Assembly: GCA_001512835.1 (NCBI GenBank)
Contig: LFRQ01000015.1
Coordinates: 1,176 to 65,175 of the forward strand
Length of the DNA stretch: 64,000 nucleotides
DNA from: Clostridia bacterium DTU022
Lineage (GTDB): Bacteria; Bacillota; Dethiobacteria; DTU022
Direction of reading: 5' to 3'
Shown here: one piece after another, positions 1 to 64,000 of the stretch
Numbering within the stretch: the first letter of the stretch is position 1
Layout: every line of letters starts with the position of its first letter
Program-made: the position numbers and the translations under genes
The notes under the pieces: model-generated
Told to the model about the DNA's origin: nothing
Database searches by the model: none
The model's input: only the letters and a program-made list of their open reading frames with translations

Positions 1-465
1 TCCTGGGTGCCGTCGCCGTGATGCACGTCGGTATCGACGATGGCAATGCGGCGGTAGCCGTAGCGGCGGCGGAGATACTCGATCATGATGGCCTCGTTGT
101 TGATATTGCAGAAGCCCCGGTTGCCGTGCACCACGCTCATGGCATGGTGGCCCGGCGGGCGGATAATGGCAAAGCCGTTCTTCACCTCCCCGGAAGCCAC
201 GGCGTCGCCGATGACCAGCGCCCCCCCGGCGGAGACCAGGTGGGCTTCGGTGGTCACCGCCTCTATGGAAGGGACGCAGAAATGGACGCGGGCAATATCC
301 CGGGGGGTGGCCAGGCGAGGCTGGTACTCGCGGATCTGGGGCAGATCCATGACCCCCTCCTCGAAGATCTGGTCCCGGGTATAGAGCAGCCTCTCCTCCC
401 GCTCCGGGTGCGTGGGGGAGATGGCCCAGTCAAAGGCAGGGAAAAAGAGGATTCCCGTGGGCTTC
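1..465 (-). CDS. Histone deacetylase/AcuC-family amidohydrolase, 5' part only; the gene continues past window position 1
   Basis: Reverse-strand translation gives ...IVDTDVHHGDGTQ (HDAC zinc-site motif), RPPGHHA and GFCNINN. TTG start at 465 overlaps the TGA of the upstream gene and has an AAGGGGGTG ribosome binding site. It is not in the ORF track because it lacks an ATG and is truncated. Confidence 0.65.
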
Positions 466-2194
466 AATCCGACACCCCCTTAAAAGCGTCGATAATCCCG
501 GGGGCGATCTGGACTTCCACCCGGAAAATCTTCCCCACGCGGCTGTAGCCGCGGATCATGTTAAACTGCTCCGCCATATTGACCCGGGCCTGGCCCACGT
601 ATTCCCCGGCTCCCTTGGCGGAAGCCAGCCGGGCCAGCCAGTCCAGGGCCGTCTTCTTGGCCTCCTCCAGCTGGAAGGAGGCCGGGTTCTCAATGGGCCC
701 TTCGATGCCCTCCCGGTCGATAAGGTACCGGCCCTGCTGGGTATCGGCATACAGCTGGACCGTTAGAGTGGGCCTGGCCACCGCTGCGCCCAGGGCGTTG
801 GCCACCGGGGCCAGGCGGTGAACCAGGCCGGGAACCTTCATCTTCTCCGCCAGGAGCGGGACCACCAGCTCCGCCGCCCCGCCGATGCCCACCAGGCGAT
901 CCAGCCTGAAGCTGCGCCGGTGGACGATCTCCCAGACTTTGTAAGCGGGTTCGTTCTCCCATTCCCGGAACATCTCCTGCATGAGGCGGCTTAAGCGCTC
1001 CAGGGTTTGGTCCACCACCGCGGCGGCAAAAGCTCGGGGCTCCAGGCCGGACCCGGCGGCGGCCGCCGCCAGCTTCTCTTCGGCCCGGGCTCTATCCCCC
1101 AGGTCCAGGTTGAGGTGGACCACGAAAGCATCGCTGACCGTAGCCGCGGGACCGCCGAAGCAGGCCGCCGGCCCCGCCCTTTCCGCGGTAATCTCCACCC
1201 CGCCGGCTGCGCCTTTGACCACGCTGTCGCCCCCCAGGGCCAGGGAGCGCAGGGCCAGGGCCTGGATATGGGTAAAGCGCCCGTGAATGCGCGCCCCCTT
1301 GGAAGCGTGCAAGGGCTCTCCTTCGATGAGCAGGGCAATATCCGTGGTCGTCCCCCCGATATCCAGGACCACCGCGTTCTCCCGCCGCCGGGTCAAGGCC
1401 ACGGCGCCCATGGCGCTGGCCGCCGGGCCGGAGAAGACCGTCTCCACGGGGTTCTGCCGGGAGACCTCCAGGGGCATGGTTCCCCCGTCAGCCTTAAGAA
1501 TCTCCACCGGGGCCTTGATCCCGCGCCGGCGGAGGGCCTCCCGGATCTCCCGGACAAACTCCTCCCAGGCCTCTCCCGTCATGGCGCTGTAGTAGGCCGT
1601 CGCCGCCCGGCGGGGAAAATTCATCCGGTTGGCCGTTTCGCTTCCGGAAACCACCCGGGCCTCGGGGTACAGGCGGCGGAGGGTGCGCACAATCTCCTGC
1701 TCCACCGCCTGGTTGCGAATGGAAAACTTCGCCGCCACGGCCAGATGCCTGATTCCTGCGGCGCGGATGTGGGCCACCGCCTTCTCAATCTCAAAGGGGG
1801 AGATCTCTTCGGTAACCTGGCCCCGGAAATCGATGCTGCCCTTGAGGAAATAAGTATCCGGGGCCAGGCGAAAGTAATCGAAGGGAAGCCCCCGGCCGGG
1901 AACCAGGATCAGGGCCGTTCGGGGACCGCTGCGGGTGGCCAGAAGATTGGTCACCAGGGTGGTGCTGATCACCAGGCGGCGGAGGGCGCCGGGATCCCGG
2001 CCCTCCAGGAGTTCATCCAGCACTTCCAGAATGGTTCCCGCCAGCTTTTCCCTGGAGCTGGGCTTCTTCACAGACATGACCAGGGCGCCGTCGTGCATCA
2101 AGACGCCGTCGGTGGAGGTGCCGCCTACGTCGATACCCAGAAGCAAGGTCCTCGCCTCCCGGACCGGAGTTCCGCTTTCCCTATATTTTACCAT
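464..2194 (-). CDS. Hydantoinase/oxoprolinase family protein (HyuA-like)
   Basis: 576 aa. The N-terminal LLLGIDVGGTSTDGVL motif is typical of hydantoinase A/oxoprolinase N-terminal domains. A second GIGGAAELVVP segment is present. The ribosome binding site is weak, so the exact start is uncertain. Confidence 0.7.
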   Translation of the reverse strand: MVKYRESGTPVREARTLLLGIDVGGTSTDGVLMHDGALVMSVKKPSSREKLAGTILEVLDELLEGRDPGALRRLVISTTLVTNLLATRSGPRTALILVPGRGLPFDYFRLAPDTYFLKGSIDFRGQVTEEISPFEIEKAVAHIRAAGIRHLAVAAKFSIRNQAVEQEIVRTLRRLYPEARVVSGSETANRMNFPRRAATAYYSAMTGEAWEEFVREIREALRRRGIKAPVEILKADGGTMPLEVSRQNPVETVFSGPAASAMGAVALTRRRENAVVLDIGGTTTDIALLIEGEPLHASKGARIHGRFTHIQALALRSLALGGDSVVKGAAGGVEITAERAGPAACFGGPAATVSDAFVVHLNLDLGDRARAEEKLAAAAAGSGLEPRAFAAAVVDQTLERLSRLMQEMFREWENEPAYKVWEIVHRRSFRLDRLVGIGGAAELVVPLLAEKMKVPGLVHRLAPVANALGAAVARPTLTVQLYADTQQGRYLIDREGIEGPIENPASFQLEEAKKTALDWLARLASAKGAGEYVGQARVNMAEQFNMIRGYSRVGKIFRVEVQIAPGIIDAFKGVSD

Positions 2195-2257
2195 AGCGGC
2201 GGCTGCTTATTAAGGAGGCGCGGCAAATAATTGGGGGTGCTCCTAAAATTTCCTGCC

Positions 2258-3388
2258 CTAGCGGCGGCAATGGGCCCGGTACCCTTTCCGGCGCAGTAGT
2301 TCCAGGGCCGCTTCCCGGTGCTCCTCTTCCCGGAAGCCCAGGCGCAGGCTGCCTCCTTCCAGCTCCCGGACATGGAGAATCTCAATGGAGGCGATGTTAA
2401 TGCCCGTCTCCCCCAGCAGGGTGGCCAGGCGGCCGATTACCCCGGGGGTGTCGGGAACCAGCACCACCAGTTCAAAAAGCTCCGGCAGAATGCCCCGCCC
2501 CCGGTGGGGAACCCGCCTCCGGTATTCCCGGGCCTGCCGGAAAAACTGCTCCAGGGCGGCGGCGTCCCCCCTCTCCAGCTGCCGCCGCAGCCGCTCCAGG
2601 ACCCCCTGGAAAGCCTCCAGGGCCCGGGCCAGGGCCTGCCGGTTGCTGAGGCAGATGTCTCTCCAGATCTCCGGGCTGCCCAGGGCCACGCGGGTGGTGT
2701 CGCGAAATCCCCCGGCGGCCAGGGTGCGGACCATCTCCTCTTCCCCGCCGGACAGGGTGCTGTGTACCAGGGCCCCCGCCACCAGGTGGGGCAGGTGGCT
2801 GGCCAGGGCCACCAGGCGGTCGTGCTCTTCCGGCTCGATGATTAGCGGCTGAGCTCCCGTGGCCTCCACCAGGCCCACCAGCCGCTCCAATATCTCCTCC
2901 GGCGTCCCCCGGGCCGGGGAAAGGAGGTAGATGGCACTCTCCAGCAGGGCCGGATCCGCCCCCCTGATCCCGCTCTCCTCGGAACCGGCCATGGGGTGGC
3001 CGCCGATAAAGTAAACCTGCCGCCCGGAAAGGAGGGGGGTCAACTCCTCCATGATCTGCTGCTTGGTGCTGCTCACATCGGTAATCACCGCCCCTGGTTC
3101 CAGGGCGGGGAGAATCTCCCGGACCAGGTCCACGACGCTGAGGACCGGCACCGCCAGGACAACCAGCTGGGCACCGCGCACCGCTTCCACCGCCGAGGAA
3201 GCCCCCCGGTCGATGGCGCCCCGTTCCAGGGCCAGGGCCAGGGAGCCGGCGTCCCGGTCGTAGCCGACGATCTCGCGCACCAGGCGGCGCTCCCGGAGGC
3301 GGATCCCCAGGCTGCCTCCGATAAGGCCGGTCCCCAGGAGGGCCGTTCTCCGGTAAACAGCCCCGCGGCTAGACATAGCGGCCGACAC
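2258..3388 (-). CDS. tyrA: Prephenate dehydrogenase with C-terminal ACT domain
   Basis: 376 aa. NAD-binding LLGTGLIGGSLG motif, a TyrA-like core and a C-terminal ACT-like region. The GTG start overlaps the stop of the upstream DAHP synthase (operon). Confidence 0.8.
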   Translation of the reverse strand: MSAAMSSRGAVYRRTALLGTGLIGGSLGIRLRERRLVREIVGYDRDAGSLALALERGAIDRGASSAVEAVRGAQLVVLAVPVLSVVDLVREILPALEPGAVITDVSSTKQQIMEELTPLLSGRQVYFIGGHPMAGSEESGIRGADPALLESAIYLLSPARGTPEEILERLVGLVEATGAQPLIIEPEEHDRLVALASHLPHLVAGALVHSTLSGGEEEMVRTLAAGGFRDTTRVALGSPEIWRDICLSNRQALARALEAFQGVLERLRRQLERGDAAALEQFFRQAREYRRRVPHRGRGILPELFELVVLVPDTPGVIGRLATLLGETGINIASIEILHVRELEGGSLRLGFREEEHREAALELLRRKGYRAHCRR

Positions 3389-4382
3389 TGCGGGCCACCC
3401 CTTTCAAATCCTCCATCAGCCGGGTGAACTGCTCCGGGTTTAGGGACTGGGGCCCGTCGGAGAGGGCCTCGGCGGGACGGGGGTGAACCTCGATCATCAG
3501 CCCGTCGGCGCCGCAAGCCACCGCCGCACGGCTCATGGCGGGAACCAGTTCCGCCTTCCCGGTGGCATGGCTGGGATCGACGATGACCGGGAGATGGCTC
3601 AACTGCTTGATTAGCGGGACGGCGCTTAAATCCAGGGTATTGCGGGTGTACGGCTCGAAGGTCCGGATGCCCCGTTCGCAGAGGATAACCTGGTAGTTGC
3701 CGCCACTCATGATATATTCCGCCGCCATCAGCCACTCCTCAATGGTGGCCGACATACCCCTTTTCAACAGGACCGGCTTGCGGATCTTCCCCAGTTCCCG
3801 GAGCAGGTAAAAATTCTGCATATTCCGGGTGCCCACCTGGAGGATATCGACACAGGCGGCCAGATCCTTGACGGTAAATTGATCCATGACCTCGGTTACG
3901 ATCAGCAGGCCCGTCTCTTCCCGGACCCGACTGAGCATCTCCAGGCCTTTCCACTCCAGGCCTTGAAAGCTGTACGGAGAGGTGCGCGGTTTAAAAGCCC
4001 CCGCCCGCAGGATCTGGGCCCCGGCGGATTTGACCGCCCAGGCCGACTCCAACAGCTGCTCTTCCCCCTCCACGGCGCAGGGACCCGCCATGACGGCCAG
4101 CTTTGGACCGCCGATGGCCACCTCCCCCAGGCGGATCACCGTGTCGTCGGGGTGAAACTCCCGGCCCACCAGCTTAAAAGGCCGGCTGATATAGACTACC
4201 TTCTCCACCTCGGGCAGCGCCTCCAGGGTCTGGGCCACTTCTTCCCGGCGCTGGCCGATAACCCCCAGGATGGTCCGGTTCTCCCCCGTGGAGCGGTGAA
4301 TCCGGTAGCCCATCTCCTCCAACCGGGTGCTGATCCTCCGGATCGCCTCTTCCCCGGCCCGGGGATTCATGACGATGATCAT
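3369..4382 (-). CDS. aroF: 3-deoxy-7-phosphoheptulonate (DAHP) synthase, type I-beta with N-terminal regulatory domain
   Basis: The translation matches DAHP synthase/KDO8P synthase family motifs (KPRTSPYSFQG, GxRNMQN, VDPSH). The chosen start is MIIVMNPRAG at 4382, which has a GAGGAGG ribosome binding site 8 nt upstream. The ORF-track start at 4412 has none. Confidence 0.8.
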   Translation of the reverse strand: MIIVMNPRAGEEAIRRISTRLEEMGYRIHRSTGENRTILGVIGQRREEVAQTLEALPEVEKVVYISRPFKLVGREFHPDDTVIRLGEVAIGGPKLAVMAGPCAVEGEEQLLESAWAVKSAGAQILRAGAFKPRTSPYSFQGLEWKGLEMLSRVREETGLLIVTEVMDQFTVKDLAACVDILQVGTRNMQNFYLLRELGKIRKPVLLKRGMSATIEEWLMAAEYIMSGGNYQVILCERGIRTFEPYTRNTLDLSAVPLIKQLSHLPVIVDPSHATGKAELVPAMSRAAVACGADGLMIEVHPRPAEALSDGPQSLNPEQFTRLMEDLKGVARSVGRYV

Positions 4383-4404
4383 CCCAAACCGCCTCCTCAA
4401 AAAG

Positions 4405-4438
4405 CTAAGCAAAAAGTCCGTCCCCTTAGGGACGGACT
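4405..4438 (-). terminator. Intrinsic terminator of the T-box leader (expression platform)
   Basis: Minus-strand RNA AGUCCGUCCC-UAAG-GGGACGGACU is a perfect 10-bp stem followed by UUUUUGCUU. It lies immediately upstream of the aroF ribosome binding site. Confidence 0.8.
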
Positions 4439-4765
4439 GTACATCCGCGGTACCACCCTGCTAGAGCTTGCGCTCCCCTCTGCCCGGTACTTGCTCCTTT
4501 GAGCATACCGTCCTTCCTTTAACGGTGAAGGCTGCCGTCGGAGCCTACTCCCGGCGGGCTTCACCTCGCCTCTTCCCGAGCCCGCTCCCATGAGGCCACC
4601 GGGAAGCCGGCGCCGGCTGCCGATCGGTTTCGGTCCGCCTCTCCGGGGTGTATTCGCCTCCGCCTTGGTACCGGGTTGCACCGCCCCCCGGCTCTCTGAA
4701 ACCGGCAGCGGAAGTTACTCCTCCCCTTCATCGGCCCTTTCACAGGTACTGACAGATCTGGTTTA
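4439..4765 (-). promoter_or_regulatory. T-box riboswitch leader, probable tyrosine (UAC) specifier, controlling aroF-tyrA
   Basis: The minus strand contains AGCAGGGUGGUACCGCGG, matching the T-box consensus AAUUAGGGUGGNACCGCG (plus 4446-4463). It overlaps the 5' side of the terminator. Stem I has an AGAGAG motif and a GAA-UAC-A specifier-loop candidate (codon = plus 4650-4652). Confidence 0.75.
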
Positions 4766-4771
4766 GCTATG

Positions 4772-4800
4772 ATTGTAACCGACGCCACCCCCGGTGTCAA
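4772..4800 (-). promoter_or_regulatory. Sigma-A-type promoter of the T-box/aroF-tyrA transcript
   Basis: Minus strand reads TTGACA, a 17-nt spacer, then TACAAT (plus tgtcaa at 4795-4800, attgta at 4772-4777). Confidence 0.7.
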
Positions 4801-5004
4801 GGGCGGCTACCGCTGAAAAACAGGCTTATAGCCCGCCGGCTGCCCGGGTGCCGGCGGCCGGACGCTTTTGTTTGCGCCGAGGGCCGCCGCTTATATTTTA
4901 CGCCCGGAACCGCCGGAAGGTGACTTTCCGGGAAGAGAAAAAGCTCCGCCAAAGCGGAAGAGGAGATGCTCCCCGGGCCTTGAACCTCAAGCCGCCCCGG
5001 ACCG

Positions 5005-5048
5005 ATTAATAAAAGGGGCGGGCCGGAGCGCCCGCTCCCGCCCGCCCC
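5005..5048 (-). terminator. Intrinsic terminator downstream of lysC
   Basis: GC-rich hairpin GGGGCGGGC...GCCCGCCCC with an inner GGAGCG/CGCUCC, followed by UUUUAUUAAU on the minus strand. Confidence 0.6.
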
Positions 5049-5084
5049 CGAAAGCTCGAAGGCGCAAGCTCCAAATCCCGGCGG

Positions 5085-6341
5085 CTAGGCCTCCGCCGAA
5101 TAGGGAGGATAGGCGTTCTCCCCCTCTCCCAGGGCAAAATGGTCATGCAAAACCTTGACCGCCCCGGGCAGATCCTGCTCCCGGATCAGGAGGGAGATGG
5201 TTATGTTGGAATCGGCGGTCTGCAGGATGGGGATATTTTGTTCATTCAGGACCCGCACTACCCGGGCCATGACCCCGGGAATACCCCGCATCCCCTGGCC
5301 GACCACAGAAACCTTGGCGCAGCCCGTTTCCACCCGGAAAGACACCCCCAGCCGGGATAGAACTTCCCGCGTCCGCTCCAGGTCGCTCTCTCCCACGGTA
5401 AAGATTTTCAACAGCGGCAGGATGTTAATGAAGTCGATGCTGATCCCCGCCTCGGCCAGCCGGTCAAAAACCTCCACCTCCAGGGCGGTATCGGGCTCGT
5501 TGAACTGGACCATAATCTGGGCCAGCCGGGGAGCGTGGGCGATGCCGGTGATTACTTTTTCCGGTTGAACCTGGTAGTCCTCCCCGCCGGAAAGGCCGTT
5601 TATATCGATGAGCGTCCCCGGTCCGGCATCCAGGACGCTTTTGACCACTACCTTCACGTTGTGCTTCATGGCTATCTCCACGGCCGCCGGGTGGATAACC
5701 CGGGCTCCTTCATAAGCCAGCTGGCAGACCTCGCTGTAGGTTAAGCGGCGCAGGATGCGCGCCTCCTTGCAGATGCGGGGATCCGCCGTGGCAATGCCGC
5801 TGACATCGGTATAGATCTCCACCCGCTCCGCCTTCAGGGCGGCGCCCAGGATTACCGCCGTGGTATCGCTGCCCCCCCGGCTCAGGGTATTGATCTCCCC
5901 TTCCGGGGTGGCCCCCTGGAAGCCGGCCACCACCGCCACCTTCCCCTCTTCCAGGCACTGCTTCAACGGCTCCGGGTGACAGGCAACCACCTGGGCCTGG
6001 CCGTAGTTCCCGTCGGTAACCAGGCCGGCCTGCCAGCCGGTAAAGCTCCTGGCCTTTATCCCGGCGCGCAGGAGGGTGGCGACCATGGTGGCGGCGGAGA
6101 GAATCTCCCCGCAGCTCATGAGCAGATCCAGTTCCCTTAAGGGCAGGGAAGGGAAGATGCTCTCTCCCAATCCCTTCAGGGTATCGGTGGCATAGGGATC
6201 GCCCCGGCGGCCCATGGCTGAGACCACCACCACCGGCCGAAAGCCATCCTCCTGAGCCTGCCTGATTCTCTGCACCGCCGCCGCCCTGGATTCTTCCGTG
6301 GCCACGGAGGTGCCTCCGAATTTTTGGACCAGTATCTTCAC
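5085..6341 (-). CDS. lysC: Aspartate kinase
   Basis: 418 aa. MKILVQKFGGTSV N-terminus and two C-terminal ACT domains. GTG start. Confidence 0.9.
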   Translation of the reverse strand: MKILVQKFGGTSVATEESRAAAVQRIRQAQEDGFRPVVVVSAMGRRGDPYATDTLKGLGESIFPSLPLRELDLLMSCGEILSAATMVATLLRAGIKARSFTGWQAGLVTDGNYGQAQVVACHPEPLKQCLEEGKVAVVAGFQGATPEGEINTLSRGGSDTTAVILGAALKAERVEIYTDVSGIATADPRICKEARILRRLTYSEVCQLAYEGARVIHPAAVEIAMKHNVKVVVKSVLDAGPGTLIDINGLSGGEDYQVQPEKVITGIAHAPRLAQIMVQFNEPDTALEVEVFDRLAEAGISIDFINILPLLKIFTVGESDLERTREVLSRLGVSFRVETGCAKVSVVGQGMRGIPGVMARVVRVLNEQNIPILQTADSNITISLLIREQDLPGAVKVLHDHFALGEGENAYPPYSAEA

Positions 6342-6361
6342 TCTTCCTCGCTCCCCATTTT

Positions 6362-7390
6362 TTAGCCTTGCAGCAGCAGCTCGGCGATCTGAATGGAATT
6401 GGTGGCCGCTCCCTTGCGGATATTGTCCGCCACCACCCAGAGGTTCAGTCCATAGGGCACGGAGCGGTCCCGGCGGATACGCCCCACGTATACCTCATCC
6501 CGCCCGTCGGCATCCAGGGGCATGGGATAGATTAACTGGGCGGGATCGTCCCGGACCACCACCCCCGGAGCTTTCTCGAGGACTTCCCGGGCCTCCTGGG
6601 GGGTGATGGGGTTCTGGAACTCGATATTCAAGACCTCGGAATGCCCGTTGGCCACGGGCACCCGGACCGTGGTGGCCGTTATGGCCAAGTCGGGGATCCC
6701 CATAATTTTCCTGGTCTCGTAGACCATCTTCATTTCTTCCTTGGTATAGTCGTCCTCGACGAAGACATCCAGCTGGGGGACCAGGTTAAAAGCCAGCTGG
6801 TAGTGGCGGGCCGCTCCCTTGTGGGGAATATACTCGCAGGTTGCCTCCCGCCCCTCCAGGACAGCCCGGCACTGGTTAAAAAGTTCTTCCACCGCTTCCC
6901 GCCCGGCGCCGGAGACCGCCTGGTAGGTGGCGGCCACCACCCGCTTCAGCCCCGCCGCCCGGTGCAGGGGCTGCAGGGCCACCACCATCTGGATGGTGGA
7001 ACAATTGGGATTGGCAATCAGGCCGTTGTGCTTAAAGGCTGCCTCCGGGTTTACCTCGGGTACCACCAGGGGCACCTTCTCCTCCAGGCGGAAAGCGTTG
7101 CTGTTGTCGATGACAATGGCGCCCCGCTTGACCGCTTCGGGGGCCAGCTCCCGGCTGACCGCCTCCCCGGCGCTGAAGAAGGCGAAATCAACCCCCTCAA
7201 AGGAGGCGGGGACCGCTTCCTCCACGGAGTACTCCTGCCCGCCCACCTGGATTTTTAGATCGACGGACCGGGCCGAAGCCAGCAGCTTAAGCCGGTTGAT
7301 GGGAAAACGCCTCTCCTGGAGCACTTGAATCATTTTCTGTCCTACCATGCCGGTAGCGCCCACTACCGCCACGTTGTATTTTTTAGTCAT
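6362..7390 (-). CDS. asd: Aspartate-semialdehyde dehydrogenase
   Basis: 342 aa. VAVVGATGMVGQ NAD(P)-binding motif, catalytic NPNCSTI (Cys) motif. AGGAGG ribosome binding site. Confidence 0.9.
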   Translation of the reverse strand: MTKKYNVAVVGATGMVGQKMIQVLQERRFPINRLKLLASARSVDLKIQVGGQEYSVEEAVPASFEGVDFAFFSAGEAVSRELAPEAVKRGAIVIDNSNAFRLEEKVPLVVPEVNPEAAFKHNGLIANPNCSTIQMVVALQPLHRAAGLKRVVAATYQAVSGAGREAVEELFNQCRAVLEGREATCEYIPHKGAARHYQLAFNLVPQLDVFVEDDYTKEEMKMVYETRKIMGIPDLAITATTVRVPVANGHSEVLNIEFQNPITPQEAREVLEKAPGVVVRDDPAQLIYPMPLDADGRDEVYVGRIRRDRSVPYGLNLWVVADNIRKGAATNSIQIAELLLQG

Positions 7391-7497
7391 CTCTGGCTAC
7401 CTCCTGAATCTCCTCGTAATTACTATTGATTGCCCCGGGGATAATTCCCCATGCCCCTCCCCGGGAAGGGCGGGATCCGTCGGCTCCTCTTTTGGGG

Positions 7498-8874
7498 TTA
7501 ATTTCCCTTGGCCCGGCCTCTCCTTTTGCCGTCGCTGACGGCGCCGGGAGAGGCAAGATCCTCCCGGAGATGAGCAGGGATGCAGTCCAGGTTGATCAGG
7601 TCCTGGTACGATTCGCGGCGCACCACCAATTCCGCCTTCCCCCGCCTTAGAAAGACCACCGCCGGCCGGGGGTTGCGGTTGTACTGGCTGTACATGGAAA
7701 AGTGGTACGCCCCAGTGCTGAAGACAAGCAGCAGGTCTCCGGGCGATACCGGGGGAAGAGCCAAATCCCGGATGAGAATATCCCCCGACTCGCAGGCCTT
7801 GCCGGCCACGGTGACGGTTTCCGCGGCCGGATCCCGCGCCCGGTTGGCCAGAACGGCCTCGTAGCGGGCACCGTAAAGGGCCGTGCGCAGGTTATCCATC
7901 ATCCCCCCGTCCACGGAAATATATTTTCGGACCCCGGGAATATCTTTAATCGTCCCCACCGTGTACAGGGTAACCCCCGCTTCCCCCACGATGGAGCGGC
8001 CGGGTTCCAGCATCAGCTTGGGATAGGGATAAGCATGCTCCCTGGCCTTTTCCTTGACGGTGCGCGCCAGGAGCGGCAGCAAGTCGGAGATCCCACAGGG
8101 CTCATCCTCCCCGGTGTAGCGGATGCCCAGGCCGCCCCCCAGGTCCAGCTCCTGCAGGAGCACGCCCGTGGCGGCGCGCACCGACTGCATGAAGTCCATC
8201 ATGGTCTCCGCCGCCAGGCAAAAGGGCTCCGCGGTCATAATCTGGGATCCGATATGGCAATGCAGCCCCCGGAGCACCAGGTTGGGCAGCGCCCGGGCCA
8301 GCTTTATCCCCTCCAGGGCCTGGCCGTCGGAGATGCCCAGGCCGAACTTGGAATCCTCCTGCCCTGTTTGAATATAGTGATGGGTATGGGCGGCGATCCC
8401 CGGCTTTACCCGCAGCAGGATCTCCGCCTGCTTCCCTTGCCTCTCCGCTTCCCGGTTGAGCCTCTCCAGCTCCATGAAACTGTCCACCACGATGCGGCCG
8501 ACGCCAACCTTGACCGCCAGGGCCAGCTCGGCGTCGCTCTTGTTATTGCCGTGGAAATAAACCCGTTCCATGGGAAAGCCGGCCTGGATGGCCGTATAGA
8601 GCTCCCCTCCGGAGACCACATCCAGGGAGAGCCCTTCCTGCTGCAGCAGCCGGCACATGGCCAAGGTCAGGAAGGCTTTGCCGGCATAGATAATCTCCCC
8701 CCGGGGATAGTGGCGGGCCAGCTCCTCCCGGTAAAGGCGGCACTGGGAGCGAATCAGGTCTTCATTGTACACGTAGAGCGGGGTGCCGTACTTTTCCGCC
8801 AGTTCCACCAGGTCCACTCCGGCAATGGTCAGGTGATTTTTGCTGTTAACTTCCATCCAGCTTGGCAGCGGCAC
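7498..8874 (-). CDS. lysA: Diaminopimelate decarboxylase
   Basis: PLP-dependent fold-III decarboxylase motifs (GTPLYVY, HCHIGSQ, GGGLGIRY, CESGD). The ORF-track N-terminal extension to 9048 runs through the riboswitch and terminator, so I reject it. The start is either GTG 8874 (GGGGGGG ribosome binding site) or ATG 8856 (MEVNSKNHL). Confidence 0.85.
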   Translation of the reverse strand: MPLPSWMEVNSKNHLTIAGVDLVELAEKYGTPLYVYNEDLIRSQCRLYREELARHYPRGEIIYAGKAFLTLAMCRLLQQEGLSLDVVSGGELYTAIQAGFPMERVYFHGNNKSDAELALAVKVGVGRIVVDSFMELERLNREAERQGKQAEILLRVKPGIAAHTHHYIQTGQEDSKFGLGISDGQALEGIKLARALPNLVLRGLHCHIGSQIMTAEPFCLAAETMMDFMQSVRAATGVLLQELDLGGGLGIRYTGEDEPCGISDLLPLLARTVKEKAREHAYPYPKLMLEPGRSIVGEAGVTLYTVGTIKDIPGVRKYISVDGGMMDNLRTALYGARYEAVLANRARDPAAETVTVAGKACESGDILIRDLALPPVSPGDLLLVFSTGAYHFSMYSQYNRNPRPAVVFLRRGKAELVVRRESYQDLINLDCIPAHLREDLASPGAVSDGKRRGRAKGN

Positions 8875-8899
8875 TATTCCCCCCCCTTTCCAGATCAAG

Positions 8900-8931
8900 A
8901 AATAAAAAAAGCTAACCCATGAAGAATTAGC
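8900..8931 (-). terminator. Intrinsic terminator of the L-box expression platform
   Basis: Minus RNA GCUAAUUCUUCAUGGGUUAGC hairpin followed by UUUUUUUAUUU. Confidence 0.75.
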
Positions 8932-9165
8932 TACTATCCGAACCGGGATAAGCCCCGCCGCTCCCGTGAGATAGCGCTCCACCGGAAACCGGGCTGTTTC
9001 CGGTGACAGTCTGCCGGCTATTTGCAGGCAGCCCAGCCCCCGGGCCAAGGGAACCCGGAAGCTTCGGCGATAACCCCTTTCACGCCCTTTCCTTGGAGCC
9101 CTTGCTCCTCCCGGCCGCTACTCTTGGTTACCGCACCTCTACCCCACCCTTTTGCGAGATGAGGC
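8932..9165 (-). promoter_or_regulatory. Lysine riboswitch (L-box) controlling lysA-asd-lysC
   Basis: The minus strand carries the L-box hallmarks AGAGGUGCG (plus 9132-9140), CAAGAGUA, GUGAAAGGGG..AUCGCCGAAG, CUGUCA and GGUGGAGCGCUAUCUC (plus 8968-8983). The blocks occur in the same order as in the B. subtilis lysC leader. Confidence 0.8.
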
Positions 9166-9183
9166 TTTATTCAATTTTTTTGT

Positions 9184-9212
9184 ATTGTAACATGAAAGCG
9201 CCGGCGATGCAA
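9184..9212 (-). promoter_or_regulatory. Promoter of the L-box/lysA operon
   Basis: Minus strand reads TTGCAT, a 17-nt spacer, then TACAAT. Confidence 0.65.
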
Positions 9213-9235
9213 TAGCGGCCAAGCCTAAAAAATAT

Positions 9236-9679
9236 TTACTGTTCTTCCGGCACCAGGTCAATAATCACCGGCTTGTAATCATCCCTCTCCTTGACCCGGT
9301 TGTCCCAGCGGCGGAGCCCCCAAAACACCAGCCCCATGAAGCCAAAGCCTACGGCCACGGCCAGCGGTTCCCGGGGTCCGCCCCAGTTAAAGTAAGCGGC
9401 CAGGTTCAACCAGAGCAGGATGCCGGCCACCAGGGCCAGAAGGGGTACCATGTAGAGCATGAAGGAGACAAAGAGCATGCGGCGGTCATCGGCATAAATC
9501 AATACCTTTTGGCCTACTTCCGCGCCAATGGGATTTAAAACCTCCACCAGGTGGTCCCTCTGTTCCGCCTTCCCCAGAAGCCCTCCGCAGCGGCCGCAGT
9601 TTTCACAGGCCACATGCCGGCGCATGCGCACCAGGGCCTTCCCGCCCTTCTTCTCCACTACCGTTCCTACCCGTTCCAT
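9236..9679 (-). CDS. RseC/MucC-family (SoxR-reducing system) membrane protein
   Basis: MERVGTVVEKKGGKALVRMRRHVACENCGRCGG is a Cys-rich N-terminal domain, followed by two TM helices. Start moved to MERV (GGGAGTGGGG ribosome binding site). The upstream promoter has an extended -10 TGCTACATT. Confidence 0.6.
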   Translation of the reverse strand: MERVGTVVEKKGGKALVRMRRHVACENCGRCGGLLGKAEQRDHLVEVLNPIGAEVGQKVLIYADDRRMLFVSFMLYMVPLLALVAGILLWLNLAAYFNWGGPREPLAVAVGFGFMGLVFWGLRRWDNRVKERDDYKPVIIDLVPEEQ

Positions 9680-10070
9680 GGCCCCACTCCCGCGAACCAG
9701 GTTGATCTTAATGTAGCACAACCGCCCGGGGAAGTAAAGAAACGCTCCAGCCTTCCCGGCCCGGTAGGGCCTGTTTCCCGATATCAAATTTACTTGACAA
9801 GCAAATCCTGGAAAAGGCGGCTTCCAAAGAACTTCGTAATGCTCATTATATTCTATAGGCCCCTTTCGGGGCTAATGCCCCCGCTGGAAGATAGGAATTG
9901 CGGAGAAAGGAGCAAGGCGGAAAGAATAGAATAGGGCACCAATTAAATAAAAAAAGGGCCTCTCCTTCTTTAGGCGCGCCCCCGCTTAGCAATATTAAAT
10001 TAATAGGATCCATGCCCTTAATAAAGGATTTACAGCCAGGGCCGGCAAACTCCGGCGGCATAATAATAAA

Positions 10071-10282
10071 GGGGAACCGTCCGTTTGCCTGCCGCCCCCG
10101 CCAGACCGTTCCCTGGAAAAAATTCCCTTGAAATATATATAAAACTATATAGAACGGGAACCGTCCCCTGATCTGCTCATCCCATTTTGCAAAGAGGTAG
10201 ACAAGACTCGTCCCCGCCATCTATATCAGGAGAACCGTCCCCGCCACATATGTAATGATCTAGATCGGGAGAACCGTCCCCC
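10071..10282. repeat. Cluster of 4-5 direct copies of GAGAACCGTCCCC-like motif, some flanked by ATCAGG/CCTGAT
   Basis: Copies at 10071-10083, 10156-10168, 10230-10242 and 10269-10281, plus a degenerate copy at ~10205-10219. There is a nearly inverted partner GACCGTTCCC at 10106-10115. Confidence 0.6.
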
Positions 10283-10292
10283 TGATATATGA

Positions 10293-10670
10293 TTATTGGG
10301 CAAGAAGCTCCTTTTTTTGAACCCGGCTAATGTGGTTGCTTTCATCCACGAAGATCAGGCTGGGCTGGTGGCCTTGCAGTTCGGCCTCATCGTACACGGC
10401 ATAGCTGAGGATGATCACCAGGTCGCCGGGCTGGGCCAGGCGGGCCGCCGCCCCGTTCAGGCAAATCTCCCCCCGGCCGCGTTCGCCGGGAATGACATAG
10501 GTTTCAAAACGGGATCCGTTGTTAATATTTACCACGTGCACCTGCTCGTAGGGAAGCAGATCCGCTGCGTCCATCAGTTCTTCATCAATGGTGATGCTGC
10601 CCATGTAATTCAAGTCAGCATCGGTAACTGTGGCCCGGTGAATCTTAGATTTGCACATCACACGCTGCAT
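10293..10670 (-). CDS. panD: Aspartate 1-decarboxylase
   Basis: [29 protein letters not shown] is a canonical PanD N-terminus (Gly-Ser self-cleavage site). The start is trimmed to the ATG that has a GGTGGGGGTGGAGA ribosome binding site. Confidence 0.85.
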
Positions 10671-10872
10671 ATCTCCACCCCCACCAATATTAAGGACCAA
10701 AAAAACCTTCCTCGCCGGGAAGGTACACTGGAACATTATCCATATGGGCTCTGTCCCGGTCCATCCCGGCTCCAAGCAGAGACAACAAAGCTGAAATCAA
10801 ATTAAACGCGTCCTGGGTGTGGCGCCCGCGGGCTGCCGCCCAAAAACATTGTAGCACGAATTTTTGCCAATA

Positions 10873-10914
10873 GTCAAACAAAAGATCGGGGTACAGCTTG
10901 AAAAAGCTGTACCC
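10873..10914 (-). terminator. Intrinsic terminator after the flx/hdr/etf operon
   Basis: Minus RNA GGGGUACAGCUU-UUUC-AAGCUGUACCCC followed by GAUCUUUUGUUUG. Confidence 0.7.
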
Positions 10915-10922
10915 CGCTGGCG

Positions 10923-11771
10923 TCAGGCAAAGGCTTCGGGCACTTCTTTCAATTGGGCATAAGTAAACACCGGGCCGTCCTTGCATACATAGAGAGGACC
11001 GGCATTGCAGCGCCCGCATTTCCCGATGCCGCACTTCATCCGGTTTTCCAAGGTAGTGTAGATCTGCTCGTCGGCAAACCCCAGTTTCTTCAGGTTCTGC
11101 AGGACGAAACGAATCATGATGGGCGGGCCGCAGGTGATGGCGATGGTGTTCTCCGGCGAAGGATTCAAATCCAGCAGCGCCTGGGGAACAAAGCCCACAT
11201 TATGCTCCCAGCCCTCTTCCTCCACGTCGATGGTAAGATGGCAGCAAACCTCCCCGCACTTCATCATCTCCTGGAGCTCGCCTTTAAAGCAGAGGTCTGA
11301 CGAAGTCCTGGCCCCGTAGATGACCGTCAGCCCGGCATACTGATCCCTTTTGGCCTTGACATACTCGATAATGGGGCGCAGGGGCGCCTGACCAATCCCG
11401 CCGCCGATGGTTAAAATCTTCTTCCCCTTCCACTCTTCCAGGGGGAAGCTGTTGCCCAAGGGACCGCGCACCGTCAGCTTGTCGCCGGCCTCCAGCTGGT
11501 GCAGGGCCTGGGTATTCTTCCCGGCCCGCATCACGGAGAAGCGCAGGAAATCTCCTTCCGTGGGCGAGCAGGAGATGCAGAACATGCTTTCCCCCACGCC
11601 CAGGATGCCCACCATGGCACACTGCCCGGGACGGTGGCTCCAGTTTTTCCGGACCTCTTCGTCATCCAGGGTTACTTTAAAAGTTTTAATGGGTCGATCT
11701 CCGGAGGTCTCGTACCAGGTTTCCTGAATGGTAGCCATATAAGGGATGTAAGGGTTGGCGTTATCCATCAC
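10923..11771 (-). CDS. FlxA-like NAD(P)H:FAD oxidoreductase subunit with C-terminal 2Fe-2S (sulfhydrogenase gamma/PyrK-like)
   Basis: 282 aa. FNR-like FAD/NAD fold, GGGIGQAPL and C-terminal CGIGKCGRC. The start overlaps the upstream stop (GTGATGG). Confidence 0.7.
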   Translation of the reverse strand: MMDNANPYIPYMATIQETWYETSGDRPIKTFKVTLDDEEVRKNWSHRPGQCAMVGILGVGESMFCISCSPTEGDFLRFSVMRAGKNTQALHQLEAGDKLTVRGPLGNSFPLEEWKGKKILTIGGGIGQAPLRPIIEYVKAKRDQYAGLTVIYGARTSSDLCFKGELQEMMKCGEVCCHLTIDVEEEGWEHNVGFVPQALLDLNPSPENTIAITCGPPIMIRFVLQNLKKLGFADEQIYTTLENRMKCGIGKCGRCNAGPLYVCKDGPVFTYAQLKEVPEAFA

Positions 11772-12793
11772 AGCGCCTCCTTAACCTGTCGCAGGATTTC
11801 GACCAGGTCGATGTTGACCGGACAGAGATTTACGCAGCGCCCGCAGCCGACACAGGCGATGACATCGAATTTCTGAACAAAGTAATTATACTTGTGATTG
11901 ATCCGGTTGCGGGTCCTCTCCCGGCGGGTAGGCCGGGGGTTGTGCCCCGAGGCATGCAGCGTGTATTCCGCGAACATGCAGGAGTCCCACATCCGGCAAC
12001 GGCGCCCTTCGAAACCCTCCACTTCATCCTGGATATCGAAGCAGTGGCAGGTCGGGCAAAGAAAGGTGCAGGTGCCGCAGCCCAGGCAGCCGGCGGCGGT
12101 GCGCTGCCACAGGGGATGCTCCCACAGGCCCGGCAGCCCCTGGGGGATACCGGTGGTATCCACGCTGCGGGCAATGGCTTTTTCCGCTGCGCCCACCACC
12201 TTCTCCTTCTCCTGAACCGCTCCCGCCGGGGCCTCCTGGAGCAGATCCTGCGCCGCCTCCAGCAGCGCCTTCCCCTTGTCGGTAAGGGCTTCCAGGAGGT
12301 AGCTCTCCCCCAGGTCCGTCATTAGCAGGTCCAGTCCCTCCGTGGAAGCGGGACCGCCCCCTACCGAGGTGCAGAAGCAGTTGGTCCCCGGCGCGCTGCA
12401 GGCCAGCCCCACCAGGGTGGCGGCTTCCCGGCGCTTCAGGTAGTAGGGGTCATCTACGTCCCAGCGGAACAGCTTCTGCACAATGCTCATGGCCCGGGCA
12501 TCGCAGGGCCGCACCCCCAGGAGCACGGCTTCGCCTTCCAGGACGGGCACCGCCAGTTCCGCCTGGCCGATCCGGTAACGGTAGAGGGTCTCCGTCTGGG
12601 GAAAGACAACCGTCTTGGGCGGCACCGTGGTATTGGCAAAGTCCAGGGAGGGAACCGCTCCTTCTTCCAAGGGCTCGAAGCGCATGATATCCCCCCGCTT
12701 CACCGGAGCCCAGACCTTCTTCTCCCCGGCCAGTTTCCCAACAAATGCTGACCATTGATCCTTATTTAACAGCATCGCTGACATATCACCCAC
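11768..12793 (-). CDS. FlxB-like iron-sulfur protein (sulfhydrogenase beta/AsrA-like)
   Basis: 341 aa with several Cys clusters (CSAPGTNCFC, CLGCGTCTFLCPTC, CVGCGRCVNLCP). Confidence 0.6.
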   Translation of the reverse strand: MGDMSAMLLNKDQWSAFVGKLAGEKKVWAPVKRGDIMRFEPLEEGAVPSLDFANTTVPPKTVVFPQTETLYRYRIGQAELAVPVLEGEAVLLGVRPCDARAMSIVQKLFRWDVDDPYYLKRREAATLVGLACSAPGTNCFCTSVGGGPASTEGLDLLMTDLGESYLLEALTDKGKALLEAAQDLLQEAPAGAVQEKEKVVGAAEKAIARSVDTTGIPQGLPGLWEHPLWQRTAAGCLGCGTCTFLCPTCHCFDIQDEVEGFEGRRCRMWDSCMFAEYTLHASGHNPRPTRRERTRNRINHKYNYFVQKFDVIACVGCGRCVNLCPVNIDLVEILRQVKEAL

Positions 12794-12795
12794 CT

Positions 12796-13776
12796 CTACA
12801 GTATGAATTCCTCGGGGTCATTCGGATTGTAACTGGCCAGGAAGGGCTTGGCCTCGGGATCAACGCCGGCTTCATAGCCGTACTTCTCCCGGACTTCTTT
12901 GGCCAGCTTGCGGTTGAGCTTGCCCAGGGGGATATTCATCGGGCAGGCCCGTTCGCACTCACCGCATTCCGCACAGCGCCCGCCCAGGTGAAAAGCTCGG
13001 GCCAGGTGGAAGGCGGTATTCTCCGAAAAATTGACCGCGCGGTTAATCCAGATCGGGTTAAGGCGATCCAGGATACAATCGTCGCAATAACAGAGGGGGC
13101 AGGCGTTGCGGCAGGAGTAGCAGCGAATGCACTTGGAGAACTGCTCCTCCCAGTAATCCCAACGCTCTTCCACGCTCTTCTGCTCCAGCTCCTCCACGCC
13201 CCGGTCGGCCTCCGTCTCCCAGGGCTCCACCGGGTCCCCGATGGTGACATCGCTGAGCACCGGATTGGGATAGCGGCAGAGGCGGCACTTCTCCGCCAGG
13301 ATCTCCTCCCGGGGTATGGTTGCCGTCTCCCCGTTCCTGATAAGCTGGAAGCCGCCTTCCTGCCAGCTCAGCTCTCCCTTCTCCAGCCCTTCGGGGTATT
13401 TCTGCTGGAGCAGATTCAGATCCACTACCCCGCGGCAGGGCAGGCCCACGAGGATTACCTGCTCCCGCTCAATCCCCTTCTCCACCAGCAGCTGGACCAC
13501 CGCCCGGCTGTCGCAGCCTTTAACCAGCAGGGCTACTTTGCGGCGGTCCGGCTCCTCTCCCCGGGGGACCGGGAGCTTCTCCACCAGGGTCAGGTAGGTG
13601 GCCAGGTTGGAGGCGCAGAGGGGCGAGAAAATGAGTTCTTCCGCACCGGCGGCGTCCTGGACAAAGCAAGGCGAGACCCGGTAGCCGAAGCTGCCCGGAC
13701 GCCAGCCGATGAGGTATTTTACATCATCCCGGGAGACAATCTCAGCGGCCGTTTTGCGCAGTTTTTCCAGGTCCAT
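12796..13776 (-). CDS. FlxC-like iron-sulfur protein (FrhB/HydB-like)
   Basis: 326 aa. CIRCYSCRNACPLCYCDDC and CAECGECERACP ferredoxin-type clusters. Confidence 0.6.
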   Translation of the reverse strand: MDLEKLRKTAAEIVSRDDVKYLIGWRPGSFGYRVSPCFVQDAAGAEELIFSPLCASNLATYLTLVEKLPVPRGEEPDRRKVALLVKGCDSRAVVQLLVEKGIEREQVILVGLPCRGVVDLNLLQQKYPEGLEKGELSWQEGGFQLIRNGETATIPREEILAEKCRLCRYPNPVLSDVTIGDPVEPWETEADRGVEELEQKSVEERWDYWEEQFSKCIRCYSCRNACPLCYCDDCILDRLNPIWINRAVNFSENTAFHLARAFHLGGRCAECGECERACPMNIPLGKLNRKLAKEVREKYGYEAGVDPEAKPFLASYNPNDPEEFIL

Positions 13777-13791
13777 TCAGCGATCCCCTCC

Positions 13792-14223
13792 TCACCAGTC
13801 GATCTGGCGCCGCCTGAACCCCTGGAAGGGGCCGGCTTCCCGAGCATCGTCCACCGTCTTCTGCACGACTTCCTTCCACTTGTGTCCCTCCGAGGCGGAA
13901 ACCCAGCTCATATGGAAACGGCGCGGATCAATTCCCACAAATTCCATCAAATCCTTCAACATGCCCAAACGGCGCCGGGCATAGAAATTGCCCTCCATGT
14001 AATGGCAGTCCCCGGGATGGCACCCGGAAACCAGGACCCCGTCGGCCCCCTGCTGTAAGGCGTTCATTACGAAGAGGGGGTTGACCCGTCCCGAGCACAT
14101 TACCCGGATCACGTTGATGTTGGCCGGGTACTGCACCCGGCTGGTCCCGGCCAGGTCGGCGCCGGCATAAGAACACCAGTTGCAAAGAAAAGCGACAATA
14201 TTAGGTTCGAACGATTCGCTCAT
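13792..14223 (-). CDS. mvhD: MvhD/FlxD-like methyl-viologen-reducing hydrogenase delta subunit
   Basis: MSESFEPNIVAFLCNWCSYAGADLAG...CSGR...GCHPGDCHY is the MvhD signature. Its ATG overlaps the hdrA TGA (ATGA). I reject the ORF-track 5' extension. Confidence 0.8.
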   Translation of the reverse strand: MSESFEPNIVAFLCNWCSYAGADLAGTSRVQYPANINVIRVMCSGRVNPLFVMNALQQGADGVLVSGCHPGDCHYMEGNFYARRRLGMLKDLMEFVGIDPRRFHMSWVSASEGHKWKEVVQKTVDDAREAGPFQGFRRRQIDW

Positions 14224-16232
14224 CTCATGACCCCCAATGCCGCAATCTGCGGTAGTATCTGGCGATCCCGGAAAGACTTGGGCTGAATGGAATCGGAGAG
14301 GCAGCCTGCCGAGCAGGAGCCGCACCCTTTGCACAGGGCTTCGTTAACCCGAGCCACCTGTACCGGGTGCCCGAACCGGTTAACGGCAACCAGCTCGATG
14401 GCGCTGTAGGGACAGATCTCCACGCAGAACCCGCAGCCGCGGCAGGTATTTTCGTTTACCGTGGCCACCTGGGCCCCAATCTTCACTTTGCCCCGAGCCA
14501 GGGGAATCATCGCTGAAGAGGCGGCCCCTTTGGCCTGGGCCACCGTATCGGGAATATCCTTGGGGCCCTGGCAGCATCCGGCCAGGAATACCCCGTCGGT
14601 GGCGGTATCTACGGGGCGCAGCTTGGGATGGGCCTCCAGGAAGAAGAGGTCCGGGGACTGGGAGAGGCGCAGCAGGTCGATAATCTTGCGCACATCCTGC
14701 CGCGGCTCCAGGCCCACCGCCAGAACCACCAGGTCCACTTCGTCCTCCATGGGAGTGGCGGTAAGGGTGTCTTCCACCTTGATTACCAGCTTGCTGCCCC
14801 GCTTAAAGATCTCCGAGGGATTGCCGCGGATATAGTGGATCCCTTCCCGGCGGACCCGGTCGTAAAACTCTTCAAAGCCTTTTCCGAAGGCCCGGACATC
14901 CATGTAGTAGACCCGGACGTTGGCGTCGGGTATCTTGTCCTTGACCAGGTGCGCCTGCTTGGCCGTATACATGCAGCAGACCCGGGAGCAGTACTCGTTG
15001 CCCACGCTCTTGTCCCGGGAGCCGACGCACTGGATAAAGGCGATCTCCTTGGGAACGATCTCTTCGTCCTCCACCTTGATCTTGATCTGGCCCCCCGTGG
15101 GACCCGAGGCGGAAACCAGCCGCTCCATCTCCAGGCCGGTAATGACATTGGGATAGTCGGCATAGCCGTACTCCGGCTTTTTCCGGGCTTCAAAGACGTC
15201 GAAGCCGGTAGCCACCACGATGGCGCCTACCTTGAATTCGACGATCTCATCCTGCTGCTCAAAATTAATGGCTCCGGCCCGGCAGACCTCGGCGCATTTC
15301 GGGCCTTTGCCGCACTTGCCCCTGGTTAGGTAGAGGCAGTTTTCCGGGTCAATGGTATACTTGGCCGGCACCGCCTGGGGAAAAGGCAGGTAGATGGCGG
15401 AGCGCTTCCCCATCCCCGCGTCAAATTCGTTGGGGATGCGGTTGGCCATCCGGCAGGCCGCGGCGCACTCGCCGCAGCCGGTACACTTGTCGAAATCCAC
15501 GTAGCGGGCCTTCTTGCGCACCTTGACATCGAAGTTCCCGATATAGCCGCTGACCTCTTCCACTTCGGAATAGGTCATCAGCTGGATGTTGGGATGGCTG
15601 GCCGTATCCACCATTTTAGGGGTAAGGATGCAGGCGGAGCAGTCCAGGGTGGGGAAGGTTTTGTCCAGCTGGGCCATGCGCCCGCCCACCGAAGGAGTCT
15701 TCTCCACCAGGTATACCTTGAAGCCGGCATCGGCGATATCCAGGGCCGCCTGGATGCCGGCGATGCCGCCGCCGATCACCAGGGCGGCCGGTTCGGCATC
15801 CACTTCCCGCTCTTCCAGGGGCTCCAGCTGCCTGACCTTGGCCACGGCCGCCGCCACCAGCCTCCGGGCCTTGGCGGTAGCTTCTTCCCGATCCCCGTGG
15901 ACCCAGGAACAATGCTCCCGGATATTGGCCATCTCCAGGAAAAAGGGGTTAAGGCCGGCTTCCTGCAAGGCTTTCCTGAAAGTCGGCTCGTGCATGCGGG
16001 GAGAGCAGGAGGCCACCACCACCCGGTTCACCCCTTCTTCCTTGATATCATTTTTAATCAGGAGCTGTCCGGGGTCCGAACACATGTAGGCGTAGTTGCG
16101 AGCGACAATCACATTGGGCAAGCCCTTGGCAAACTCGGTGACCGCTTCCACGTCTACCGTGGAGGCGATATTAATGCCGCAGTGACAGATATAGACGCCC
16201 AATTTTGGTTTTTCCGTCATCTGGCTATTCAT
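14220..16232 (-). CDS. hdrA: Heterodisulfide reductase subunit A-like flavoprotein
   Basis: 670 aa. N-terminal CxC and Cys cluster, FAD motif VIGGGIAGIQAAL, and two 4Fe-4S ferredoxin motifs (CTGCGEC, CRGCGFC...CKGCGSC). No internal stop, so this copy has no Sec. Confidence 0.85.
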   Translation of the reverse strand: MNSQMTEKPKLGVYICHCGINIASTVDVEAVTEFAKGLPNVIVARNYAYMCSDPGQLLIKNDIKEEGVNRVVVASCSPRMHEPTFRKALQEAGLNPFFLEMANIREHCSWVHGDREEATAKARRLVAAAVAKVRQLEPLEEREVDAEPAALVIGGGIAGIQAALDIADAGFKVYLVEKTPSVGGRMAQLDKTFPTLDCSACILTPKMVDTASHPNIQLMTYSEVEEVSGYIGNFDVKVRKKARYVDFDKCTGCGECAAACRMANRIPNEFDAGMGKRSAIYLPFPQAVPAKYTIDPENCLYLTRGKCGKGPKCAEVCRAGAINFEQQDEIVEFKVGAIVVATGFDVFEARKKPEYGYADYPNVITGLEMERLVSASGPTGGQIKIKVEDEEIVPKEIAFIQCVGSRDKSVGNEYCSRVCCMYTAKQAHLVKDKIPDANVRVYYMDVRAFGKGFEEFYDRVRREGIHYIRGNPSEIFKRGSKLVIKVEDTLTATPMEDEVDLVVLAVGLEPRQDVRKIIDLLRLSQSPDLFFLEAHPKLRPVDTATDGVFLAGCCQGPKDIPDTVAQAKGAASSAMIPLARGKVKIGAQVATVNENTCRGCGFCVEICPYSAIELVAVNRFGHPVQVARVNEALCKGCGSCSAGCLSDSIQPKSFRDRQILPQIAALGVMR

Positions 16233-16272
16233 CCTCCTACAGAGATTAAACCTTCGGGGCCGCGCGAAGGGT

Positions 16273-17247
16273 TTAGCCTTTCAGCTCCTTCAGCTTCTCC
16301 GTCAGCTTGGGAACGATCTTCAGCAGGTCGTCCACTATCGCATAGTCGGCATGGGCAAAAATGGGAGCTTCAGGGTCCTTGTTGACGGCAACCACCGTTT
16401 TGGCCCCTTTGATTCCAGCCACATGCTGGAAAGCACCGGAAATGCCCAGGGCGATATAGAGCTTGGGCTTAACCGATTTGCCCGATGTGCCCACCTGGCG
16501 GTCGTGGGGCAGCCAGCCGGCATCGACGGCGGCCCGGGAACCGCAGAGGTCGGCCTTGATGGTATTGGCCAGCTCTTCGATGATGGGCAGGTTTTTGTCT
16601 TCCCGCAGGCCGCGCCCGATGGCAACCAGGACCTCGGACTGGGTGATGTCCACATCGCCCACTTCCGCCTCGATATATTCGACAAATTTGCGGTAATCCA
16701 GATCTTCCTTCAACGGGGAGTCGATCTTCTCTATGCTGCCGGCGGCGGAAGGATCCGGCGCTTCAAAGGCGGCCTCCCGGACGGTGACCAGGTAGGTGTC
16801 GGCCGGTTTAAAAGCGATGGTGGCGTTAACCTTGCCGGAATAAAGCTGGCGCGTGGCTTTTAAGACGCCCTCCTCCAGCTTAAGGTCAATTACATCGGCC
16901 ACAAAGGGGAGATCCTTCTCCACCGCCAGGGCGGGAGCCATATCCACCCCCTGGGCGGTGTGACCCACCATGACCAGGGAGGGCTTGCGCTGGTCGATAA
17001 GGGCGGAGAGGACTTTCTGGTATTTGTCCGAGTTGTAATCCGCCAGAAGAGGATCATCCACCACCAGGACTTTCACGCCGTAGCCGGACAACTTCTCCGC
17101 CAGGGCGTCTACGCCGCTGCCCAGGAGAAGGACTTCCACCTCGCCGCCAAAATCCTTGGCCAGGCCGGGGGCCAGGGCCAGCATCTCCAGAGTGATATCT
17201 CTCAAAGCGCCTTGGCGGTGCTCCGCCAGAACGAAAACGTTACCCAT
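16273..17247 (-). CDS. etfA: Electron transfer flavoprotein alpha subunit
   Basis: 324 aa. EtfA FAD-binding C-terminal domain. AAAGGAGG ribosome binding site. Confidence 0.85.
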
Positions 17248-18036
17248 TTACACCAGGCCTCCTTTTACCAGGATAGATGCCAGTTTCTCCGCCTTCTCGT
17301 CGGGTTCGCCCTCGATAATTTCCGCCTTGGAAACAACTTCGGGAATGTAGAGCTTCTCCAGGACGATCTTGGAGGCGGAGACATCGACCTGATCCGCGGC
17401 GATGCCCAGGTCGTCCAGGTTGACCACCTTCAACTCTTTCTTCTGGGCCTCCCGGATACCGCGAATGGGAGCATAGCGGGGCTCGTTGATCCCCGTCTGA
17501 ATGGTGATAACCGCCGGCAGGCTAAGCTCCACTACTTCCATTAAGCCGCCTTCCAGCTCGCGGTGGGCTTTCACCTTGCCGTCGAGAATCTCCAGCTTTT
17601 TCACCATGGCCGCGTGGGAGACGCCCAGCAGCTCCGCCAGGGCCACGCCGGTGGCCATCTGCCCGTCATCGCTGGCCATGCAGCCGGTCAAAACCAGGTC
17701 AAACTCCTGCCCCTTGATTACTCCGGCCAGGGTCCTGGCCACCATCAGGGGATCATAGGCGGCGATCCGCGAATCCTCAACCCGGACGGCGTTGTCCGCC
17801 CCCTTGGCCAGGGCCATGCGGATCATAACCTCGGATTCCTTGGGGCCGATGGAGACAATGGTTACGCTGCCCCCATGGGCTTCCTTAATTAATACCGACT
17901 CCTCCACGGCGTAGTTGTCTGCATCGTTAATATCAAAGGAAAAGCGGCTGCTGTCTACGGAAGTACCATCTGGATTAACCTTAACCTCCGCTTCGGAAGT
18001 ATCGGGCACGTACTTGATGCACACAAAGGTTTTCAT
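17248..18036 (-). CDS. etfB: Electron transfer flavoprotein beta subunit
   Basis: MKTFVCIKYVPD is a canonical EtfB start with an AGGAGGTG ribosome binding site at 9 nt. The ORF-track start four codons upstream is too close to the ribosome binding site. Confidence 0.85.
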   Translation of the reverse strand: MKTFVCIKYVPDTSEAEVKVNPDGTSVDSSRFSFDINDADNYAVEESVLIKEAHGGSVTIVSIGPKESEVMIRMALAKGADNAVRVEDSRIAAYDPLMVARTLAGVIKGQEFDLVLTGCMASDDGQMATGVALAELLGVSHAAMVKKLEILDGKVKAHRELEGGLMEVVELSLPAVITIQTGINEPRYAPIRGIREAQKKELKVVNLDDLGIAADQVDVSASKIVLEKLYIPEVVSKAEIIEGEPDEKAEKLASILVKGGLV

Positions 18037-18066
18037 AAAATCATCCACCTCCTACCAATCTGTTCA

Positions 18067-19215
18067 TCAGGCTAAAAGCTCACCCAACAACTCCGTAATC
18101 TCCGCCACCCGCATCTCTTCTTCGTAGCCCAGCGCCTTCATGGCGTCTTCCAGGGTCAGCACGCAGAAAGGACAAGCCACCGCCACAATCTCCGCTCCCA
18201 TTTCCTTGGCGTCCTTAATGCGGGTTTCGGCCAGGCGCTGGGCCTTGGATTCCGACTCCACCCACATTTTCCCGCCGCCTCCCTCGCAGCAGAGGCTGCG
18301 CTCCCGGGAGCGGTCAAATTCCAGCAACTCCACGCCCTGAATGGATTTCAACAGGCGGCGCGGCTCATCAAATACCAGGCTCTGCTTGCCCAGATAGCAG
18401 GGGTCATGGAAAACAATCTTCTTGGGCAAATCTTGGTTCCAGGAAATTTTCCCCTCTTGCAACAGCTGGTCTAAGAGCTGGGTGTAGTGAAGTACCGGTT
18501 TGTTCAGATCCGGATAGCGGGTCCTAAAGGTGGTAAAACAATGGGGTGAAAGGGTAACCAGTTGCCGGGCCTGGAATTCGTTGAGAAACTCGGTGTTGTC
18601 CTCCACGGTCATCTCGAAGAGGCCTTCCTCTCCCAGGGCGAAGACCTCGCTGCCGCAGCAGGACTCGTTCTCCCCGATAAAGCCGTAATCTACCCCGGCC
18701 TGGTTAAGGATCTTAACCAGGTTTTTGGCAACAATCTGAACCCGGGGGTCGTAGGCGATGGTGCAGCAGACAAAGAATAGATTTTCTACAGGCTGTTCGG
18801 GGTCGGCAATTTTTACCTCCAAACCCTCCATCCAGTCATAGCGGGTTGCCCGCGGCTTCTCCCAGGGATTGCCTTCCCGGAATACGCTCTCCAGGGCATC
18901 CCGGACCGTGGGCTGGGTCTTGCCGCTCTCCACTACCAGGGTGCGCAGGCCGAAAAGAACCTCCAGGGGCTTCAAGCCCTTGGGACAGCGTACCGCACAA
19001 GTATGGCAGGCGGTACAGTCCCAAATCTCTGCCAGCTTGGAGAGTTCCTCCAGCATCTCCTCGTTCTTGGCGTCGTAAACAAAACGGCGCACGTTGAGAT
19101 TAGTCCGTACCGTGACCGGGCAGCCGCCAGTACACCGTCCGCACTGGATACATCCGAACAGGTCCAGTTTTTCAGCAAAGGTCTGGTTTTCGGTACTCAT
19201 CATCATACCCCACAT
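18067..19215 (-). CDS. HdrD/GlcF-family Fe-S oxidoreductase (two 4Fe-4S motifs + two CCG Cys-rich domains; HdrC-HdrB fusion-like)
   Basis: CIQCGRCTGGCP and CTACHTCAVRCP ferredoxin motifs, then the CCG domains (ESCCGSE, CCEGGGG). No TM segment. The start is ambiguous among several ATGs within 19200-19215. Confidence 0.75.
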   Translation of the reverse strand: MWGMMMSTENQTFAEKLDLFGCIQCGRCTGGCPVTVRTNLNVRRFVYDAKNEEMLEELSKLAEIWDCTACHTCAVRCPKGLKPLEVLFGLRTLVVESGKTQPTVRDALESVFREGNPWEKPRATRYDWMEGLEVKIADPEQPVENLFFVCCTIAYDPRVQIVAKNLVKILNQAGVDYGFIGENESCCGSEVFALGEEGLFEMTVEDNTEFLNEFQARQLVTLSPHCFTTFRTRYPDLNKPVLHYTQLLDQLLQEGKISWNQDLPKKIVFHDPCYLGKQSLVFDEPRRLLKSIQGVELLEFDRSRERSLCCEGGGGKMWVESESKAQRLAETRIKDAKEMGAEIVAVACPFCVLTLEDAMKALGYEEEMRVAEITELLGELLA

Positions 19216-20096
19216 CAGAGAATGTTTTTCCCTCGAAACCTAAAAACAGCACCGCCAGGCAAGGTCGAGGAAAAGCAAAAAACCTTTAAACGAACTCATC
19301 CCTCCTTATTGTCTATATTCTTAATCTAAACGATGTTCTATTTAGTGCAAGTAAAAATACAATTTCGACACTTTGTCCTTAATATCCTGCCAAAAATTTA
19401 GGCAGGTCATAATATTTTACCTTGTTAAATATTTTCGCGAATAAAGTGCGCCCGCAGGGTTGGAGCCGGGAAAAAAAGGGGCCGCCGGGAAAATGAAATC
19501 CCGCCCAGGGCCCGCCTCCACCCAGGCGCCCGGACTAAAATAAAATAGGAGAGGGGAAGCGGCCCCCAGCCGGCGCCGGGCCGGAGAGCAGCCCTGGAGA
19601 TATTCTTTATCTTGCCCCATCTCGCCGCCGGCGGCAGGCAGCGGCCATAAATCTCCCGGGCGCCTGGGCCGCTGCCGCGTTGGTGCTGTCCGTGGCCTTT
19701 CCAGGAGGCCGCCCCGACCCTTCCCCTTTCGCCCATGGCTTTGACCGCCCGCCCCGGCAAAAAAGCCCCTGCCGCCCCGGGCCTTTTGCCCGTTCCCCTC
19801 CGGCGGTGGCAAAAATAAAGTTCTTGCCGGTGGGGCCTTCTCCACCACCGCCCGCCTGCGGGCGGCGGAAGGGAGAAAGAAAGGCGCTCCTTGCCGGTTA
19901 GGCCCGGCGAGGGTGCAGGCATGGGATGGTGAACCGCCACGGCCATGAAAAAACGGCCCCTACCGGTTATGCCTATGCCCAGGGTTGTCTCCATATGCCC
20001 GGTTTCTCAATTTAAGGCGGCCAATTCAATAGTAAAATTAAAAATTAAATATGTTATCCGGTTATTTTTTCAGAAAAAAAGGTATTTTTACATGTT

Positions 20097-20121
20097 TGTC
20101 GAATTAAAACTACAGCGACAA
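20097..20121 (+). promoter_or_regulatory. Candidate Spo0A boxes upstream of the spo0E-like gene
   Basis: TGTCGAA at 20097-20103 and its inverse (GCGACAA) at 20115-20121, in an AT-rich stretch 20-40 nt upstream of the start codon. Confidence 0.3.
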
Positions 20122-20139
20122 CCTGATGGGGTGTCACAA

Positions 20140-20304
20140 ATGAATAGGCTCGAAAATCGTCGCCTCATTGAAGAAATAGAGATTCTTCGTGAACAGCTCC
20201 ATCGCTCCTGCGTGAGCAACGGGAAGATGACTCCCAGCGACGACGCTTACCGCATCAGCATTAAACTGGACCAACTCATCCTGGAAATTATGAAAGCAGG
20301 CTAA
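20140..20304 (+). CDS. Spo0E-family sporulation regulatory protein (aspartyl-phosphate phosphatase-like)
   Basis: A 54-aa product, MNRLENRRLIEEIEILREQLHRS...SDDAYRISIKLDQLILEIMK, fits the Spo0E helical-hairpin family pattern. The ORF-track 5' extension through an AT-rich promoter region is rejected. Confidence 0.6.
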   Translation: MNRLENRRLIEEIEILREQLHRSCVSNGKMTPSDDAYRISIKLDQLILEIMKAG

Positions 20305-20307
20305 CCT

Positions 20308-21375
20308 CTAGCCCAGGGATTCCTCAACCCGGATTAAACCTGCCGGACCCTCCACAATGGTGCCGACCAGCCAGCCTTTTACGCCTTCTTCGGCCAGCCG
20401 CTTCTCCATCAACTCCCCCTTGCCCCGCTCCACGGCAATTAAGAGCCCTCCCGAGGTCTGGGGATCCGCCATCAGGAGAAGGGAATCTTCTTCCTGCCCG
20501 CTGCCGGCCCATTCCACGTGGGCACGGTAATATTCCAGGTTCCGGTAAGCGCCGGCGGGGATAAAACCCTGAGCGGCCAACTCCTTCGTTCCGGGGTATA
20601 AGGGGATGTTGCCGTCGCCCAGCCGGGCCGCCGCCCCGCTGGAGAGAAGCAGTTCGCGCAGGTGCCCCAGGAGGCCGAAGCCGGTAACATCGGTGCAGGC
20701 TGTGGCACCGGCGGAAAGAGCCGCCTTGGCGGCGGCGGCATTCAACCGCGCCATGGACTCCAGGGCTTCTTTCACCTCTTCGGGGCTCACGGCTTCTCCC
20801 TTCAGGGCCGTGGTTATAATGCCTGCGCCCAGGGGCTTGGTTAAATAGAGCCGGTCCCCGGGCCGGGCACCGGCAGGGGTCAGCATGCGGCGGGGGTCGA
20901 TAAGCCCGGTCACGGCCAGGCCGTATTTCGGCTCCTTGTCTTCCACACTGTGGCCGCCCACCACCATGGCGCCGGCTTCCCGGACTTTGTCATAGCCCCC
21001 CCGGAGGATGAACTCCAGGGCCTCCTGCAACTCCGGGGAGCCCCCGGCGCAGGGAAAGCAGACAATATTGAGGGCCGTAAGGGGCCTGCCGCCCAGGGCG
21101 TAGATATCGCTGAGGGAGTTGGCGGCGGCGATCTGCCCGAAGAGGTAGGGGTCATCCACCACGGGCGTAAAAAAGTCAACGCTCTGCACCAGGGCCAGCT
21201 CTTCCGTCAGGCGGTATACGGCGGCATCGGCAAATCGATCTTCCCGGTTTAGAAAATGCGGGTCATCGGGCAAAGGCAGCGAGCGCAGAACCTGCGCCAA
21301 GGCCTCGGGGCCTATTTTTGCCGCTCACCCGGCGCTGGCGGTCATCGCCGTCAGGCGAAATTTTTTATCGTTCAC
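20308..21375 (-). CDS. selD: Selenide, water dikinase (selenophosphate synthetase), selenocysteine-containing form with in-frame UGA at plus 21325-21327
   Basis: The ORF-track protein lacks the N-terminus that normally holds the catalytic Cys/Sec. Reading upstream in frame gives VNDKKFRLTAMTASAG-U(TGA)-AAKIGPEALAQVL, which aligns to E. coli SelD ..[25 protein letters not shown]. GTG start at 21375 with an AAGGGGGAAG ribosome binding site. Confidence 0.75.
21283..21324 (-). promoter_or_regulatory. Candidate bacterial SECIS hairpins downstream of the selD UGA
   Basis: GGCCCCGAGGCC sits 12-23 nt downstream of the UGA. GCGCAG-GUU-CUGCGC is a perfect 6-bp stem with G/U in the loop, 27-41 nt downstream. 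Confidence 0.4.
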
Positions 21376-21599
21376 GCCACTTCCCCCTTCTATGCCTAAT
21401 TTCCCCGGCCCCGGTGTCCGCGGAATCCCGGCCGGGACTCCGGCCTCGGGTGTGGATAAAGCCCGGCGCCAAGGCAGGCCTCGGGCCGGCCCGAGCCGGC
21501 TCCGCCCCGGAAGCCCGATAAAGCCCGGCGGCTAACAGCCATCTTCCGGCCACGGGCACCGGCTCCGCCTCAAAATCCGGACAAGCAGGCGGCGGTTCC

Positions 21600-23540
21600 T
21601 TATTCTTCTCCGCCTTTCCCCAGGCCGGCTATCTTCCGGGCTACCCGCTGGTCGCCTACCCGCCGGGTCAAGCCGCGCTGATCGAAGTGCTCCAGCAGGG
21701 GCTGAATAAATTTCCGGGAGCTGCGGGTCAGGTCCCGGAACTGGGCCAGGGTTAGAGTCTCGGCCTTCTCAAAATGGCGACGCAGCAGCTCCACCGCTTC
21801 CCGGTAGGTGTCCCGGTGGAAATAAAGCTCTTCATTAATTTTTTGCAGCAGGCCCTGGCCGGTCAAGTAGCTGAGGTATTCCTCCTGGCGCCCGCTCTCC
21901 ACCCCCGAACGGGCCATGGCTTCCCGAAGGGATGGGGGCTGGAAGCCCCCGCTCCGGTACAGGCCGAGGAGGCGGTCCAGCTTCTCCCGGTCCCCGGCGC
22001 CTGGTTGCGGTTGATAGCCGTGCAGGCTGATCAACTCCCCGCGCACGGCAATCTGCTTCTCCTGCTCCATAATCTCCAGCAAGGCGTCGTACTGGCGCAG
22101 GCTTAAGCTTTCCGGCAGCTCGCCGCGCAATTCCGCCCGGGAAAGCCCGAACATCAGGGGATAGCGGGAATGAAAGCGCCGCAGCCGGGCCAAAATCTTT
22201 TCCCGCCACTCTTCCAGCTGGGCGGCGGCTACGTAGCCGCCGCCCAGCCGGCAAGCCGCTCCCTGGCGAACCAGCTTGGTTAAAATCTCTTCCAACTGGG
22301 CCTCGGATAGGCGGGTAGCCTTGGACAGCTGCGCCAGCCCCGCCCCCGGCAGCGCCTCCAGCTTCTGCCGGACAAAGGCTTCCCCTTCTCCGGAGGCCAG
22401 CTCCTGCTCCAGGGCCTTCAGGTGCCGGACCACCTCCTCCCGGAAGCGGCGGTGCCGGGAAGGAAAGGGATCCAGGATCACTCCCCCGCCGATGGTGGTC
22501 GTGGGGGAGTAGGAGCGGATAATAAAGGGATCCCGGCGCTCTGCTACCAGGGGGCGATCCAGGCGGCACTGCACCGGAGCCGCTTCCCCGGGAAGCAGTT
22601 CCTCCCGGTCCAGGAGAACCAGCCTGGCCACCGCCCGGGCCGTGCCCAGGTAAAAGTGAACGGGATCGAGGTTTTTCAAAGGGCGCGACGCCCGGGGAAG
22701 AAGCTTGAGGGTTGCATCCACCAGCCCGGTAACCCGGTAGTAGCCGGGAGCGCCGACGACGCAGCCGCGCTGGATCTCTTCCTTATCCACGCCGGAAAGG
22801 TTCAGGGCCACCCGCTGGCCGGCCCGGGCCTCCCGGAGATCGCGGCCATGAACCTGGATATTGCGCACCCGGGCCTGCAGCCCCGGGGGGACGATCTCCA
22901 CCGTATCCCCCTGGCGGACGGTACCCTGGAACAGGGTCCCGGTCACCACGGTGCCAAAGCCGGAGATGGTGAAGGAGCGGTCCACGGGGAGGCGGAGGGG
23001 GCCCCGGGGATCCCGGGGGACCACGTCCCTGGTCACGGCATCGATGAGCTCCTTCAGCTCCTCCAGTCCTTCCCCTGTCACCGCGGATACGGCGCAGAGG
23101 GGGGCCTTCTCCAAAAAGGTCCCTTTCAGCTCCTCCCGGATCTCCTCCTGCACCAGCTCCCGCCAGTCCTCTTCCACCAGGTCGACTTTGGTAATAACCA
23201 CGATCCCCTTCTGGACCTGGAGAAGCTCAAGGATATCCAGGTGTTCCCTGGTCTGGGGCATAACCCCCTCGGAGGCGTCCACCACCAGCAGGACCAGGTC
23301 CATGCCCGCCGCCCCGGCCAGCATGTTGTGAATAAAGCGCTCATGGCCGGGAACGTCCACCACTCCCGCCAGGCGCCCGCCGGGGAGGACAAAGGGGGCG
23401 AATCCCAGGTCGATGGAGATGCCCCGCTCTTTCTCTTCCTCCAAGCGGTCGGTATCCACCCCGGTAAGGGCTTTAATAAGAACGGTCTTCCCGTGATCCA
23501 CATGTCCGGCGGTGCCGATAATAATATACTCCGCTTCCAC
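21600..23540 (-). CDS. selB: Selenocysteine-specific elongation factor
   Basis: [15 protein letters not shown]-domain, EF-Tu-like domains 2 and 3, and a long C-terminal winged-helix extension. GTG start with a GGAAGGAGG ribosome binding site at 7 nt. Confidence 0.85.
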
Positions 23541-23573
23541 GAGCAGGCCTCCTTCCCTCAAAGAGCCTCCAGC

Positions 23574-24992
23574 CTAGCGGGCGGCCCGGCTTAGGGCCTC
23601 CAGCAGGCATTTTTCCCGGCTCTCCGGGACAGTCCGCAAGTCAAGGCAGAGGCAGTCCTGGGATATCCGAGCAATAACGGGAGGTTCGCCGCGGCGCAGC
23701 ATCTCCGCCAGGGCGCCGGCGGAGATGCGGTGCGGCTTGATGGCTACCAGGAAGGTGGGGAGCTCCACCAGGGGAAGAGAACCGCCCCCCGCCCGGGAAA
23801 CACCCGGAATCACTTCGATCTCATCCCCGGGCAGGACTTTCTTCAAGCGCCGGGCCAGGGAGGCGGCCCGCCTTTTCAGCGTGCCGGGGTCGGCGCAGAA
23901 AGCGCTCCAGACGGGGAGCTCCCGCAGGGCTTTTTCCGGTTCCAGGTAGAGGCGCAGGGTGGCCTCCAGGGCGGCCACGGTGAGCTTGTCGACCCTGACA
24001 ATCCGGGCCAGCTGGTTGGACCGGATGCGCTCCACCAGGGCGCGGCGCCCCACAATAATCCCGGCCTGGGGACCGCCCAAAAGCTTGTCGCCGCTGAAAG
24101 TAACCAGGTCCGCCCCGGCAGCAATGCTGTCCTGAACCCGGGGCTCGCTGTCGATGCCGAAGGGGGAGAGGTCCAGGAGAACCCCGCTGCCCAGGTCCTC
24201 AATTACCAGCAGCCCGTGGGCCCGGGCCACGGAAACCAGCTCCGCGGTGCTTAAACTGGAGGTGAAGCCCACAATCTGGTAGTTGCTGGTATGGACTTTC
24301 AGAAGGGCGGCGGTAGCTTCGGTAATGGCCTCCTCGTAATCCCGGCGGTGGCACTTGTTGGTGGTCCCCACCTCCACCATGCGGGCTCCGCTGGCGGCCA
24401 TCACTTCGGGAAGGCGGAAAGAGCCGCCGATCTCCACCAGCTGCCCGCGGGAGACGATCACCTCTTTGCCAAAAGCCAGAGCGTGCAGGGACAAAAAGAC
24501 GGCGGCGGCGTTGTTGTTGACCACCAGAGCCGCCTCGGCCCCCGTTAAGCGGCAGAGGAGGCTCTCCAGGTGGGCCTGGCGGGAACCGCGCTCGCCGCTC
24601 TCCAGGTCCATCTCCAGGTTGCAATAGCCGCCGGCAGCCCTGGTCAAGGCCTCCACGGCGGCCCCGGACAGGGGGGCCCGTCCCAGGTTGGTATGTAAGA
24701 TGACTCCGGTAGCATTAATCACCGGGCGCAGGCTGAATTCCGCCTGCCGGCGGGCCCGCCGCGCCGCTTCGGCGGCCAGCTTGCCGGGAGAGAGATCCAG
24801 CTTGGCCAAGTCTTCCGGCAAACGCGGGCTTAGCAGCAGGCTCCGGTAACTCTCCACCGTCTGCCGGGCCGCCTCCAGGAGCGCCTGCCGGGGCAGGGCC
24901 CCTTCCAATTCTTGCAGCGCCGGCTCCCGCAGCAGCCGGTCCACCGCCGGAAGCTCCCGAAGCAAATCCCGTACCTCCGCCACTGGCGTCAC
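23574..24992 (-). CDS. selA: L-seryl-tRNA(Sec) selenium transferase
   Basis: 472 aa. PLP fold with VINATGVILHTNLG and FSGDKLLGGPQAG (Lys). GTG start. Confidence 0.85.
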   Translation of the reverse strand: MTPVAEVRDLLRELPAVDRLLREPALQELEGALPRQALLEAARQTVESYRSLLLSPRLPEDLAKLDLSPGKLAAEAARRARRQAEFSLRPVINATGVILHTNLGRAPLSGAAVEALTRAAGGYCNLEMDLESGERGSRQAHLESLLCRLTGAEAALVVNNNAAAVFLSLHALAFGKEVIVSRGQLVEIGGSFRLPEVMAASGARMVEVGTTNKCHRRDYEEAITEATAALLKVHTSNYQIVGFTSSLSTAELVSVARAHGLLVIEDLGSGVLLDLSPFGIDSEPRVQDSIAAGADLVTFSGDKLLGGPQAGIIVGRRALVERIRSNQLARIVRVDKLTVAALEATLRLYLEPEKALRELPVWSAFCADPGTLKRRAASLARRLKKVLPGDEIEVIPGVSRAGGGSLPLVELPTFLVAIKPHRISAGALAEMLRRGEPPVIARISQDCLCLDLRTVPESREKCLLEALSRAAR

Positions 24993-25016
24993 CCCGTTTC
25001 TCCATCAAACTACCTA

Positions 25017-25046
25017 ATTATAACCATAAAAGCTTTCCCTCTGCAA
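25017..25046 (-). promoter_or_regulatory. Candidate promoter for selA-selB
   Basis: Minus strand reads TTGCAG, a 17-nt spacer, then TTATAAT. Confidence 0.45.
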
Positions 25047-25163
25047 TCTCGGCGGCCCTTTCCCTCTTTCATCACCGGAACACCCCGCCGCCACCGGGCT
25101 CGGGCACCTGCCGTCCCAGGGGGGCCTTTTGGCTTGCGCCCAAAAAATGGGGCGGGGGGATCT

Positions 25164-25194
25164 TTTTTGACGGAATCCGGGGGGAAGGATTATA
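25164..25194 (+). promoter_or_regulatory. Candidate promoter for the CPBP protease gene
   Basis: TTGACG, an 18-nt spacer, then TATAAT on the plus strand. Followed by a near-palindrome TCTATATAGGATATAGAG. Confidence 0.4.
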
Positions 25195-25345
25195 ATGTAA
25201 AAAAGAATTCAAAAGAGATACGTCTATATAGGATATAGAGTGCAATCCTGCTTCGGCACCACCTTGGGGAGAGGCTTGCTCCCGCGCCCGGCAGCAAGCC
25301 GGTGGCTTGACCACCCGGCCGCCAATTTTCGCTGAAAGGAACGCC

Positions 25346-26305
25346 ATGACCGAACTGGAGACCCAACCGGTTGTTAAAAGCCCCCCGGCGCCCACGGCCA
25401 AGTCGGCTACCCGGCTGCTGCTGGTGGTGGTCCTGTTGATGTTTCTCAGTGCCCCGCTCCAGTCCTTGCACTTTGAACTGGGGCTCATCTTGACCCAGGG
25501 GCTCTCCATTCTTCTGCCGGCCCTGCTTTTTTGGTCCTACTACCGGGTGGATCGCGCCTCCTTTGCCCGCCTGAAACCCCTGGAAGGGAGATATCTTCCC
25601 GTTATTATCATGCTGGCCGTTTCCAACTGGGTGCTGCTGCTTTTTCTTAACGGCCTCTTCCACCTCTTCCTCAGCCGCTTCGGCTTTAAAATCGTGGAAC
25701 AGGTGCCTCCTCCGGAAAACTTTTCCCAGCTGCTCTTCTACTACCTGGCCGTTGCCGTAGCGGCGGGCATCTGCGAAGAAATGCTCTTCCGGGGAGCGAT
25801 CATGCCGGCCCTGGAAGAAAACGGGGCCCTGCCGGCGCTGCTTCTCTCTTCCCTGCTCTTTGCCTTTGCCCACATGTCCCTGGTAAACCTGGGCGGCACT
25901 TTTATCCTGGGGCTGCTCATGGCCTTGCTGGTCATCAAAACGGACTCCCTATGGGCGGGAGTGATCTTCCATATTACCAATAATTTTTTATCCTTAAGTT
26001 TTATGTACCTGACCAGCAGGTATAGTTCGGATCTATTTAACTCCTTGCTCAGCATAACCCTTTTCCTGGCCCTTTTTCCCGCGGCGGGCGCCTTTATTTA
26101 CGGGCTCTCCCGGCTGCAGCAGTTGTCAAAAACTCCGCCCCTGCTCCGGGAGTTCCCTCCCCGGTGGCCCCGGGGCTGGTTCAACTGGTCTACGGCCCTA
26201 ATCCTGCTTATTTTCGCGGCAGCGGCCGCCGTAGAGTTGCTAACCGGCTTCGGAATCATAAATCTGGCAATGCTATTAAGCAAAGGGGTTTTGATCCATG
26301 TCTAG
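25346..26305 (+). CDS. CPBP-family intramembrane glutamic endopeptidase (CAAX protease-like)
   Basis: Multi-TM protein with the EEMLFRG, FAFAHM and HITNN motifs. ATG with a GAAAGGAACG ribosome binding site. Confidence 0.75.
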   Translation: MTELETQPVVKSPPAPTAKSATRLLLVVVLLMFLSAPLQSLHFELGLILTQGLSILLPALLFWSYYRVDRASFARLKPLEGRYLPVIIMLAVSNWVLLLFLNGLFHLFLSRFGFKIVEQVPPPENFSQLLFYYLAVAVAAGICEEMLFRGAIMPALEENGALPALLLSSLLFAFAHMSLVNLGGTFILGLLMALLVIKTDSLWAGVIFHITNNFLSLSFMYLTSRYSSDLFNSLLSITLFLALFPAAGAFIYGLSRLQQLSKTPPLLREFPPRWPRGWFNWSTALILLIFAAAAAVELLTGFGIINLAMLLSKGVLIHV

Positions 26306-26750
26306 AATCTCCCCCCCCTCCCTTGAGGGCACTAATAAAAATCGGGGAACAATCTTTCCCTCTCTTTTTAGAACCTCCCCCCTTCCGGCATTCACGGCTA
26401 TCCTGCTGCTCCTGCTTCTTACGGCCGCCTGCCAGGCTCCTCCAAAGCAGTTGGGCAATCCCCAGATCCGGGGAAGGATCGCCGGCCTCTCCAACTCGCA
26501 AAGCGACAGCGACCTCATGGGCTTCCTGCTCATTGAAGGGGAGCCGGAGGAGGACACCGCCTACCAACGGGCTCTGGTTACCGTCCATCGGCAGACGGCC
26601 ATTTACCGCCGGGAAGGGGAGAAGACGGTTAGAACCACCTTTTCCCGGCTGGAAGAGGGCATGACCGTGGAAGTCTGGTTCAGCGGCCCGACAGCGGAGA
26701 GCGACCCGGTGCAGGCCGCTGCCGATACCATCATCGTCATCAGCCCGTAA
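26298..26750 (+). CDS. Putative lipoprotein
   Basis: Signal peptide ending LLLTAAC (lipobox). No recognisable enzymatic motif. Confidence 0.5.
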   Translation: MSRISPPSLEGTNKNRGTIFPSLFRTSPLPAFTAILLLLLLTAACQAPPKQLGNPQIRGRIAGLSNSQSDSDLMGFLLIEGEPEEDTAYQRALVTVHRQTAIYRREGEKTVRTTFSRLEEGMTVEVWFSGPTAESDPVQAAADTIIVISP

Positions 26751-27022
26751 GCCTTTCGAGAGCGCCCGCCAGGATCCCCCGGCCGGGGATTCTCTCCCCT
26801 TTCGCATTCTGCCGCCCCCTGCTCCTCTTTAATATGTTATAAAAAGCTGATAGCCAAAAAGGAAGAAGGCATTACCGGGGTACGCTTAGGCATATATTTA
26901 GAAAAGCATTTCATCTGCTCTTGGTGCTGCTTTTAATTCCGGCAGCGCCGGGCACCGGCGGCCAGGGGGCCGGGGCGGCAAACCGCCCGACCGGAACGGC
27001 CTGGAGCAGGCAGGAGGAAGAG

Positions 27023-27829
27023 ATGAGCCAGGCCGGCAATCTGCAAGAACTGAAAAAAGCCCTTTCCCGGGAGATCCGGAAGAGCGGCCTTTCCGTAAGC
27101 TTGAGCCTTTACGATTTTGAAAGCGGTTCATGGCTGGAGATAAACGGTGAGCGGGAGATCTACCCGGCCAGCATGATCAAAACCCTGCTGCTGCTAGCCC
27201 TTCTGCACCAGGCGGAAAAGGGCGCCCTGGACCTGGAGGCTCCCCACCTCTTCACCGAGAAGGACAAGTACGCCGGAAGCACCTTCGTCTCCGGGACCGG
27301 GATTCTCCAATATGAAGAAGAGGGGACCGTGCTCACCGTGGAAGAGCTGCTTCGGCTAATGGTCAGCTACAGCGACAACATCGCCACCAACATCCTCATG
27401 GATCTGGTGGGCCGGGAGGAGATCGCCGCCATGGCGGAAAGGCTGGAGCTGCAGAATACCCGCTTTACCAGGAAAATGTATAACCTGGAGTCCTCCCTCC
27501 CCTCCAACCGCTCCACTACCCGGGACCTGGCAACCATGCTCATCGCCCTGGAAGAGAGAAGAGTAGCCGGGGAAGAGCTGACTCAAATAGGAATCGCCGC
27601 CATGAAGGCGACCATCGATAAAAGCCGTATCGGCCGCTACCTCCCGAAGGAGATAGAAGTGGCCAACAAGATCGGCACCGTCTCCCACATGGTGGGCGAC
27701 ATGGCTCTCCTCTACTTTCCCCACCGCCCTCCCCTCGCCCTGGCCATAGCCGTGGAAAACCCACCAAATCAAGAAGACGCCGCCCACCTCATCGGGTGCC
27801 TGGCACGTCAACTTTGTCAACTTGATTGA
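27023..27829 (+). CDS. Class A beta-lactamase-related serine hydrolase
   Basis: SMIKT (SxxK), SDN and KIGT motifs. Start moved to the ATG that has a GGCAGGAGGAAGAG ribosome binding site. The ORF-track TTG start has none. Confidence 0.65.
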   Translation: MSQAGNLQELKKALSREIRKSGLSVSLSLYDFESGSWLEINGEREIYPASMIKTLLLLALLHQAEKGALDLEAPHLFTEKDKYAGSTFVSGTGILQYEEEGTVLTVEELLRLMVSYSDNIATNILMDLVGREEIAAMAERLELQNTRFTRKMYNLESSLPSNRSTTRDLATMLIALEERRVAGEELTQIGIAAMKATIDKSRIGRYLPKEIEVANKIGTVSHMVGDMALLYFPHRPPLALAIAVENPPNQEDAAHLIGCLARQLCQLD

Positions 27830-29037
27830 ATATTCTGATAAATGGTGCCTGGAACGGCAAATTTGTCAACTTTACGAAGGCCGGCGGGGCAGGTGGTGAC
27901 GCAGAGGCCACAGCCCAGGCATTTTTCCTCATGGAGCAGGGGAAGTCCGGCAGGGGTGAAGTCTGCCGCCCCGAAGATACAACGCTCCTGGCATCTCCGG
28001 CAGGAGGTGCATTTATCGGGCTCTTCCACCCGCACCACGGCACCGGTGCCCCTGACCATGGGAATGCCGTATTGCAGATAAAGATCCAGGGGGACACAGG
28101 AGCCGGGGGCACAGTTGCAGAGGACGTAGCCTTTTCGCCCCGAGGGGCGGGAAACGGTCATGATCTGGTGGATCATGCCGTATTCTTCGCACTCTTTAAG
28201 CTTGGCGGCCACCGCCGGGGGCAATTCAAATTCCTGGCGGTAGTTCGGCGAGCAGAGGTCCTCCAGGTCCTCAATGAATTGAAAACCCATGCAGGTATCC
28301 CGGGGCATTTCCGGGTCGGAAGGCTGGAACAGGGATTTGCAGGAACAGGGCCGGCAGGTGACCACCCGGGCCCTTTTTACCAGATCCAGGATATCCCCGT
28401 AAGGCATGATCACCGGCCGCTCCAGGGAGCAGCCCCCGGGCACTACCACCCCGCTGAAGTACCGGCAGAACCAGGCAAAAAGCTTTTTGAGCAGGGCTCC
28501 CATGGGCTTCTTCCGGCTAGCCCGGCCCCAGCTTAGGAAAAACTCCAGGCAGCGCACCTCCAGGAAGACCCCGAAAAATCCTCCCAGGAGGGAGTCCACG
28601 GTGTAGAGCAGGCCCCGGGAACGCAGGCTCTCCTTGATGTCCGCCAGCAGCTCCCGGATCCGGGACTCGTCGACATCGCCCTCTACCGCCACGGGATCGA
28701 CCCCCTGCCGGCGCAGCTCCCGGCGGCAGCGCTTCACCCAGTATTCCGAGGAGTTGATAATCCACAAGGGATTCAGGGAGGCAAATTCCCGGTGATTCTC
28801 CTGAAAGCGTTCTATGTAAGGTTCCTGCCCGTTCTTTAGCCGGGCAAAATCCCCCAGGACCGCCTGGAGCTCCTCTACGGGCTTACCCTTAAGCTTTACC
28901 CGGCTCTTAAAACGCCGGCGGTGCTTGAGCTCCCATTGCAAGGCTACCAGCCCGCAGAAGAGACAGATAAGGGAAAAAACCAGGGTATACCGCAGAGAAC
29001 CCCTAAATCTGGCCGGTTCTTTCCTTCTAGATCTCAA
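27817..29037 (-). CDS. Membrane-anchored protein with C-terminal 4Fe-4S ferredoxin-type dicluster domain
   Basis: N-terminal TM helix and a Cys-rich middle region. C-terminal CTSCRRCQERC...CLGCGLCVTTCP. TTG start overlaps the upstream MBL gene end. Confidence 0.5.
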   Translation of the reverse strand: MRSRRKEPARFRGSLRYTLVFSLICLFCGLVALQWELKHRRRFKSRVKLKGKPVEELQAVLGDFARLKNGQEPYIERFQENHREFASLNPLWIINSSEYWVKRCRRELRRQGVDPVAVEGDVDESRIRELLADIKESLRSRGLLYTVDSLLGGFFGVFLEVRCLEFFLSWGRASRKKPMGALLKKLFAWFCRYFSGVVVPGGCSLERPVIMPYGDILDLVKRARVVTCRPCSCKSLFQPSDPEMPRDTCMGFQFIEDLEDLCSPNYRQEFELPPAVAAKLKECEEYGMIHQIMTVSRPSGRKGYVLCNCAPGSCVPLDLYLQYGIPMVRGTGAVVRVEEPDKCTSCRRCQERCIFGAADFTPAGLPLLHEEKCLGCGLCVTTCPAGLRKVDKFAVPGTIYQNIQSS

Positions 29038-29761
29038 AGCTGCTCCCCTCCCGGGCGATTTCCGCCTGGGGGAAATGCTCCCGGGCTTCCTTCAGGGAGA
29101 GGGCTCCGTCTTCTTCGGGCGGCAGGTGGGTGAGCAGCAGGCGCTTTACTCCCGCCTCCGCGGCCAGCTGCGCCGCCTGGGCGGCGGAGAGATGGTTGGG
29201 CGGGTTGGCGGCCATATCTTTTTCCAGGTAATTGGCCTCGCACAGGAAGAGGTCCGCCCCCCGGGCCCAGTCAACCAGCCCGGAAAAATATTCCGTGTCT
29301 CCGGAATAGACCAGGGTCTTGCCGGCGGCCTGGATCCGCATGGCCAGGCAGGGGACGGCATGGACCGCGGCGGCAAAGCGGAAGGTCAGGGGGCCGATCT
29401 CCAGGACCTGTCCCGCCGCCAGGGCCGCGGGGCGGTAGACAGACTTGTAGGAGAGGCGCTCAAATTCCGCCGCCGGTTCCGGAGGGGCGTAGAGGGGGAG
29501 CGGTTCCCGGCGGAGCCCCCGTCTCTGGAACACGTCCAAGGCGTAGCGCAGGATGAAGAGGTCGGAGATGTGGTCGCTGTGGAGGTGGGAGAGGACCACG
29601 GCCTCCAGTTCCCAGAGGCGGCAGTAGCTCTGCAGGCGGCTAAGAACCCCGTTGCCGCAATCAATCAGCACCCTGGTACCGCCCTCTTCCAGCAGGTACC
29701 CGGAGCAGGCTCCCCCCGCAGGGGGATAAGGCCCGTAGCAACCGAGAACAGTCAGCTTCAT
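29027..29761 (-). CDS. MBL-fold metallo-hydrolase
   Basis: HLHSDHISD matches the HxHxDH metal-binding motif. Confidence 0.75.
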   Translation of the reverse strand: MKLTVLGCYGPYPPAGGACSGYLLEEGGTRVLIDCGNGVLSRLQSYCRLWELEAVVLSHLHSDHISDLFILRYALDVFQRRGLRREPLPLYAPPEPAAEFERLSYKSVYRPAALAAGQVLEIGPLTFRFAAAVHAVPCLAMRIQAAGKTLVYSGDTEYFSGLVDWARGADLFLCEANYLEKDMAANPPNHLSAAQAAQLAAEAGVKRLLLTHLPPEEDGALSLKEAREHFPQAEIAREGSSFEI

Positions 29762-31014
29762 GGATCTATTTCTCCTCCTTGTCCAGATGATGGCTGCTTC
29801 CCGGCATCGCTCCGGCTTCGAGCCAGGGCGATGCGCTCCATAGTGGGCGGGTGAGAATAAAGCACCGTCTTGATCACCGGGTGAGGCTGAACTACGGCCA
29901 GGTTGGCCTGGGCCAGCTGCCGCTGGACGGAGATAAAAGCCTCCTCTTCTCCCGTCCAGGCCAGGGCCTGGCGGTCGGCCTCCACCTCGAAATGGCGGGA
30001 GAGGCTGCTGCTCAGCGGCAGGGTGCCGGTAGAGATTAAGCCCAGGAAGAGGACCGCCAGGTAAACGGCGCCGATGCCGGGCTGCGTCCCGGTCTTCTGC
30101 AGCAGCAGTTGAAAAAGGTAGAGCCCCAGGAGAGCCCCCGCCGCCCCGAAGGCGATCCCCTTGGCCACGTGGTTGTAGCGCCAGTGGGCCAGCTCGTGGG
30201 CCACCACGGCCAGCACCTCTTCCCGGTCAAAGTTCTCCAGCAGGGTATCGTAAAGGACAATCCGGCGGGTTCTCCCCAGGCCGGTAAAGTAGGCGTTGAG
30301 CTTGCGGGTGTTCCGCCCGGCATCCATCACCAGGATCTCCGACAGGGAGATCCCCGCCTTCTCCGCCAGGGCGCTAATCTCTTCCCGCAAGGGTTCATCC
30401 TGAAGCGGGGTAAAACGATTAAACAGGGGATCGATCAGCAAGGGGGAGAGATAGCTGCTGAGGACCAGGAACAGGAAAAAGAGCAGGCCGGCGGCCGCCC
30501 ACCAGCCCCGGGGCCAGCGGAGCATGAGCAGGTAGAGGACGGCAAGCCCGGCGGTGCCGAAAAAGAGGTTTAGGAGAAGCCCCTTGCCGTAGTCGGCCAG
30601 CCAGCTCCCCACGGTATAGGCGGAAAGGCCGAAGCGGTGCTCCACCACGTAGCCCCGGTAGAAATCCAGGGGAAAGGTTGCCAGCTGCAGAAGCAGGAGC
30701 AAAAGAAAAAGATAGCCCACCGCCGTCAGCAGGGGGAGCGGCGGCTTGCCCTGGAAATAGCGCCAGGCTTTCAGGGCGGCCAGGGCCAGCACCAGGAAGA
30801 GGACCCCCCGCCGGGCCAGGGAGAGGGCCAGGCTGCAGCGCTGGTAAGCAGCGGCGCGCTCCAGAAAACCGGTTTCAAAATAGCGCAGCGTCTCCGAGCC
30901 GGGAGCGGGAGGGGGGCTGAGCAGGGCGCAGCCAATCAGCGCCAGCACCGCCAAAGCCGACCCGGCGGCCAAAACCCAGATTATGATAGCAGTCACGTTA
31001 TAATCCCGCCTCAC
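29758..31014 (-). CDS. M48-family zinc metalloprotease (Ste24/HtpX-like)
   Basis: Multi-TM N-terminal half, HELAHW (HExxH) and a downstream E. GTG start with an AAGAGGG ribosome binding site. Confidence 0.75.
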   Translation of the reverse strand: MRRDYNVTAIIIWVLAAGSALAVLALIGCALLSPPPAPGSETLRYFETGFLERAAAYQRCSLALSLARRGVLFLVLALAALKAWRYFQGKPPLPLLTAVGYLFLLLLLLQLATFPLDFYRGYVVEHRFGLSAYTVGSWLADYGKGLLLNLFFGTAGLAVLYLLMLRWPRGWWAAAGLLFFLFLVLSSYLSPLLIDPLFNRFTPLQDEPLREEISALAEKAGISLSEILVMDAGRNTRKLNAYFTGLGRTRRIVLYDTLLENFDREEVLAVVAHELAHWRYNHVAKGIAFGAAGALLGLYLFQLLLQKTGTQPGIGAVYLAVLFLGLISTGTLPLSSSLSRHFEVEADRQALAWTGEEEAFISVQRQLAQANLAVVQPHPVIKTVLYSHPPTMERIALARSRSDAGKQPSSGQGGEIDP

Positions 31015-31069
31015 TGAAGACCCTCTTTTAGGATGAACTATCTATTAATTTATGCAGGAGCGGCGGCGG

Positions 31070-33397
31070 CTACTCCTCCCCGCCCACCGGGAAAAAGGCA
31101 ACGCCCTCCGGGGAGAGTTTTTGCAGGGTGTCCACCACCTCCTGCTTGGCGGTAAAGTAAAGGAACTGCCAGCCCCGCTCCGACAGCCGCAGCAGCTGCT
31201 CCAGCTGCCGGGCCAGCCGGTTAAGATCGGCTTTTATATAGGGATCGTCCAGGATAAAAAAGCCCTTTTCTCCCTCCAGCAGTCTCTCCCCCAGGGCCAG
31301 CCGGATAGCAAAGTAGAGCTGGTCGTAGGCGCCCCCCGAGAGGCGGTGAGCGGCCAGGGCCGGCCCTTCCCGGGGGACCGCCATGATGGTCCGGGAGCGG
31401 GGATCGTAGTCCAGGGCGCTGTAGCGGCCTTCCGTGAAAGCGCTGAAGTAGGCCCCGGCGGGGCTGTCCTGGTTGAAGAGGGCCTGCACCTTCTCTTCCT
31501 CCTCCAGCCCGATCTCCTGGAAAATGGACAGGGCTTCCAGGGCGCACTCCCGCCTAAATTCATGTTCCTCGATCCACCGGTGCAGCATTCCCGCCGCCGC
31601 CTCCAGGTCCACGGCGGTCTGCAAGGGGAGGTAGCCGCTGCCGGCCCCCAAAATGGCATTGAGCTCCTTCTCCAGGAAGGCCAGCTCCCGCCGCTGTTCC
31701 TCCAGCCGGCTCTCCAGCTCTTTCTCCCTTTCCGCCAGGGCCTGCAGTTGTTCCTTTAATTCCGCCACCCCGGCCTGGCGACAAGCCGGCTCCCTCCCGG
31801 GAGAAGCCGCCTCCCCTTCCTCCTCCCGGGGCAGCAAGGCCAGCTCCGCCTCCCAGCGGAGCAACTGCTCCTCCAGGGGGAGGCCCTCATGGCCAAAGAG
31901 GCCCTCCAAGACCGCCCTTTGCCGCTGGATCCGGTTTTCCACTTCTTCTTTCCGCCGCCGCCGCTCCCGGTATTCTTTCAAGGAGGAAACGGGAAGGGAG
32001 GCCTGCAGCCGGCGAAGCTCCTTCTCCCGATCCCGGAGAGCACCGTAAAGTTCGTTCAGGCTGCCTTCCAGGAGGCTGCAGAGCCGCTCCCGGCTGCCGG
32101 CTTCCTCCGCGGCCTTCAGGCGCCGCTTCTGCTCCTCCTGGTAGAGGTCATAGAAACGCGCCAGCGCCTCTGGAGGTTCCCCCCCGGTGTCGATACCGGC
32201 CCGGCTCAGCTCCTGACGGATCTGCTCCGCCGCCGCCGCCAGCCGGCTCTCCGCCAGGACGGACCTGAGTTTAAGGGCGCCGGCCGCCAGCAATAAGACC
32301 AGGGTTGCCGCCATCATAACCCCCCAAAGGGCCGCCGGGCGGAGAATGGCCCCGGCACAGGCCAGCAGGAAGAGAAGGGAAAGGATCAGGGAGGCGCGCC
32401 GGATAAAGGACTCGCGCCCCGGCCAGGATGCGGAGGCCTGCCGGCGCTTGCTCCGCAGATAGCGCTCCAGAAGGGGCTCCACCCTCTCCTGCACCGCTTC
32501 CCGGCGCTTCTCCAGGAGTTCCCCCTGCCGCTCCAGGCGCTGCAGCTCCTCCTGCGCCCCCTGCCAGGCCTCCCGCTCCCGGCGGAGCTTCTCCCGGGCC
32601 TCTTCCACCCGGCTCTCCAGCTCCCGCCGCGCCTCCTCCAGCTTCCCCCACCGGTTCTCCTCTTCCTCCCGGTACGGGCGCAGGCGCTCCGCCTCCTCCT
32701 GCAGGCGGAGCAAGCTCCCCAGGGCTTCCTCTCCCTTCCGGCGCAGCTCCCGGCGCCGGATCAATTCGCAGCGCTCCAGCTGCCGGAGGATATCCTCCTT
32801 CTGCTCCTGGAGGCGGACCAGCTCTTCCCCGGGTTCTCCCTCGGGCTCCTTCCCGGCCTGCTCCCGCCGCGCCTCCAGCTTCGCCAAAAGATCCCGGGCC
32901 CTCTTAAGGGCGCTCTTTAACTTCAGGGGAGCGGTATCCTTAAAGTCGCCTCCCGGGGTCAAGCCGGCCAGTTCCCGCAGCCCCTTGCTTAGCTTTTCGA
33001 TCTTCTCCGTGCGCAGCCCCGTCAGGTGGTGGGTGACCTCCTGGTAGAACTCCCCCTCCCGGGAGATGGAGAGATCGCTGTTGCGGATGATAAAAACATT
33101 GCGGTAGCAATCGGCGCTCAGCCCAAAGAGGGTGGGCAGGTCGCCCTCCCGGGGGAGGGAATACTGCTTCCCGGAGGCGGTCTCCAGCAAAAGGTACCCC
33201 TCGGGGGAGCCCTCCACCCGGTCGATGGCGGCAAAGCCCCGGGCCCATCGCCCCAGCAGCATCTTGACCAGGGCGTCGATGGTCAGGGTCTTCCCCGCTT
33301 CATTGGGACCGTAAAAAAGGTTAAAGGAGCCCAGCACCCTTCTCCCGCCGTCCTTCAGGGGGCCGTAGCTCCAGAGGGCAAACTCCTTGATCCTCAT
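31070..33397 (-). CDS. SbcC/Rad50-like AAA ATPase with coiled coil (YhaN/SbcE-like)
   Basis: Walker A GPNEAGKT, a long coiled coil with two central TM helices, an LSGGAYDQL signature and a FFILDDPY Walker B. Confidence 0.75.
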   Translation of the reverse strand: MRIKEFALWSYGPLKDGGRRVLGSFNLFYGPNEAGKTLTIDALVKMLLGRWARGFAAIDRVEGSPEGYLLLETASGKQYSLPREGDLPTLFGLSADCYRNVFIIRNSDLSISREGEFYQEVTHHLTGLRTEKIEKLSKGLRELAGLTPGGDFKDTAPLKLKSALKRARDLLAKLEARREQAGKEPEGEPGEELVRLQEQKEDILRQLERCELIRRRELRRKGEEALGSLLRLQEEAERLRPYREEEENRWGKLEEARRELESRVEEAREKLRREREAWQGAQEELQRLERQGELLEKRREAVQERVEPLLERYLRSKRRQASASWPGRESFIRRASLILSLLFLLACAGAILRPAALWGVMMAATLVLLLAAGALKLRSVLAESRLAAAAEQIRQELSRAGIDTGGEPPEALARFYDLYQEEQKRRLKAAEEAGSRERLCSLLEGSLNELYGALRDREKELRRLQASLPVSSLKEYRERRRRKEEVENRIQRQRAVLEGLFGHEGLPLEEQLLRWEAELALLPREEEGEAASPGREPACRQAGVAELKEQLQALAEREKELESRLEEQRRELAFLEKELNAILGAGSGYLPLQTAVDLEAAAGMLHRWIEEHEFRRECALEALSIFQEIGLEEEEKVQALFNQDSPAGAYFSAFTEGRYSALDYDPRSRTIMAVPREGPALAAHRLSGGAYDQLYFAIRLALGERLLEGEKGFFILDDPYIKADLNRLARQLEQLLRLSERGWQFLYFTAKQEVVDTLQKLSPEGVAFFPVGGEE

Positions 33398-34467
33398 GAG
33401 AGAAGCACATCCATAAAGGCCCTGATAGCCAGCTCCGTGATGGCTCCGCTCTTTTCGGGGGGATAGTCCTTCTGCCGCAGTCTTTCCCTGAATTCCAGGA
33501 AAAGCTCGTCTTCCAGGACCTGCCGGATATCCCGGAAGAGGAACTCCCCCTCCCCCGCCAGGCGCGGCCCGGCCAGGCGCTTAAAGGTCTTCACCAGCTC
33601 CGCCTCCCCGGTTTTTAAGGCCGAGCCGTTGATGAACCCCTTTACCGTCAGCAGCACCTTGGCCCGGGGAGGCAGCCGCTCCAGGCGCTCCTGCAGCAGG
33701 GCGGCGGGATCCGCCTCGGCAAAGGGATCCAGCTCCAGTTCCATCTCTTCGTAGTAGAGGGTGTCCAGGACCAGCTCCCGGGGCGGCTCCCCCAAGACAA
33801 GAAGATTGGCCTTGCGGCAGCCCTTCTCCCGGCGGGTAACGGCCACCGGAGAGCCCGGGTAAACAAAGCAGCCGCCGCCCTTCAGCGGCCAGACGGCAAA
33901 GCGATTGTGGAAATGACCGGCCAGGACATAAGCCACGGGCAGGGAATCAAAATAGTGCAGCCGGCAGGGCATGTAGCGCTCGTCCCCTTCATCGCCAAAA
34001 TCGTACCGGGAGAAAAAGGCGTCCAGCAGTTCACCGTGGTAAAGCAGCAGGTTGCTCTTCTCCCGGTCCATCAAGCGGGAGAGTTCCCGCAGCCGGGCGA
34101 AGAGTTCCTCCCGCTTCAAGGGGCGGTACGGCAGCCCCCAGAAGTAGACCCCCTGGACGTTCACCGGTTCATCCCAGCGGGCAATCACCCGCACCCGCTC
34201 TCCAAAATAAAAGCCGCCCTGGTAAGCCCGGCCGTCATGGTTCCCGGGGAGGATCACCACCTCAAAGCCGGCGGACTCAAAGACCCGCCGCAGGTAAGGA
34301 CGGAGTTCCTGGGCCCGGAGGTCGCTGTCAAAAAGATCGCCGGCAATCGCCAGGGCCTGGACCCCCTCTTTCCGGCCCAGGGCCACCAGCTGCTCCAGGG
34401 CAAGCCAGCGTTCGTCGCCAACCCGGTTCAAATGCAGATCCGCAGTATGCAGGACTTTATAGGACAT
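33394..34467 (-). CDS. SbcD/Mre11-like metallophosphoesterase (YhaO/SbcF-like)
   Basis: DLHL, GDLFD and GNHD calcineurin-like phosphoesterase motifs. Overlaps the downstream ATPase gene by 4 nt. Confidence 0.75.
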   Translation of the reverse strand: MSYKVLHTADLHLNRVGDERWLALEQLVALGRKEGVQALAIAGDLFDSDLRAQELRPYLRRVFESAGFEVVILPGNHDGRAYQGGFYFGERVRVIARWDEPVNVQGVYFWGLPYRPLKREELFARLRELSRLMDREKSNLLLYHGELLDAFFSRYDFGDEGDERYMPCRLHYFDSLPVAYVLAGHFHNRFAVWPLKGGGCFVYPGSPVAVTRREKGCRKANLLVLGEPPRELVLDTLYYEEMELELDPFAEADPAALLQERLERLPPRAKVLLTVKGFINGSALKTGEAELVKTFKRLAGPRLAGEGEFLFRDIRQVLEDELFLEFRERLRQKDYPPEKSGAITELAIRAFMDVLLS

Positions 34468-34773
34468 ATCTCCCTCCCCGGCTTCATGGGGACTGCATTA
34501 ATTATTTCTACACCCATGAAAAAATACCTACCCCCGAGAATCCCGCCCCCTTTCGCCTGGGCTCCGGCGGCGGCAAAAGGGGCCTCCCGGCCTGCCCACC
34601 AGCCCGTTCCGCTCTTCCGCCGGCTTGCCGCCGGCCGCCGCCCTCCGGACCGTCCCCGAACTGGCCTGCTGCCGGCCCGGCCCCACGGCCTGTCCCCGGC
34701 CCGACCCTAAACGGCCCGGCCGCCGGACAAGCTCCCCACCGCCCTGGCGCTGATAAACCCCCACCCCCTGCTG

Positions 34774-34850
34774 CCGGAACACTCTCACCCGTCCTGGCCC
34801 GGAACACCCCCATTCGTCCTGCCCCCGGAACACTCCCGCCGCCCTCACCG
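34774..34850. repeat. Three tandem ~25-nt units CCGGAACACYCYCAYYCGTCCTGSC
   Basis: Units start at 34774, 34799 and 34825. They lie within a 520-nt ORF-free GC-rich gap. Confidence 0.5.
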
Positions 34851-34986
34851 CCGCTTCCCGCCGGACCGCTCCCGCTGCAGCAGTCAGGGCCGCCCCTTGC
34901 CTTCCGGACGGCCCCTTATGGTATCCCATTATATCCCGGTACCATCTTCCCTGAATTTTTTCCCGCTCCCTTGGAGGGCGCGGCCC

Positions 34987-36861
34987 TTAAGCATACATCT
35001 CCTCGATGAGCTGGTTGTACTTTTGGCTGATCACTTTTTTCTTTACTTTTAAGGTGGGGGTAAGCTCATCTCCTTCCAGGGTCAGGGCTTCGGGCAGCAG
35101 CCGGAATTGCTTCACCTGTTCAAAGGGGTCAAAGCAGCAGTTGGCCTCCTCCACCACCCTGCGGAAGAGCGCCAGCACTTTTTCATTCCTGACCAGCTCC
35201 GGGTCCACCTTTACCGGCAGCTCTTCCCCCGTGTCGGTTGTAATGAAGGCCGTAAGATTCCGGTTAAAGTCGATCTGTTCTTCCTGGGCAAATTCCAGGA
35301 GCGCCTGGAAGGAAGGTTGGATCAGGGCGGCGGTAAATTTCCGGTTGTCTCCCACCACCACGGCCTCTTCCACCCAGCGGCTCTTTTTTAACTCTTCCTC
35401 AATGGGCAACGGGGCCACGTTCTTCCCGGTGGAAAGAACCAGGATATGCTTCTTCCGTTCCTTAAAGATCAGGTAGCCGTCCCGGTCAAACTCCCCGATA
35501 TCCCCTGTCTTAAGCCAGCCGTCGTGGGTAAAGGCTTCCGCCGTCTCTTCGGGCAGCTTGTAATAGCCCAGCATGACGTTGTCGCCCTTGATCAGTATCT
35601 CCCCGTCTTCGGCAATCTTCTGCATGGTCCCCGGGAGCGGGGGGCCCACGGTGCCCGGCTTAAAGCGGCCCACCGGGTTCAAGTTGCTGGGTGCCGCCAC
35701 CTCCGTCATCCCGTATCCCTCGATAATGGTAACCCCCATTCCGTTGAAAAAGAAGGCCAACTCCCGGCGCAGGGCGCTGCCGGAAGAGCAGGCCCACTTC
35801 AGCTGCTCCACCCCCAGCCGGGCGCGGATCTTGCTGAAGACCAGCTTATCGGCCAGGCGGTGCTTCAGCTTCAAGCCCAGGCCGGGTTTTTCCCAACGGC
35901 TCTGGACTTCACCCATCTGCCGGGCCACCCCGACCGCCCAATAGAAGATCTTTTTGAGAAGGGGAGAACCGCTCTCCATTTGGGCCACCAGGCGATCGTA
36001 GACCCGTTCGAAGAGCCGGGGCACGGAAACAAAGGCGTGGGGCTTGATTAGCGGAAGGTCGGCGCCCAGGTTCTCCGGAAGGCTGAAATAGCTGGTAGCG
36101 TTGCAATGAAAAGCGGTAAAGAGAACCAGCCGCATATAGACATGGGCCAGAGGCAAAAAGGCCAGCAGTATTTCTCCCGGGTCGAAGGATACTATCTGCG
36201 TAACGGAGTATACGTTAAAGCCCCAGTTCCAGTGAGAGAGCATGGTTCCCTTGGGCTGCCCGGTAGTCCCGCTGGTGTATACCAGGCTGCTCAAATCGTC
36301 GGGTTCCACGCTCCGCCAGACTTTCTCATAAACACCGGGGTTTTCGGCTTCGAATCGGCGTCCCCGCTCCGCCACCTCGGCCAGGGTATATATGTTTTCC
36401 AGGGGCCTTGCAGTGGGCTCCATGGTGATGATGTGCTCCAGCTTCGGCAGCTTATCCCAGAGGGGGAGGATCTTATCCAGCTGCTCCTGGTTTTCCAGGA
36501 TCAAAATGCGGCTGTCGGAGTTGTCAACGATATACTGGACCGTCTTCCCCGACAAGGTGGGGTAGATGGTAACCGTTACTCCCCCCGCGGTGAGAATGGC
36601 AAAGTCAGCCAAGGCCCACTCATAGCGGGTCTGCGCCAGCAGGCTGATTTTGTCTCCCTTGGCGATGCCAAGGGAGAGGAGCCCCTGGCTCAAAGCCTTA
36701 ACCTGGTCGCCAAATTCCCGGTAGCTTAAGCTTTTGAACTCCCCATTGAGGCGGTAGCAGGCGGCGGGAATCTCCGGGTGGGCGTTGACAGCGTTCCAGA
36801 AGAGTTCATTCAGGGAGAAGCGCTTCACCTCGCCCAGTTCCTGCCCTTTCACTATAGTCAT
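34987..36861 (-). CDS. Long-chain-fatty-acid--CoA ligase (AMP-dependent synthetase)
   Basis: YTSGTTGQPKG AMP-binding motif and a GYGMTE core. AAGGAGGTG ribosome binding site. Confidence 0.85.
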   Translation of the reverse strand: MTIVKGQELGEVKRFSLNELFWNAVNAHPEIPAACYRLNGEFKSLSYREFGDQVKALSQGLLSLGIAKGDKISLLAQTRYEWALADFAILTAGGVTVTIYPTLSGKTVQYIVDNSDSRILILENQEQLDKILPLWDKLPKLEHIITMEPTARPLENIYTLAEVAERGRRFEAENPGVYEKVWRSVEPDDLSSLVYTSGTTGQPKGTMLSHWNWGFNVYSVTQIVSFDPGEILLAFLPLAHVYMRLVLFTAFHCNATSYFSLPENLGADLPLIKPHAFVSVPRLFERVYDRLVAQMESGSPLLKKIFYWAVGVARQMGEVQSRWEKPGLGLKLKHRLADKLVFSKIRARLGVEQLKWACSSGSALRRELAFFFNGMGVTIIEGYGMTEVAAPSNLNPVGRFKPGTVGPPLPGTMQKIAEDGEILIKGDNVMLGYYKLPEETAEAFTHDGWLKTGDIGEFDRDGYLIFKERKKHILVLSTGKNVAPLPIEEELKKSRWVEEAVVVGDNRKFTAALIQPSFQALLEFAQEEQIDFNRNLTAFITTDTGEELPVKVDPELVRNEKVLALFRRVVEEANCCFDPFEQVKQFRLLPEALTLEGDELTPTLKVKKKVISQKYNQLIEEMYA

Positions 36862-37001
36862 CTATCTCTTCACCTCCTTGTTTGGCTTTGATGAAAAAAG
36901 CCCGCAAAGAGGGAACCTTCTTGATGCTCCACTCTCGATGCCGTGTTCTCCTCTTTCCGGGCTTTATCCCTATTCTAAGCGAGCCTGTCTTTATGCCGCC
37001 G

Positions 37002-37451
37002 CTAATCCTTCACCGGCTGGAAGTACTTGATGTCGTAAAAATCCCCCCGGCGCTCTTCATTCCATACCGCCTTGACTCTCATCCCTACCTTGATCTCCTC
37101 CAAGGGGACTCCGCCGATCATGTGCATGAATAAGTTGCTGGTCCCGTCCAGCTTAATCATCCCGTAAGCATAAGGCGGAGTGGAGGGCTGGCCGGGGTAG
37201 GGGAGGTATACTATGGTGAAGGAGTCGATATAGCCTTCGTCGCTGACGGGAACGGGATCCTTCTCCGTCGGCGCAAAGCAGCGGGCGCAGACGGCCGTGG
37301 TGGGGACCACCACCTTCCCGCAGGAAGTGCAGCGGGAACCGTAAATAACTTTTTCCTCCTTCAGCCGTTCAAAAAACAGGGTATTGTAGTAGCCGTAGCA
37401 CCAGTGGTAAGGGACGTAGCAGGTGCGCTTCACATTTTTGACAATCTCCAC
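37002..37451 (-). CDS. Zn-ribbon + OB-fold protein (DUF35), partner of SCP-x-type thiolases
   Basis: CTSCGKVVVPTTAVCARC rubredoxin-like ribbon followed by an OB fold. Confidence 0.7.
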   Translation of the reverse strand: MEIVKNVKRTCYVPYHWCYGYYNTLFFERLKEEKVIYGSRCTSCGKVVVPTTAVCARCFAPTEKDPVPVSDEGYIDSFTIVYLPYPGQPSTPPYAYGMIKLDGTSNLFMHMIGGVPLEEIKVGMRVKAVWNEERRGDFYDIKYFQPVKD

Positions 37452-37463
37452 TTTGACACCCCC

Positions 37464-37970
37464 TTATAGCACTGTAAAGCGGTCCAGGTCCAGAAGGAAG
37501 CCTTCCCGCTCTTCTTTCCACACGGCCCGCATCCGGCAGCCCACCTGGAGACGCGAGAGATCCTCCCCCCGGGCCAGGTGCAGAAAGTTGTTGGCCGCCC
37601 CGTCCAAGCGGACCATGACGATGGCATAGGGGGGGTCGGGAGGCCAGAGCAGGGGATGCTCCCCCAGGTCCGCCGGATGGATCCGGCGGCGCAGGTACTC
37701 GTCATCGGGGCGCGGCCCAAAGAGATTGGCTTCCACCACGGTAAAGCTGACCAGATCCCCCTCCTCCCCCAGGGGCCGGCACTGCTCCGGGTCAAAATCG
37801 CCGCCGCACCGGGGACAGATGTCCTGGGGCGGGCAGTAGACCTCCTGGCAGCGGGGGCATTCAAAGCCGAGAAGCTGCTTCTCCTTTAATCCCCCCAGGA
37901 AGCGGCCGTAAACGGGCCCGCAGGTCCAGCGGAAGGGCACGGTAATATCCCAATCCAAAACCCTGGACAT
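37464..37970 (-). CDS. Zn-ribbon + OB-fold protein (DUF35)
   Basis: CPRCQEVYCPPQDICPRC ribbon. Start trimmed to MSRVLDW. Confidence 0.65.
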   Translation of the reverse strand: MSRVLDWDITVPFRWTCGPVYGRFLGGLKEKQLLGFECPRCQEVYCPPQDICPRCGGDFDPEQCRPLGEEGDLVSFTVVEANLFGPRPDDEYLRRRIHPADLGEHPLLWPPDPPYAIVMVRLDGAANNFLHLARGEDLSRLQVGCRMRAVWKEEREGFLLDLDRFTVL

Positions 37971-37995
37971 GTCTACACCTCCTTGGTCTCCAGGT

Positions 37996-39159
37996 TCAAG
38001 GCTTATCCTTGCCAAAGATCATAATCGTATGGAACTGGATGCCGCCGCCCCAGCCATGGCCCAGGGCCCGGCGGACTCCCGGTATCTGGTGCTCTCCGGC
38101 CCTGCCCATCACCTGCAGGGCGGCCTCAGCCTTCCGGAACATGGCGGAAGCACCGATGGAATTGGCACAGAGAGTCCCTCCCGAGGGGTTCACGGGAATA
38201 TCGCCCTCCATCCTGGTGGCGCCGCTCTCCATGAGGCGGCCGCCTTCACCCCAGTCGCACAGCTTCAGCCCTTCATACCAGATCAACTCCTGGACGGAGA
38301 AGGCATCGTAGACTTCCACCACGTCCAGCTCCCGGCGGGGGTCTTTGATCCCCGCCCGCTCATAGGCCAGCTCGGCAGCCTTGCGCAGCCCGATGGGCTT
38401 TGACCAGTCCCGGTCCACGTAGTTGATCCCTTCGTTTACCGCCACGGCACTAAGGACCCAGGCCGGATTGTCGGTGATGGCCTCTACGCGGTGCTCCGCG
38501 GCAAAGATCATGGCACAGGCGGCGTCGGAAGTGGGGCACATATCCGCCAGCCGCAGGGGATGGCAGAGCATCGGGGTGTTCCGGGCCCCTTCCAGGGTGT
38601 AGTCGGGAATGCGCAGCTGGGCGTACGGGTTTTTCAGAGCGTTGTTGCGGTTCTTTACCGCCACCATGAGGCCGTGGTCCTCGTTGTAGCCGTACTGGGA
38701 GTAGTATTTGGAAGCTTGCACGGCCACCGCCGAAGGAGCCCCGGCGGCAAACTGCCGCCCCATGATCGGGTCGTAAACGGTGGAGAGTCCGATCTGGGCG
38801 GAGGAGGTCTCGTTCAGCTTGTTCCCCGATATGGCCAGCACCACCTCGAACTTTCCGCTGGCCACCAGGTAGTAGGCGGCAATGGCCACGGAGCCGCCCA
38901 CAGTGCCTCCCGTGTGCACCCGGAAAAGGGGCTTGTTCAAGGCGCCCACGGCTTCGCCGCACCACTTTTCCGGATGGTTGACCCCCTCGAAGTACTCCGG
39001 GGAATGGCCGAAAGCCACGGCATCGATATCCTCCGACTTTAAGCCGCAATCCTCCAGCGCCCGCTGGTAGGCCAGGCGGTAGAGCCCCGGGAGGCTCAGA
39101 TCCCAGCGGGACTTGTTCTCCGTCATCCCTATGCCGACAACAGCAACTTTCGTCGCCAT
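37996..39159 (-). CDS. Thiolase-like protein, SCP-x/lipid-transfer type (no obvious N-terminal nucleophile Cys)
   Basis: Thiolase fold with a C-terminal NPSGG..A motif. The N-terminal active-site region reads HTGGTVGGS. Confidence 0.7.
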   Translation of the reverse strand: MATKVAVVGIGMTENKSRWDLSLPGLYRLAYQRALEDCGLKSEDIDAVAFGHSPEYFEGVNHPEKWCGEAVGALNKPLFRVHTGGTVGGSVAIAAYYLVASGKFEVVLAISGNKLNETSSAQIGLSTVYDPIMGRQFAAGAPSAVAVQASKYYSQYGYNEDHGLMVAVKNRNNALKNPYAQLRIPDYTLEGARNTPMLCHPLRLADMCPTSDAACAMIFAAEHRVEAITDNPAWVLSAVAVNEGINYVDRDWSKPIGLRKAAELAYERAGIKDPRRELDVVEVYDAFSVQELIWYEGLKLCDWGEGGRLMESGATRMEGDIPVNPSGGTLCANSIGASAMFRKAEAALQVMGRAGEHQIPGVRRALGHGWGGGIQFHTIMIFGKDKP

Positions 39160-39171
39160 CGGTTCACCTCC

Positions 39172-40323
39172 TCATATCCCCAGGATAATGGCCAGGTTCG
39201 ACTGCAGGAAGAGGCCGCTGCAGGCATGGGCCAGGGCCCGCCGGACGGGCTTGGGCAGCTGGTACCCTTCGGCGGTCCCGGTAAGCTGGCGGCAGCATTC
39301 CACCACCCGGACCAGGCCCGCCGACATCACCGGGTTGGCACAGAGGGCCCCTCCCGAAGGATTCACCGGGAACTCTCCCTCCCGGTCGGTGACCCCCTCG
39401 GCCAGCAGGCGGCGCCCCTCCCCGGGGCCGCACCAGCCCAGGGCCTCGTAAAGCAGCAGCTCGTAAAAGGCATGCTGCTCGGTAATCTCCGCGAAATCCA
39501 ACTCCCGGAGGGGATCTTTTACCTGGGCTTCCCGGTAGGCCATGGCCGCCGCCGCCTTGGCGGAAGCGGAAGTGGAGAGGTCTTTATTCCCCGGGTAATA
39601 AAGGTCCTGGGAGAAACCGATCCCCTCCACCCGGACCAGGTCTTTCCCCCGTTCCCGGGCGTATTCCCCGGTGGCCATGATCACCGCCGCCGCACCGTCC
39701 GTTACCGGGGCGGTGGTCAACTCCCGGAGCGGGCTGGCCACCACGGGCGAAGCCAGCACCTCCTCCAGGGTGACGGGGCTTTTTAGCTGGGTGTGGGGAT
39801 TTATGCTCCCCAGGCGGCGGTTTTTAACGGCCACCGCGGCGAAGTCTTCCTCCGTGGCGCCAAAGCGATGGGCATAAACCCTGGCCTGCAAGGCGGCGGC
39901 GCTCTCCCCGGTCAGCCCCAGGGGCCGCAGCAAAAAGGGATCGCAGCTCATGTTGGTATAGAAAGCGGGCGCCGAATCGGAGATCTTGCCGTGGGAGACC
40001 ACCAGGCAATTGTTGTACTGCCCGGTAAGAAGCCGGTAGTAAGCGTAGGCCAGGGCATAGGCGCCGTCTTCCTCCACCTTGGACTCCTCTTTCATGTAAG
40101 CCCCCATTTCATCCACCACATAGGCGTTGGAAATGGAGGTCCCGTCCACCGTGTCGCAGGAGGCGGAGATGACCATATCGATCTGGCCGATCTCCATCCC
40201 CGCTTCCTCCAGCACCTTTTTCGTCACCTGGTAGAGCAGCTCGTTCCGAGACATCCCCTCGTTCCTGGGGGAGAATTCGGAGTGTGCCCAGGCGATAATC
40301 CCTACTTCCTTCATCTTGCTCAC
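39172..40323 (-). CDS. Thiolase-like protein, SCP-x type
   Basis: Thiolase fold. The N-terminal region SASCDTVDG carries a candidate nucleophile Cys. C-terminal NPSGG. Confidence 0.7.
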   Translation of the reverse strand: MSKMKEVGIIAWAHSEFSPRNEGMSRNELLYQVTKKVLEEAGMEIGQIDMVISASCDTVDGTSISNAYVVDEMGAYMKEESKVEEDGAYALAYAYYRLLTGQYNNCLVVSHGKISDSAPAFYTNMSCDPFLLRPLGLTGESAAALQARVYAHRFGATEEDFAAVAVKNRRLGSINPHTQLKSPVTLEEVLASPVVASPLRELTTAPVTDGAAAVIMATGEYARERGKDLVRVEGIGFSQDLYYPGNKDLSTSASAKAAAAMAYREAQVKDPLRELDFAEITEQHAFYELLLYEALGWCGPGEGRRLLAEGVTDREGEFPVNPSGGALCANPVMSAGLVRVVECCRQLTGTAEGYQLPKPVRRALAHACSGLFLQSNLAIILGI

Positions 40324-40332
40324 CTCCTCTGG

Positions 40333-41481
40333 TTACAGGTCCATCTGCCTGGAGATTATCTCCAGCATGATTTCGTCGGTGCCGCCCCCGATCCGGGCCA
40401 GCCGGCTGTCTCTCCAGAAGCGCTGGATGGGATAATCCATCATGTAGCCGTAGCCGCCGTGAAACTGCAGCGCTTCGTCGGCCACCCGGTGGGCCACCCG
40501 GGTGGCAAAGAACTTGGCCATGGAGATCTCTTTGCCCGGGAACTCTCCGGCGTTGATCTTTCCGGCCACGTAGTAAGTCAGCTGGCGGGCGGCTTCGATC
40601 TCGGTGGCCAACTGCGCCAGCCGGTGCCGGATGGCCTGGAACTTGCTGATGGGCCGCCCAAACTGGGTCCGCTCCTTGACATACTTGACCGCTTCGTCCA
40701 GGGCAATCTGCGCCCCGGCCACGGAGGATACCGCCCCGTACAGGCGCTCGGGCTGCAGTTCCCACATGATGTGGTAGAAGCCCTGCCCCTCCTGGCCCAG
40801 GATATTTTTGGCGGGAACCCGGCAATCCTGAAAGATGAGTTCGGCGGTATCCGATGACCTCATCCCCACCTTGTTAAGCTTGCGGGAGACGATGAAGCCG
40901 GGGGTTCCCTTATCCACGATGAAGAGGGTGATCCCCTTGTAGCTGGTGCTCCCCGGGGCCCTGGCCACCACCACGGCGAAATCGGCCCGCACCCCGTTGG
41001 TAATGAAGGTCTTGGCGCCGTTGATGATGTAGTGGGCGCCGTCGGGCTGGGCCGTGGTGCGGATGGAAGCCACGTCGGAGCCGGCGTCGGGCTCGGTGAT
41101 GCAGAGGCAGCCGATGAGCTCGCCGCGCAGGGCCGGGACCAGGTAGCGCTGCTTGATATCCTCAGAGCCTACCTTGTGGAGCAGCGGGCAGACCATGTCC
41201 GTTTGGACCCCTATTCCCATGGTCACCCCCCCGCTCCGGCAATGCTGCAGCTCTTCCGCCAGAATAACCCCGCACAGGTAGTCGCCGCCCTGGCCGCCGT
41301 ACTTCTCCGGGTAATGCAGCCCCAGGAAGCCCAGCTCCCCCAGACGCTTGAAAACCTCGTTGGGGAAACCCTCCGCTTCTTCCCACTCCTCGGCGTGGGG
41401 GGCCAGCTCCTTGATCACGAACTCGTGTATGGTTTTCCTGATGGCCCGGTGCTCATCGTTGAAGATAGGGTGGTCGCTCAT
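40333..41481 (-). CDS. Acyl-CoA dehydrogenase
   Basis: 382 aa. ACAD N, middle and C domains (CITEPDAGSD, QFHGGYGY). Confidence 0.85.
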   Translation of the reverse strand: MSDHPIFNDEHRAIRKTIHEFVIKELAPHAEEWEEAEGFPNEVFKRLGELGFLGLHYPEKYGGQGGDYLCGVILAEELQHCRSGGVTMGIGVQTDMVCPLLHKVGSEDIKQRYLVPALRGELIGCLCITEPDAGSDVASIRTTAQPDGAHYIINGAKTFITNGVRADFAVVVARAPGSTSYKGITLFIVDKGTPGFIVSRKLNKVGMRSSDTAELIFQDCRVPAKNILGQEGQGFYHIMWELQPERLYGAVSSVAGAQIALDEAVKYVKERTQFGRPISKFQAIRHRLAQLATEIEAARQLTYYVAGKINAGEFPGKEISMAKFFATRVAHRVADEALQFHGGYGYMMDYPIQRFWRDSRLARIGGGTDEIMLEIISRQMDL

Positions 41482-41492
41482 GGTTAACCTCC

Positions 41493-41960
41493 TTAATCCA
41501 CAATCTTGAAATGTAAAACATCCTGCAGACGCCCGGTCCGCTCCTCCCGGGGACGGAAGACCGCTTTAACCCGCAAACCCGGAGTCAGCTTCGCGGGGTC
41601 GGTCTCATCCACGAAGTGGGAAAGGTAGGTGTCGCAGCCGTCCAGCCTGATGTACCCCAGAGTGTAGGGGATGGGGCGCCTGCTCCCCGTCTCCGGGTCG
41701 ATAAAGGGATAGTTCACCACGGAGTAGCTGACCAGGGTGCCCGTATCTCCCAACTCCACTATCTCCTCCGGAGGGGTGAAGCAGGGACCGCAAACCACCC
41801 GGGGCGGCAGGTAGACCTTGCCGCAGGAGGGGCAGCGGTTGCCGATAAACTTCCCCTCATCGCGCAGCCTGGTTAAAAAGAGGGAACCGTAGCGACCCGC
41901 CGCCCAGTTGTACGGGATATCCACGTCCTCCTTCAAAAAAAGCAGTTCCGTCTTCTTCAT
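41493..41960 (-). CDS. Zn-ribbon + OB-fold protein (DUF35)
   Basis: CPSCGKVYLPPRVVCGPC ribbon. Start trimmed to MKKTELL (AAAGGAGTGGGGG ribosome binding site). I reject the 100-aa ORF-track N-terminal extension, which is low complexity. Confidence 0.7.
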   Translation of the reverse strand: MKKTELLFLKEDVDIPYNWAAGRYGSLFLTRLRDEGKFIGNRCPSCGKVYLPPRVVCGPCFTPPEEIVELGDTGTLVSYSVVNYPFIDPETGSRRPIPYTLGYIRLDGCDTYLSHFVDETDPAKLTPGLRVKAVFRPREERTGRLQDVLHFKIVD

Positions 41961-41977
41961 GCCCCCACTCCTTTCCG

Positions 41978-43132
41978 CTACCAGGGCCGGCGCCCCAGCA
42001 GCATCATGTCGCTCCAGAAGGCGCCCCCGAAACCGGTAGCCAAGGCCAGGTTGACATTGGGAACCTGGCGCCCTTCCGCCCGGCCCATGACCTGCAGGGC
42101 CGCCTCGCCAATGCGCAATAAGCCGGTGGCGCCGATGCAGTTGGTACAGATTACCCCTCCCGACGGGTTGATGGGCAGCTCGCCGCCCATGTCCGTCACT
42201 CCGTCCCAGAGCAGCCGGGGAGATTCTCCCGGGGGGCAGAGCCCCAGGGCTTCGATCCACTTCAAGCCGGCGAAGCTGTACGGCTGGTAGAGTTCGATGA
42301 CATCCAGCTCCTTCAAGGGCTCCTTGATCCCCACATACTGGTAAAGCTCCTTCGCCGCCCCTTCAATGGTATGCATCCTGGTGTAGTCGATGTCGTGGAA
42401 ATAGGCGTAATCATGGCGCACCGACGTGGCGATAACCCAGGCCGGCTGCGGCGCCAGGCGGCGGGCTTTCCTCTCCCCGGCAAAGATAACCGCGGCGGCG
42501 CCGTCGGTGCGCGGGCAGATATCCAGGAGCTTCACCGGCCAGGAGAGCATGGGGGAGTTCATGACCTCCTCCACGGTGACCGGGGTGCGGAGGTGGGCAT
42601 AGGGGTTGTTGGCTCCATGCCTCCGGTCGCGCACCGTCACCCGGGCGGCATCTTCCTGGGTGATGCCGTAGGCCTTCATGTAGGCGGAGGCTTCCACCGC
42701 CAGCCCCGGCAGGGCTCCGCTGAAGGAGAAGCGATCAAAAATAGGATCGCTGCAGGTGATAATCGCCCCGGTGGTATCCGATTCGGAGTTCTTCTCCCAG
42801 CCCACCACCAGAACCGTATCGAAGAGGCCGGAAGCCACGAAGTGGTAGCCGGCTATGCCCAGGGTGGTCCCGGTAGTCCCCCCGGTGGTAAGCTTAAGCA
42901 GCGGCTTCATGTAGGCCCCGGTCCCGTCGACGCTCCAGGTGTCCACATAGTTGACCCCTTCGAAGTGATCCATGTTGCCGATGATCATGGCGTCTATCTG
43001 GTCAAGGGTCAGGTCGGCATCTTCCAGGGCGGCGCGCACCGCCTCCTGGATCAGCTCCACTCCGTTGACGTCGTCCCGGCGGCTGCGGTGCCGGGTTTGA
43101 CCAAAACCGATGATGGCTACCCGCTGGGCCAT
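41978..43132 (-). CDS. Thiolase-like protein, SCP-x type
   Basis: Start trimmed to MAQRVAIIG (AAAGGAGGAG ribosome binding site). The N-terminal region TTGGTTGTT lacks a Cys. C-terminal NPSGG. Confidence 0.7.
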   Translation of the reverse strand: MAQRVAIIGFGQTRHRSRRDDVNGVELIQEAVRAALEDADLTLDQIDAMIIGNMDHFEGVNYVDTWSVDGTGAYMKPLLKLTTGGTTGTTLGIAGYHFVASGLFDTVLVVGWEKNSESDTTGAIITCSDPIFDRFSFSGALPGLAVEASAYMKAYGITQEDAARVTVRDRRHGANNPYAHLRTPVTVEEVMNSPMLSWPVKLLDICPRTDGAAAVIFAGERKARRLAPQPAWVIATSVRHDYAYFHDIDYTRMHTIEGAAKELYQYVGIKEPLKELDVIELYQPYSFAGLKWIEALGLCPPGESPRLLWDGVTDMGGELPINPSGGVICTNCIGATGLLRIGEAALQVMGRAEGRQVPNVNLALATGFGGAFWSDMMLLGRRPW

Positions 43133-43148
43133 AGCGATCTCCTCCTTT

Positions 43149-44303
43149 CTAGGCGCCCAAAACAAGGACGCAGTGGGACTGGCCGCAGGGGCCGTTGATG
43201 CCGTGGGCCAGACCCAGTTCCACCGGCTTGGGGCCCAGCTGCCGCGGGCCCGCTTCGCCCCGCAGCTGGAGAACCACTTCGATGACCCGGGCCAGGCCCG
43301 CTACCAGCACCGCGTGAGCGGAGAGAACCCCTCCCGAAGGATTGACGGGCAGGGAGCCCTCCGGGGCCGTCTCCCCGGAGCGAATAAGGGTGCCCCCCTC
43401 CCCCCGGGGGCAGAAGCCCATCTCTTCCAGCCAGAGCAGCTCCATGTAGGAGCAGGCGTCGTAGAGCTCCACCACGTCTATCTCCCGGAAAGGATCCGTC
43501 ACCCCGGCCATCTCGAAGGCCCGGCGGGAGGCTTCCCGCAAGGCCGGCGCCTCAGCCAAGTCGCGGTCGCCTAAGAAATGGTCCTCGCTGCAGAAGGCGC
43601 CTCCCTTGAGCCAGACGGGCTTCCGCCCCAGGCGGAGGGCCACCGGGGAATCGGCCAGGATCACTGCGGCGGCTCCGTCGGAAATGGGGGAGAGGTCGTG
43701 CCGCTTCAGGGGATCAGCCAGGACCGGTGAGGCCAGGACCTCCTCCACCGTCAGCTCCCCCGCCAGCTGGGCATAAGGGTTGCGGAGAGCGTTGCGCCGG
43801 TTTTTGACGCTGACCAGGGCAAAATCGGCCTCCGTCAGGCCGTACTTATCCATGTAGCGGCGCGCCTGAAGAGCGCAGGAGGATATGAACTCCAGCCCCA
43901 GGGGGCGGGTATAGATGTAATCGAACATGCTGTTGGTTATCATCATCGGGTCCCCTTCGGAGCCCTTGCTGTGCGCCACCACCAGGGTGGTGCGGTAAAC
44001 CCCGGAGAGGATGCGCATGGCCCCGTAGAACAGGCCGAAGGTGCCGTCCCCTTCCACCGTGGAGACATTTTTCCCCCCGGCATAGGAGGAGCCGCTGGCA
44101 TCCATGACGGCCATGCTGGAGATGGTGCGGCCGTCCCAGAAATCGTTGGACACGGTAACAATATTGTCGATATCCCCCATCTCCAGCCCGGCATCGGCCA
44201 GGGCGGCCACCGTTACCTCGTGGACCAGCTCCGCCAGGCTGGCGTCGTCCCGCCGGCGCCGGTATGGGGTCTGGGCTGCGCCGACAATGGCTACATTGGT
44301 CAT
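43149..44303 (-). CDS. Thiolase-like protein, SCP-x type
   Basis: Thiolase fold. C-terminal NPSGGVLS. Confidence 0.7.
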   Translation of the reverse strand: MTNVAIVGAAQTPYRRRRDDASLAELVHEVTVAALADAGLEMGDIDNIVTVSNDFWDGRTISSMAVMDASGSSYAGGKNVSTVEGDGTFGLFYGAMRILSGVYRTTLVVAHSKGSEGDPMMITNSMFDYIYTRPLGLEFISSCALQARRYMDKYGLTEADFALVSVKNRRNALRNPYAQLAGELTVEEVLASPVLADPLKRHDLSPISDGAAAVILADSPVALRLGRKPVWLKGGAFCSEDHFLGDRDLAEAPALREASRRAFEMAGVTDPFREIDVVELYDACSYMELLWLEEMGFCPRGEGGTLIRSGETAPEGSLPVNPSGGVLSAHAVLVAGLARVIEVVLQLRGEAGPRQLGPKPVELGLAHGINGPCGQSHCVLVLGA

Positions 44304-44770
44304 GAACCGGTCACCTCCCGGGGCCGGAAGTAGAGAATATCGAGAATATGCCCCCGGCGCTGCTCCGGCTCCTTAAACACCGCCTCCAGGAGCAGTCCCG
44401 GGCGCAGGTCCGCGGGATCCACCTCTCCCAGCAGGTGCGTCAGCCCGGTATCGGCGCCTTCCAGCTTGATCACGCCGTAGATCAAGGGCTCCTGGGGGGG
44501 GTGAATGCGGTGCCGGTAGTGCACCACGGTATAAGTAACCAGGCTGCCCCGGGGCTCCAGTTGCAGCCAGTGGGTTTTCGCCAGGCAGCGGGGACAGTTG
44601 CGCCGGGGGGGCACCATGGTCCGCCGGCACTGGGGGCAGCGGGTCCCCCAGATGCGGGCATGATCCCGGAGCTGGGTTAGAAAAAAGCTCCCCGTCTCTC
44701 CCACCGCCCAGGTATAAGGCATTCGGATCCTTCCCCGATAGATAACCGCCTCCTCTTCCGGCACATTCAT
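44300..44770 (-). CDS. Zn-ribbon + OB-fold protein (DUF35)
   Basis: CPQCRRTMVPPRRNCPRC ribbon. Confidence 0.7.
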   Translation of the reverse strand: MNVPEEEAVIYRGRIRMPYTWAVGETGSFFLTQLRDHARIWGTRCPQCRRTMVPPRRNCPRCLAKTHWLQLEPRGSLVTYTVVHYRHRIHPPQEPLIYGVIKLEGADTGLTHLLGEVDPADLRPGLLLEAVFKEPEQRRGHILDILYFRPREVTGS

Positions 44771-44807
44771 CCACTCCTTGCTGGTAATTTAAGCCAAGAC
44801 CGCCTCT

Positions 44808-45698
44808 TTACCGGGGATAGAGGTTCAGCAGCTCCCTGGCTTCCGCGGGGGTGGCCACCTCCCGGCCGCACATTTCGCAGAGCTTCACCGCCCACTCCAC
44901 CTGTTCATAGCTCCCCTTGGCCAGCCGGCGGTCGGGCATGCGAATGTTGTCTTCCAGGCCGACCCGGATATGGCCGCCGTAAGCCAGGGCGCTCAGGGCG
45001 GCGGAGATCTGGTTGGGGCCTACTCCGCAAACAGACCAGGTGGAACCCTCGGGGAGCAGCTCATACATGCGGGCCAGGTTGGCAGGAGAAAAGGGAACTC
45101 CCCCCGCCACCCCGAAGACAAATTGGAAATGCATGGGCTCATCGATGATCTTGCGCTTGTTGATCAGGAGCACGTTGTAGAGGCCGCCCAGGTCATAAAT
45201 CTCCAGCTCCGGCTTTACCTTGTTCTCCCGCATGATCAGGGCAAAGTCATTAAGCATCTGGAAGGTATTTTCAAACAAGATTTCCATGCCGATCTCCCCG
45301 GTTTGATAATCGGCCAGGGCAAAGTTCATGGAGTTGGTGTTCAGGGAGGCCATCTCCGGCTTCATCTCTTTAATGGGGGTAATCCGCTGTTCGGGGGTCA
45401 ACATTTGGCGAATGGCGCTGCTCATGTTGATGATCAATTCCGGGCAGCGCTCCCGGATGGCGTTGATGGTGGGCCGGATCAGGTTCAGGTCCTCCGTGGG
45501 CATTCCCGTTTCCGGGTCCCGCACATGGATATGCACGATGGAAGCGCCCGCTTTCCAGCACTTGTAGCTCTCTTCAGCAAACTCCTCGGGGGTATACGGA
45601 ACGGCTTCGTTCTGGTGCTTGAAGGTCGCCGCTCCCGATAAGGCGGCGGTAATAACCACTTTCTTGCGCAAAAGCTCGTTGACATACTGCTCGCGCAT
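44808..45698 (-). CDS. BKACE-family beta-keto acid cleavage enzyme (3-keto-5-aminohexanoate cleavage enzyme-like, DUF849)
   Basis: 296 aa TIM-barrel pattern (SIVHIHVRD, GLEDN). Confidence 0.7.
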   Translation of the reverse strand: MREQYVNELLRKKVVITAALSGAATFKHQNEAVPYTPEEFAEESYKCWKAGASIVHIHVRDPETGMPTEDLNLIRPTINAIRERCPELIINMSSAIRQMLTPEQRITPIKEMKPEMASLNTNSMNFALADYQTGEIGMEILFENTFQMLNDFALIMRENKVKPELEIYDLGGLYNVLLINKRKIIDEPMHFQFVFGVAGGVPFSPANLARMYELLPEGSTWSVCGVGPNQISAALSALAYGGHIRVGLEDNIRMPDRRLAKGSYEQVEWAVKLCEMCGREVATPAEARELLNLYPR

Positions 45699-45829
45699 GC
45701 AGAGTACCTCCTTAAAAACTTAAAAATAGGTAATTACAGATTGCCGGTATAATCCCAGGGATTGAAGGATTAATACCACCAGAGGTCAGAGGTTTTCATC
45801 TTGCTGCCAGATGAAGCAAAGCCCGTTCA

Positions 45830-46085
45830 TCCTGCAAGGGGCATTTTGCTGCCTGTTGGGAAATACTTGCTGCCTGTGGGGAACAACTTGCTGCCTGTGG
45901 GAAAATGACTTGTTGCTTGTAGGAAAATAACTTGTTTCCTGTAAGGGTAAGTTGCTGTCAGTAAGGGGAAAAACTTGCTGTCCGTAGGGAATATCTTGTT
46001 GCCTGTAAGGATAATCTTGCTGTCTGCAGCCAGTAGCTTGCTGCCTGTAGGGTCCGCTTGCTGCCTTAGGGGTATAGCCTGCCGG
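45830..46085. repeat. Tandem array of ~11 units of a 21-22 nt repeat, consensus TTGCTGCCTGTAGGGAAAAAC
   Basis: Head-to-tail units, for example ttgctgcctgttgggaaatac / ttgctgcctgtggggaacaac / ttgctgcctgtgggaaaatgac, with progressive degeneration toward both ends. There are no spacers. It lies in the intergenic gap between MaoC and the BKACE gene. Confidence 0.8.
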
Positions 46086-46131
46086 CAAAAGCAACACAGC
46101 AGCCGGGGGCGGTTTTCCCCGCCTGCCGGTC

Positions 46132-46593
46132 CTACTCTTCCAGACCAAACATTTGCTTGTATTCCTCCTTGGGAGGCATCACCACGGCCGTGCCGTCCGC
46201 AACCACCGTCCCTTCCTGGTTAACCCATTTTAATTCCATCCTAACCCGGTTTCTCTTTTCATCCTTCTCCAGCACCGTAGCCGTAGCGGTAACCGTATCG
46301 CCGGGAAAAACGGGCGCCCTGTACCGGCAGGAGGTCTCCAGGGCTACCGTCCCCAGCCCCGGCAATATGGTGCCCAGCACCGGAGCAATCAGGGAAGTAG
46401 TAATGCCGCCATGGGCAATGCGCTTGCCGAACATGGTCTTCCGGGAAAACTCCTCGTTGACGTGCATCGGGTTGAAATCCCCGGTAATGCCGGCAAAGAG
46501 ATAGATGTCCGTCTCGGTGATAGTCTTGCTGAAAGAAGCGCTGTCGCCAATGGAAATCTCCTTTATGGTTTTCCCCAGTTTGATGGGGCCCAA
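46132..46593 (-). CDS. MaoC-like (R)-specific enoyl-CoA hydratase/dehydratase, hot-dog fold
   Basis: 153 aa. The GDFNPMHVNEEF motif is typical of MaoC dehydratases. Confidence 0.8.
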   Translation of the reverse strand: MGPIKLGKTIKEISIGDSASFSKTITETDIYLFAGITGDFNPMHVNEEFSRKTMFGKRIAHGGITTSLIAPVLGTILPGLGTVALETSCRYRAPVFPGDTVTATATVLEKDEKRNRVRMELKWVNQEGTVVADGTAVVMPPKEEYKQMFGLEE

Positions 46594-46599
46594 GTTCTG

Positions 46600-47208
46600 T
46601 CACCTCCTTAATCCATTGACCAGATAACTGGAGATCAGTTCCGCCACCTCTTCTTTGCCGAAGCCCTTTCCCTCCTGGAACCAGACGTAGACCCAGTTAA
46701 TGCTCCCCAGTATGGCATAGGACAACAGCTTCTCATCCTCGTTGATAAAATAACCCTTATCAATCCCCTCCTTGATCAGTTTTTGAATCAGCCGTTCATA
46801 CTGCTTCCGGCTGGCCACGATCTCCTGCCAGTGCTCGGGGCGGAGATCCCGGCGCAGATCCATGAATACGGCCATAACATCCCGGTTTTCGCAGATGACC
46901 AGGACATGGGATTTCAAAATCTTTTTCAGCCGCTGGTCCGGAGGCAGCTCCCGGTGGTGGACGTCGGAGACTTCCTCCAGGAAGAAATCCATAGCCTGCC
47001 GGAAGATCTGGAAGAGAATCTCCTGCTTGCTGTTGAAGTAATAGTAGATGTGGCCCTTGGTCACACCCATCTGCTCGGCAATCTGGTCGATGGTGGCCGC
47101 GTAGCCCAGCCGAGCAAATACCGTCGCTGCGGCGGTCAAGATCTGCTGCTTGCGCTGGAATTCCACCGAAAGATCCCTGGATTTATGCTTCTCGTATATC
47201 CTGGCCAT
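46600..47208 (-). CDS. TetR/AcrR-family transcriptional regulator
   Basis: The N-terminal HTH LGYAATIDQIAEQMGVTKGHIYYYFNSKQEI is the TetR signature. Start trimmed to MARIYEK (TAGGAGGGAGAAC ribosome binding site). Confidence 0.8.
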   Translation of the reverse strand: MARIYEKHKSRDLSVEFQRKQQILTAAATVFARLGYAATIDQIAEQMGVTKGHIYYYFNSKQEILFQIFRQAMDFFLEEVSDVHHRELPPDQRLKKILKSHVLVICENRDVMAVFMDLRRDLRPEHWQEIVASRKQYERLIQKLIKEGIDKGYFINEDEKLLSYAILGSINWVYVWFQEGKGFGKEEVAELISSYLVNGLRR

Positions 47209-47329
47209 GGTTCTCCCTCCTAAACCCACCGGTACAGGTTGGCCGTAAAATAATACTACTCAGTATAATAATTAATTCTTCCCCCGGGAAAATATTCCTG
47301 CCAATTTACCAGAAAATTTTTTATTTTAA

Positions 47330-48005
47330 AAAATCTTTTGGGGGTCAGGTCTTGAATTGTGAATTTTGGTTTTGGGGGTCAGGTCTTGAATTTCCCCTCC
47401 TTACCTTATACCGGGGTCAGGTCTTGAATTGTGAATTTTGATTTAACCTTATCTTATATTTGTATACTGTTTACATGGGTTTGATCTTGAATCTTGATTT
47501 TTCCCCTCCTTATTTCTTAGAGATCTACCTATTATTAATTAGGACTTCTCAACGGGTCGGGCCTTAAATTGTTAATTTCCACACCTCGTGAGTAAAGAAA
47601 CGCCACGTTCTTGTTCCGCCGGCAAAAGAAATAATTCAAGACCCGGGCTTTAAATCAAGACCCGGACCCAAGAAACCCTCAAAAATTCAAAATTCAAGAC
47701 CTGACCCCATCCTTAAATTTGGAGGAAGGCCTTTCAATTTTCAAACGGCCTCAAAAGGCCGCTTCAGTCCCCGCTAGTTTATTTATTCAGGCCATTCTGC
47801 GGCAACATTGAGCTTGCTGCTGGAAGGAATGCATCTTGCAAGGGGCGTCCTTGTTCCGCCGGCAAAAGAAATAATTCAAGACCCGGGCTTTAAATCAAGA
47901 CCCGGACCCACGAAACCCTCAAAAATTCAAAATTCAAGACCTGACCCCATTCCCGGCGGACCCAAGAAACCCTCAAAAATTCAAAATTCAAGACCTGACC
48001 CCATT
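47330..48005. repeat. AT-rich repeat island: at least 5 direct and 7 inverted copies of a ~25-nt motif GGGGTCAGGTCTTGAATTGTGAATTTTG, plus a ~106-nt segment duplicated at 47605-47710 and 47845-47950
   Basis: Plus-orientation copies at 47339, 47373, 47412 and degenerate copies at 47478 and 47554. Inverted copies (…AATTCAAGACCTGACCCC) at 47628-47708, 47868-47948 and 47958-48004. The two long copies are 240 nt apart and differ at 2-3 positions. Confidence 0.8.
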
Positions 48006-49108
48006 CTGGAGAGGTGGCGGGCGTAGGCCAGGGCGTTGAGGAAGGAGCGGTGCAGGGCGTCTTGGCCGTAGGCTTTCGCCAGGGATACCCGGGCCGACCG
48101 GGAGTTGCACTCGATAAACCAGAGGCGCCGGTCCTTATCCAGGGCCAGGTCGATGCCCAGCTCCCCGCAGGGGCCGTACCGGCTCTCGATCAGGCAATAG
48201 ATCCGCTGCACCAGGCAGACAATCTCTTCCCTCAGCCGCTCCAGGAAGGCCGGTTCGAAATGCAAGGCTGCACCAAAAAAATCTTCAAAGGGGAAGCTCC
48301 GGGCATGGGTGGTAATGGGGGCCTGCTTATGGCCCACGCGCACGGGTATGCCCACCAGCTCCAGCTCCCCCCTGCCGTTGCGCTGCACCTCCGCCCGCAG
48401 GTCCACCGGTCCGCCGTCAAAAGTCATCAGCTCCACGGCCTGCTGGATGATATACTCCCGGTCTTGAAAAAAGTGCCGGACCTCTCTTGCCAGCTGCTCC
48501 CGCCGCACCCGGCCTCGCTTCAGCCCTCCTTGGCAATGGCTAAACTCGTACAGCCGGTCGCTGCTGCGGAGGACCTTGACCACCTGCCGCCCCCTGCTCC
48601 CCAGGCAGGCTTTTAAATATACCGCCCCGTACCGATCAAGCATGCTCTCCAGGAGGGCGCCGTCCCGCCGGCAGCAGACCGTGGCGGGCAGATGCCCCCT
48701 CAGGAAGGGATCGCCTTCCAGGAGCCGGTGCACCTCCCATTTGTTCAAGCCGAAAAAGTAGTTGACCGCCTGGGCCTGCCTGCGGTTAAGGTGGTCCAAC
48801 AGGCACCGGAACGCTTCGGCCCGCTGCGGGGGCGCGTCGTTGCGGAAATAGACCACCCCGGGAAAAGGAAAAGAGCCCCTCTTCCAGGAGCCCTTCTCCC
48901 GGTGGTAATAGGCGCCCCGAATCTGCTGGCGGTCGAAGTCCACGTCGTCCAGGGAAAAAAAATAAAGGAGAGGATCGTCCCCGCTTCCGCCGCCGCATAA
49001 GGCCTGGAAATCCCCCCCGGGCGCCTGCTGCAAAAGGGAGCGCAGGGAGCCCGGGCTAACAAAAACCCCAATAAGCGGTACAGCCAGGCGGCAAGTCCCG
49101 GCGGTCAT
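47981..49108 (-). CDS. YheC/YheD-family ATP-grasp protein (endospore coat-associated)
   Basis: 375 aa with an ATP-grasp C-terminal half (WFIECNSRSAR). AGAGGAGG ribosome binding site. Confidence 0.65.
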   Translation of the reverse strand: MTAGTCRLAVPLIGVFVSPGSLRSLLQQAPGGDFQALCGGGSGDDPLLYFFSLDDVDFDRQQIRGAYYHREKGSWKRGSFPFPGVVYFRNDAPPQRAEAFRCLLDHLNRRQAQAVNYFFGLNKWEVHRLLEGDPFLRGHLPATVCCRRDGALLESMLDRYGAVYLKACLGSRGRQVVKVLRSSDRLYEFSHCQGGLKRGRVRREQLAREVRHFFQDREYIIQQAVELMTFDGGPVDLRAEVQRNGRGELELVGIPVRVGHKQAPITTHARSFPFEDFFGAALHFEPAFLERLREEIVCLVQRIYCLIESRYGPCGELGIDLALDKDRRLWFIECNSRSARVSLAKAYGQDALHRSFLNALAYARHLSRMGSGLEF

Positions 49109-49322
49109 TAAAGAGCCTCCTCTTTCCGATGCTGAACCTGATCAATTGTATGCCCGGCAGCCCCGATTAGTGCCGGGACTATTGCCTGCATTATTCGACC
49201 AGGGGATCCGGCAGGCAGCGTGCAGGGGTTTGGCAACCCGGCAATTTTTTTCGGCTTGGTTTACATTTTGGAAAGCCAACGGATATTTATGTTTAGAACA
49301 CTCGTGAAGGAGGTTGTTTTTT

Positions 49323-49646
49323 ATGCGCAAGTGGTTGAGATCGTTGACCCCGAAAAAGGCATGGGATCAGTTTGTGGAGGATTCCGTGGAGAAATTTATC
49401 TCGGAATTCTACTGCGAAGGGATAAGGGATATCCCCACCATGTGCCGCCGGTATGCCTACGATCTGCTGACCGGCTTCATGAAACCTTTTGCGCTGGAAG
49501 ATCTGGAGCATGTGGCTTCTTTGCTGGAGCAATACATCCAGGAAACCGGCTACGATGAAAACAACCTATATACCGAGGAAGAGCTGGAAATCATGTGGCA
49601 GAAAAAGGTGGACGACCTATTGCGCTTTTTAGGAATAGAGAGATGA
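49323..49646 (+). CDS. Hypothetical small protein
   Basis: 107 aa with an AAGGAGG ribosome binding site 9 nt upstream. No recognisable motif. Confidence 0.45.
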   Translation: MRKWLRSLTPKKAWDQFVEDSVEKFISEFYCEGIRDIPTMCRRYAYDLLTGFMKPFALEDLEHVASLLEQYIQETGYDENNLYTEEELEIMWQKKVDDLLRFLGIER

Positions 49647-49676
49647 AGGCGCCCCCGGCGCCAACGGCCGGCCCTT

Positions 49677-50288
49677 CTACTCCCCGGGGCGCCCGCACCG
49701 GCAGCTGCCCGCCTTAATCGCCGCCACCAGCTCCTCCAGGGTGGCGATCCTCTCGGGAAAGAGGGTATAGGAGCGGCCGATCTCCTCCAGGCGGTGGGCG
49801 TCGCTCCCCCCGGTGCCGGGCAGGGACATGGCCTCGGCCAGCTCCCGGGCCAGGCGGTTTTCATCCTCCCGGCTCCCGCCGTTGCAAACCTCGATGGCTC
49901 CCAGGCCTTTCAGGCGCTTGACCCCGTTTCCACCGTAGCTGATCCCCAGGCGGTACGGGTGCGCCGCTATGGCCACCCCCCCGATGCTGTTGACCTCATC
50001 CAGCAGCTCCTGGGCGTCGTTGTTAATCCCCTGATAGCGGTTCCAGCGCTGGATATCCCGGCTGAAGACCAGGATATGGCCCGTCCGGGTAGCCACCTCC
50101 GCCCCGATAAAAACCGCTACCCCGTATTTCGGGGCCAGTTCCTGAAAAACGGCGCACTTTTCGTAGCTGTTGTGCTCGGTGATCCCGATCCCGTCCAGGC
50201 CCACCTTCCGGGCCTGCGCCAGCACCTCTTCCGGCCGGCCCGTGGCGTCATAGGAAATGGCCGTATGGATATGGAGATCGACTTTCAA
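49677..50288 (-). CDS. PHP-domain metal-dependent phosphoesterase
   Basis: MKVDLHIHTAIS and ITEHN are PHP histidine motifs. TTG start with a GGAGGGTG ribosome binding site. Confidence 0.75.
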   Translation of the reverse strand: MKVDLHIHTAISYDATGRPEEVLAQARKVGLDGIGITEHNSYEKCAVFQELAPKYGVAVFIGAEVATRTGHILVFSRDIQRWNRYQGINNDAQELLDEVNSIGGVAIAAHPYRLGISYGGNGVKRLKGLGAIEVCNGGSREDENRLARELAEAMSLPGTGGSDAHRLEEIGRSYTLFPERIATLEELVAAIKAGSCRCGRPGE

Positions 50289-50501
50289 TGCCCACCCTCC
50301 GGTTTTCCTACTCTCTTTAACCGTTCCCTTTCACCGTGCTTCTCTGATTATATCCCATTCGGAAAAATATGAAAATAAATCCATGAGGGGCCCGCCATCT
50401 TCCTCTCCGGCCCTCTTCCTCCAGTCCTCTAGAGGGCAAAGACTCCCGGAAGTTGCCCGGCAGTTATAAGGCCCTCCTCCGGGGGAAAAGCTACAGGAGA
50501 G

Positions 50502-51662
50502 GTGAAGCCCTTGAAGAGGACTGTAGCCGTTGTCGGGGGCGGCACCGGGGGCGGCGCCGCCGCCCGGCTGCTAAGGCGCTTCCTGGACCGGTCCCACGAA
50601 GTAATCCTGATCGAAAAGGAGAAAACCCTTTACAACCGGGGATCCCTCCCCTTCCTGGCCATAGGTGCGCGGCAGCGGAGCGGGCTGCTCCGGGACACCG
50701 CCAACTTCCGCCGGCTGGGGATTAGGGTGGTTGACCGGGCGGCCGCCTTTATCGATGTCGAGAAAAAAATAATTCATCTCGAAGGGGGGCGGGAAGTAAG
50801 GTACGACTTCCTGCTGCTGGCCCCCGGGGCCGAGTTGAACCCCGGCCTGCCCCCGGGAGCGGAAGAGGCCGGCTTCAACGCCCATACCCTGTCCGGGGCG
50901 GAGGGGATCTTTTCCCGCCTGCGCGACTTCCAGGGGAGAGAGATCGCCATCGTCGTCGCCTCCCCAACCATCAAATTTCCGGGCAGCCCCTACGAGTACG
51001 CCTTTTTAATCGATTATTTTCTACGCCGCCGGGGGCGGCGCCGGGAGATCGCCATAAATATTTATACTCCCGAGCCGGCCCCGCTGTCCCAGTTTGGAGA
51101 ACGGGTCCAGGAGAGCCTGAAAGAGCTTCTGCTGAAGCGCAAGATCCTGGTCTACAGCAGGAGCCCGGTCTTGGAGATCCAGGAGGCGGCAAAAAAGATC
51201 GTGCTGGAATACGGTTCTTTCCCTTTCGATATGCTCATCTACTGCCCCGAAGCGGTTCCTCCGCCCATAATCCGCCAAAGCAAACTGGACGGCGGATCCG
51301 GCTGGCTCCCCGTGGACCACGGCTGCCAGGCCGCCGGCCGGGAAGAGATATTCGGCATCGGCGATGCTGCCCTCATGCTCTCGGAGAGCGGGGCTCCCCT
51401 CCCGAAAATGGGTTCCCTGGCCCACCTGCAGTCTTCGGTGGCCGCCAAGAATATCGCCAACCTAATCCTGGGGAAAAAGGGGGAAAAGCAAACCTTCAAC
51501 GGCTTCAACGGCGCCATTATCGCCATGGGAGGGGCCTCCTTCCTCTTCCGCGGCAATTCCCTGGCCGCCGACGGAAACTTCCGCCCCCTTCCCCCCAGCA
51601 AGCTCTGGAACCTTTTTAAAAAGGTGCTCTCGGAATCCTGGTGGCTGCGGGATCACAGCTAG
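50502..51662 (+). CDS. FAD-dependent pyridine nucleotide-disulfide oxidoreductase (SQR/NDH-2-like)
   Basis: VAVVGGGTGGG Rossmann motif and a second GIGDAA motif. The start is either GTG 50502 or TTG 50511. Confidence 0.65.
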   Translation: MKPLKRTVAVVGGGTGGGAAARLLRRFLDRSHEVILIEKEKTLYNRGSLPFLAIGARQRSGLLRDTANFRRLGIRVVDRAAAFIDVEKKIIHLEGGREVRYDFLLLAPGAELNPGLPPGAEEAGFNAHTLSGAEGIFSRLRDFQGREIAIVVASPTIKFPGSPYEYAFLIDYFLRRRGRRREIAINIYTPEPAPLSQFGERVQESLKELLLKRKILVYSRSPVLEIQEAAKKIVLEYGSFPFDMLIYCPEAVPPPIIRQSKLDGGSGWLPVDHGCQAAGREEIFGIGDAALMLSESGAPLPKMGSLAHLQSSVAAKNIANLILGKKGEKQTFNGFNGAIIAMGGASFLFRGNSLAADGNFRPLPPSKLWNLFKKVLSESWWLRDHS

Positions 51663-51729
51663 AAAGGCTCCCCGGCCGCCGCCACCATTGCCAGTACTTT
51701 TTCCAATTCCGCCGGGACCTGCACATGGA

Positions 51730-52461
51730 TCACGGCTGGAAAAGCTCCCGGGCCGCCGCCACCAGGGCCTGGAAGAGCCGGTGGGAAGCCGGGTGATCCA
51801 GGGCTTCGGGATGCCACTGGACTGCCAGGACAAAGCGATGGCGGCAGCTCTCCAGGGCCTCCACCACCCCGTCGGCAGCCACGGCGGAAACCCGGAAGCC
51901 GGGAGCCGGCCGCTCCACCGCCTGGTGGTGAAAACTGTTTACCGCCAGGAAGCCTTCTCCCAGCAAGTCGCCCAGCCGGGTATGGCCCAGCACCCTCACG
52001 GTGTGCCAGGGGAACTGGCGGGGGGCCTGCTGCCAGTGCTGGAGGTATTCCCCGCCGGCCAGGTCCTGCTTAAGGGTTCCCCCCGCGGCCACGTTGATCA
52101 ACTGCAATCCCCGGCAGATCCCCAGGAGAGGCAGGTCCCGCTGCAGGGCCTCCCGCACCAGGAAGAGCTCCAGTTCGTCTCGCCGGGGGTCCGCTTCCCC
52201 CAGGCCGGGGCGGGGCTCCTGGCCAAAAAAAAGGGGCGCAATGTCGCCTCCTCCCGGAAGAAGCAGGGCCTGCAACCGGGCCGGCAGCAGGAAGCGCGCC
52301 TCCCCCTCCAGGGGAGGAATCAATACGGGCATTCCTCCCGCCCGCTCCACGGAGCGGCAGTAGGCAAAGGGAAGCCACAGGCGTTCCCGGTCATAATTCT
52401 GGTTGACGGTAATCCCCACCAGGGGAGCTGATTGGGGGGAGCGCATCTTCTCTCCGATCAA
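51730..52461 (-). CDS. Gamma-glutamyl-GABA hydrolase-like class I glutamine amidotransferase (peptidase C26)
   Basis: GICRGLQLINVAAGG (catalytic Cys) and a WHPE His motif. Confidence 0.75.
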   Translation of the reverse strand: MIGEKMRSPQSAPLVGITVNQNYDRERLWLPFAYCRSVERAGGMPVLIPPLEGEARFLLPARLQALLLPGGGDIAPLFFGQEPRPGLGEADPRRDELELFLVREALQRDLPLLGICRGLQLINVAAGGTLKQDLAGGEYLQHWQQAPRQFPWHTVRVLGHTRLGDLLGEGFLAVNSFHHQAVERPAPGFRVSAVAADGVVEALESCRHRFVLAVQWHPEALDHPASHRLFQALVAAARELFQP

Positions 52462-52510
52462 AAAAAAGCCCCATGGCTGAGACTTTTTTCGGCCATCCCA
52501 TCCGTCGGTT

Positions 52511-52870
52511 TTAAAAATCGATCAGTCCCAGGCTGATGCGCAAGGCATCGTCAACCCGGCGCATGATCCGTTCATCCAGTTCCGTTACCTTCTTCTCCAG
52601 CCTCTGCTTGTCGATAGTCCGGACCTGTTCCAGCAAAATAACGGAGTCCTTCTCCAGGTTGTATTCGGCGGCGCTAATTTCCACGTGGGTGGGCAGCTTG
52701 GCTTTATCGATTTGGGAAGTGATGGCCGCTACGATAACCGTAGGGCTGTAGCGATTGCCGATATCGTTTTGGACTACCAGGACCGGCCTGGTCCCGCCCT
52801 GCTCCGAGCCGACCACCGGGCTGAGATCGGCATAGAAGATATAACCTCTCTTCACTTCCAAGGCGTTCAC
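52511..52870 (-). CDS. mazF: MazF/PemK-family endoribonuclease toxin
   Basis: 119 aa. [29 protein letters not shown] is the canonical MazF/NdoA N-terminus. Confidence 0.85.
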
Positions 52871-53139
52871 TCTCCGCCAACAATTTCCTCGGCAATCCGA
52901 ATGGCTTCGTTCTCCGCGTGCAAGGCTTCACTGGAGAGAGTCAGGTTTAACTTGGCCATCTCCTGGTACCCTTTTTGCATTCTCTCCCGGATCTGCCTTT
53001 TTTTGCGCTCTTGAAGATAAAGCTTCATCGCTTCCCGGATAAATTCGCTGCGGGTCCTCTTCTCCATCGCCACGATGCCGTCTACTTCGGTCAATAAATT
53101 GTTGGGAAGGCTGATCATAATGCGCTTGGTTTCGGCCAA
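52867..53139 (-). CDS. mazE: CopG/RHH-family antitoxin (MazE/NdoAI-like)
   Basis: 90 aa. The ribbon-helix-helix region [30 protein letters not shown] overlaps mazF by 4 nt. It lies directly downstream of alr, as in Bacillus ndoAI-ndoA. Confidence 0.8.
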
Positions 53140-53248
53140 CGGACCTGCACCCCCTTTTTAAATGGTTCCCACACCGGCGCCCTAGTTCCATATTCAGTAT
53201 TATACGGTTTTGTATAATAGTTATGCAGAACGCGCCCAAAAAAGAAGT

Positions 53249-54460
53249 CTAACCGGTAAATATTTTTTCCCCCAGCAGATCCCGGAGAGCCGCCAGGCGT
53301 CCCCCCTGGATATAAAGGCGGGGCACCCGCTTATCCAGGGAGCAGATCAGCTCGTAGCTGATGGTCCCCAGGAGCCCGGCGACCTCCTCCACGGGGATGG
53401 CCTCCTCTGCCTGCCGGCCGTAGAGGACTACTTCGTCGCCCCGCTGGACCCCCTCAATTCCACTGACATCGATCATCAGGTGGTCCATGCAGACCCGGCC
53501 CACCACGGGAGCCCTCCGTCCCCGGACCAGCACCTGGCCCCGGTTGGAGAGGGAGCGGCTGTAGCCGTCGCCGTAACCCACGGGAACAGTAGCGATCAGG
53601 GAACGGGTACGGGTGCGGTAGGTGCAGCCGTAGCTGATGGCCGTCCCCGGGGGAACCTCCTTTATGAAGATAATCCGGCTTTTAAAGGAGAGGGCCGGGC
53701 GCAGCTTCACCGGGCCTGCCGCCAGCCACGGAGCCGGATAGTAGCCGTAAAGAGAGAGGCCGATGCGAACCAGGTTAAAGCGCGCATCGGGGTGCATGAT
53801 GGCCGCCGCGCTGTTGGCCGCGTGGTAGTAGGAAAAGCGGATCCCCTTCTCCCGGCAGGCCTCCACCAGTTCGGCAAAGACCCGGATCTGGCGGTGGGTA
53901 TAGCCGCCGTCATCCTCCTCGTCCGCCGCCGCCAGGTGGGTCAGCAGCCCTTCCAGTCGCAATCCCGGCAAGCGGGAGACCGCCGTTATGAAGTCCAGGG
54001 CCTCCGGCGCCAGGACGCCTATCCGCCCCATGCCCGTATCCACTTTAATATGCACCGGCAGGGTATGGCCGCGGTCGGCAGCCCAGCGGGAGAGGCCGCG
54101 GGCCACCTCCAGGTCGAATACCGTGGGCGTGAGGCTGTATTCATACAGGGAGGAGGCCAAGGCCGGATCGGTATAGCCCAGCAGCAATATGGGCGCCTGG
54201 ATTCCAGCCCGGCGCAGTTCAATCCCTTCTTCCAGGAAGGCTACGGCCAGCTGGGAGGCCCCGGCGTTAAGGGCCGTGCGGGCCACTTCCACGGCGCCGT
54301 GCCCATAGCCGTCGGCCTTGACTACGGCCATGATGTTCACCTGGGACCCCAGGGCCCGCCGGTACTGTTCCAGGTTGTGGCTTATGTTATCCAGGTTGAT
54401 CTCTGCCCAGGTCGGCCGCAAGTGCGGGGGAGGGTGAACCACGGAAGCACCACCAATCAT
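53249..54460 (-). CDS. alr: Alanine racemase
   Basis: AVVKADGYGHG (PLP Lys) and the C-terminal VPVGYGDGY. Confidence 0.9.
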   Translation of the reverse strand: MIGGASVVHPPPHLRPTWAEINLDNISHNLEQYRRALGSQVNIMAVVKADGYGHGAVEVARTALNAGASQLAVAFLEEGIELRRAGIQAPILLLGYTDPALASSLYEYSLTPTVFDLEVARGLSRWAADRGHTLPVHIKVDTGMGRIGVLAPEALDFITAVSRLPGLRLEGLLTHLAAADEEDDGGYTHRQIRVFAELVEACREKGIRFSYYHAANSAAAIMHPDARFNLVRIGLSLYGYYPAPWLAAGPVKLRPALSFKSRIIFIKEVPPGTAISYGCTYRTRTRSLIATVPVGYGDGYSRSLSNRGQVLVRGRRAPVVGRVCMDHLMIDVSGIEGVQRGDEVVLYGRQAEEAIPVEEVAGLLGTISYELICSLDKRVPRLYIQGGRLAALRDLLGEKIFTG

Positions 54461-54591
54461 CTAAATAGCAAACCAATTCTTATGCTTCTTATGCGGCAGA
54501 TTAAGCGGCGCATGTTTGACATATTCTATTCCACAGTTTCCGGGATTATTCCTGCCCTAAAGCCGTGGAAAATGGTAGCGCCTTTATCGTT

Positions 54592-55881
54592 TTATTCCAG
54601 GACCCGGAAGACGCTGTTGACGGTTTCGATGGCTTCACAGGCCTCGATCCGCTGCATGGCCCGGTTAAAGCGCTCCTCAATAACATCATGGGTTACCAGG
54701 ACGATCTCGGCGGTGCCGGCTTCGCTGCGCTTCTGGATGATCATGTCCAGGCTGACCTGCTCCTCGCCGAAGGCGGTGGCCAGGGCGGCAAATACTCCCG
54801 GGCGGTCCTGGGCCTGCAGGCGCAGGTAGAAGCGGGAAACCAGCCGGGAAACGGGGAGCACCGAAGCCGGGGCAAAAGTGGTCTCCATGATGCCGTCTTT
54901 AATGCGGGAGCGCATGGTCCGGGCGGCATCAATAATATCGGCCACCACGGCGCTGCCGGTAGGCATGGCCCCCGCTCCCCGGCCGTAAAACATTACCTCG
55001 CCCACGGCATCCCCCACCACGTAGACGGCATTAAATTCATGAAGCACCGAGGCCAGGGGATGAGTGGCCGGCACCAGGGTGGGGTGCACCCTTAAGGCCA
55101 GCCCCTGGAGGAGCTCTTCTCCCACGGCCAGCAGTTTAATGGCATAGCCCAGCTCCCGGGCGTAGCGGATATCCTCCGCGGCGACGCCGGCGATCCCTTC
55201 CACGTAGATATCTTCCACGGCAATCCGGCGCCGGAAAGCCAGGGCGGCGATTATGGCCAGCTTGTAAGCGGCGTCCCGCCCCTCCAGGTCGTTGGCAGGA
55301 TCCGCCTCGGCAAAGCCGCGGGCCTGGGCCTCCGCCAGGGCCTCCTGGAAGCTGCTGCCTTCCAGGGCCATGCGGGTTAAAATATAGTTGGTGGTACCGT
55401 TGATAATGCCGATTACCTTTTCAATGCGGTTGGCCGCCAGGCAGTGCTTTAAAGGACGGATCAAGGGAATGCCGCCCCCGACGCTGGCCTCGTAGTAGAT
55501 CCGGGCCCGGTGGCGCTGGGCCTCCTCCAGGAGCTCCGTCCCGTGCCGGGCCATCAAGTCCTTGTTGGCGGTAACCACATACTTGCCCCGCCGCAAAGCT
55601 TCCAGGATATAGCTGCGGGCCGGCTCGATGCCGCCCATCAACTCCACCACCAGGTCGATGGAGGGGTCGTGCAAAATTGACGCCGCCTCGGTAGTAAACC
55701 GCTCCGCCGGCAGGTCCACGGCCCTGGGGCGGCGGGGATCTCGAACCAGGACCCGCTCCAGGACCAGTTCCGCTCCCGCCTTCTCGGAAAGCGCCTCCCG
55801 GTGGCGCTCCAGGATCGCCGCCACTCCGCCTCCCACGGTCCCCATTCCCAACAGGCCAATTTTCAACTTCTGCTCCGACAC
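54592..55881 (-). CDS. hom: Homoserine dehydrogenase with C-terminal ACT domain
   Basis: KIGLLGMGTVGGGV NAD(P) motif and a C-terminal ACT domain. The GTG start with an AAAGGGGGT ribosome binding site is preferred over the upstream ATG, which has only a TATAAT before it. Confidence 0.85.
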   Translation of the reverse strand: MSEQKLKIGLLGMGTVGGGVAAILERHREALSEKAGAELVLERVLVRDPRRPRAVDLPAERFTTEAASILHDPSIDLVVELMGGIEPARSYILEALRRGKYVVTANKDLMARHGTELLEEAQRHRARIYYEASVGGGIPLIRPLKHCLAANRIEKVIGIINGTTNYILTRMALEGSSFQEALAEAQARGFAEADPANDLEGRDAAYKLAIIAALAFRRRIAVEDIYVEGIAGVAAEDIRYARELGYAIKLLAVGEELLQGLALRVHPTLVPATHPLASVLHEFNAVYVVGDAVGEVMFYGRGAGAMPTGSAVVADIIDAARTMRSRIKDGIMETTFAPASVLPVSRLVSRFYLRLQAQDRPGVFAALATAFGEEQVSLDMIIQKRSEAGTAEIVLVTHDVIEERFNRAMQRIEACEAIETVNSVFRVLE

Positions 55882-56004
55882 CGGGCTACCCCCTTTTCCA
55901 CCTACGCTCATGGCTCATTATATCACAGATCGCCCTGGTATTTATACGGGAATATAGCAAAAAAAAACCGGTGCCGGGCACCGGTCATCATTACTCCCAC
56001 CGCG

Positions 56005-56664
56005 CTATCTCTCGATGTCTTCCTGGGGTGGGAAAGGAGGCCAGATGGGATCAAACTCGGGACATTCTGCCTCCACCTGTGGGCACAAAGGCGGTTCGGG
56101 ACAGAACCCGTAGGCGGGAACGAGCAGCTGAACCTGGGCCACCAGCTTGAAAACCAGCAGCTTTCCGATACAGCAGGTGACCTCCTGGGGTCCGGAGGGG
56201 AAGCACTCCAGGCACTCCAGGAAAACTTCGCACTGCACGAACAGGCCATCTTCCTGAATGCGGGGGCTCATAATCACCGTGGTCTGGTGAAAGACGGGGT
56301 CACTGCAAAACCACTTAACCCCCTCTTGATCGATGTACTCGAACCGGTACCGGAAGAAAAAGGAGACCCGGGCACGGTTGGTTCCCTGAATCTTTTGGCA
56401 GACAAAAGGATGCTTGTCATCCACCACCAACTCAACATTGCGGCAGAAAGCCTCGGTAATCTCGCCCACGGCGATGCCACTCAAATTGGTTACCTCGGTA
56501 TTAACCTGGACCTTGCGGCATGACTCATATACTTTCTCCGTCTTAATGCATACTATCTCCGTTGGGGGCGGGCAACCTAATTCAGGATCACACGGCCCCG
56601 GAAAGATCGCATTGCTGTTCTCCTCGCGGGAACGATACTTGCCGAAGTTATTGCTGCATCCCAT
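56005..56664 (-). CDS. Cysteine-rich hypothetical protein (possible spore-associated)
   Basis: 219 aa with ~20 Cys in an internally repetitive arrangement. No enzymatic motif recognised. Confidence 0.45.
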   Translation of the reverse strand: MGCSNNFGKYRSREENSNAIFPGPCDPELGCPPPTEIVCIKTEKVYESCRKVQVNTEVTNLSGIAVGEITEAFCRNVELVVDDKHPFVCQKIQGTNRARVSFFFRYRFEYIDQEGVKWFCSDPVFHQTTVIMSPRIQEDGLFVQCEVFLECLECFPSGPQEVTCCIGKLLVFKLVAQVQLLVPAYGFCPEPPLCPQVEAECPEFDPIWPPFPPQEDIER

Positions 56665-56918
56665 ATTTATGCAACCCTCCTTTGAATGAATAATTATGGA
56701 GCAGCTTTGGGTAGGGGGAGCGCTGCTTCAATGACATATTATGCATTCCTGGGAGCGATGGTGATTGAGCCCCGGCTTAGAATAATTTTTGTTGCTCCCG
56801 GAGCGCTATTTCGGCAGGGGAGAGTGCTATTTTGCTCCGCTGACTTCTTTTTAAAGGGAGACAGGCATATACATGGTACGTCACCGGGTATATTTTTTTG
56901 AGCAGGCAGGTGAAGAGC

Positions 56919-58469
56919 ATGTCCCTGGTATTCAATGAAGACTCCTTCATGGAGGCTCCCTTTCTCCTGGTGGAGCCGGAAAAGCAGTACTTTTTCTTTC
57001 CCAGCATCGACGGGCAGCTTTTCTGGCAGGCGGGGTCCCGAGGCGAGTGGTCGCCGCCCCAGCCTTTGCCCCGGAGCGGCCCCTTCTGCGCCGCCATAGA
57101 CGGGCTGAACCGGGTCCACCTGGTGATCTGCGAAAACGGCTGCTTCTATCACCTCCAGCCGGGAGAAGGGGCCGGCGAGAAAATCGTTTACGACCACGAA
57201 GAAAAGCAGTGCAGCCACCTGCTGTTAAACGCGGACCAGTTCGGATCCCTGCACCTGATCTACCTGGCCGTCAACCGGCAGGCCGACCGCTGGTGGCTCT
57301 TTCACCACCAGTACCGGCACTCCGCCTGGGAAGAGCCCCGGGTGATCGACTACGGCGCAGGGACAGCCCTCAACTACGGGCACAGCGCCGTCGATAGGAA
57401 CCAGGGCCTCCACCTAATCTATAAAATTGAAGAGGAAGAGAAAAGCTCCCTCCATTACCGCTACTTCAGCGCCACGGCCCAAGCCTGGAGCAACGCCGTC
57501 CCCCTGGCGGCGGAAGGCCGGAATCGCTACCCCTGCATCTTCGTTGATGAAGTGAGGAACATTCACACTCTCTGGTCCTCGGAAAGAGGAGAGCAGCACC
57601 TGGTCTGCTACCGGCAGAAAAAAAGCGGCGGCTGGCCTACGGGAGGCTGGCGGGAAGAAGTGCTCCTCTCTCCCCCTTTAAACCAGGCGCCCTTCCCCTT
57701 TTTCCTTCTTCACCAGGAGGTGCCCCTGCCGGCCTGGTTTTACGAAGAGGCCCTCTGGCTTTGCCGCCAACCCCATTCCCGGGAAAGGCTGGCGGCGGAA
57801 AACAGCGCCGAGTTGCACCTGGCCCGCTGCGGCCTCATCCTGGAGGACCATCCTCCCCGGTCCGGCTGGACCCTGCTTCAGGGCGCTCAACCCGCCCTCT
57901 GGCCGGAAAAGCTGCCCGACCCCCTGCCGGAAGGGGAAGCAGATGCCGAGGCGTGGGAAGACGATTTCCACCGGCTTCATGAACATTCCCGGGTCCTCCT
58001 GGGCCAGGCCTCCCAGTTTAAAGAGGCCAAGACCGTGCTGGAGCAGGCCCTGGAGCAGAAAAAAAGTGAGCTCTTCCGGCTGTCGCGGCAAACAGAGCGA
58101 AAAATGGGGCAACTGCACCGGGACTTGGCGGAAAAAGAGGAAGAACTGCAGCAGCTGCAGCAGAAGTTTGAGGATACCGTCAACAGTTTAAAAGCGAAGA
58201 TGGAGCAGTCCCGGAAAAACTGGGATCACGAGCGCAAGCGCCTGTTGACAGAAATTCAGGAGCTAAAAAACAACCAGCAGAAGCTGCACCAGGCCTGCCA
58301 GAACCGGGAGAAGGATTTAAAGAACCTGGAGAATCGCTGCCGGAAGCTGGAACAGGAGAATCAAAAATTGAGTTCACATAATCTGGTTCTGGCCCGGGAG
58401 CTGGAGGAAGCAAGGAATCTTGGCTTCTGGAAAATTATCGGGAAGGTAATCCAGAAAAAAACAAAATAG
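56919..58469 (+). CDS. Hypothetical protein with C-terminal coiled coil
   Basis: The N-terminal ~330 aa are rich in W/H/Y. The C-terminal ~170 aa form a heptad-rich coiled coil (KEEELQQLQQKFEDTVNSLKAKMEQ...). Start set at ATG 56919 (AGGTGA ribosome binding site). Confidence 0.5.
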   Translation: MSLVFNEDSFMEAPFLLVEPEKQYFFFPSIDGQLFWQAGSRGEWSPPQPLPRSGPFCAAIDGLNRVHLVICENGCFYHLQPGEGAGEKIVYDHEEKQCSHLLLNADQFGSLHLIYLAVNRQADRWWLFHHQYRHSAWEEPRVIDYGAGTALNYGHSAVDRNQGLHLIYKIEEEEKSSLHYRYFSATAQAWSNAVPLAAEGRNRYPCIFVDEVRNIHTLWSSERGEQHLVCYRQKKSGGWPTGGWREEVLLSPPLNQAPFPFFLLHQEVPLPAWFYEEALWLCRQPHSRERLAAENSAELHLARCGLILEDHPPRSGWTLLQGAQPALWPEKLPDPLPEGEADAEAWEDDFHRLHEHSRVLLGQASQFKEAKTVLEQALEQKKSELFRLSRQTERKMGQLHRDLAEKEEELQQLQQKFEDTVNSLKAKMEQSRKNWDHERKRLLTEIQELKNNQQKLHQACQNREKDLKNLENRCRKLEQENQKLSSHNLVLARELEEARNLGFWKIIGKVIQKKTK

Positions 58470-58621
58470 CAAAAAGATTTAACAGTCAGCGGATCCTGGT
58501 GCAATCCCGCCCGCATTTTCCGAAGGCGGCGCTCCCGAAAAGGGAGCGAGGTTGACATAATATTCCCCTCCCCCCTAAACTAGACACAACCATTTGATCA
58601 AGAGGAGGAATAAGGAATATT

Positions 58622-59278
58622 ATGTTTACTATCCGGCGAAAAGTCGCTGCTCTCCTGCTCTTCTGCCTGGTCCTGTTGGTGCTAATCAATCCCGTGGCGG
58701 CGCAAGCCTACATAATACGCAGCTCCGGCAGCGGGACGGCTTACGGGATGGCGCGGAGCACTTCTTCCTCCGCCGGCGTCTCCTGGACCCCGGCCCGGCC
58801 TTCCCTGCCGTCGCCGGCGCCTTCGCCAATCCCCTCAACGCCTTCGACACCGTCCCCGCAGCTGCCCTCCCTGCCCGGAGACTCGGCGGTCCTTAATGCC
58901 CAGGAGCAGTTGCTGCTCCAGCTGGTCAACAACCAGAGAGCCCGGGCGGGAATAGCCCCCCTGCGGGTTGATGCCCGCCTGGTCGCCCTGGCCCGGCTGA
59001 AAAGCCAGGATATGATTGACCGCCGCTATTTTGCCCATGAATCCCCCGTTTACGGGCGTTCAGGGGACATGCTGCGCAGTGCCGGCTACCGGTTTGCCCT
59101 GGCCGCCGAAAACATCGGCATGGGCGGAAGCATCAACTCCATCTTCTCCGCCTTCATGAGCAGCCCCAGCCACCGCAGCAAGATTATGGATCCCCGCTAT
59201 ACCCACACCGGCATTGGGGTAAAATATGATCCCCGCCGGGGCTACCTGGTCAGCCAGCTTTTTGTCCTGCCCCGCTAA
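58622..59278 (+). CDS. Secreted CAP (SCP/PR-1)-domain protein, YkwD-like
   Basis: Signal peptide, a Pro/Ser-rich linker, then the CAP domain (HESP...GENI). Strong AAGAGGAGG ribosome binding site. Confidence 0.75.
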   Translation: MFTIRRKVAALLLFCLVLLVLINPVAAQAYIIRSSGSGTAYGMARSTSSSAGVSWTPARPSLPSPAPSPIPSTPSTPSPQLPSLPGDSAVLNAQEQLLLQLVNNQRARAGIAPLRVDARLVALARLKSQDMIDRRYFAHESPVYGRSGDMLRSAGYRFALAAENIGMGGSINSIFSAFMSSPSHRSKIMDPRYTHTGIGVKYDPRRGYLVSQLFVLPR

Positions 59279-59428
59279 GGGGTGCACGGCAAAAGTTTCG
59301 TCAACCCACAAGAGTTTCTGCGACAAAAAGGCCGTCCCAGATCCATGGGACGGCCTTTTTCCCACCGGCGTCCGGGCGGCCTGCACCTTTTCCCCCCCTG
59401 CAACATAAATTAATGGCAGGTGATCTAG

Positions 59429-60415
59429 GTGCAGGTCCTTATGCTCGACCGGTTTTCCTACGCCAGCCGGTTAAACCACGTCTTCAGCTTGGCCGAGGAG
59501 CTCAAGTGGCAGGGGATCCCCACGGCGGTAGTGGTTACCGACTGCCCTCCCCGGGACCGGGCCATCCTGCAGCGCTGCTACCAGCGCCGGGTCCCCTTTT
59601 ATACCAACCTGACCCAGGAGGGCATTCTGGATATCGCCCGCAGAAGCCAGGCCAGCCTGGTGCATGTCCATTCCCTGCACCTGCTCTCCCTGGCTCATAA
59701 AATAGCCCGGCAGCTGCAAATTCCCTACGGGATTACGGTCCACGAAAAAGCTTCCTACAACCAGTACCTGCCCCTCTTCCAGCAGGCGGACTTTATCATC
59801 ACCCCCGCCCCCTCCCTCTGGTCTCTTTTAAACGTCAACAACCTGACCGCCGTCTATTTGCCGGAAGGGGTAAACCTGGAGGAATTTCAGCCCCCTCCCG
59901 TCAAGGGGGAACTGAAAGCCGCCTATATCGCCGAAAAGGACGGCTACACCAGGTCCGGGTACCAGGCTCTGCTGAAAGCGGCGGCCATGGCCGACCTCCA
60001 CCTGGAGGTGGTCTGCCCGGAAAAAATCGTCCCCCTGCGCGGCCAGTACCGCGGCTGGCTCCCCCTGAACGCCGAAATCCTGCGGGAAACCCAGATGGTG
60101 ATCGGCCAGGGAAGGTCCATCATTGAGGGGATGGCCTGCGGCAATGCCGCCCTCCTGCTGGGATACAGCTACCGGGGCCTAATCCAGCCCAGCCAGTACG
60201 CCGCCCTGGACACCCTGGACCTGGTGGGCAGCGAATATCCCGATACCTGCTACCGGAACATATTTTATGACCTGGCCCGCCTGCTAAAAGACCCCGACTT
60301 CCTGGCCTCCCTGCAGGCCTGGGGCCGCCGCTACGTCCTGGAAAACCACGATCTGCACTTGATCGCCGAGCGCACCGCGCAGATCTACAAGAAATCCCTC
60401 TCCACAAAAAAATAA
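59429..60415 (+). CDS. Glycosyltransferase-like protein (GT4-like fold)
   Basis: 328 aa. Weak GT-B C-terminal pattern (EGMACGNA). Start uncertain between GTG 59429 and ATG 59441. Confidence 0.5.
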   Translation: MQVLMLDRFSYASRLNHVFSLAEELKWQGIPTAVVVTDCPPRDRAILQRCYQRRVPFYTNLTQEGILDIARRSQASLVHVHSLHLLSLAHKIARQLQIPYGITVHEKASYNQYLPLFQQADFIITPAPSLWSLLNVNNLTAVYLPEGVNLEEFQPPPVKGELKAAYIAEKDGYTRSGYQALLKAAAMADLHLEVVCPEKIVPLRGQYRGWLPLNAEILRETQMVIGQGRSIIEGMACGNAALLLGYSYRGLIQPSQYAALDTLDLVGSEYPDTCYRNIFYDLARLLKDPDFLASLQAWGRRYVLENHDLHLIAERTAQIYKKSLSTKK

Positions 60416-60484
60416 ACAAGTTCCCGAGCAAGATACCTATATTCTGAATTTTCAATCAAGTTGACAAAGTTGACGTGCCAGGCA

Positions 60485-61705
60485 CTACTCGTAGATTTTT
60501 TCTTCGCTGCGGTGGGCTTCGGGGGCGTCTTCTTCTATGTCCCGGGCGCGGGAGCCCCGGGCCAGTTCCTGGTAGTACTCGTGCTGGATGATCAGATCCA
60601 TGATTTCGTTGGTTCCCGTCCAGATCATGATCAGGCGGACATCCCGCAGCATCTTTTCGATGGGGTAGATGTTGGTGTAGCCGATCCCGCCCATTATCTG
60701 CATGGCGTTGTTCACCACCGCCCAGGCGTTCTCCGTAGCCACTTTTTTGGCCTCGGAGACCAGGCGCCGGGTTTTCCCCGGGGGATCGCCGCTATCCACG
60801 GAACGGGCCGCCAGGTAGACCAGGCCCCGGGCCGCGTCCAAGCGGGTGATGCTGTCCGCCACCTTGAAGCTTACCGCCTGGAAATTCTTGATCTCCCGCC
60901 CAAAGGCCTTGCGGCGGGTGCTGTAGCGGGCGGCCACCTCCAAGGCGGCCCGGCCCATCCCCACCGCTCCGGCGGCGCTGGTCATTCGCTCGGGGATCAT
61001 CATCTGGTAGAAGATTTCGCCCCCCTGGTTCTCCCGGCCGAGCAAGTTTTCGGCGGGAACCCGGGCATTTTCAAAAACCAGGCGGCCGGTCCCCCCGCCC
61101 CGGGTGCCCATGAGGCCGTAAATATACTCCACCTTCACCCCCGGGCCCCGGTCGACGATAAAGGCGCTGATGGACTTGTGGGGAGGCCCCTCGGGGTTGG
61201 TGCGGGCGTAAACCATAAAGTAGTCGGCCCCTTCGCTGCCGACCACAAAGCGCTTCTGCCCGTTTAAGATGTAGTAATCCCCCTCCCGCCGGGCGCTAGT
61301 GGTCGCCCCGAAAAAATCGGAGCCGCCCCGGGGCTCGGTCAAGGCTTCGGCGGTGGTGAGGCGCCCCTGGATGGTGGGCTTCAGGTATTTTTCTTTAAGA
61401 TACTCGGAACCGAACTTGTTGATGGCTTCCCCGACAATGCTGACCAGGGAGTAGAGGCAGCCCAGGGAGGTGCCCAGGATGCCCACCTCTTCCAGGGCGA
61501 TGATTTCCGAGGTCCAGGGGAGGCCTCTTCCGCCGTACTTCTTGGGAAAGCGCAGGCCCAGGAGCCCGCGAGCCGCCGCCCGCTCCAGGAACTGGCGGGG
61601 GTAGCGGACCTTGTCTTCGTCCATATCCCGCAGGAGCTGCTTGTCCACGTCTTCCCGGACAAAAGCCTGGACCTCTTCTCGAAGAGCCCGCTCCTCCGCA
61701 CTCAT
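60485..61705 (-). CDS. Acyl-CoA dehydrogenase
   Basis: ACAD motifs ([18 protein letters not shown]). Start trimmed to MSAEERAL. Confidence 0.8.
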
Positions 61706-61865
61706 CACGCAATCCAGCATCGGCTTTCCTCCTTCTCAGAAATTTGGATCAATTGAGGCAATTCATTCCTTGCCCCATTATATTACCGGGAGCCGGAAAG
61801 CGTCAAGAAAAGCCAAAGGGCTGCTCGCCGGCCGGGAAGCGCCAGAGCCATAAAGCGCCAAAGGT

Positions 61866-62576
61866 TCAGGGGACCTCTTGGAATTCCACGGAAAAGAGGG
61901 AGGCTTCCAGCACGGGGTTCAACTGGATCACTTCAAAAGTGGTCAACTGGGTCAAAGTGCCGTTAAGATCGTAAACCTCCACCCGGACGGGCAGCAGGCG
62001 CTTCGATTCTACCCAGATCAGCTCCTTTACCCGGTGGCGGTGGGGCTGGTCCGGGATCACCTCCAGGATATAGTAGCGGTGGCGGGAGCCCTCCTGCTCC
62101 TGGAGGAGCTGCACTTCAGCGGCGCCGGTGACGGAGTGCCAGTACTCTTCCAACATCTTGTAGGGGAGCTGCTCCCGCCCCAGTTCGTGAACGGGCAGGA
62201 AATCGCCCAGCTCGGGGTCAAAGTAGTAATCCTTCCCCTGGTTGTGGATCATCACCTGCAGCGCCGCCTGCCGGTCCCCCTTCAGGCGGATCATTTCGCA
62301 GCGATACTGCTTGGGAGGACAGCCCCAGATCTCCAGCAGGTACGAGGGCTGCTCCTCCAGGTAAAGCAGGGTCGTCTTGAACTTGACGTAGTAGCTGTCC
62401 AGGTCCTCCAGGCTTTGGGCGATCCCCTTCTGGACGGCCTGGGGGAAGGAGGGGCTCAGGTGCCGGGCAAAAATATGCCAGCCCCCCCAGCCCAAAAGCC
62501 CCAGTCCCAGGAACACCAGGGGGACCAGGATCAGCCCCCTGCGAAAGGGGACGGCGTAGAAAATGCGGCGTTTCAA
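61866..62576 (-). CDS. Membrane-anchored hypothetical protein (LolA-like/DUF4367-like)
   Basis: N-terminal TM helix. No catalytic motif. Confidence 0.45.
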   Translation of the reverse strand: MKRRIFYAVPFRRGLILVPLVFLGLGLLGWGGWHIFARHLSPSFPQAVQKGIAQSLEDLDSYYVKFKTTLLYLEEQPSYLLEIWGCPPKQYRCEMIRLKGDRQAALQVMIHNQGKDYYFDPELGDFLPVHELGREQLPYKMLEEYWHSVTGAAEVQLLQEQEGSRHRYYILEVIPDQPHRHRVKELIWVESKRLLPVRVEVYDLNGTLTQLTTFEVIQLNPVLEASLFSVEFQEVP

Positions 62577-62609
62577 AGCAACCCCTCCTTGCTTCCGGCC
62601 TGAAGCCGG

Positions 62610-64000
62610 TTAAGCCGGACGCAGGCCGCGGTTAAAAGGACCCCACTGGCAGGCCGGGGGCTCCTGCAGAAGGCGGAAGGCGGCTCCAAACTGGTTGAGA
62701 AAATCTCCGGCCATGTACCCCCGCCCCGAAGGAAGCAGGTCGCCGGCCAGGCCGTGCAGGAAGACCCCGGCCAGGGCGGCCTCCCAGGAAGGCATCCCCT
62801 GGGCAATCAAGGAGGCGATCAGCCCCGTGAGCAGGTCGCCGGTGCCGGCGGTGGCCAGGTTGGGGCCTCCCGTGGGATTGACCTGCAGCCGTCCGTCGGG
62901 AGCGGCCACCACGGTCCGGGCCCCCTTGAGCACCATAATGCAGTTCCAGTCTTCGGCGCATCTCCGGGCCGTCTCCAGGCGGGACCCTTGAATCTCTTCC
63001 ACCGCCGCCCCCAGCATGTGGGCGAGTTCTCCCGGGTGAGGGGTAATTACCGGCGGCTTCTGGGCCCGGCGCAGCACCGCGGGGTCTCCGGCCAGGGCCC
63101 TCAAGGCCCCGGCATCGAAAACCAGGGGGAGGGGGCACTGTTCCAGCAAGGTCTTGATCAGGGCGGCGGTTTCCGGCGCCGGGGGGATTCCCGGCCCCAT
63201 GGCCAGGACCCGAACCTGCCGCGCCTTCTCCAGGATCTCCCCGGCGGCGCTGGGCCCCAGCACTCCGGGACTCTCCTCGGGAAGGGGAAAGCTGATTACC
63301 TCCCGCAGCTTCCCTTCCAGCAGCGGCTGCCCGGAGGCCGCCGTCCCCACGTAGACCAGGCCGGCGCCGCCCCGCAGGGCCGCCTCTCCTGCCAGCACCG
63401 CCGCACCGCTCAATCCGGGCGAACCGGCTACCAGCAAGACCCGCCCCATGCTCCCCTTATGCCCGTCCAGGGGCCGCTCCGGGAGCATCCGGCGCACCTT
63501 CTCCGCGGTAATGACCTCCGTTTTCTCCGCGGTGGCCAGCTCCGGCGGGAAATGAATGTCGCCGACGATTACCTCCCCCGCCGCCTCCGCTCCGGGGTAA
63601 AGCAGCAAGCCCCGCTTGGGATAGGCCATGGTTACCGTCCAGCGGGCCTTTACCGCCTCTCCCAGGAGAGCGCCGGTGTCGGCGCAGACCCCCGAGGGAA
63701 TATCCACGGCCAGGACCGGAACCCCGCTCTCGTTGACCGCCCGGACGATTCCGGCGGCCAGTCCCTCCAGGGGGCGCTGCAAGCCCACTCCCAGCAGGGC
63801 ATCCACCACCAGGTCGGCGGAACGGAGCTCCCGGGAGAGCCAGTCCAAGTCCTTCTCTTCCATTATATGCCGCAACGGGAAGCCGGTATTCCTCAAATAG
63901 CGGTAATTTTCCGCCGACTCCGGGGGATATTTTTCCGGCCGGGCGAAAACAAGCAGGGAGACCTCCCGCCCCGCCCGCTGCAGCTGCCGGGCGATAACCA
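62610..64000 (-). CDS. nnr: Bifunctional NAD(P)H-hydrate epimerase/ADP-dependent dehydratase; N-terminus lies beyond the window end
   Basis: The C-terminal carbohydrate-kinase-like domain has GHKGSMGRVLLVAGS and GTGDLL. The upstream YjeF_N part continues in frame to position 64000 with no stop (…VIARQLQRAGREVSLLVF…). Confidence 0.8.
   Translation of the reverse strand, partial: VIARQLQRAGREVSLLVFARPEKYPPESAENYRYLRNTGFPLRHIMEEKDLDWLSRELRSADLVVDALLGVGLQRPLEGLAAGIVRAVNESGVPVLAVDIPSGVCADTGALLGEAVKARWTVTMAYPKRGLLLYPGAEAAGEVIVGDIHFPPELATAEKTEVITAEKVRRMLPERPLDGHKGSMGRVLLVAGSPGLSGAAVLAGEAALRGGAGLVYVGTAASGQPLLEGKLREVISFPLPEESPGVLGPSAAGEILEKARQVRVLAMGPGIPPAPETAALIKTLLEQCPLPLVFDAGALRALAGDPAVLRRAQKPPVITPHPGELAHMLGAAVEEIQGSRLETARRCAEDWNCIMVLKGARTVVAAPDGRLQVNPTGGPNLATAGTGDLLTGLIASLIAQGMPSWEAALAGVFLHGLAGDLLPSGRGYMAGDFLNQFGAAFRLLQEPPACQWGPFNRGLRPA

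What the first reader, a model, noticed from the sequence alone, without database searches (positions are those of the whole stretch)
10923..19215. Co-transcribed HdrD-like/EtfBA/HdrA/MvhD/FlxCBA supercluster, a candidate electron-bifurcating or confurcating module that links Etf to heterodisulfide-reductase-type chemistry
Eight minus-strand genes are tightly spaced. There are overlaps at mvhD/hdrA (ATGA), flxA/flxB and flxB/flxC (3-nt gap), and etfA/etfB are adjacent. Reading 5' to 3' they encode an HdrC+HdrB-fusion-like CCG protein, EtfB, EtfA, HdrA, MvhD and three Flx-like subunits (two Fe-S, one NAD(P)H:FAD subunit). The cluster has a single terminator at 10873-10914. Flx-Hdr (flxABCD-hdrABC) and Etf-based bifurcating systems are each known. 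Here the Etf pair sits between the HdrCB-like gene and hdrA, separate hdrB/hdrC genes are absent, and the Flx genes run in the order C-B-A downstream of mvhD. This suggests a single complex routing electrons between Etf, the HdrA flavin and an NADH-oxidising Flx arm. The neighbouring acyl-CoA dehydrogenase-rich cluster suggests reverse electron transport during fatty-acid oxidation as one possible role; that last point is speculation.
Basis: partly seen in the sequence, partly recalled or inferred. Interest (0 to 1): 0.7.

Follow-up and report, generated by a model that had tools for sequence, protein, structure and literature searches.

The report
Soluble Etf–HdrA–Flx electron-bifurcating gene cluster
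Eight co-transcribed genes probably encode one soluble enzyme that links an electron-transfer flavoprotein (Etf), NAD(P)H and ferredoxin through an HdrA flavin, giving anaerobes a likely quinone-free way to dispose of fatty-acid electrons; the cluster is widespread and untested.

Summary
Window 10923-19215 (minus strand) carries eight tightly packed genes: a CCG iron-sulfur protein, etfB, etfA, hdrA, mvhD and three Flx-like genes. A strong terminator closes the cluster.

The same gene order occurs in all 48 species-level genomes whose contigs are long enough to show it (Bacillota, Dethiobacteria, Actinomycetota). No conserved internal terminator exists.

- **CCG protein:** it is not GlcF/LutA. 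Its best solved relative is the soluble part of mycobacterial EtfD, an Etf acceptor. Its ligand pattern matches what is described for BamD of class II benzoyl-CoA reductase, which passes HdrA-derived electrons to a non-bifurcating Etf.
- **EtfB:** it lacks the bifurcating-Etf motifs.
- **HdrA:** it is full-length and keeps every cluster cysteine motif.
- **FlxB/FlxA and FlxC:** FlxB and FlxA resemble the sulfhydrogenase NAD(P)H module. FlxC resembles the FdhB iron-sulfur domain found in Hdr supercomplexes.

Best reading: a soluble NAD(P)H / ferredoxin / Etf oxidoreductase that bifurcates or confurcates at HdrA.

In distant relatives the CCG-EtfBA core sits beside acyl-CoA dehydrogenases and β-oxidation genes. 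This supports the fatty-acid link. The window's own "ACAD-rich neighbour" does not.

It is a new variant of known kinds and is biochemically untested.

The parts
18067..19215 (-). Soluble HdrC+HdrB-fusion (HdrD-like) Fe-S protein of the EtfD/BamD type; the proposed Etf docking and electron-wire subunit. The likely true start is M4-M6 (19206-19200).
   Evidence: Pfam finds 2 CCG domains plus Fer4 dicluster domains. Best PDB hit is 9ojn_A, EtfD, E 5.6e-49. Top Foldseek hit is also 9ojn. All 16 cluster cysteines, S223-P-H225-C226 and W318 are invariant in 80 homologues. No transmembrane segment is present.
17248..18048 (-). EtfB, non-bifurcating (AMP-type) by motif; the likely true start is the ATG at 18036.
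   Evidence: Pfam ETF. Best PDB hit is the Methylophilus W3A1 ETF beta subunit, 3e-51, against 3e-32 or weaker for bifurcating EtfB. The DGDTAQVGP, RxFxG and SPT motifs are absent. An in-frame stop upstream of M5 in homologues sets the start.
16273..17247 (-). EtfA (FAD-carrying shuttle subunit), without an N-terminal ferredoxin domain.
   Evidence: Pfam ETF plus ETF_alpha. The PDB hits align from residue 1 to 4.
16233..16272 (-). etfA-hdrA intergenic spacer with a weak hairpin and the hdrA ribosome-binding site; not a terminator.
   Evidence: The hairpin is not conserved; the GGAGGA site is conserved.
14220..16232 (-). HdrA, the candidate bifurcating or confurcating flavoprotein (FAD plus six [4Fe-4S] sites).
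   Evidence: PDB 5odc_A, E 1.4e-256, with full-length alignment and all cysteine motifs conserved. NCBIfam HdrA2 scores 904 bits.
13792..14223 (-). MvhD/FlxD [2Fe-2S] adaptor; its ATG overlaps the hdrA stop codon.
   Evidence: Pfam FlpD, 181 bits. It matches the C-terminal part of the fused HdrA2 model. The 4-nt overlap is shown.
12796..13776 (-). FlxC-like Fe-S subunit; its C-terminal dicluster domain resembles the FdhB Fe-S domain of the Fdh-Hdr supercomplexes.
   Evidence: PDB 9t1s_M 2e-28, 8rvu_E and 7bkb_E, over residues 196-314. Pfam shows a weak FrhB_FdhB_C match plus Fer4.
11768..12793 (-). FlxB-like Fe-S subunit (sulfhydrogenase beta / AsrA type).
   Evidence: PDB 9nez_B, 1.5e-52, full length. 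Pfam Fer4_22.
10923..11771 (-). FlxA-like NAD(P)H:FAD subunit with a [2Fe-2S] domain (sulfhydrogenase gamma / AsrB type).
   Evidence: PDB 9nez_C, 5.5e-60. Pfam NAD_binding_1 plus DHODB_Fe-S_bind.
10877..10916 (-). Intrinsic terminator that closes the operon.
   Evidence: 13-bp stem with 8 G-C pairs followed by a T-run. A promoter-like site for panD follows at 10877-10848.
19216..19424 (-). 209-nt A+T-rich upstream spacer, the presumed promoter region (not mapped).
   Evidence: Sequence. No consensus sigma-70 site was scored there.

Best explanation
The eight genes encode one soluble, membrane-free, HdrA-based flavin electron-bifurcating/confurcating oxidoreductase. It couples three redox partners: NAD(P)H, a low-potential ferredoxin or flavodoxin, and a non-bifurcating electron-transfer flavoprotein (Etf).

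Proposed wiring:
- NAD(P)(H) reacts at FlxA (FAD, [2Fe-2S]).
- Electrons pass through the Fe-S clusters of FlxB and FlxC to the MvhD [2Fe-2S] adaptor and on to the HdrA FAD.
- From HdrA, one branch runs through the HdrA ferredoxin domains to ferredoxin.
- The other, high-potential branch runs through the two cubane and two non-cubane clusters of the EtfD/BamD-like CCG protein to the FAD of EtfAB.
- EtfAB then exchanges electrons with acyl-CoA (or other) dehydrogenases.

Net reaction, reversible: Etf(red) + Fd(red) + 2 NAD(P)+ <-> Etf(ox) + Fd(ox) + 2 NAD(P)H.

I favour the confurcating direction during acyl-CoA oxidation. That would be a quinone-independent way to re-oxidise Etf.

What is shown: gene content, domain and ligand patterns, conserved operon structure, and neighbourhoods. 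What is inferred: physical association of the subunits, the reaction, its direction, and the nucleotide and ferredoxin specificity.
For: **Operon.** The genes are tightly packed behind a single strong terminator, with no conserved internal terminator.

**Synteny.** 48 of 48 sufficiently long loci in Bacillota, Dethiobacteria and Actinomycetota keep the order, with short or overlapping gaps. The eight proteins diverge in step (Spearman 0.72-0.92).

**CCG protein.**
- It is homologous to the Etf-accepting soluble region of EtfD (E 5.6e-49; top Foldseek hit).
- It has no membrane or haem domain.
- It has five Cys plus His225 at the proximal non-cubane site, and Ser223 in place of a Cys at the distal site. 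All are invariant in 80 species.
- This is the pattern described for BamD, which docks a non-bifurcating ETF and reduces it in vitro.

**HdrA.** It aligns full-length to the solved methanogen HdrA, with every cluster cysteine motif kept.

**EtfB.** It lacks the b-FAD, NAD and SPT motifs of bifurcating Etf, and it matches AMP-type W3A1 ETF best.

**NAD(P)H arm.** FlxB and FlxA match sulfhydrogenase I beta and gamma. The FlxC C-terminus matches the FdhB Fe-S domain found in MvhD/HdrA supercomplexes.

**Distant relatives** (Chloroflexota, Edwardsbacteria, Syntropharchaeia and unnamed lineages), in 10 contexts examined:
- The soluble CCG protein lies beside EtfBA in 9.
- HdrA-type genes are present in 9, though two of those (L085, L093) are uncertain. 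The nine are those, plus the probable 858-aa gene, for which no Pfam record exists. L085 is cut at its contig end.
- ACADs are present in 8, inside beta-oxidation operons.
- One locus has a flavodoxin gene between etfA and hdrA.
Against: - No protein-level evidence exists. Co-transcription and complex formation are inferred from gene order.
- No acyl-CoA dehydrogenase lies in or next to the operon in the window. The nearest is 21 kb away. Only 3 of 80 close loci have one directly upstream.
- The BamD comparison rests on the preprint's text, not on an alignment, because no BamD sequence or structure was available to me.
- The N-terminal ferredoxin-like half of the CCG protein modelled poorly (pLDDT below 50).
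- The direction of electron flow and NADH versus NADPH cannot be read from sequence.
- Some distant EtfB relatives carry a half bifurcating motif (AQVGP), so the Etf family's cofactor content is not certain.
- None of the HdrA, HydB or HydG NCBIfam models reaches its curated cutoff.
Confidence: 0.6

Rival explanations
1. Same complex, opposite physiological direction. NAD(P)H is bifurcated at HdrA to make reduced ferredoxin, and Etf serves as the high-potential sink. Etf then reduces enoyl-CoA via an acyl-CoA dehydrogenase, or feeds another acceptor. This would be a functional analogue of Bcd-EtfAB, serving fermentation or acetogenic redox balance.
For: The chemistry is reversible. In class II benzoyl-CoA reductase, ETF is the acceptor of the HdrA-type bifurcation. 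Many hosts come from lineages and habitats associated with the Wood-Ljungdahl pathway. A related etfAB-hydB-hdrAC tandem was noted in an acetogenic NPL-UPA2 genome that lacks hydrogenases. L090 places the core next to phosphotransacylase, acetate/butyrate kinase and a branched-chain aminotransferase, a fermentative context.
Against: Distant relatives place the core after thiolase, 3-hydroxyacyl-CoA dehydrogenase and two ACADs, together with acyl-CoA ligase and mutase genes. That is equally typical of oxidative beta-oxidation. Syntropharchaeia are alkane and fatty-acid oxidisers. Sequence cannot decide.
Confidence: 0.3
2. Two separate enzymes share an operon. One is a soluble Etf dehydrogenase (Etf plus CCG protein) that hands electrons to an unknown soluble acceptor. 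The other is an independent Flx-MvhD-HdrA NAD(P)H:ferredoxin module that uses HdrBC-type partners encoded elsewhere.
For: A 40-nt spacer with a weak hairpin separates etfA from hdrA. L087 has the CCG protein with HdrA-like genes but no Etf. L085, L092 and L093 have EtfBA-ACAD-CCG as a unit, with HdrA genes on the other strand or not clearly identified.
Against: HdrA needs an HdrC-like dicluster partner for its high-potential branch, and the CCG protein is the only one in the operon. The linkage is invariant over 48 of 48 complete loci with co-varying divergence. The hairpin is not conserved. BamD shows that this kind of protein binds an HdrA-type subunit and ETF at the same time.
Confidence: 0.15
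3. A genuine Flx-Hdr-type disulfide reductase. The CCG protein would reduce DsrC or another thiol-disulfide carrier, as proposed for FlxABCD-HdrABC, with Etf as an extra electron donor.
For: The Flx-like module plus MvhD and HdrA resembles the FlxABCD-HdrABC system. The first CCG motif keeps the Cys-Cys pair (C186, C187) as HdrB does, unlike EtfD, which has Thr there.
Against: His225 occupies the position of the EtfD histidine that completes the cluster and makes it non-catalytic. Ser223 replaces a cluster cysteine. The best relatives are Etf acceptors, not HdrB. No separate HdrB or HdrC is present, and no dsrC lies nearby.
Confidence: 0.08
4. The Etf itself is a two-FAD bifurcating Etf that oxidises NADH, so the complex would hold two bifurcation sites in series.
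For: EtfA matches bifurcating EtfA chains slightly better than canonical ones. The EtfB N-terminus (VPDTSE) and some distant relatives (AQVGP) look partly like the bifurcating type.
Against: DGDTAQVGP is absent in 78 of 78 close EtfB sequences. The RxFxG and SPT motifs are also absent. AMP-type W3A1 EtfB is the best hit by 19 orders of magnitude. EtfA has no ferredoxin domain. A dedicated NAD(P)H module is already present.
Confidence: 0.05

Closest known systems
BamDEF core of class II benzoyl-CoA reductase (Geobacter metallireducens) with its ETF partner (bioRxiv 10.64898/2026.04.10.717634)
   Same: An HdrA-type flavoprotein, an MvhD-type adaptor and an HdrBC-fusion CCG subunit that passes the high-potential electron to a non-bifurcating ETF. 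The CCG subunit has 5 Cys plus 1 His at the proximal non-cubane cluster and a Cys-to-Ser change at the distal one. An NADH-linked input module is attached through the MvhD adaptor.
   Different: No tungsten BamBC output module is present, so the low-potential electron must go to free ferredoxin or flavodoxin. The input is a sulfhydrogenase beta/gamma-like Flx module rather than the HydBC-like BamGHI. HdrA is a normal single unit, not a fused double. The Etf genes lie inside the operon. Direct alignment to BamD was not possible.
FlxABCD-HdrABC NADH dehydrogenase/heterodisulfide reductase (Desulfovibrio vulgaris; Ramos et al. 2015, as cited)
   Same: An NAD(P)H/FAD/[2Fe-2S] subunit, two Fe-S subunits, an MvhD-like subunit and HdrA in one cluster. 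FBEB with ferredoxin is proposed.
   Different: The gene order is inverted (hdrA-mvhD-flxC-B-A). Separate HdrB and HdrC are replaced by one EtfD/BamD-like fusion. An Etf pair is inserted. The proposed high-potential partner is Etf, not DsrC. Orthology to DVU2399-2402 was not tested.
EtfD / EMO / FadF family of Etf:(methyl)menaquinone oxidoreductases (PDB 9ojn; PMC13083937)
   Same: Homologous 2x[4Fe-4S] plus 2xCCG soluble region (E 5.6e-49). It has the same five-Cys-plus-His ligand set for the non-cubane cluster and is encoded next to etfBA.
   Different: There is no transmembrane haem-b/quinone domain and no C-terminal disordered region. The first CCG site has Cys-Cys and Ser where EtfD has Cys-Thr and Cys. 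Electrons would go to HdrA instead of menaquinone.
Bifurcating Bcd-EtfAB / Ldh-EtfAB complexes
   Same: The same predicted overall reaction partners: NADH, ferredoxin, and an Etf-linked dehydrogenase substrate. Both are reversible between confurcation and bifurcation.
   Different: In those complexes bifurcation occurs at the EtfB b-FAD. Here EtfB lacks that site, and HdrA is the candidate bifurcating flavin.
HdrABC-MvhAGD and Fdh-Hdr supercomplexes of methanogens (PDB 5odc, 7bkb, 8rvu)
   Same: HdrA is about 60% identical over its full length with all cluster motifs kept. An MvhD adaptor is present, and an FdhB-like Fe-S domain (FlxC) sits upstream of MvhD.
   Different: There is no hydrogenase or formate dehydrogenase and no catalytic HdrB. 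The donor is NAD(P)H and the acceptor is Etf.
etfAB + hydB-hdrAC tandem noted in the NPL-UPA2 genome Unc8 (Suzuki et al. 2018, PMC6305446)
   Same: [quoted passage not shown]
   Different: It was a one-genome annotation remark. It gave no analysis of the CCG subunit, the Etf type, conservation or mechanism.

Membership tests
HdrA (bifurcating flavoprotein of Hdr complexes) | Full-length homology to solved HdrA, including the thioredoxin-reductase-like FAD domain | tested here: met
   5odc_A, E 1.4e-256, residues 7-665 against 2-648. A GxGxxG motif lies at 153-158.
HdrA (bifurcating flavoprotein of Hdr complexes) | Cysteine motifs for the N-terminal, inserted and C-terminal [4Fe-4S] clusters | tested here: met
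   Every Cys motif seen in 5odc_A is conserved in the pairwise alignment.
HdrA (bifurcating flavoprotein of Hdr complexes) | Curated NCBIfam cutoff | tested here: not met
   HdrA2 model: 904 bits against a cutoff of 1100. That model includes a fused MvhD part, which the separate mvhD product matches with 182 bits.
MvhD/FlxD | FlpD domain above the Pfam gathering score | tested here: met
   180.7 bits against 22.3, covering the full domain.
FlxABCD-HdrABC | FlxA-type NAD(P)H/FAD/[2Fe-2S] subunit, two Fe-S subunits and an MvhD-like subunit | tested here: met
   Domain level only. Orthology to the D. vulgaris proteins was not tested.
FlxABCD-HdrABC | Adjacent separate hdrB and hdrC genes | tested here: not met
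   Only one HdrC+HdrB-fusion gene is present, and an Etf pair is inserted.
EtfD/EMO Etf:quinone oxidoreductase | Soluble 2x[4Fe-4S] plus 2xCCG region with five Cys plus His ligating the non-cubane cluster | tested here: met
   Alignment to 9ojn_A: C273, C309, C310, C348, C351 and H225. All are invariant in 80 sequences.
EtfD/EMO Etf:quinone oxidoreductase | Membrane domain with haem b and a menaquinone site | tested here: not met
   The protein is 382 aa and begins at the first dicluster motif. Maximum 19-residue hydropathy is 1.52.
EtfD/EMO Etf:quinone oxidoreductase | Linear [3Fe-4S] ligand set (Cys503, Cys538, Cys581, Cys584; Thr539) | tested here: not met
   C151, C186 and C226 are kept, but S223 replaces Cys581 and C187 replaces Thr539.
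BamD (class II benzoyl-CoA reductase) | HdrBC fusion with a proximal cluster of 5 Cys + 1 His and a distal cluster altered by a Cys-to-Ser change | tested here: inconclusive
   The pattern matches the preprint's description. No BamD sequence or structure was available for an alignment.
BamD (class II benzoyl-CoA reductase) | Association with the tungsten BamBC reductase module | tested here: not met
   No AOR-family gene lies in or near the cluster.
Bifurcating (group 2) Etf | EtfB DGDTAQVGP b-FAD motif, RxFxG NAD motif and SPT motif (PMC9232219) | tested here: not met
   The window has DDGQMATGV, SRIAAY and IPE at the aligned positions. 0 of 78 homologues carry DGD[TS]AQ[VT]G.
Canonical non-bifurcating Etf | Closest similarity to AMP-containing EtfB; one FAD plus AMP | tested here: inconclusive
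   The best hit is W3A1 EtfB, 3e-51. Cofactor content cannot be read from sequence.
Sulfhydrogenase beta/gamma (HydB/HydG) type NAD(P)H module | Full-length homology of both subunits | tested here: met
   9nez_B 1.5e-52 and 9nez_C 5.5e-60. NCBIfam cutoffs are not reached. No hydrogenase subunits are present.

The most novel reading that the evidence does not exclude
This cluster and its relatives are a widespread, so far uncharacterised class of HdrA-based Etf:NAD(P)+/ferredoxin confurcating enzymes. They would be a third, quinone- and membrane-independent route for re-oxidising Etf during anaerobic beta-oxidation, alongside reversed Bcd-EtfAB and EMO/Fix-driven reverse electron transport. The family comprises thousands of protein clusters, from Bacillota and Actinomycetota to Chloroflexota and alkane-oxidising Syntropharchaeia. 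Its input modules are interchangeable (Flx-type, NuoEF-type, or none in cis), and it uses ferredoxin or flavodoxin as co-substrate.
Probability: 0.4. Interest if true: 0.8.

Novelty: new variant of a known kind. Interest (0 to 1): 0.62.

Why it matters
Electrons from acyl-CoA dehydrogenases have a high redox potential. How strict anaerobes dispose of them is a long-standing bottleneck question in syntrophy and fermentation. The known answers are membrane-bound Etf:quinone oxidoreductases driven by reverse electron transport, or bifurcating Etf run backwards.

A soluble complex that plugs an ordinary Etf into the HdrA bifurcating flavin through an EtfD/BamD-like adaptor would be a further solution. 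It would change energy budgets modelled for digester, soda-lake, serpentinite and subsurface anaerobes. It would also generalise the ETF-BamD interaction just seen in benzoyl-CoA reductase into a modular design principle.

The cluster occurs in a genome labelled Dethiobacter alkaliphilus (L040), a species with cultured strains. The hypothesis should therefore be directly testable, if those strains carry the cluster.

Tried and rejected
1. **Internal terminator or promoter in the etfA-hdrA gap.** There is only a 6-bp hairpin with a poor U-tract. It is not conserved in 60 loci, and no promoter-like site was scored there.
2. **Upstream leader ORF.** A 19-codon ORF lies at about 19299-19240. Its Shine-Dalgarno sequence abuts the ATG, and no counterpart exists in 45 related loci. 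Dropped.
3. **Selenoproteins.** I tested this because selA, selB and selD lie upstream. There is no in-frame TGA at any Cys position in the eight proteins in any locus. The in-frame stops lie almost entirely before the true starts. The two others (L067 FlxA, L064 HdrA) are not at Cys positions.
4. **Membrane anchoring.** None of the eight proteins has a hydrophobic segment.
5. **GlcF/LutA identity of the CCG protein.** These are weaker than EtfD by sequence and by fold.
6. **Bifurcating Etf.** The motifs are absent.
7. **'ACAD-rich neighbour' as functional evidence.** Only two ACADs are present, 21 and 41 kb away.
8. **Literature.** Eight full-text searches found no description of the cluster beyond one remark on NPL-UPA2. 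The library lacks most subscription journals. Ramos 2015, Garcia Costas 2017 and Agne 2021 could not be read, and the paper cap stopped me from reading Buckel & Thauer 2018.
9. **AlphaFold model of the CCG protein.** Only the CCG half is confident. It was used for fold search only.

Full report
**Observation**

Independent gene calls on identical JGI metagenome contigs give the same eight genes, with slightly later starts for four of them.

Pfam and NCBIfam confirm each domain call:
- a protein with two [4Fe-4S] dicluster motifs and two CCG domains;
- EtfB;
- EtfA;
- HdrA;
- MvhD (FlpD domain, 181 bits);
- an Fe-S protein with a weak FrhB_C match;
- an AsrA/HydB-like Fer4_22 protein;
- an NAD_binding_1 plus DHODB-Fe-S protein.

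The gene junctions are tight. hdrA and mvhD overlap by ATGA. etfB and etfA abut. flxC/flxB and flxB/flxA are separated by 2 nt or overlap. A 13-bp G+C-rich hairpin with a T-run at 10916-10877 closes the cluster, and a promoter-like site for the next gene (panD) follows. None of the eight products has a hydrophobic segment, so the system is soluble.

**Is the operon real and conserved?**

A scan of one genome per species with an alignment of the CCG protein returned 80 loci. They come from:
- Bacillota labelled Syntrophomonadaceae;
- Dethiobacteria, including a genome labelled Dethiobacter alkaliphilus;
- Actinomycetota (Geothermincola, Solincola, Anoxymicrobiaceae and others).

tblastn of the eight window proteins shows the same order in all 48 loci long enough to hold it. 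Another 31 are cut by contig ends but agree as far as they go. Only L082 lacks the Flx genes.

Median gaps are 33, 0, 40, -4, 15, 2 and -4 nt. The eight proteins diverge in step across loci (Spearman 0.72-0.92).

It fails:
- The window's 6-bp hairpin has no proper U-tract.
- Nothing like it is conserved in 60 related spacers.
- All of those spacers end in a strong GGAGGA ribosome-binding site.

**The CCG protein**

Its best solved relative is not GlcF, LutA or HdrB. It is the soluble region of mycobacterial EtfD (9ojn, E 5.6e-49), and a Foldseek search with an AlphaFold model puts the same entry first. EtfD accepts electrons from Etf and wires them to menaquinone.

Mapping the published ligands onto the alignment gives the following:
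- The five cysteines and the histidine of the non-cubane cluster are all present (C273, C309, C310, C348, C351, H225). In EtfD that histidine is described as making the cluster non-catalytic.
- At the other CCG site the protein keeps a Cys-Cys pair (C186, C187) where EtfD has Cys-Thr.
- It has Ser223 where EtfD has a cysteine.
- All these residues, and all eight cubane-cluster cysteines, are invariant or nearly so in 80 species.
- There is no membrane or haem domain.

A 2026 preprint on class II benzoyl-CoA reductase describes just such a protein:
- BamD is an HdrBC fusion bound to the HdrA-like BamE.
- Its proximal cluster is held by five Cys and one His.
- Its distal cluster is altered by a Cys-to-Ser change.
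- Its heterodisulfide pocket is filled.
- It docks a non-bifurcating ETF and reduces it in vitro.

I could not align the two sequences, so this match is by description only.

**The other subunits**

- **HdrA.** It aligns over its full length to the crystallised methanogen HdrA (E 1e-256), and every cluster cysteine motif is kept.
- **EtfB.** It matches the AMP-containing W3A1 ETF far better than any bifurcating EtfB (3e-51 against 3e-32 or weaker). It lacks the DGDTAQVGP, RxFxG and SPT motifs that mark bifurcating Etf (motifs from PMC9232219; alignment). None of 78 homologues has the first motif.
- **EtfA.** It has no ferredoxin domain. HdrA is therefore the only plausible bifurcating flavin.
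- **FlxB and FlxA.** They are full-length homologues of the beta and gamma subunits of Pyrococcus sulfhydrogenase I, its NAD(P)H module.
- **FlxC.** Its C-terminal dicluster domain matches the FdhB Fe-S domain of the Fdh-MvhD-Hdr supercomplexes.

**Neighbourhoods**

In the window the flanks are housekeeping genes:
- selA, selB and selD upstream;
- panD, an RseC/MucC-family gene, lysA-like, asd and aspartate kinase downstream.

The 'ACAD-rich neighbour' is a thiolase/DUF35 cluster with one ACAD, 21 kb away. A second ACAD lies 41 kb away.

Among the 80 close loci, an ACAD sits directly upstream in only three. Several Actinomycetota loci have acyl-CoA mutase genes upstream.

The wider family of about 375-aa soluble CCG proteins is very large: 5502 clusters at E<=1e-30 among the candidates scored. 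It includes Chloroflexota, Edwardsbacteria and Syntropharchaeia. In ten distant contexts:
- EtfBA is adjacent in nine.
- HdrA-type genes are present in nine, though two of those (L085, L093) are uncertain.
- ACADs are present in eight.
- The core often sits inside complete beta-oxidation operons, for example thiolase, 3-hydroxyacyl-CoA dehydrogenase, ACAD, ACAD, CCG, EtfBA, HdrA, MvhD.
- The NAD(P)H input module varies: Flx-like, NuoEF-like, or absent.
- In one locus a flavodoxin gene lies between etfA and hdrA.

**Mechanism**

The best-supported model is a soluble HdrA-based bifurcating/confurcating enzyme. NAD(P)(H) reacts at FlxA. FlxB, FlxC and MvhD relay electrons to the HdrA FAD. One HdrA branch serves ferredoxin or flavodoxin. 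The other runs through the CCG protein to the Etf FAD, and from there to acyl-CoA or other dehydrogenases.

The net reaction equals that of Bcd-EtfAB but is built from different parts. I favour the Etf-oxidising, NAD(P)H-forming direction during acyl-CoA oxidation, but sequence cannot decide this.

Gene content, ligand patterns and conservation are shown. Complex formation, reaction, direction and nucleotide specificity are inferred.

**Novelty**

All the modules are known: Flx-Hdr, HdrA bifurcation, EtfD/EMO and BamD-ETF. Eight full-text searches found only one passing remark on a related arrangement, etfAB next to hydB-hdrAC in an NPL-UPA2 genome. None of the 'Etf-Hdr'-type compound names I searched for occurs anywhere in the library. 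The library misses most subscription papers, so an earlier description cannot be excluded.

I rate this a new variant of a known kind. It is of real interest to the bifurcation and syntrophy fields, and it should be directly testable in Dethiobacter.

Noticed in passing
window 9236-9787 (-); downstream of flxA in L-series loci: An RseC/MucC-family small membrane protein gene follows flxA in 32 of 80 related loci, at a median distance of 242 nt. In the window, panD and a 124-aa ORF are inserted between them. RseC is linked to Rnf/Rsx-type redox systems elsewhere (from my own knowledge). It could be an accessory factor or a regulator of this complex.
   Followed up: partly
window 20308-24992 (-): selD, selB and selA lie just upstream of the cluster. 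selB occupies that position in 41 loci, selA in 35 and selD in 25. No selenocysteine codon was found in any of the eight proteins or their homologues, so this is probably lineage synteny.
   Followed up: yes
window 34987-45698 (-): A cluster encodes an acyl-CoA synthetase, four SCP-x-type thiolase-like proteins, a DUF35/ChsH2 OB-fold protein, one acyl-CoA dehydrogenase and a BKACE beta-keto-acid cleavage enzyme. The substrate is unknown. BKACE genes also recur upstream of the cluster in five Actinomycetota loci.
   Followed up: partly
L090 12996-13475: A flavodoxin gene sits between etfA and hdrA in a distant relative of the cluster. It is a candidate low-potential partner for the HdrA branch.
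   Followed up: no
L084, L085, L086, L089 EtfB genes: EtfB proteins of distant relatives carry a half bifurcating-type motif (DDGxAQVGP or similar). The window clade has DDGQMATGV. This Etf clade may be intermediate between the canonical and bifurcating groups.
   Followed up: partly
L091 13816-15883: A second Etf pair, whose EtfA has an N-terminal ferredoxin domain (bifurcating type), lies directly after the CCG-EtfBA-HdrA-like genes in one distant locus.
   Followed up: no
window 46001-48000: G+C falls to 0.50, against about 0.61 for the rest of the window. A YheC/D-type ATP-grasp gene follows at 47981-49108. This may be an acquired segment.
   Followed up: no
window 31070-33397 (-) and 56898-58469 (+): Two large ORFs (775 aa and 523 aa) have no Pfam match. 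The first lies next to a metallophosphoesterase gene (33394-34467), and a similar 776-aa ORF recurs upstream in 14 related loci.
   Followed up: no
L082 8367-13043; L088 15510-19156: In the clade that lacks Flx genes, mvhD is followed directly by a corrinoid adenosyltransferase, a MeaB-like GTPase and acyl-CoA mutase subunits. This ties the core to B12-dependent acyl-CoA rearrangement.
   Followed up: partly

Follow-up and report, generated by a model that had tools for sequence, protein, structure and literature searches.

The selD gene of the window (the whole 64-kb stretch of DNA that was analysed) very probably encodes a selenoprotein: the in-frame UGA at codon 17 is predicted to be read as selenocysteine (Sec), and the gene would be a normal Sec-containing selD, our high confidence applying mainly to the selenoprotein call. 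It appears to be the final member of a selA-selB-selD cluster, and its host would be an uncultured, anaerobic, Bacillota-like bacterium of biogas digesters. Such genes are already known, this one is an ordinary example, and its arrangement is very common. A Sec-containing SelD encoded beside selA and selB is the expected state for a selenocysteine-using anaerobic bacterium of the Bacillota type, and biology gains little from one more example.

In the bacterial pathway, SelB with GTP and Sec-tRNA(Sec) binds a hairpin and decodes UGA as selenocysteine (PMC13188914, PMC9312934). By analogy with the known family, translation of the window's selD would start at the GTG at 21375 and the UGA at codon 17 would be decoded as selenocysteine. 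The complex of SelB, Sec-tRNA(Sec) and GTP would be tethered to the mRNA by the stem-loop GGCGCAG-GUU-CUGCGCU, the loop of which starts 33 nt after the UGA, and SelB would hand over the Sec-tRNA when the UGA enters the ribosomal A site. Again as in the known family, SelB would bind this stem-loop (hairpin 2) and not the one that precedes it (hairpin 1), and selC would be located elsewhere in the genome. The predicted product, a selenophosphate synthetase of 355 residues, would carry Sec17 and Lys20 in a flexible N-terminal loop. SelD would make the selenophosphate that SelA needs for Sec-tRNA(Sec), and SelD would thus depend on the pathway of its own product.

Reading frame and start of selD

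Translation of positions 20308-21375 on the minus strand yields 355 codons with a single internal stop, the TGA at 21327-21325 (Table 1). The N-terminus reads VNDKKFRLTAMTASAG before this TGA and AAKIGPEALAQVL after it, the latter part being also written as AAKIGPEALAQVLRSLP. In the program-made list of open reading frames, selD was instead given as 20308..21300 (-), a product of 330 aa with a TTG start, from which the first 25 residues are missing. The preliminary description had held that the listed SelD lacks its N-terminal catalytic segment, that reading upstream in the same frame crosses one TGA, and that a GTG at 21375 with a ribosome binding site supplies the start; all three statements were borne out, the AGGGGG at 21388-21383 lying ahead of the GTG at a spacing of 7 nt. 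Start codons in relatives are found 13-17 codons ahead of the Sec codon.

Table 1. Positions of the features discussed in the text, numbered along the window
Feature	Position	Strand	Remarks
Full-length selD CDS	20308..21375	(-)	355 codons including Sec17, and TAG stop; selenide, water dikinase
Ribosome binding site AGGGGG	21383..21388	(-)	7 nt upstream of GTG
GTG start codon	21373..21375	(-)	First in-frame start after the ribosome binding site
In-frame UGA, predicted to be read as selenocysteine	21325..21327	(-)	Residue 17, catalytic position
AAA codon (Lys20 of the G-U/C-x-x-K loop)	21316..21318	(-)	Alignment to 3U0O and 2YYE
Hairpin 1, AGGCC-CCGA-GGCCU	21300..21313	(-)	11 nt after UGA
Hairpin 2, predicted SECIS, GGCGCAG-GUU-CUGCGCU	21282..21298	(-)	7-bp stem, loop GUU (21291-21289)
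selB, selenocysteine-specific elongation factor	21600..23561	(-)	TIGR00475, 377 bits vs cut-off 242, full model
selA, L-seryl-tRNA(Sec) selenium transferase	23574..24992	(-)	TIGR00474, 597 bits vs cut-off 268, full model
HdrD-like Fe-S/CCG protein	18067-19215	(-)	Cluster downstream of selD
ETF beta	17248-18048	(-)	Cluster downstream of selD
ETF alpha	16273-17247	(-)	Cluster downstream of selD
HdrA-like flavoprotein	14223-16280	(-)	Cluster downstream of selD
MvhD/FlpD	13795-14343	(-)	Cluster downstream of selD
FrhB-like Fe-S protein	12799-13776	(-)	Cluster downstream of selD

If the TGA were a true stop, translation from TTG 21300 would give a 330-residue SelD without the Sec/Cys17-Lys20 loop. 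This reading agrees with the list of open reading frames and with the public gene calls examined for the window's selD, all of which are the 330-aa form starting at TTG 21300, but it is highly improbable on several counts. No ribosome binding site is properly placed for the TTG, which has just a GAGG at a distance of 2 nt on its upstream side. The peptide encoded by the 16 codons ahead of the TGA is conserved across phyla and fits the SelD HMM beginning with position 1 of the model, and a stop at the TGA would leave the covarying hairpin described below without a role. The downstream starts called in homologs fall at differing, non-homologous positions and are therefore gene-caller artefacts; initiation downstream of the TGA had been considered as a possible objection in the preliminary description, and no conserved start of that kind exists among the homologs. 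Mutagenesis of E. coli SelD indicates that loss of Cys/Sec17 and Lys20 should leave the protein inactive, which also counts against the downstream start.

Identity of the SelD protein

Profile searches were run with Cys substituted at the TGA. The extended protein scored 367.1 bits against TIGR00476 (SelD; equivalog cut-off 125) with residues 7-317 covered, and 312.6 bits against NF002098 (cut-off 299). Residue 7 aligns to position 1 of the TIGR00476 profile, so that the extended N-terminus lines up with the SelD family as had been anticipated. The SelD structures matched in the PDB (2YYE and 3U0O) gave E-values of 1e-70 to 1e-72. The 330-aa product itself and P0001, a 99%-identical protein, both have entries for the AIRS and AIRS_C domains (PF00586 and PF02769), and the nearest SelD relatives outside this 99%-identity cluster share only 65-66% identity. 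Judged by its sequence, the product is a genuine SelD, in agreement with the family in every respect that could be tested.

The alignment to E. coli SelD (3U0O) is ungapped through the N-terminal loop, from residue 3 of both proteins, and places SAG-U17-AAK20 of the window opposite GAG-C17-GCK20 of E. coli, such that U17 corresponds to Cys17 and K20 to Lys20. The position of U at E. coli Cys17, as originally proposed, is thus upheld. The two proteins share the fold family and the length, whereas E. coli selD has a Cys codon, no UGA and no SECIS. The best match among solved structures is SelD of Aquifex aeolicus (2YYE/2ZOD; E = 7.5e-72), in which SSGCAAKVGP aligns to SAG-U-AAKIGP. The crystallised Aquifex chain has Cys at the position of the window's Sec17; the natural protein is presumably a selenoprotein that was crystallised as a Sec-to-Cys mutant.

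State of the catalytic codon across SelD loci

To place the window among its relatives, 80 SelD loci were fetched; they come from species-representative genomes and from its two closest relatives (65-66% identity). The homologous codon was located by a conserved-motif script in 73 of them, and the window's own locus brings the set to 74. At the catalytic position, TGA is found in 63 of the 74 loci (window included) and TGC or TGT in the other 11. The TGA state spans many phyla and includes the closest relatives, L082 and L083, as well as all of the Moorellaceae, Neomoorella, Desulfovirgula and Sporotomaculum selD loci that were fetched. The GxxK motif is present in all loci compared. The flanking peptide is conserved on both sides of the TGA, and the peptide that precedes it (RLTxMxxxAG) is conserved in frame across phyla; between the window and its nearest relatives it is kept via synonymous changes (CGC, AGG or CGG for Arg and CTG or TTG for Leu).

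The presence of Sec in SelD is textbook knowledge and is listed for Moorella, Syntrophomonas, Carboxydothermus, Clostridium and many Deltaproteobacteria (PMC1794560, PMC13188914), with Haemophilus influenzae, Moorella thermoacetica, Syntrophomonas wolfei, Carboxydothermus hydrogenoformans and Clostridium spp. among the examples (PMC1794560, PMC4561486). Among bacterial selenoprotein families, FdhA and SelD rank as the two most widespread, with SelD in second place (PMC1794560, PMC13188914), and in one survey Sec was encoded by 19% of prokaryotic SelD genes (PMC4561486). The window's gene resembles the known bacterial Sec-containing forms in its UGA codon, its G-U-x-x-K loop, its downstream stem-loop within the coding region and its linkage to selA and selB. 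It shows no difference in kind from them; its genes are ordered selA-selB-selD, and a Spo0E-like gene on the opposite strand comes next.

A selD pseudogene, or an assembly error at the TGA, would also account for an interrupted frame, since one base change (TGC or TGT to TGA) suffices to turn a Cys codon into this stop by a nonsense mutation, and no selC was seen in the 64-kb window. We regard this explanation as extremely improbable, because TGA is the majority state of the codon, the remainder of selD is intact and conserved, selA and selB are intact, and a hairpin that fits the SECIS model is present here and absent from the Cys forms. The sequence is moreover shared by six assemblies, made independently from different samples: a stretch of 159 nt that takes in the ribosome binding site, the GTG, the TGA and both hairpins shows no difference from the window in any of the six, and five of them match the window over the entire selD gene. 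This identity excludes an assembly error.

Occurrence in public assemblies and shortened annotation

The exact 330-aa product occurs in 59 blocks of a public contig collection (24 contigs read), including the metagenome-assembled genome GCA_023622885.1 and the WGS set LFRM01, and its sources are anaerobic-digester and biogas metagenomes. Most of the best 120 SelD homologs are shortened to about 287-330 aa, and in a large protein database most close homologs are likewise 287-330 aa long, with a minority of 343-349 aa that carry Cys. The length of 287-330 aa is the signature of gene callers stopping at the TGA, and the N-terminal shortening of SelD calls is a systematic misannotation at the Sec codon. 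Calls shortened in this way lose the Sec17/Lys20 catalytic loop and hide the organism's use of selenocysteine. Annotation is the one field in which the gene has a practical consequence. The corrected selD marks this biogas-reactor organism as selenium-dependent, a property that may, as a general matter, bear on trace-element dosing in digesters.

One low-coverage contig of the same organism (L081; ENA ERZ2647954, NODE_654, coverage about 1x) shows, at 6349-9701, a 272-aa fragment of selA and a selB in two pieces (161 and 459 aa). Both genes are intact in the window, and the breaks in L081 are probably assembly frameshifts.

The predicted SECIS element

The mRNA downstream of the UGA can form two hairpins, both of which are present in the MFE and centroid folds. 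The sequence GCGCAG-GUU-CUGCGC begins 27 nt after the UGA and is preceded by GGCCCCGAGGCC, and the presence of these two stem-loops, reported in the preliminary description, was confirmed in the sequence and in the folds. Hairpin 2, the longer form of the first of them, is encoded by codons A27-Q28-V29-L30-R31 and lies at a UGA-to-loop distance of 33 nt. An outer stem in the MFE fold, in which GCGGC just after the UGA pairs with GCUGC, was set aside, as it would be inside the ribosome during UGA decoding.

The bacterial SECIS model (bSECISearch of Zhang and Gladyshev; PMC13188914, Fig. 2) specifies an apical loop of 3-9 nt and an upper stem of 4-16 bp. It further specifies that position 1 or 2 of the loop be a G, usually with G or U after it, and sets a spacing of 16-37 nt between UGA and loop and a free energy of -7.5 kcal/mol or lower (PMC13188914). 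These constraints were re-implemented from the published model for uninterrupted stems only. Hairpin 2 agrees with four of four constraints (loop GUU, 7 bp, spacing 33 nt, dG -9.6 kcal/mol); the G and U at the start of its loop are like the bSECISearch consensus, and its spacing is near the upper limit. The recovery of hairpin 2 by the re-implemented model removes the objection, raised beforehand, that no SECIS-like structure might be found. Hairpin 1 fails two constraints, its loop CCGA lacking a G at either of its two leading positions and its dG being -7.0 kcal/mol. The preliminary description had put forward both hairpins as SECIS candidates; the one with the GUU loop stands, as it passes the model, is conserved and covaries, and the other falls on the loop-G rule. 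We consider it likely that hairpin 2 is the SECIS of the window's selD, and hairpin 1 is probably not its SelB-binding element.

Neither z-score from folding the single sequence is significant (66 nt following the UGA, -0.44; 171 nt, -0.29). Thermodynamics alone therefore cannot support a SECIS, and comparative tests were used. In this window of 61% GC, some hairpin that passes the model follows 9.9% of the TGA triplets (n = 1303), and 4.7% of the same triplets precede a model-fitting hairpin at least as stable as hairpin 2. Taken alone, the predicted hairpin 2 is weak evidence, and it is the comparative data, drawn from aligned genes, that exceed chance. Rfam gave no SECIS or tRNA-Sec match, either in the whole window at the gathering threshold or in 19000-27000 at E <= 10; for the SECIS this null result is uninformative, because Rfam reported nothing for this bacterial coding-region element.

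Conservation and covariation of the hairpins

A hairpin that fits the SECIS model was found in 44 of the 63 Sec-type genes and in none of the 11 Cys-type genes (Fisher p = 1.3e-5). These hairpins fall into two positional classes, one with a spacing of about 33 nt, as in the window, and the other with a spacing of 16-22 nt. At the exact columns of the window's hairpin 2, all seven pairs can form in 26 of the 63 Sec-type genes, 25 of which have a GUN loop, and none of the 11 Cys-type genes exceeds five of seven pairs.

Covariation was measured in an ungapped and unselected alignment of 61 Sec-type selD genes covering the UGA and 63 nt (alignment A2). The two-hairpin covariation score was 0.253, compared with a mean of 0.157 for shuffled alignments, none of 500 shuffles reaching the observed value, and with 0.117-0.158 for slid controls. 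Six of the seven pairs of hairpin 2 change on both sides; pair 33-43, for example, is GC in 15 sequences, CG in 8, UA in 7 and AU in 3. A further alignment (A3) was chosen for intact pairing, and its figure of 93% paired is thus circular and not independent evidence. A covariance model was built without the window, from 25 other genomes, and run on both strands of the 64 kb. It returned one strong match, at 21304-21276 (-), with 36.1 bits and E = 7.7e-9, a score to which homologous coding sequence contributes part; the runner-up reached 18.4 bits and was without the stem core.

The only live rival to the preferred reading is that Sec is inserted at the UGA with hairpin 1 (21300-21313) as the functional SECIS, or with both hairpins acting together. 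Hairpin 1 appears in the MFE and centroid folds, many homologs carry both hairpins, and 19 of the 63 Sec-type homologs have their model-fitting hairpin at the early position (16-22 nt). The latter include the close relative L082, in which hairpin 2 is weak and hairpin 1 strong. We nevertheless judge such a role unlikely in the window, given that the CCGA loop has no early G and the stability of -7.0 kcal/mol is too low for the model, that the register of hairpin 1 varies among homologs, the region adopting two different pairing registers, and that its columns in A2 are 59% paired versus 68% for hairpin 2. From the footprint of the ribosome on mRNA, some or all of a hairpin that starts 11 nt after the UGA would be melted with the UGA in the A site. 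Hairpin 2 is thus retained here as the likely SECIS.

Pairing between codons 27 and 31

In Sec-type selD genes (A2 columns 31-45, corresponding to 21297-21283 of the window), codon 31 varies in its first base together with the third, synonymous base of the Ala27 codon. The combinations are GCG with CGN (Arg) in 10 genes, GCU with AGY (Ser) in four, GCC with GGN (Gly) in three and GCA with UGC (Cys) in two. These two bases form a pair, so that the identity of residue 31 follows a synonymous site, and the SECIS stem appears to choose the amino acid there.

A broader proposal would take the recoding signal of selD as a conserved two-hairpin module, in which hairpin 2 (GUN loop, 33 nt) would bind SelB, hairpin 1 would serve as an accessory for spacing or pausing, and the RNA would dictate protein sequence. 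We hold this proposal to be quite unlikely. If true, the module would be a clean natural case of a coding-region RNA structure selecting an amino acid. An RNA-dictated residue 31 would be a matter of the whole family and not specific to the window, and it is probably implicit in earlier SECIS surveys.

selA, selB and the search for selC

The two genes directly upstream of selD on the same strand had been named selA and selB in the preliminary description, an assignment that holds, as both score above the curated NCBIfam equivalog cut-offs (Table 1). In five loci (L085-L089) whose selD is identical to that of the window, the selB call at the corresponding position is annotated with the winged-helix domains by which SelB binds the SECIS (PF09106 and PF09107). 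ARAGORN and Rfam found no selC (tRNA-Sec) in the 64-kb window, a result that has no bearing on the remainder of the genome. ARAGORN moreover detected no tRNA gene of any kind, either here or in nine related loci scanned over their full length. When every in-frame TGA junction of the window was screened by codon usage for other selenoprotein genes, only ordinary gene boundaries emerged.

The spacer between selB and selD (21376-21599) is GC-rich and 224 nt long. It contains a 14-nt exact direct repeat, GATAAAGCCCGGCG, at 21455-21468 and 21517-21530, and a 26-nt imperfect repeat at 21496-21521 and 21559-21584. In both cases 62-63 nt separate the copies, a spacing suggestive of a small tandem duplication or a pair of binding sites. 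When the spacer was tested for a structured RNA or selC, it gave a fold z of -0.16 and no Rfam match, the short direct repeats being its only feature, and a scan for promoters and terminators gave no decisive signal.

Gene neighbourhood

A Spo0E-like gene (PF09388; 19945-20304, plus strand) faces selD tail to tail, its end lying 4 nt from the selD stop. This convergent arrangement is conserved in L081-L083 and L085-L089. The synteny common to the nearest relatives consists of selA and/or selB, selD, the opposite-strand Spo0E-like gene, an HdrD-like gene and ETF genes.

Downstream of selD lies a gene cluster on the minus strand (12799-19215). Its selD-proximal order is kept in L082 and L083, both of which have the HdrD-like gene and ETF beta, followed in L083 by ETF alpha and the flavoprotein. 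Members of the HdrA and MvhD/FrhD (FlpD) families are often selenoproteins elsewhere. The HdrA-like and MvhD/FlpD genes of the window have uninterrupted frames with no in-frame TGA and are thus Cys forms.

Two Rfam matches were found further along the minus strand. A lysine riboswitch aptamer at 8964-9149 (-) matches the full-length model RF00168 with 118 bits (gathering score 30), and a pan motif at 10747-10842 (-) is a borderline match to RF01749 with 38.5 bits (gathering score 36.2).

Follow-up and report, generated by a model that had tools for sequence, protein, structure and literature searches.

The gap between the maoC and BKACE genes of a beta-oxidation-like gene cluster carries a head-to-tail array of 11 degenerate units, 231 nt in total, on the minus strand at positions 45842-46072 of the window (the whole stretch of 64,000 nucleotides analysed). 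We read this array, at about even chances of being right, as a minisatellite specific to this species that arose from a local repeat family and has a passive role in cis. That a spacer-less array of about 11 copies of a ~21-nt unit lies between maoC and BKACE, as the original prediction had proposed, was borne out by repeat finders, unit cutting and Pfam searches; the array is indeed located within the interval first given for it (45830-46085), which is slightly wide and leaves outside a twelfth copy of the core at 45800-45811. The features of the region are the following, in minus-strand order.

47813-47872, minus strand: unexpanded paralogue of the array flanks, TTTCTTTTGCCGGCGGAACAAGGACGCCCCTTGCAAGATGCATTCCTTCCAGCAGCAAG (alignment against shuffles)
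47253-47266, no strand: perfect palindrome ATACTACTCAGTAT, just upstream of tetR and unrelated to the array unit
46600-47229, minus strand: gene for a TetR-family regulator with TetR_N and TetR_C_24 domains (Pfam)
46132-46593, minus strand: gene for a MaoC-type dehydratase, directly upstream of the array (Pfam)
46087-46139, minus strand: GC-rich hairpin with a U-rich tail, UGUGUUGCUUUUG, overlapping the stop codon of maoC (folding)
46073-46094, minus strand: left array flank TTGCTTTTGCCGGCAGGCTATA, which shares homology with the 3' terminus of a 105-nt repeat found upstream of tetR
45842-46072, minus strand: eleven units, u1-u11 (repeat finders, core matches, unit cutting and alignment)
45795-45841, minus strand: right array flank or tail, CCCCTTGCAGGATGAA...TTCATCTGGCAGCAAGATGAA, homologous to window 47844-47813
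45769-45778, minus strand: TGGTATTAAT, extended -10-like (read from the sequence)
45707-45713, minus strand: Shine-Dalgarno sequence AAGGAGG, 8 nt before the BKACE ATG at 45698 (read from the sequence)
44808-45698, minus strand: gene for BKACE (beta-keto acid cleavage enzyme), the first after the array (Pfam)

Since the flanking genes are all encoded on the minus strand, the array is read on that strand, where the unit consensus is CCCTACAGGCAGCAAGTTATT, the reverse complement of the TTGCTGCCTGTNGGGAAAWAC described earlier. Unit boundaries were placed by script at the CC starts of the minus strand, which gave, from 46072 down to 45842, lengths of 20, 23, 19, 21, 21, 21, 24, 22, 20, 21 and 19 nt (mean 21.0, range 19-24); divergence between the units amounts to ~30%. 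Tandem Repeats Finder placed the array at 45846-46052 with a period of 21, 9.7 copies, 68% matches, 7% indels and a score of 103, and gave alternative rows for it with periods of 22 and 64, while a gapless repeat search recovered 8-9 in-register copies at a spacing of 20-23 nt. The 12-mer core ACAGGCAGCAAG, with up to two mismatches allowed, has 11 matches within 45800-46068 and 20 across the 64-kb window, for which shuffles predict 5.4 +/- 2.3 matches (0 of 100 shuffles reach 20), and core pairs at unit spacing occur nowhere else in the window. The twelfth core copy is isolated, having no neighbouring unit. Within the unit, the CARCAAG core is nearly invariant, and both the sequence and the length of the AT-rich 3' spacer are variable. 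There are no spacers between the units, which abut head to tail so that 11 of them fill the 231 nt, and the array is therefore not a CRISPR, as had already been argued; Pfam scans of the window revealed no Cas domains, and the CRISPR-DR25 match of a permissive Rfam search (19.3 bits against a threshold of 36) is positioned at 45747-45768, outside the array.

The genes that follow BKACE, encoding DUF35/ChsH2-like, thiolase-like, acyl-CoA dehydrogenase and AMP-ligase proteins, are tightly packed down to ~34987, and according to the ORF coordinates the other junctions of the cluster are mostly overlaps or gaps of less than 40 bp, compared with 433 bp between maoC and BKACE. Along the minus strand this gap is composed of the hairpin, the U-rich tail, the 11 units, the tail with the twelfth core, TGGTATTAAT, the Shine-Dalgarno sequence and the ATG. 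The hairpin (-30.7 kcal/mol, z -2.3) looks like a terminator and is not present in the short spacers of relatives, and TGGTATTAAT forms, together with a weak -35-like ATGAAA at 45794-45799 that adjoins the twelfth core, a feature that is promoter-like only. As a simple terminator scan did not flag the hairpin and a consensus promoter scan found no promoter at 45769-45799, both elements are designated here as '-like'. The twelfth core is contained in two mutually exclusive short hairpins (GATGAA / TTCATC / GATGAA). A sigma-54 promoter in CTGGCAGCAAGATGAAA was considered and rejected by inspection because the -12 GC is missing. The terminator-like hairpin is flanked by the 9-nt direct repeat CCGGCAGGC (46076-46084 and 46120-46128), which may be a duplication scar.

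Further upstream, tetR and maoC are found in the same reading frame, split by one TGA (46600-46602; window 46594-46602). The corresponding position in relative L006 is Trp (TGG), and L006 and L042, the closest relatives, encode a single fused TetR-MaoC protein of ~359 aa. The sequence AAGGAGGTGA at 46594-46602 also provides a Shine-Dalgarno sequence for a TTG start of maoC. Such a fusion of a regulator with a hot-dog domain is reminiscent of FapR.

The array was deleted, its flanks were joined, and the product was aligned to the 780 bp that lie upstream of tetR. The joined flanks align colinearly to one contiguous stretch of ~60 nt on the minus strand (window 47872-47813) with a score of 35, compared with 18.2 +/- 2.4 for shuffles (maximum 28; 0 of 500 reach 35). 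This colinear homology indicates that a local repeat module was duplicated and that the array arose within one of its copies; a single paralogue of the module, located 1.8 kb from the array, was found. The left part of the paralogue coincides with the 3' terminus of the 105-nt repeat, which is present twice upstream of tetR (47606-47710 and 47846-47950) in copies that are 98% identical. The repeat cluster in this region (window 47341-48002) comprises six copies of GGGGTCAGGTCTTGAATT, three per orientation, as well as inverted ends of 27 nt with 96% complementarity (e.g. 47341-47367 with 47682-47708; inverted end GGGGTCAGGTCTTGAATTGTGAATTTT), and its architecture can be described as MITE-like. 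One of the repeat copies overlaps the 3' end of a YheC/D ATP-grasp ORF. No convincing terminal inverted repeats were found around the array, the gapped pair TTGCCGG..TATA / TATA..CCGGCAA being within chance, and the lack of inverted ends in the array-carrying copy is a point against its derivation from the local repeat family; the neighbouring cluster does have such ends. Another intergenic tandem-repeat region, C-rich and situated at 34622-34837 between the metallophosphoesterase and AMP-ligase genes, was reported by Tandem Repeats Finder with periods of 40 (1.9 copies) and 25 (3.1 copies); this region and the repeat cluster upstream of tetR indicate that the genome readily produces intergenic repeats.

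As judged from its relatives, the array is an expansion private to this uncultured Bacillota species. Five syntenic relatives, having the gene order tetR-maoC-BKACE-DUF35-thiolase-thiolase and a BKACE identity of 77-84%, possess maoC-BKACE spacers of 242, 96, 102, 58 and 59 bp in which neither a tandem repeat nor core pairs were detected, and the array was not found in a sixth relative with a different gene context. A local alignment for a relic unit in L006, the closest relative, scored 23 against 17.6 +/- 2.2 (maximum 27) and was not significant. These short, array-free spacers point to a species-specific expansion in a spacer that was ancestrally short. The complete 433-bp spacer including the array is identical in five assemblies of the species, which are near-clonal (0-3 SNPs across the surrounding 6.9 kb), so that its unchanged state says little about selection. 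The exact BKACE protein is encoded on contigs of several anaerobic-digester-type metagenomes and by MAG GCA_035409705.1 ('Bacillota bacterium'), the set to which the five assemblies belong.

The original prediction had named two observations that would speak against it, namely copy-number variation among isolates and a widespread occurrence of the 21-mer at unrelated loci. Neither was found, the former in the five near-clonal assemblies and the latter in the data scanned, which for the source genome comprise ~76 kb. Searches of genome and metagenome collections with two-core patterns (30 genome-contig matches; 31 matches in a second metagenome scan) returned only unrelated repeats rich in CAG/CAA, either coding or of low complexity, whose variable halves differ from that of the array unit, a viral collection gave one match, and a stricter two-core pattern, which does match the window, gave 0 matches in metagenomes. 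The source genome is not part of the scanned genome, metagenome and viral collections, and these scans therefore cannot exclude further copies within it. The ~76 kb of source genome that was read (the window plus extensions of 12 kb) contains no second array and does not demonstrate a dispersed repeat family. By blastn, the array showed no similarity to plasmids or phages, and a literature search on 21-bp intergenic repeats found nothing useful.

Among the 30 unrelated genome-contig matches to the pattern CAGGCAGCAAG-N8-12-CAGGCAGCAAG, 20 have a period of exactly 21 nt. This excess is probably due to coding repeats, since 21 is the sole multiple of 3 in the range. Included in these 20 are apparently non-coding perfect arrays (L012 7212-7285 and L013 1063-1094), TTCGCGCCCCCAGGCAGCAAG in an actinobacterial MAG (4 copies) and CGTGGGACGTCAGGCAGCAAG in a Chloroflexota MAG (3-4 copies).

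A slippage minisatellite, one of the explanations offered at the outset, best accounts for how the array arose. The ~60-nt module is present unexpanded upstream of tetR, with the terminus of a MITE-like repeat as its left part. Another copy lies in the maoC-BKACE spacer, which measures 58-102 bp in four of the five relatives and 242 bp in the fifth. A ~21-nt proto-unit inside the copy would then have been amplified to 11 copies, by what we infer to have been replication slippage or unequal recombination, and the amplified units would have diverged afterwards. The effect of the array would most likely be passive and exerted in cis: as a widened 433-nt untranslated, unstructured, C/A-rich spacer, with a terminator-like hairpin on one side and a weak promoter-like region on the other, it may loosen the coupling of the BKACE-thiolase genes to tetR-maoC and in this way split the operon. 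Against a passive role stands the survival of so diverged an array in a compact genome. With a module that was copied, a 21-nt unit that was amplified and a gap that would have grown from 60-100 bp to 433 bp, the array can serve as an example of operon spacer remodelling, and spacer expansion combined with a terminator-like hairpin and a promoter-like sequence may be one way in which operons get split and rewired.

The closest published analogue of the array is BrickBuilt, a MITE-borne minisatellite of Porphyromonas gingivalis with a 23-nt repeat (PMC4596501). BrickBuilt elements consist of 1 to ~23 spacer-less units between leader and tail flanks, are strictly intergenic and species-specific, and have imperfect copies whose conserved positions fall in the first half and whose variable positions fall in the second; automated annotation occasionally places spurious ORFs on them (PMC4596501). 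The array described here is similarly spacer-less, intergenic and species-specific, is built of ~21-nt units with a conserved and a variable half, and has leader and tail flanks that it shares with another locus, namely its one paralogue at 47872-47813. There are also clear differences. BrickBuilt is present in 19 dispersed copies per genome, has inverted ends on leader and tail, shows 0-11% mismatches between copies and has demonstrated promoter activity (PMC4596501), whereas the ~76 kb read of the present genome contain a single expanded copy and a single unexpanded paralogue, the array copy itself lacks inverted ends, the array units are ~30% diverged, and the array shows no sequence similarity to BrickBuilt.

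The units of the array have not decayed evenly. In a MAFFT alignment of the 11 units, CAGCAAG, the best window of seven columns, contains 6 mismatches in 77 cells, compared with 22 in 55 cells for the 5-column unit spacer and 20 in 99 cells for the nine 5' unit columns. The difference in decay between core and spacer is significant both in a permutation test in which each permutation also picks its own best 7-column window (p = 0.003) and in a Fisher test (p = 1e-5). Such a pattern is not predicted by uniform neutral decay and hints at selection on a recognition core; the better-kept core is the single hint of function in the array.

This pattern would be explained by a DNA docking array, in which 12 asymmetric ~12-bp cores, spaced about two helical turns apart, recruit a cooperative protein other than TetR. 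The candidate protein would give the BKACE-thiolase genes a control of their own after the operon split, acting upstream of a weak internal promoter. We regard this explanation as doubtful. In its favour are, besides the core that is conserved while the spacer decays, the mean period of 21.0 bp and the position of the array between the terminator-like hairpin and TGGTATTAAT, where the twelfth core adjoins the -35-like hexamer. The suggestion that bound proteins would sit on one DNA face is roughly supported, with R = 0.75 for the core positions at 10.5 bp per turn, but the irregular spacings of units of 19-24 bp rotate the core by a calculated ~100 degrees across the array. Other points weigh against docking on DNA: no candidate regulator is present in the window, where TetR is the only DNA-binding regulator among ~57 ORFs scanned (~50 of them with Pfam matches), the array is missing from all relatives, and the promoter is only promoter-like and was missed by the consensus scan. 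The same division into a conserved and a variable half is seen, moreover, in BrickBuilt, for which no partner is known. The predicted intrinsic curvature of the array is unremarkable as well, with 2-36% of window positions being more curved, and curved DNA due to phased A-tracts was rejected because the array is ordinary in both wedge models used (our own script with Bolshoy/Trifonov and De Santis parameters). The most curved stretch of the window in both models is found at ~20000-20140 (end-to-end to contour length 0.68-0.80), in an AT-rich gap between ORFs ending at 19994 and 20308. If the core is a binding site, the birth of a multi-site regulatory array would have been captured in a single species.

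Several known systems offer partial parallels to docking on DNA. LytTR sites are 9-bp repeats separated by a 12-bp spacer, giving a 21-bp period. The array resembles them in its asymmetric direct repeats of 21-bp period upstream of an element that is promoter-like only, and differs from them in its core sequence and in having 11-12 copies, LytTR sites coming in pairs; no LytTR gene or domain was found in the window. A precedent for this type of site is provided by AgrA, which at agr P2/P3 uses asymmetric direct repeats just upstream of promoters with suboptimal elements (PMC4227749). BldC, characterised in Streptomyces, oligomerises as a cooperative filament, head to tail, on a variable number of direct repeats (PMC5859096), and the direct repeats of the array could be lined by a regulator in a comparable way; known BldC sites are, however, short, and no BldC-like gene was identified here.

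A broader formulation, which we consider unlikely, is that selection keeps the array as a multivalent platform whose 12 evenly spaced CARCAAG cores dock or titrate an oligomerising nucleic-acid-binding protein, either on the unstructured C/A-rich leader RNA or on the DNA in front of a weak internal promoter. Its logic would be like that of CsrB/CrcZ-type or BldC-type systems, and we know of no platform system of either type in this lineage. If true, a regulatory array would have been born very recently from a minisatellite and would have taken over a beta-oxidation-like cluster that was split from its TetR.

For the RNA in particular, the array may be transcribed as an unstructured C/A-rich leader, whose evenly spaced CARCAAG motifs would serve to bind or titrate a protein that recognises RNA, or to load Rho, and would thereby tune the supply of BKACE transcript or its translation. 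This is quite unlikely, even if several features agree with it. The genes on both sides are encoded on the same strand, and variable spacing would be harmless to RNA recognition. The sense RNA is less structured than shuffled sequences, folding worse than 87 of 100 (z +1.12; antisense z -0.39), and its composition (A 0.32, C 0.29, G 0.19, T 0.20) places the C-minus-G excess in the top 0.7% of 231-nt windows, so that on sequence grounds the sense strand has the make-up of a putative rut site (untranslated, unstructured RNA of >= ~80 nt with C > G). The twelfth core, moreover, lies in a hairpin loop within the two mutually exclusive hairpins. On the other hand, the strong hairpin with U-rich tail that precedes the array may stop most transcripts, the array is missing from relatives, and the biased composition is an automatic result of repeating one unit. 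Nor does the array contain a known RNA motif. In CsrB/RsmZ and CrcZ, a single RNA several hundred nucleotides long presents a large number of short motifs at even spacing, a layout shared by the array; unlike these RNAs, it has no GGA-in-loop motifs, no separate promoter and no separate terminator. The Rfam family PrrB_RsmZ scored 11.7 bits against a threshold of 44, and CsrA sites were rejected since GGA occurs in only 3 of 12 units. A structured RNA element, as had been proposed, is not supported by the folding results on both strands or by Rfam, which has no family at gathering threshold for the array and only chance-level matches in a permissive search. The DNA and RNA versions of a selected multi-site docking array combined are given roughly one chance in three. 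A resemblance of the unit to the 341-357 segment of 16S rRNA was judged fortuitous, as no SSU match came up in the permissive Rfam search.

That the array serves as an operator array for the adjacent TetR-family regulator, another of the initial proposals, is very improbable; it is suggested only by the proximity to tetR and the place inside the regulated cluster. The array units have no dyad symmetry, and an inverted-repeat search found none spanning units. A different sequence, the palindrome ATACT-N4-AGTAT, is conserved upstream of tetR in the window and in L006, L042, L046 and L048, often as two copies in the relatives and as a single perfect copy in the window (47253-47266), where it is the probable TetR operator. 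Relatives with the same TetR, finally, carry no array.

An active VNTR, meaning a contingency locus with phase or copy-number variation, would fit the tandem structure and its location between genes, but is highly unlikely given that the repeats are only 68% matched and that the 433-bp spacer is identical in the five assemblies, a weak sample since these differ by only 0-3 SNPs in 6.9 kb. The least credible explanations, which we consider extremely improbable, are a protein-coding repeat, integrated plasmid iterons and a centromere. An open frame of 120 aa (ORF 45786-46148, RQQ-rich) does span the array, but it has no Pfam match, no gene call in five assemblies and no homologues, and two sense-frame translations of the array were without homologues among 5.8 billion proteins; since the consensus unit contains no stop codon in any sense frame, the frame remains open across the array, and spurious ORFs over such arrays are thus a direct consequence of the unit composition. 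The earlier dismissal of this ORF as a translation artefact was correct. Plasmid iterons and partition-site arrays consist of 17-22-bp direct repeats with a period of about two helical turns, to which the ~21-bp direct repeats of the array and its period of 21-22 bp correspond; unlike these, the array is part of a catabolic operon on the chromosome, found on chromosomal contigs as long as ~200 kb, with no rep or par genes in Pfam scans and no plasmid similarity.

Several other features were observed in the window. A lysine riboswitch (118 bits) at 8964-9149 is located upstream of a cluster of diaminopimelate/ornithine-type decarboxylase, aspartate-semialdehyde dehydrogenase and aspartokinase genes, and a pan motif (38.5 bits) is found at 10747-10842, at the start of the aspartate decarboxylase gene. 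Genes for a SelD-like protein of the AIR-synthase family, SelB and SelA are grouped at 20308-24992, from which it appears that the organism probably uses selenocysteine. The ETF and heterodisulfide-reductase/FlpD-like genes encoded at ~11.8-19.2 kb suggest that it may be a syntrophic fatty-acid oxidiser.

Follow-up and report, generated by a model that had tools for sequence, protein, structure and literature searches.

A repeat island between yheC/D and tetR in an uncultured Bacillota genome: a probable cluster of gene-less TIRtron terminal inverted repeats

[quoted passage not shown] In the same study, "moderately abundant" TIR families were found as singles, dimers and clusters. Of the 26 described TIRYTs, 20 were later assigned to TnpA_REP subclass 2.1, which is characterized by a DnaA_C/HTH-like C-terminus (Quentin et al. 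2018, PMC6006769). The widely distributed "Group 1" RAYTs with moderately repeated flanking 16-mers (Bertels et al. 2017) may be the same group as the TIRYTs. In the literature searched, the TIRYT class was treated by Di Nocera 2013 and Quentin 2018 only, and no biochemical tests of any TIRYT were found there.

Several other systems resemble TIRtrons in part. REP, REPIN and BIME sequences are associated with RAYT (TnpA_REP) enzymes of the same superfamily (Nunvar 2010; Bertels & Rainey 2011; Ton-Hoang 2012); a REP is an imperfect palindrome of 20–40 nt with a GTAG or GTGG tag, is present in more than 100 copies per genome and is specific to a species or lineage. The IS200/IS605 elements (IS608, ISDra2) encode a Y1 HUH transposase of approximately 130–150 aa without a C-terminal HTH, and their ends are subterminal hairpins, the left unlike the right, without terminal inverted repeats. 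Finally, MITEs derived from DDE-type insertion sequences are short, AT-rich, non-coding and multi-copy, carry terminal inverted repeats and move by cut-and-paste with target-site duplication.

The locus described here belongs to an uncultured member of the Bacillota which has turned up repeatedly in metagenomes of anaerobic digesters (MAG GCA_035409705.1 and others). It was analyzed within a window of 64 kb, a term used here for the whole stretch of DNA under study. A repeat-rich island occupies the 772-nt gap between a YheC/D-family ATP-grasp gene and a TetR/FadR-like regulator gene, both of which are located on the minus strand. A preliminary description, made from the letters of the window, had reported an AT-rich stretch in a genome of about 60% GC, positioned upstream of the TetR gene and overlapping the yheC/D stop codon, with five forward copies of a motif followed by at least seven inverted ones, a duplicated block of about 106 nt with a partial third copy, and no transposase or integrase nearby. 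All of this was borne out. The GC content of the island is 0.34–0.49 vs. approximately 0.6–0.68 in its flanks, five forward and seven inverted copies were counted when up to five mismatches were allowed, and the duplicated block measures 105 nt with 2 mismatches (98% identity), followed by a third, partial copy of 51 nt. The features of the locus are as follows.

46600–47208, minus strand: TetR/FadR-like regulator gene (tetR), which heads an acyl-CoA/beta-keto-acid operon; downstream of the island and outside the element
47275–47304, minus strand: candidate sigma-70-like tetR promoter, identified by consensus match only (1.2 such sites in shuffled sequence)
47341–47367, plus strand: repeat copy 1, left-end type, 27 nt, GGGGTCAGGTCTTGAATTGTGAATTTT; the same as the left TIR of the L193 TIRtron over 30 nt
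47375–47393, plus strand: repeat copy 2, an exact 19-nt core that then diverges
47413–47439, plus strand: repeat copy 3, 27 nt, exact
47476–47493, plus strand: repeat copy 4, degenerate, with 5 mismatches in the 18-nt core
47553–47570, plus strand: repeat copy 5, degenerate, with 4 mismatches
47606–47710, minus strand: 105-nt block A with three inverted units, at 47633–47650 (5 mismatches), 47652–47669 (4 mismatches) and 47682–47708 (exact, 27 nt)
47711–47845, no strand: spacer of non-repeat sequence that separates blocks A and B and includes a small GGCC...GGCC inverted repeat (about 47745–47758)
47846–47950, minus strand: 105-nt block B, a 98% copy (2 mismatches) of block A at a spacing of 240 nt, with units at 47873–47890, 47892–47909 and 47922–47948
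47957–48007, minus strand: third, partial copy (51 nt), which repeats the distal portion of the block at a tandem period of 54 nt; it contains an exact unit at 47976–48002
47981–49108, minus strand: YheC/D-family ATP-grasp gene, whose conserved domain stops short of the repeat-encoded tail

The consensus of the repeat unit in the island is GGGGTCAGGTCTTGAATT(K)TGAATTTT. Its 18-mer, GGGGTCAGGTCTTGAATT, was found in six exact copies in the 64-kb window, every one of them inside the island (47341–48002) and three on each strand, with starts at 47341, 47375 and 47413 (plus) and at 47691, 47931 and 47985 (minus); shuffling gave an expectation of 0.03 for the entire window. GGGGTCAG stands at the outer end of all six and fits the GGGGWSAS motif of the TIRtrons. 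With up to five mismatches, further units were detected at 47476 and 47553 on the plus strand and at 47633, 47652, 47873 and 47892 on the minus strand, which brought the total to 12, five forward (47341–47570) and seven inverted (47633–48002). No site with up to four mismatches to the unit was present in the remaining 63 kb of the window. The inverted arms measure 27 nt and are 96% complementary, and the units follow one another at spacings of 34, 38, 63 and 77 nt, in mixed orientations.

The 240-nt and 54-nt tandem duplications within the island show 98% identity. Since these blocks take in non-repeat sequence, part of the growth of the cluster is ordinary tandem duplication. The earlier suggestion of a recombination hotspot held in a weak sense only, that of local rearrangement, as seen in these duplications and in a strain polymorphism at another cluster of the same genome (see below).

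AT-rich DNA with repeated units of approximately 25 nt would also be expected of an iteron cluster or origin from a plasmid or phage, as had been proposed, or of a CRISPR-like array. However, the spacing is irregular, the orientations are mixed and the genome holds several clusters. Further, the neighbourhood is chromosomal, with housekeeping and sporulation genes, and neither a replication gene nor any rep, par or cas gene was present within 10 kb, so that this explanation has a probability close to nil. Among the genes called up to 10 kb to the left and right of yheC/D, none belonged to a transposase or integrase family, and tblastn (E up to 10) detected no similarity to Y1 transposases anywhere in the 64-kb window.

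Folding of a single unit was no better than that of shuffled sequences (z = 0.40 for 29 nt and z = 1.31 for 46 nt). For the whole island as single-stranded DNA, three nested 27-bp stems were predicted (z = -6.4), with loops that span 240–600 nt. A scan of both strands of the island against Rfam (E up to 10) returned three chance-level matches only (E = 8–9), far under the gathering scores, and no intrinsic-terminator-like site was detected in a terminator scan of the island. The repeat starts like a tmRNA, with GGGG..GA..; a tRNA/tmRNA scan of the island was empty, and the likeness was dismissed as coincidence.

These folding results bear on the possibility that the repeats were co-opted as RNA or DNA structures, in which hairpins transcribed along with yheC/D would stabilise or terminate its mRNA and insulate tetR, as has been proposed for REPs. 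The strong predicted pairing would suit such a function, as would the co-orientation of the two genes, the overlap of the outermost copy with the yheC/D stop codon and the tendency of the copies in this genome to abut gene 3´ ends; REPs, too, are reported mostly downstream of coding regions (PMC3733652). However, the size of the loops enclosed by the stems, together with the lack of an Rfam match and of a terminator-like site in the island, makes the proposal improbable. A structural role of this kind is compatible with an origin of the repeats as TIRtron ends.

To place the motif in a wider context, species-representative genomes were scanned for the exact 17-mer GGGTCAGGTCTTGAATT. It was found at 119 or more loci distributed over many phyla; those listed include Gammaproteobacteria, Desulfobacterota, Acidobacteriota, Nitrospirota, Methylomirabilota, Omnitrophota, candidate-phyla bacteria and Syntrophomonadaceae. 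Genomes and metagenomes together gave more than 230 loci and, as the scans accepted exact matches only, the breadth across phyla and the copy numbers are to be read as minimum values. By our own arithmetic, about 70 occurrences of a 17-mer would be expected by chance in that genome collection. Nevertheless, the matches represent a family rather than chance, because 86% of 157 motif instances have one more G on the 5´ side, partial conservation at positions +17 to +25 (NTSACWTTT) extends the unit to approximately 27 nt, and many instances form plus/minus pairs in which the variable distal parts remain complementary.

The open reading frames (ORFs) near the motif were then clustered, and the largest recurrent family corresponded to a protein of approximately 285–300 aa. 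Among the top four neighbour families, only this Y1_Tnp family abuts the motif, the other three being generic and abundant (GGDEF, ABC, SDR). The bracketed proteins have a Pfam Y1_Tnp (IS200-like) match, frequently accompanied by a C-terminal HTH (HTH_23), and reach 85–97 bits against NCBIfam NF047646 (REP_Tyr_transpos, REP-associated tyrosine transposase), for which the cut-off is 80. A profile search detected a Y1 transposase-like ORF in the same stretch as the motif at 14 of 119 genome loci and at 15 of the 115 metagenome loci listed. Full-length ORFs at these loci encode 280–300 aa, and most of the 29 loci are directly bracketed by the motif, with a plus copy 0–110 nt upstream of the Y1 gene and a minus copy 3–20 nt downstream of it or over its stop codon; gene and both repeats make up a unit of approximately 0.93 kb. 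Both ends were seen in L075, L111, L001, L100, L089, L152, L196, L130, L193 and L171.

An alignment of 10 TIRYTs showed that the HUH motif H60-Y61-H62 (HYH) and the catalytic tyrosine motif RYxxLNPVRA (R118-Y119...N123-P124-V125) are invariant, and that a GY..E/QI...L..HYST(I/V)SK tail is conserved. A PDB sequence search with a TIRYT gave nothing at E up to 0.01. The family comprises at least 7,991 proteins at E < 1e-40. Many of the homologues are located on contigs of 0.9–1.3 kb, approximately the size of the element. At E < 1e-30, a TIRYT was found on a single plasmid only, from Legionella adelaidensis, with 43% identity and a correspondingly diverged repeat, AGGGTCAGGCCTTGCCTTTTG.

The best-matching TIRtron, L193 (protein P0057), is from a different organism and from different samples than the window. 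Its left end equals a forward copy of the window over 30 nt, and its protein ends in ...NSQFKT, these residues and the stop codon being encoded by the right repeat. Since the right repeat also codes for the last residues and stop of the enzyme, constraints on the DNA site and on the coding sequence coincide on the 18-mer, which may explain its strong conservation.

The repeat unit is identified as the TIR of a Y1/HUH transposase-gene family, and the island is very probably a cluster of gene-less copies of a TIRtron TIR. It is selfish repeat DNA, an ordinary repeat cluster of a known but obscure kind. In common with the described TIRtrons, the repeat starts with GGGGTCAG and, in other genomes, brackets RAYT-like Y1 genes of about 290 aa, which have a C-terminal HTH or DnaA_C-like domain and an end overlapped by the 3´ repeat; gene-less copies are single, dimeric or grouped in both cases. 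In contrast, the host of the window and its exact 27-mer are absent from the TIRtron papers, and a TIRYT gene of the host was not found in approximately 127 kb. The literal repeat sequence was also absent from the literature searched, including the supplements of Di Nocera and co-workers. As far as we could find, neither the near-invariance of the 18-mer across phyla, nor its coding of the enzyme's last residues, nor the GGGGTCA junction duplications presented below have been described. The survey thus adds an exact 27-nt end sequence common to Gammaproteobacteria, candidate-phyla bacteria and Bacillota, its identity with the last codons of the transposase, the lack of target-site duplication and a candidate cleavage position. 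With these at hand, a biochemical test of the TIRYT family would be easy to design.

The lack of target-site duplication was apparent in 62 short plus/minus pairs (46–155 nt) from other genomes, in which the flanking direct repeats measured 0 nt in 38 pairs, 1 nt in 15 and 2 nt in 9. Such a pattern is in keeping with Y1/HUH chemistry and speaks against a MITE of the DDE type. The preliminary description had compared the island to MITE-like elements with terminal inverted repeats and had associated mobility with many genomic copies and target-site duplications. Of this proposal, one part stood: the units are gene-less, multi-copy TIRs of a transposase family, AT-rich and without coding capacity, with copies at three or more further loci of the host and in many phyla. 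However, a classical MITE or MITE nest, derived from a DDE-type insertion sequence and moved by cut-and-paste with target-site duplication, is very unlikely, as the pairs have flanking direct repeats of 0–2 nt only and the one gene family that the motif brackets recurrently encodes a Y1/HUH and not a DDE transposase.

The island is not a MITE in the classical sense, nor is it a classical REP, because the plus/minus pairs lack target-site duplications and the single unit is not palindromic. With REP/RAYT systems it shares the enzyme superfamily and a gene flanked by inverted repeats, with REPINs the pairing of non-autonomous copies into hairpins (dimers of 46–155 nt), and with BIMEs and REPs the clustering of copies in mixed orientation, mostly downstream of genes. 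Unlike a REP, the unit forms no hairpin of its own (z = 0.4), its tag is GGGG, its copy number looks moderate (one cluster in 64 kb) and its sequence is common to many phyla. The likeness to IS200/IS605 consists of the Y1 HUH transposase, the lack of target-site duplication and the presumed single-strand DNA substrates; the ends and the enzyme differ, as IS200/IS605 ends are hairpins without terminal inverted repeats and its transposase is shorter and devoid of the C-terminal HTH.

We also searched for further copies in the genome of the host. A metagenome scan was performed with the 26-nt variant of the window and, among the matches listed, several contigs have a tetranucleotide profile as close to that of the window as the window is to itself (r = 0.97–0.99). 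In exact-sequence look-ups, proteins on three such loci had NCBI accessions in the same series as the protein of the window, and one of the three loci maps to another contig of GCA_035409705.1. Based on accession series, this MAG and the tetranucleotide correlation, at least three further clusters (L245/L213, L246/L197 and L247/L135) were assigned to the genome of the window. One has 4 units in the interval between a PHP-domain gene and a LytR gene, its first unit overlapping the PHP stop codon; another has 10 units between divergent DUF1015 and CoA-activase genes; and the remaining one, with 4 units, abuts the stop codon of an HD-domain gene (HD/TPR neighbourhood). Gene-less copies are hence dispersed in the host as four clusters of 12, 4, 10 and 4 units, which tend to abut the 3´ ends of genes. 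As regards frequency, the 64-kb window has one cluster, and approximately 45 kb of unselected host flanks have none. Dimers and groups of gene-less copies also occur in other genomes.

The dispersal of the motif bears on whether the island is a dedicated regulatory region, that is, a dense operator field (as had been suggested) serving the neighbouring TetR/FadR-like repressor or a global regulator. Its position upstream of tetR would be appropriate, and motifs in both orientations could bind dimers. However, the same motif is found at loci without a TetR gene, both at three other places in the host with unrelated neighbours (PHP/LytR, DUF1015/CoA-activase, HD/TPR) and in many phyla, where the neighbours are heterogeneous except for the TIRYT. 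In addition, the candidate tetR promoter is situated between the island and the gene. A dedicated regulatory region is accordingly a very remote prospect.

The island is identical base for base in five independent assemblies, and two contigs break within it. Given this identity, nothing indicates activity at the island itself. Variation was found instead at another host cluster: two strains have 99.5% identity along the PHP-LytR locus, and within the cluster nearly all of their differences fall at the outer repeat edges, one being a 17-nt indel and the other a replaced spacer. Neither a TIRYT nor any other Y1 gene was detected in approximately 127 kb of host sequence (tblastn of the window, HMM searches of the host loci and about 60 kb around the three other loci). 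Mobilisation in trans in the host is therefore hypothetical, and the copies may be relics.

With regard to the origin of the island, an alternative is that a single TIRtron decayed in place, the TIRYT gene between its arms being deleted and its ends then amplified locally, with no independent solo insertions. All plus copies are on the left and all minus copies on the right, which is the polarity of an intact TIRtron, and the same layout is observed at L148, in another organism. Further, the plus copies match the L193 left end over 30 nt, and the minus copies read ...TLKNSKFKT in frame and end at the TGA of the repeat, similar to the TIRYT C-terminus ...ILKNSQFKT. However, it is the 27-nt repeat itself that encodes most of this "C-terminal" similarity, no coding trace of a TIRYT was found between the arms (tblastn, E up to 10), and in the host clusters L197 and L213 the units are all in a single orientation. 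We consider decay in place unlikely. A putative TIRYT coding remnant in the island was discarded, its similarity being restricted to the repeat-encoded part.

If the island is a cluster of gene-less TIRtron ends, a TIRYT encoded elsewhere in the genome would recognise the repeat ends on single-stranded DNA, by analogy with IS200/IS605 and REP/RAYT. Plus and minus copies would pair into a long hairpin on the single strand, and the enzyme would nick and rejoin the ends, giving rise to solo, paired and grouped copies in intergenic DNA and at gene 3´ ends. It is from these analogous systems that we infer both mobilisation in trans by a TIRYT and a single-strand DNA mechanism.

The outer edges of the repeats were also inspected. 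A tandem duplication of 8–12 nt of flank plus the first repeat nucleotides was present in 30 of 355 instances vs. 3 of 1775 random anchors. In 17 of the 30, the partial copy stops right after GGGGTCA, and in 8 more it stops after 8–9 nt; one such duplication is the polymorphism noted above between the two host strains. These edges suggest a defined break at the A7/G8 step of the repeat, which may be where the enzyme nicks. Repeats of the "headless" type (GGTCTTGAAT lacking GGGGTCA) numbered 9 vs. approximately 3 expected, too few to support the breakpoint alone.

More tentatively, TIRYT elements might be active, horizontally spreading single-strand DNA transposons whose enzyme nicks a fixed site in its own repeat, between GGGGTCA and GGTCTTGAATT, and thereby builds clusters, a view that we regard as possible and rather doubtful. 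Each repeat would then be a target of the enzyme itself, and new copies and "head" duplications would accumulate beside old ones. If this were true, the species of the window would offer a natural system of the ongoing process, given the strain differences at repeat edges. The survey across phyla and the candidate nick position offer useful leads rather than surprises.

Finally, we considered the effect of the cluster on its neighbours. The last 7 codons of yheC/D (MGSGLEF) and its TGA are read from the outermost inverted copy, and alignment with YheC/D homologues placed the MGSGLEF tail beyond the conserved domain. The candidate tetR promoter lies outside the repeats. The cluster extends the spacer between yheC/D and tetR to 772 nt, takes the place of the tail and stop codon of YheC/D, and is located upstream of the candidate tetR promoter; its local effect is most likely incidental. 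For annotation, this means that selfish repeat DNA, and not a region for operator mining, makes up the spacer of approximately 770 nt in front of a fatty-acid regulon, and that the C-terminus of YheC/D is repeat-derived. The closest YheC/D homologue in another species shows 45% identity. In a 385-aa YheC/D variant (P0177), the differences are confined to the N-terminus.

Tandem junction duplications were found at the outer edge of the 27-nt terminal inverted repeat, which double about 8–12 nt of flank together with GGGGTCA, the opening 7 nt of the repeat. These occurred at 30 of 355 repeat instances vs. 3 of 1775 controls, with the breakpoint placed after A7 in 17 of the 30, and none was present at the six exact copies in the window. 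The same breakpoint is shared by the window's four degenerate inverted units, which retain GGTCTTGAWTT and carry unrelated sequence where GGGGTCA is expected. Across all loci, nine units lacking the GGGGTCA start were observed compared to about three expected, numbers too small for a conclusion.

Window 47633-47669 and 47873-47909, inverted: the four degenerate units, kept from G8 onward
L213:7176-7209 and L132:816-850: junction duplications in the PHP-LytR cluster of the window's species (also at L043, L101, L058, L013 and other loci)

The PHP-LytR cluster was also compared between two strains of this species (L213:6880-7500 vs. L132:470-1100 and L245:15890-16420). The flanks were 99.5% identical, and the differences within the cluster fell almost exclusively at repeat edges: a 17-nt indel in one case and, in the other, a substituted spacer with a 16-nt duplication of its own. 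These differences suggest recent activity.

In the TIRtron, the element of approximately 0.93 kb in which the repeats bracket a gene for the RAYT-like transposase TIRYT, the last residues of the enzyme and its stop (...N-S-Q/K-F-K-T-TGA) are encoded by the right terminal repeat, so that the putative binding site of the enzyme and its C-terminus are the same DNA.

L193:1690-1745: repeat-encoded transposase C-terminus in a TIRtron of another organism (also at L130, L152, L171, L143 and L035)

A single plasmid-borne relative was detected at E below 1e-30. On either side of its gene stands a diverged repeat, AGGGTCAGGCCTTGCCTTTTG, an indication that the enzyme varies together with its repeat.

NZ_LR134433.1, 352182-353045 (L240): Legionella adelaidensis plasmid gene, annotated simply as 'transposase'

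Among the listed protein matches P0097-P0176, many TIRYT proteins lay on contigs of only 0.9–1.3 kb, approximately the length of one TIRtron, suggesting that metagenome assemblies routinely break off at these elements or at their repeats. In the window's species, two contigs (L123 and L124) terminate within the island.

Near the island, a small inverted repeat is a more plausible candidate for the TetR operator than the island itself, yet it is short enough to have arisen by chance.

Window 47253-47266: ATACT-ACTC-AGTAT, between the candidate tetR promoter and the tetR start

Finally, a MazE/PemK-type toxin-antitoxin pair (locus L120, 5970-6598) is located amid housekeeping genes beyond yheC/D as seen from the island, about 3.4–4.0 kb away from the start of that gene, and bears no relation to the repeats.
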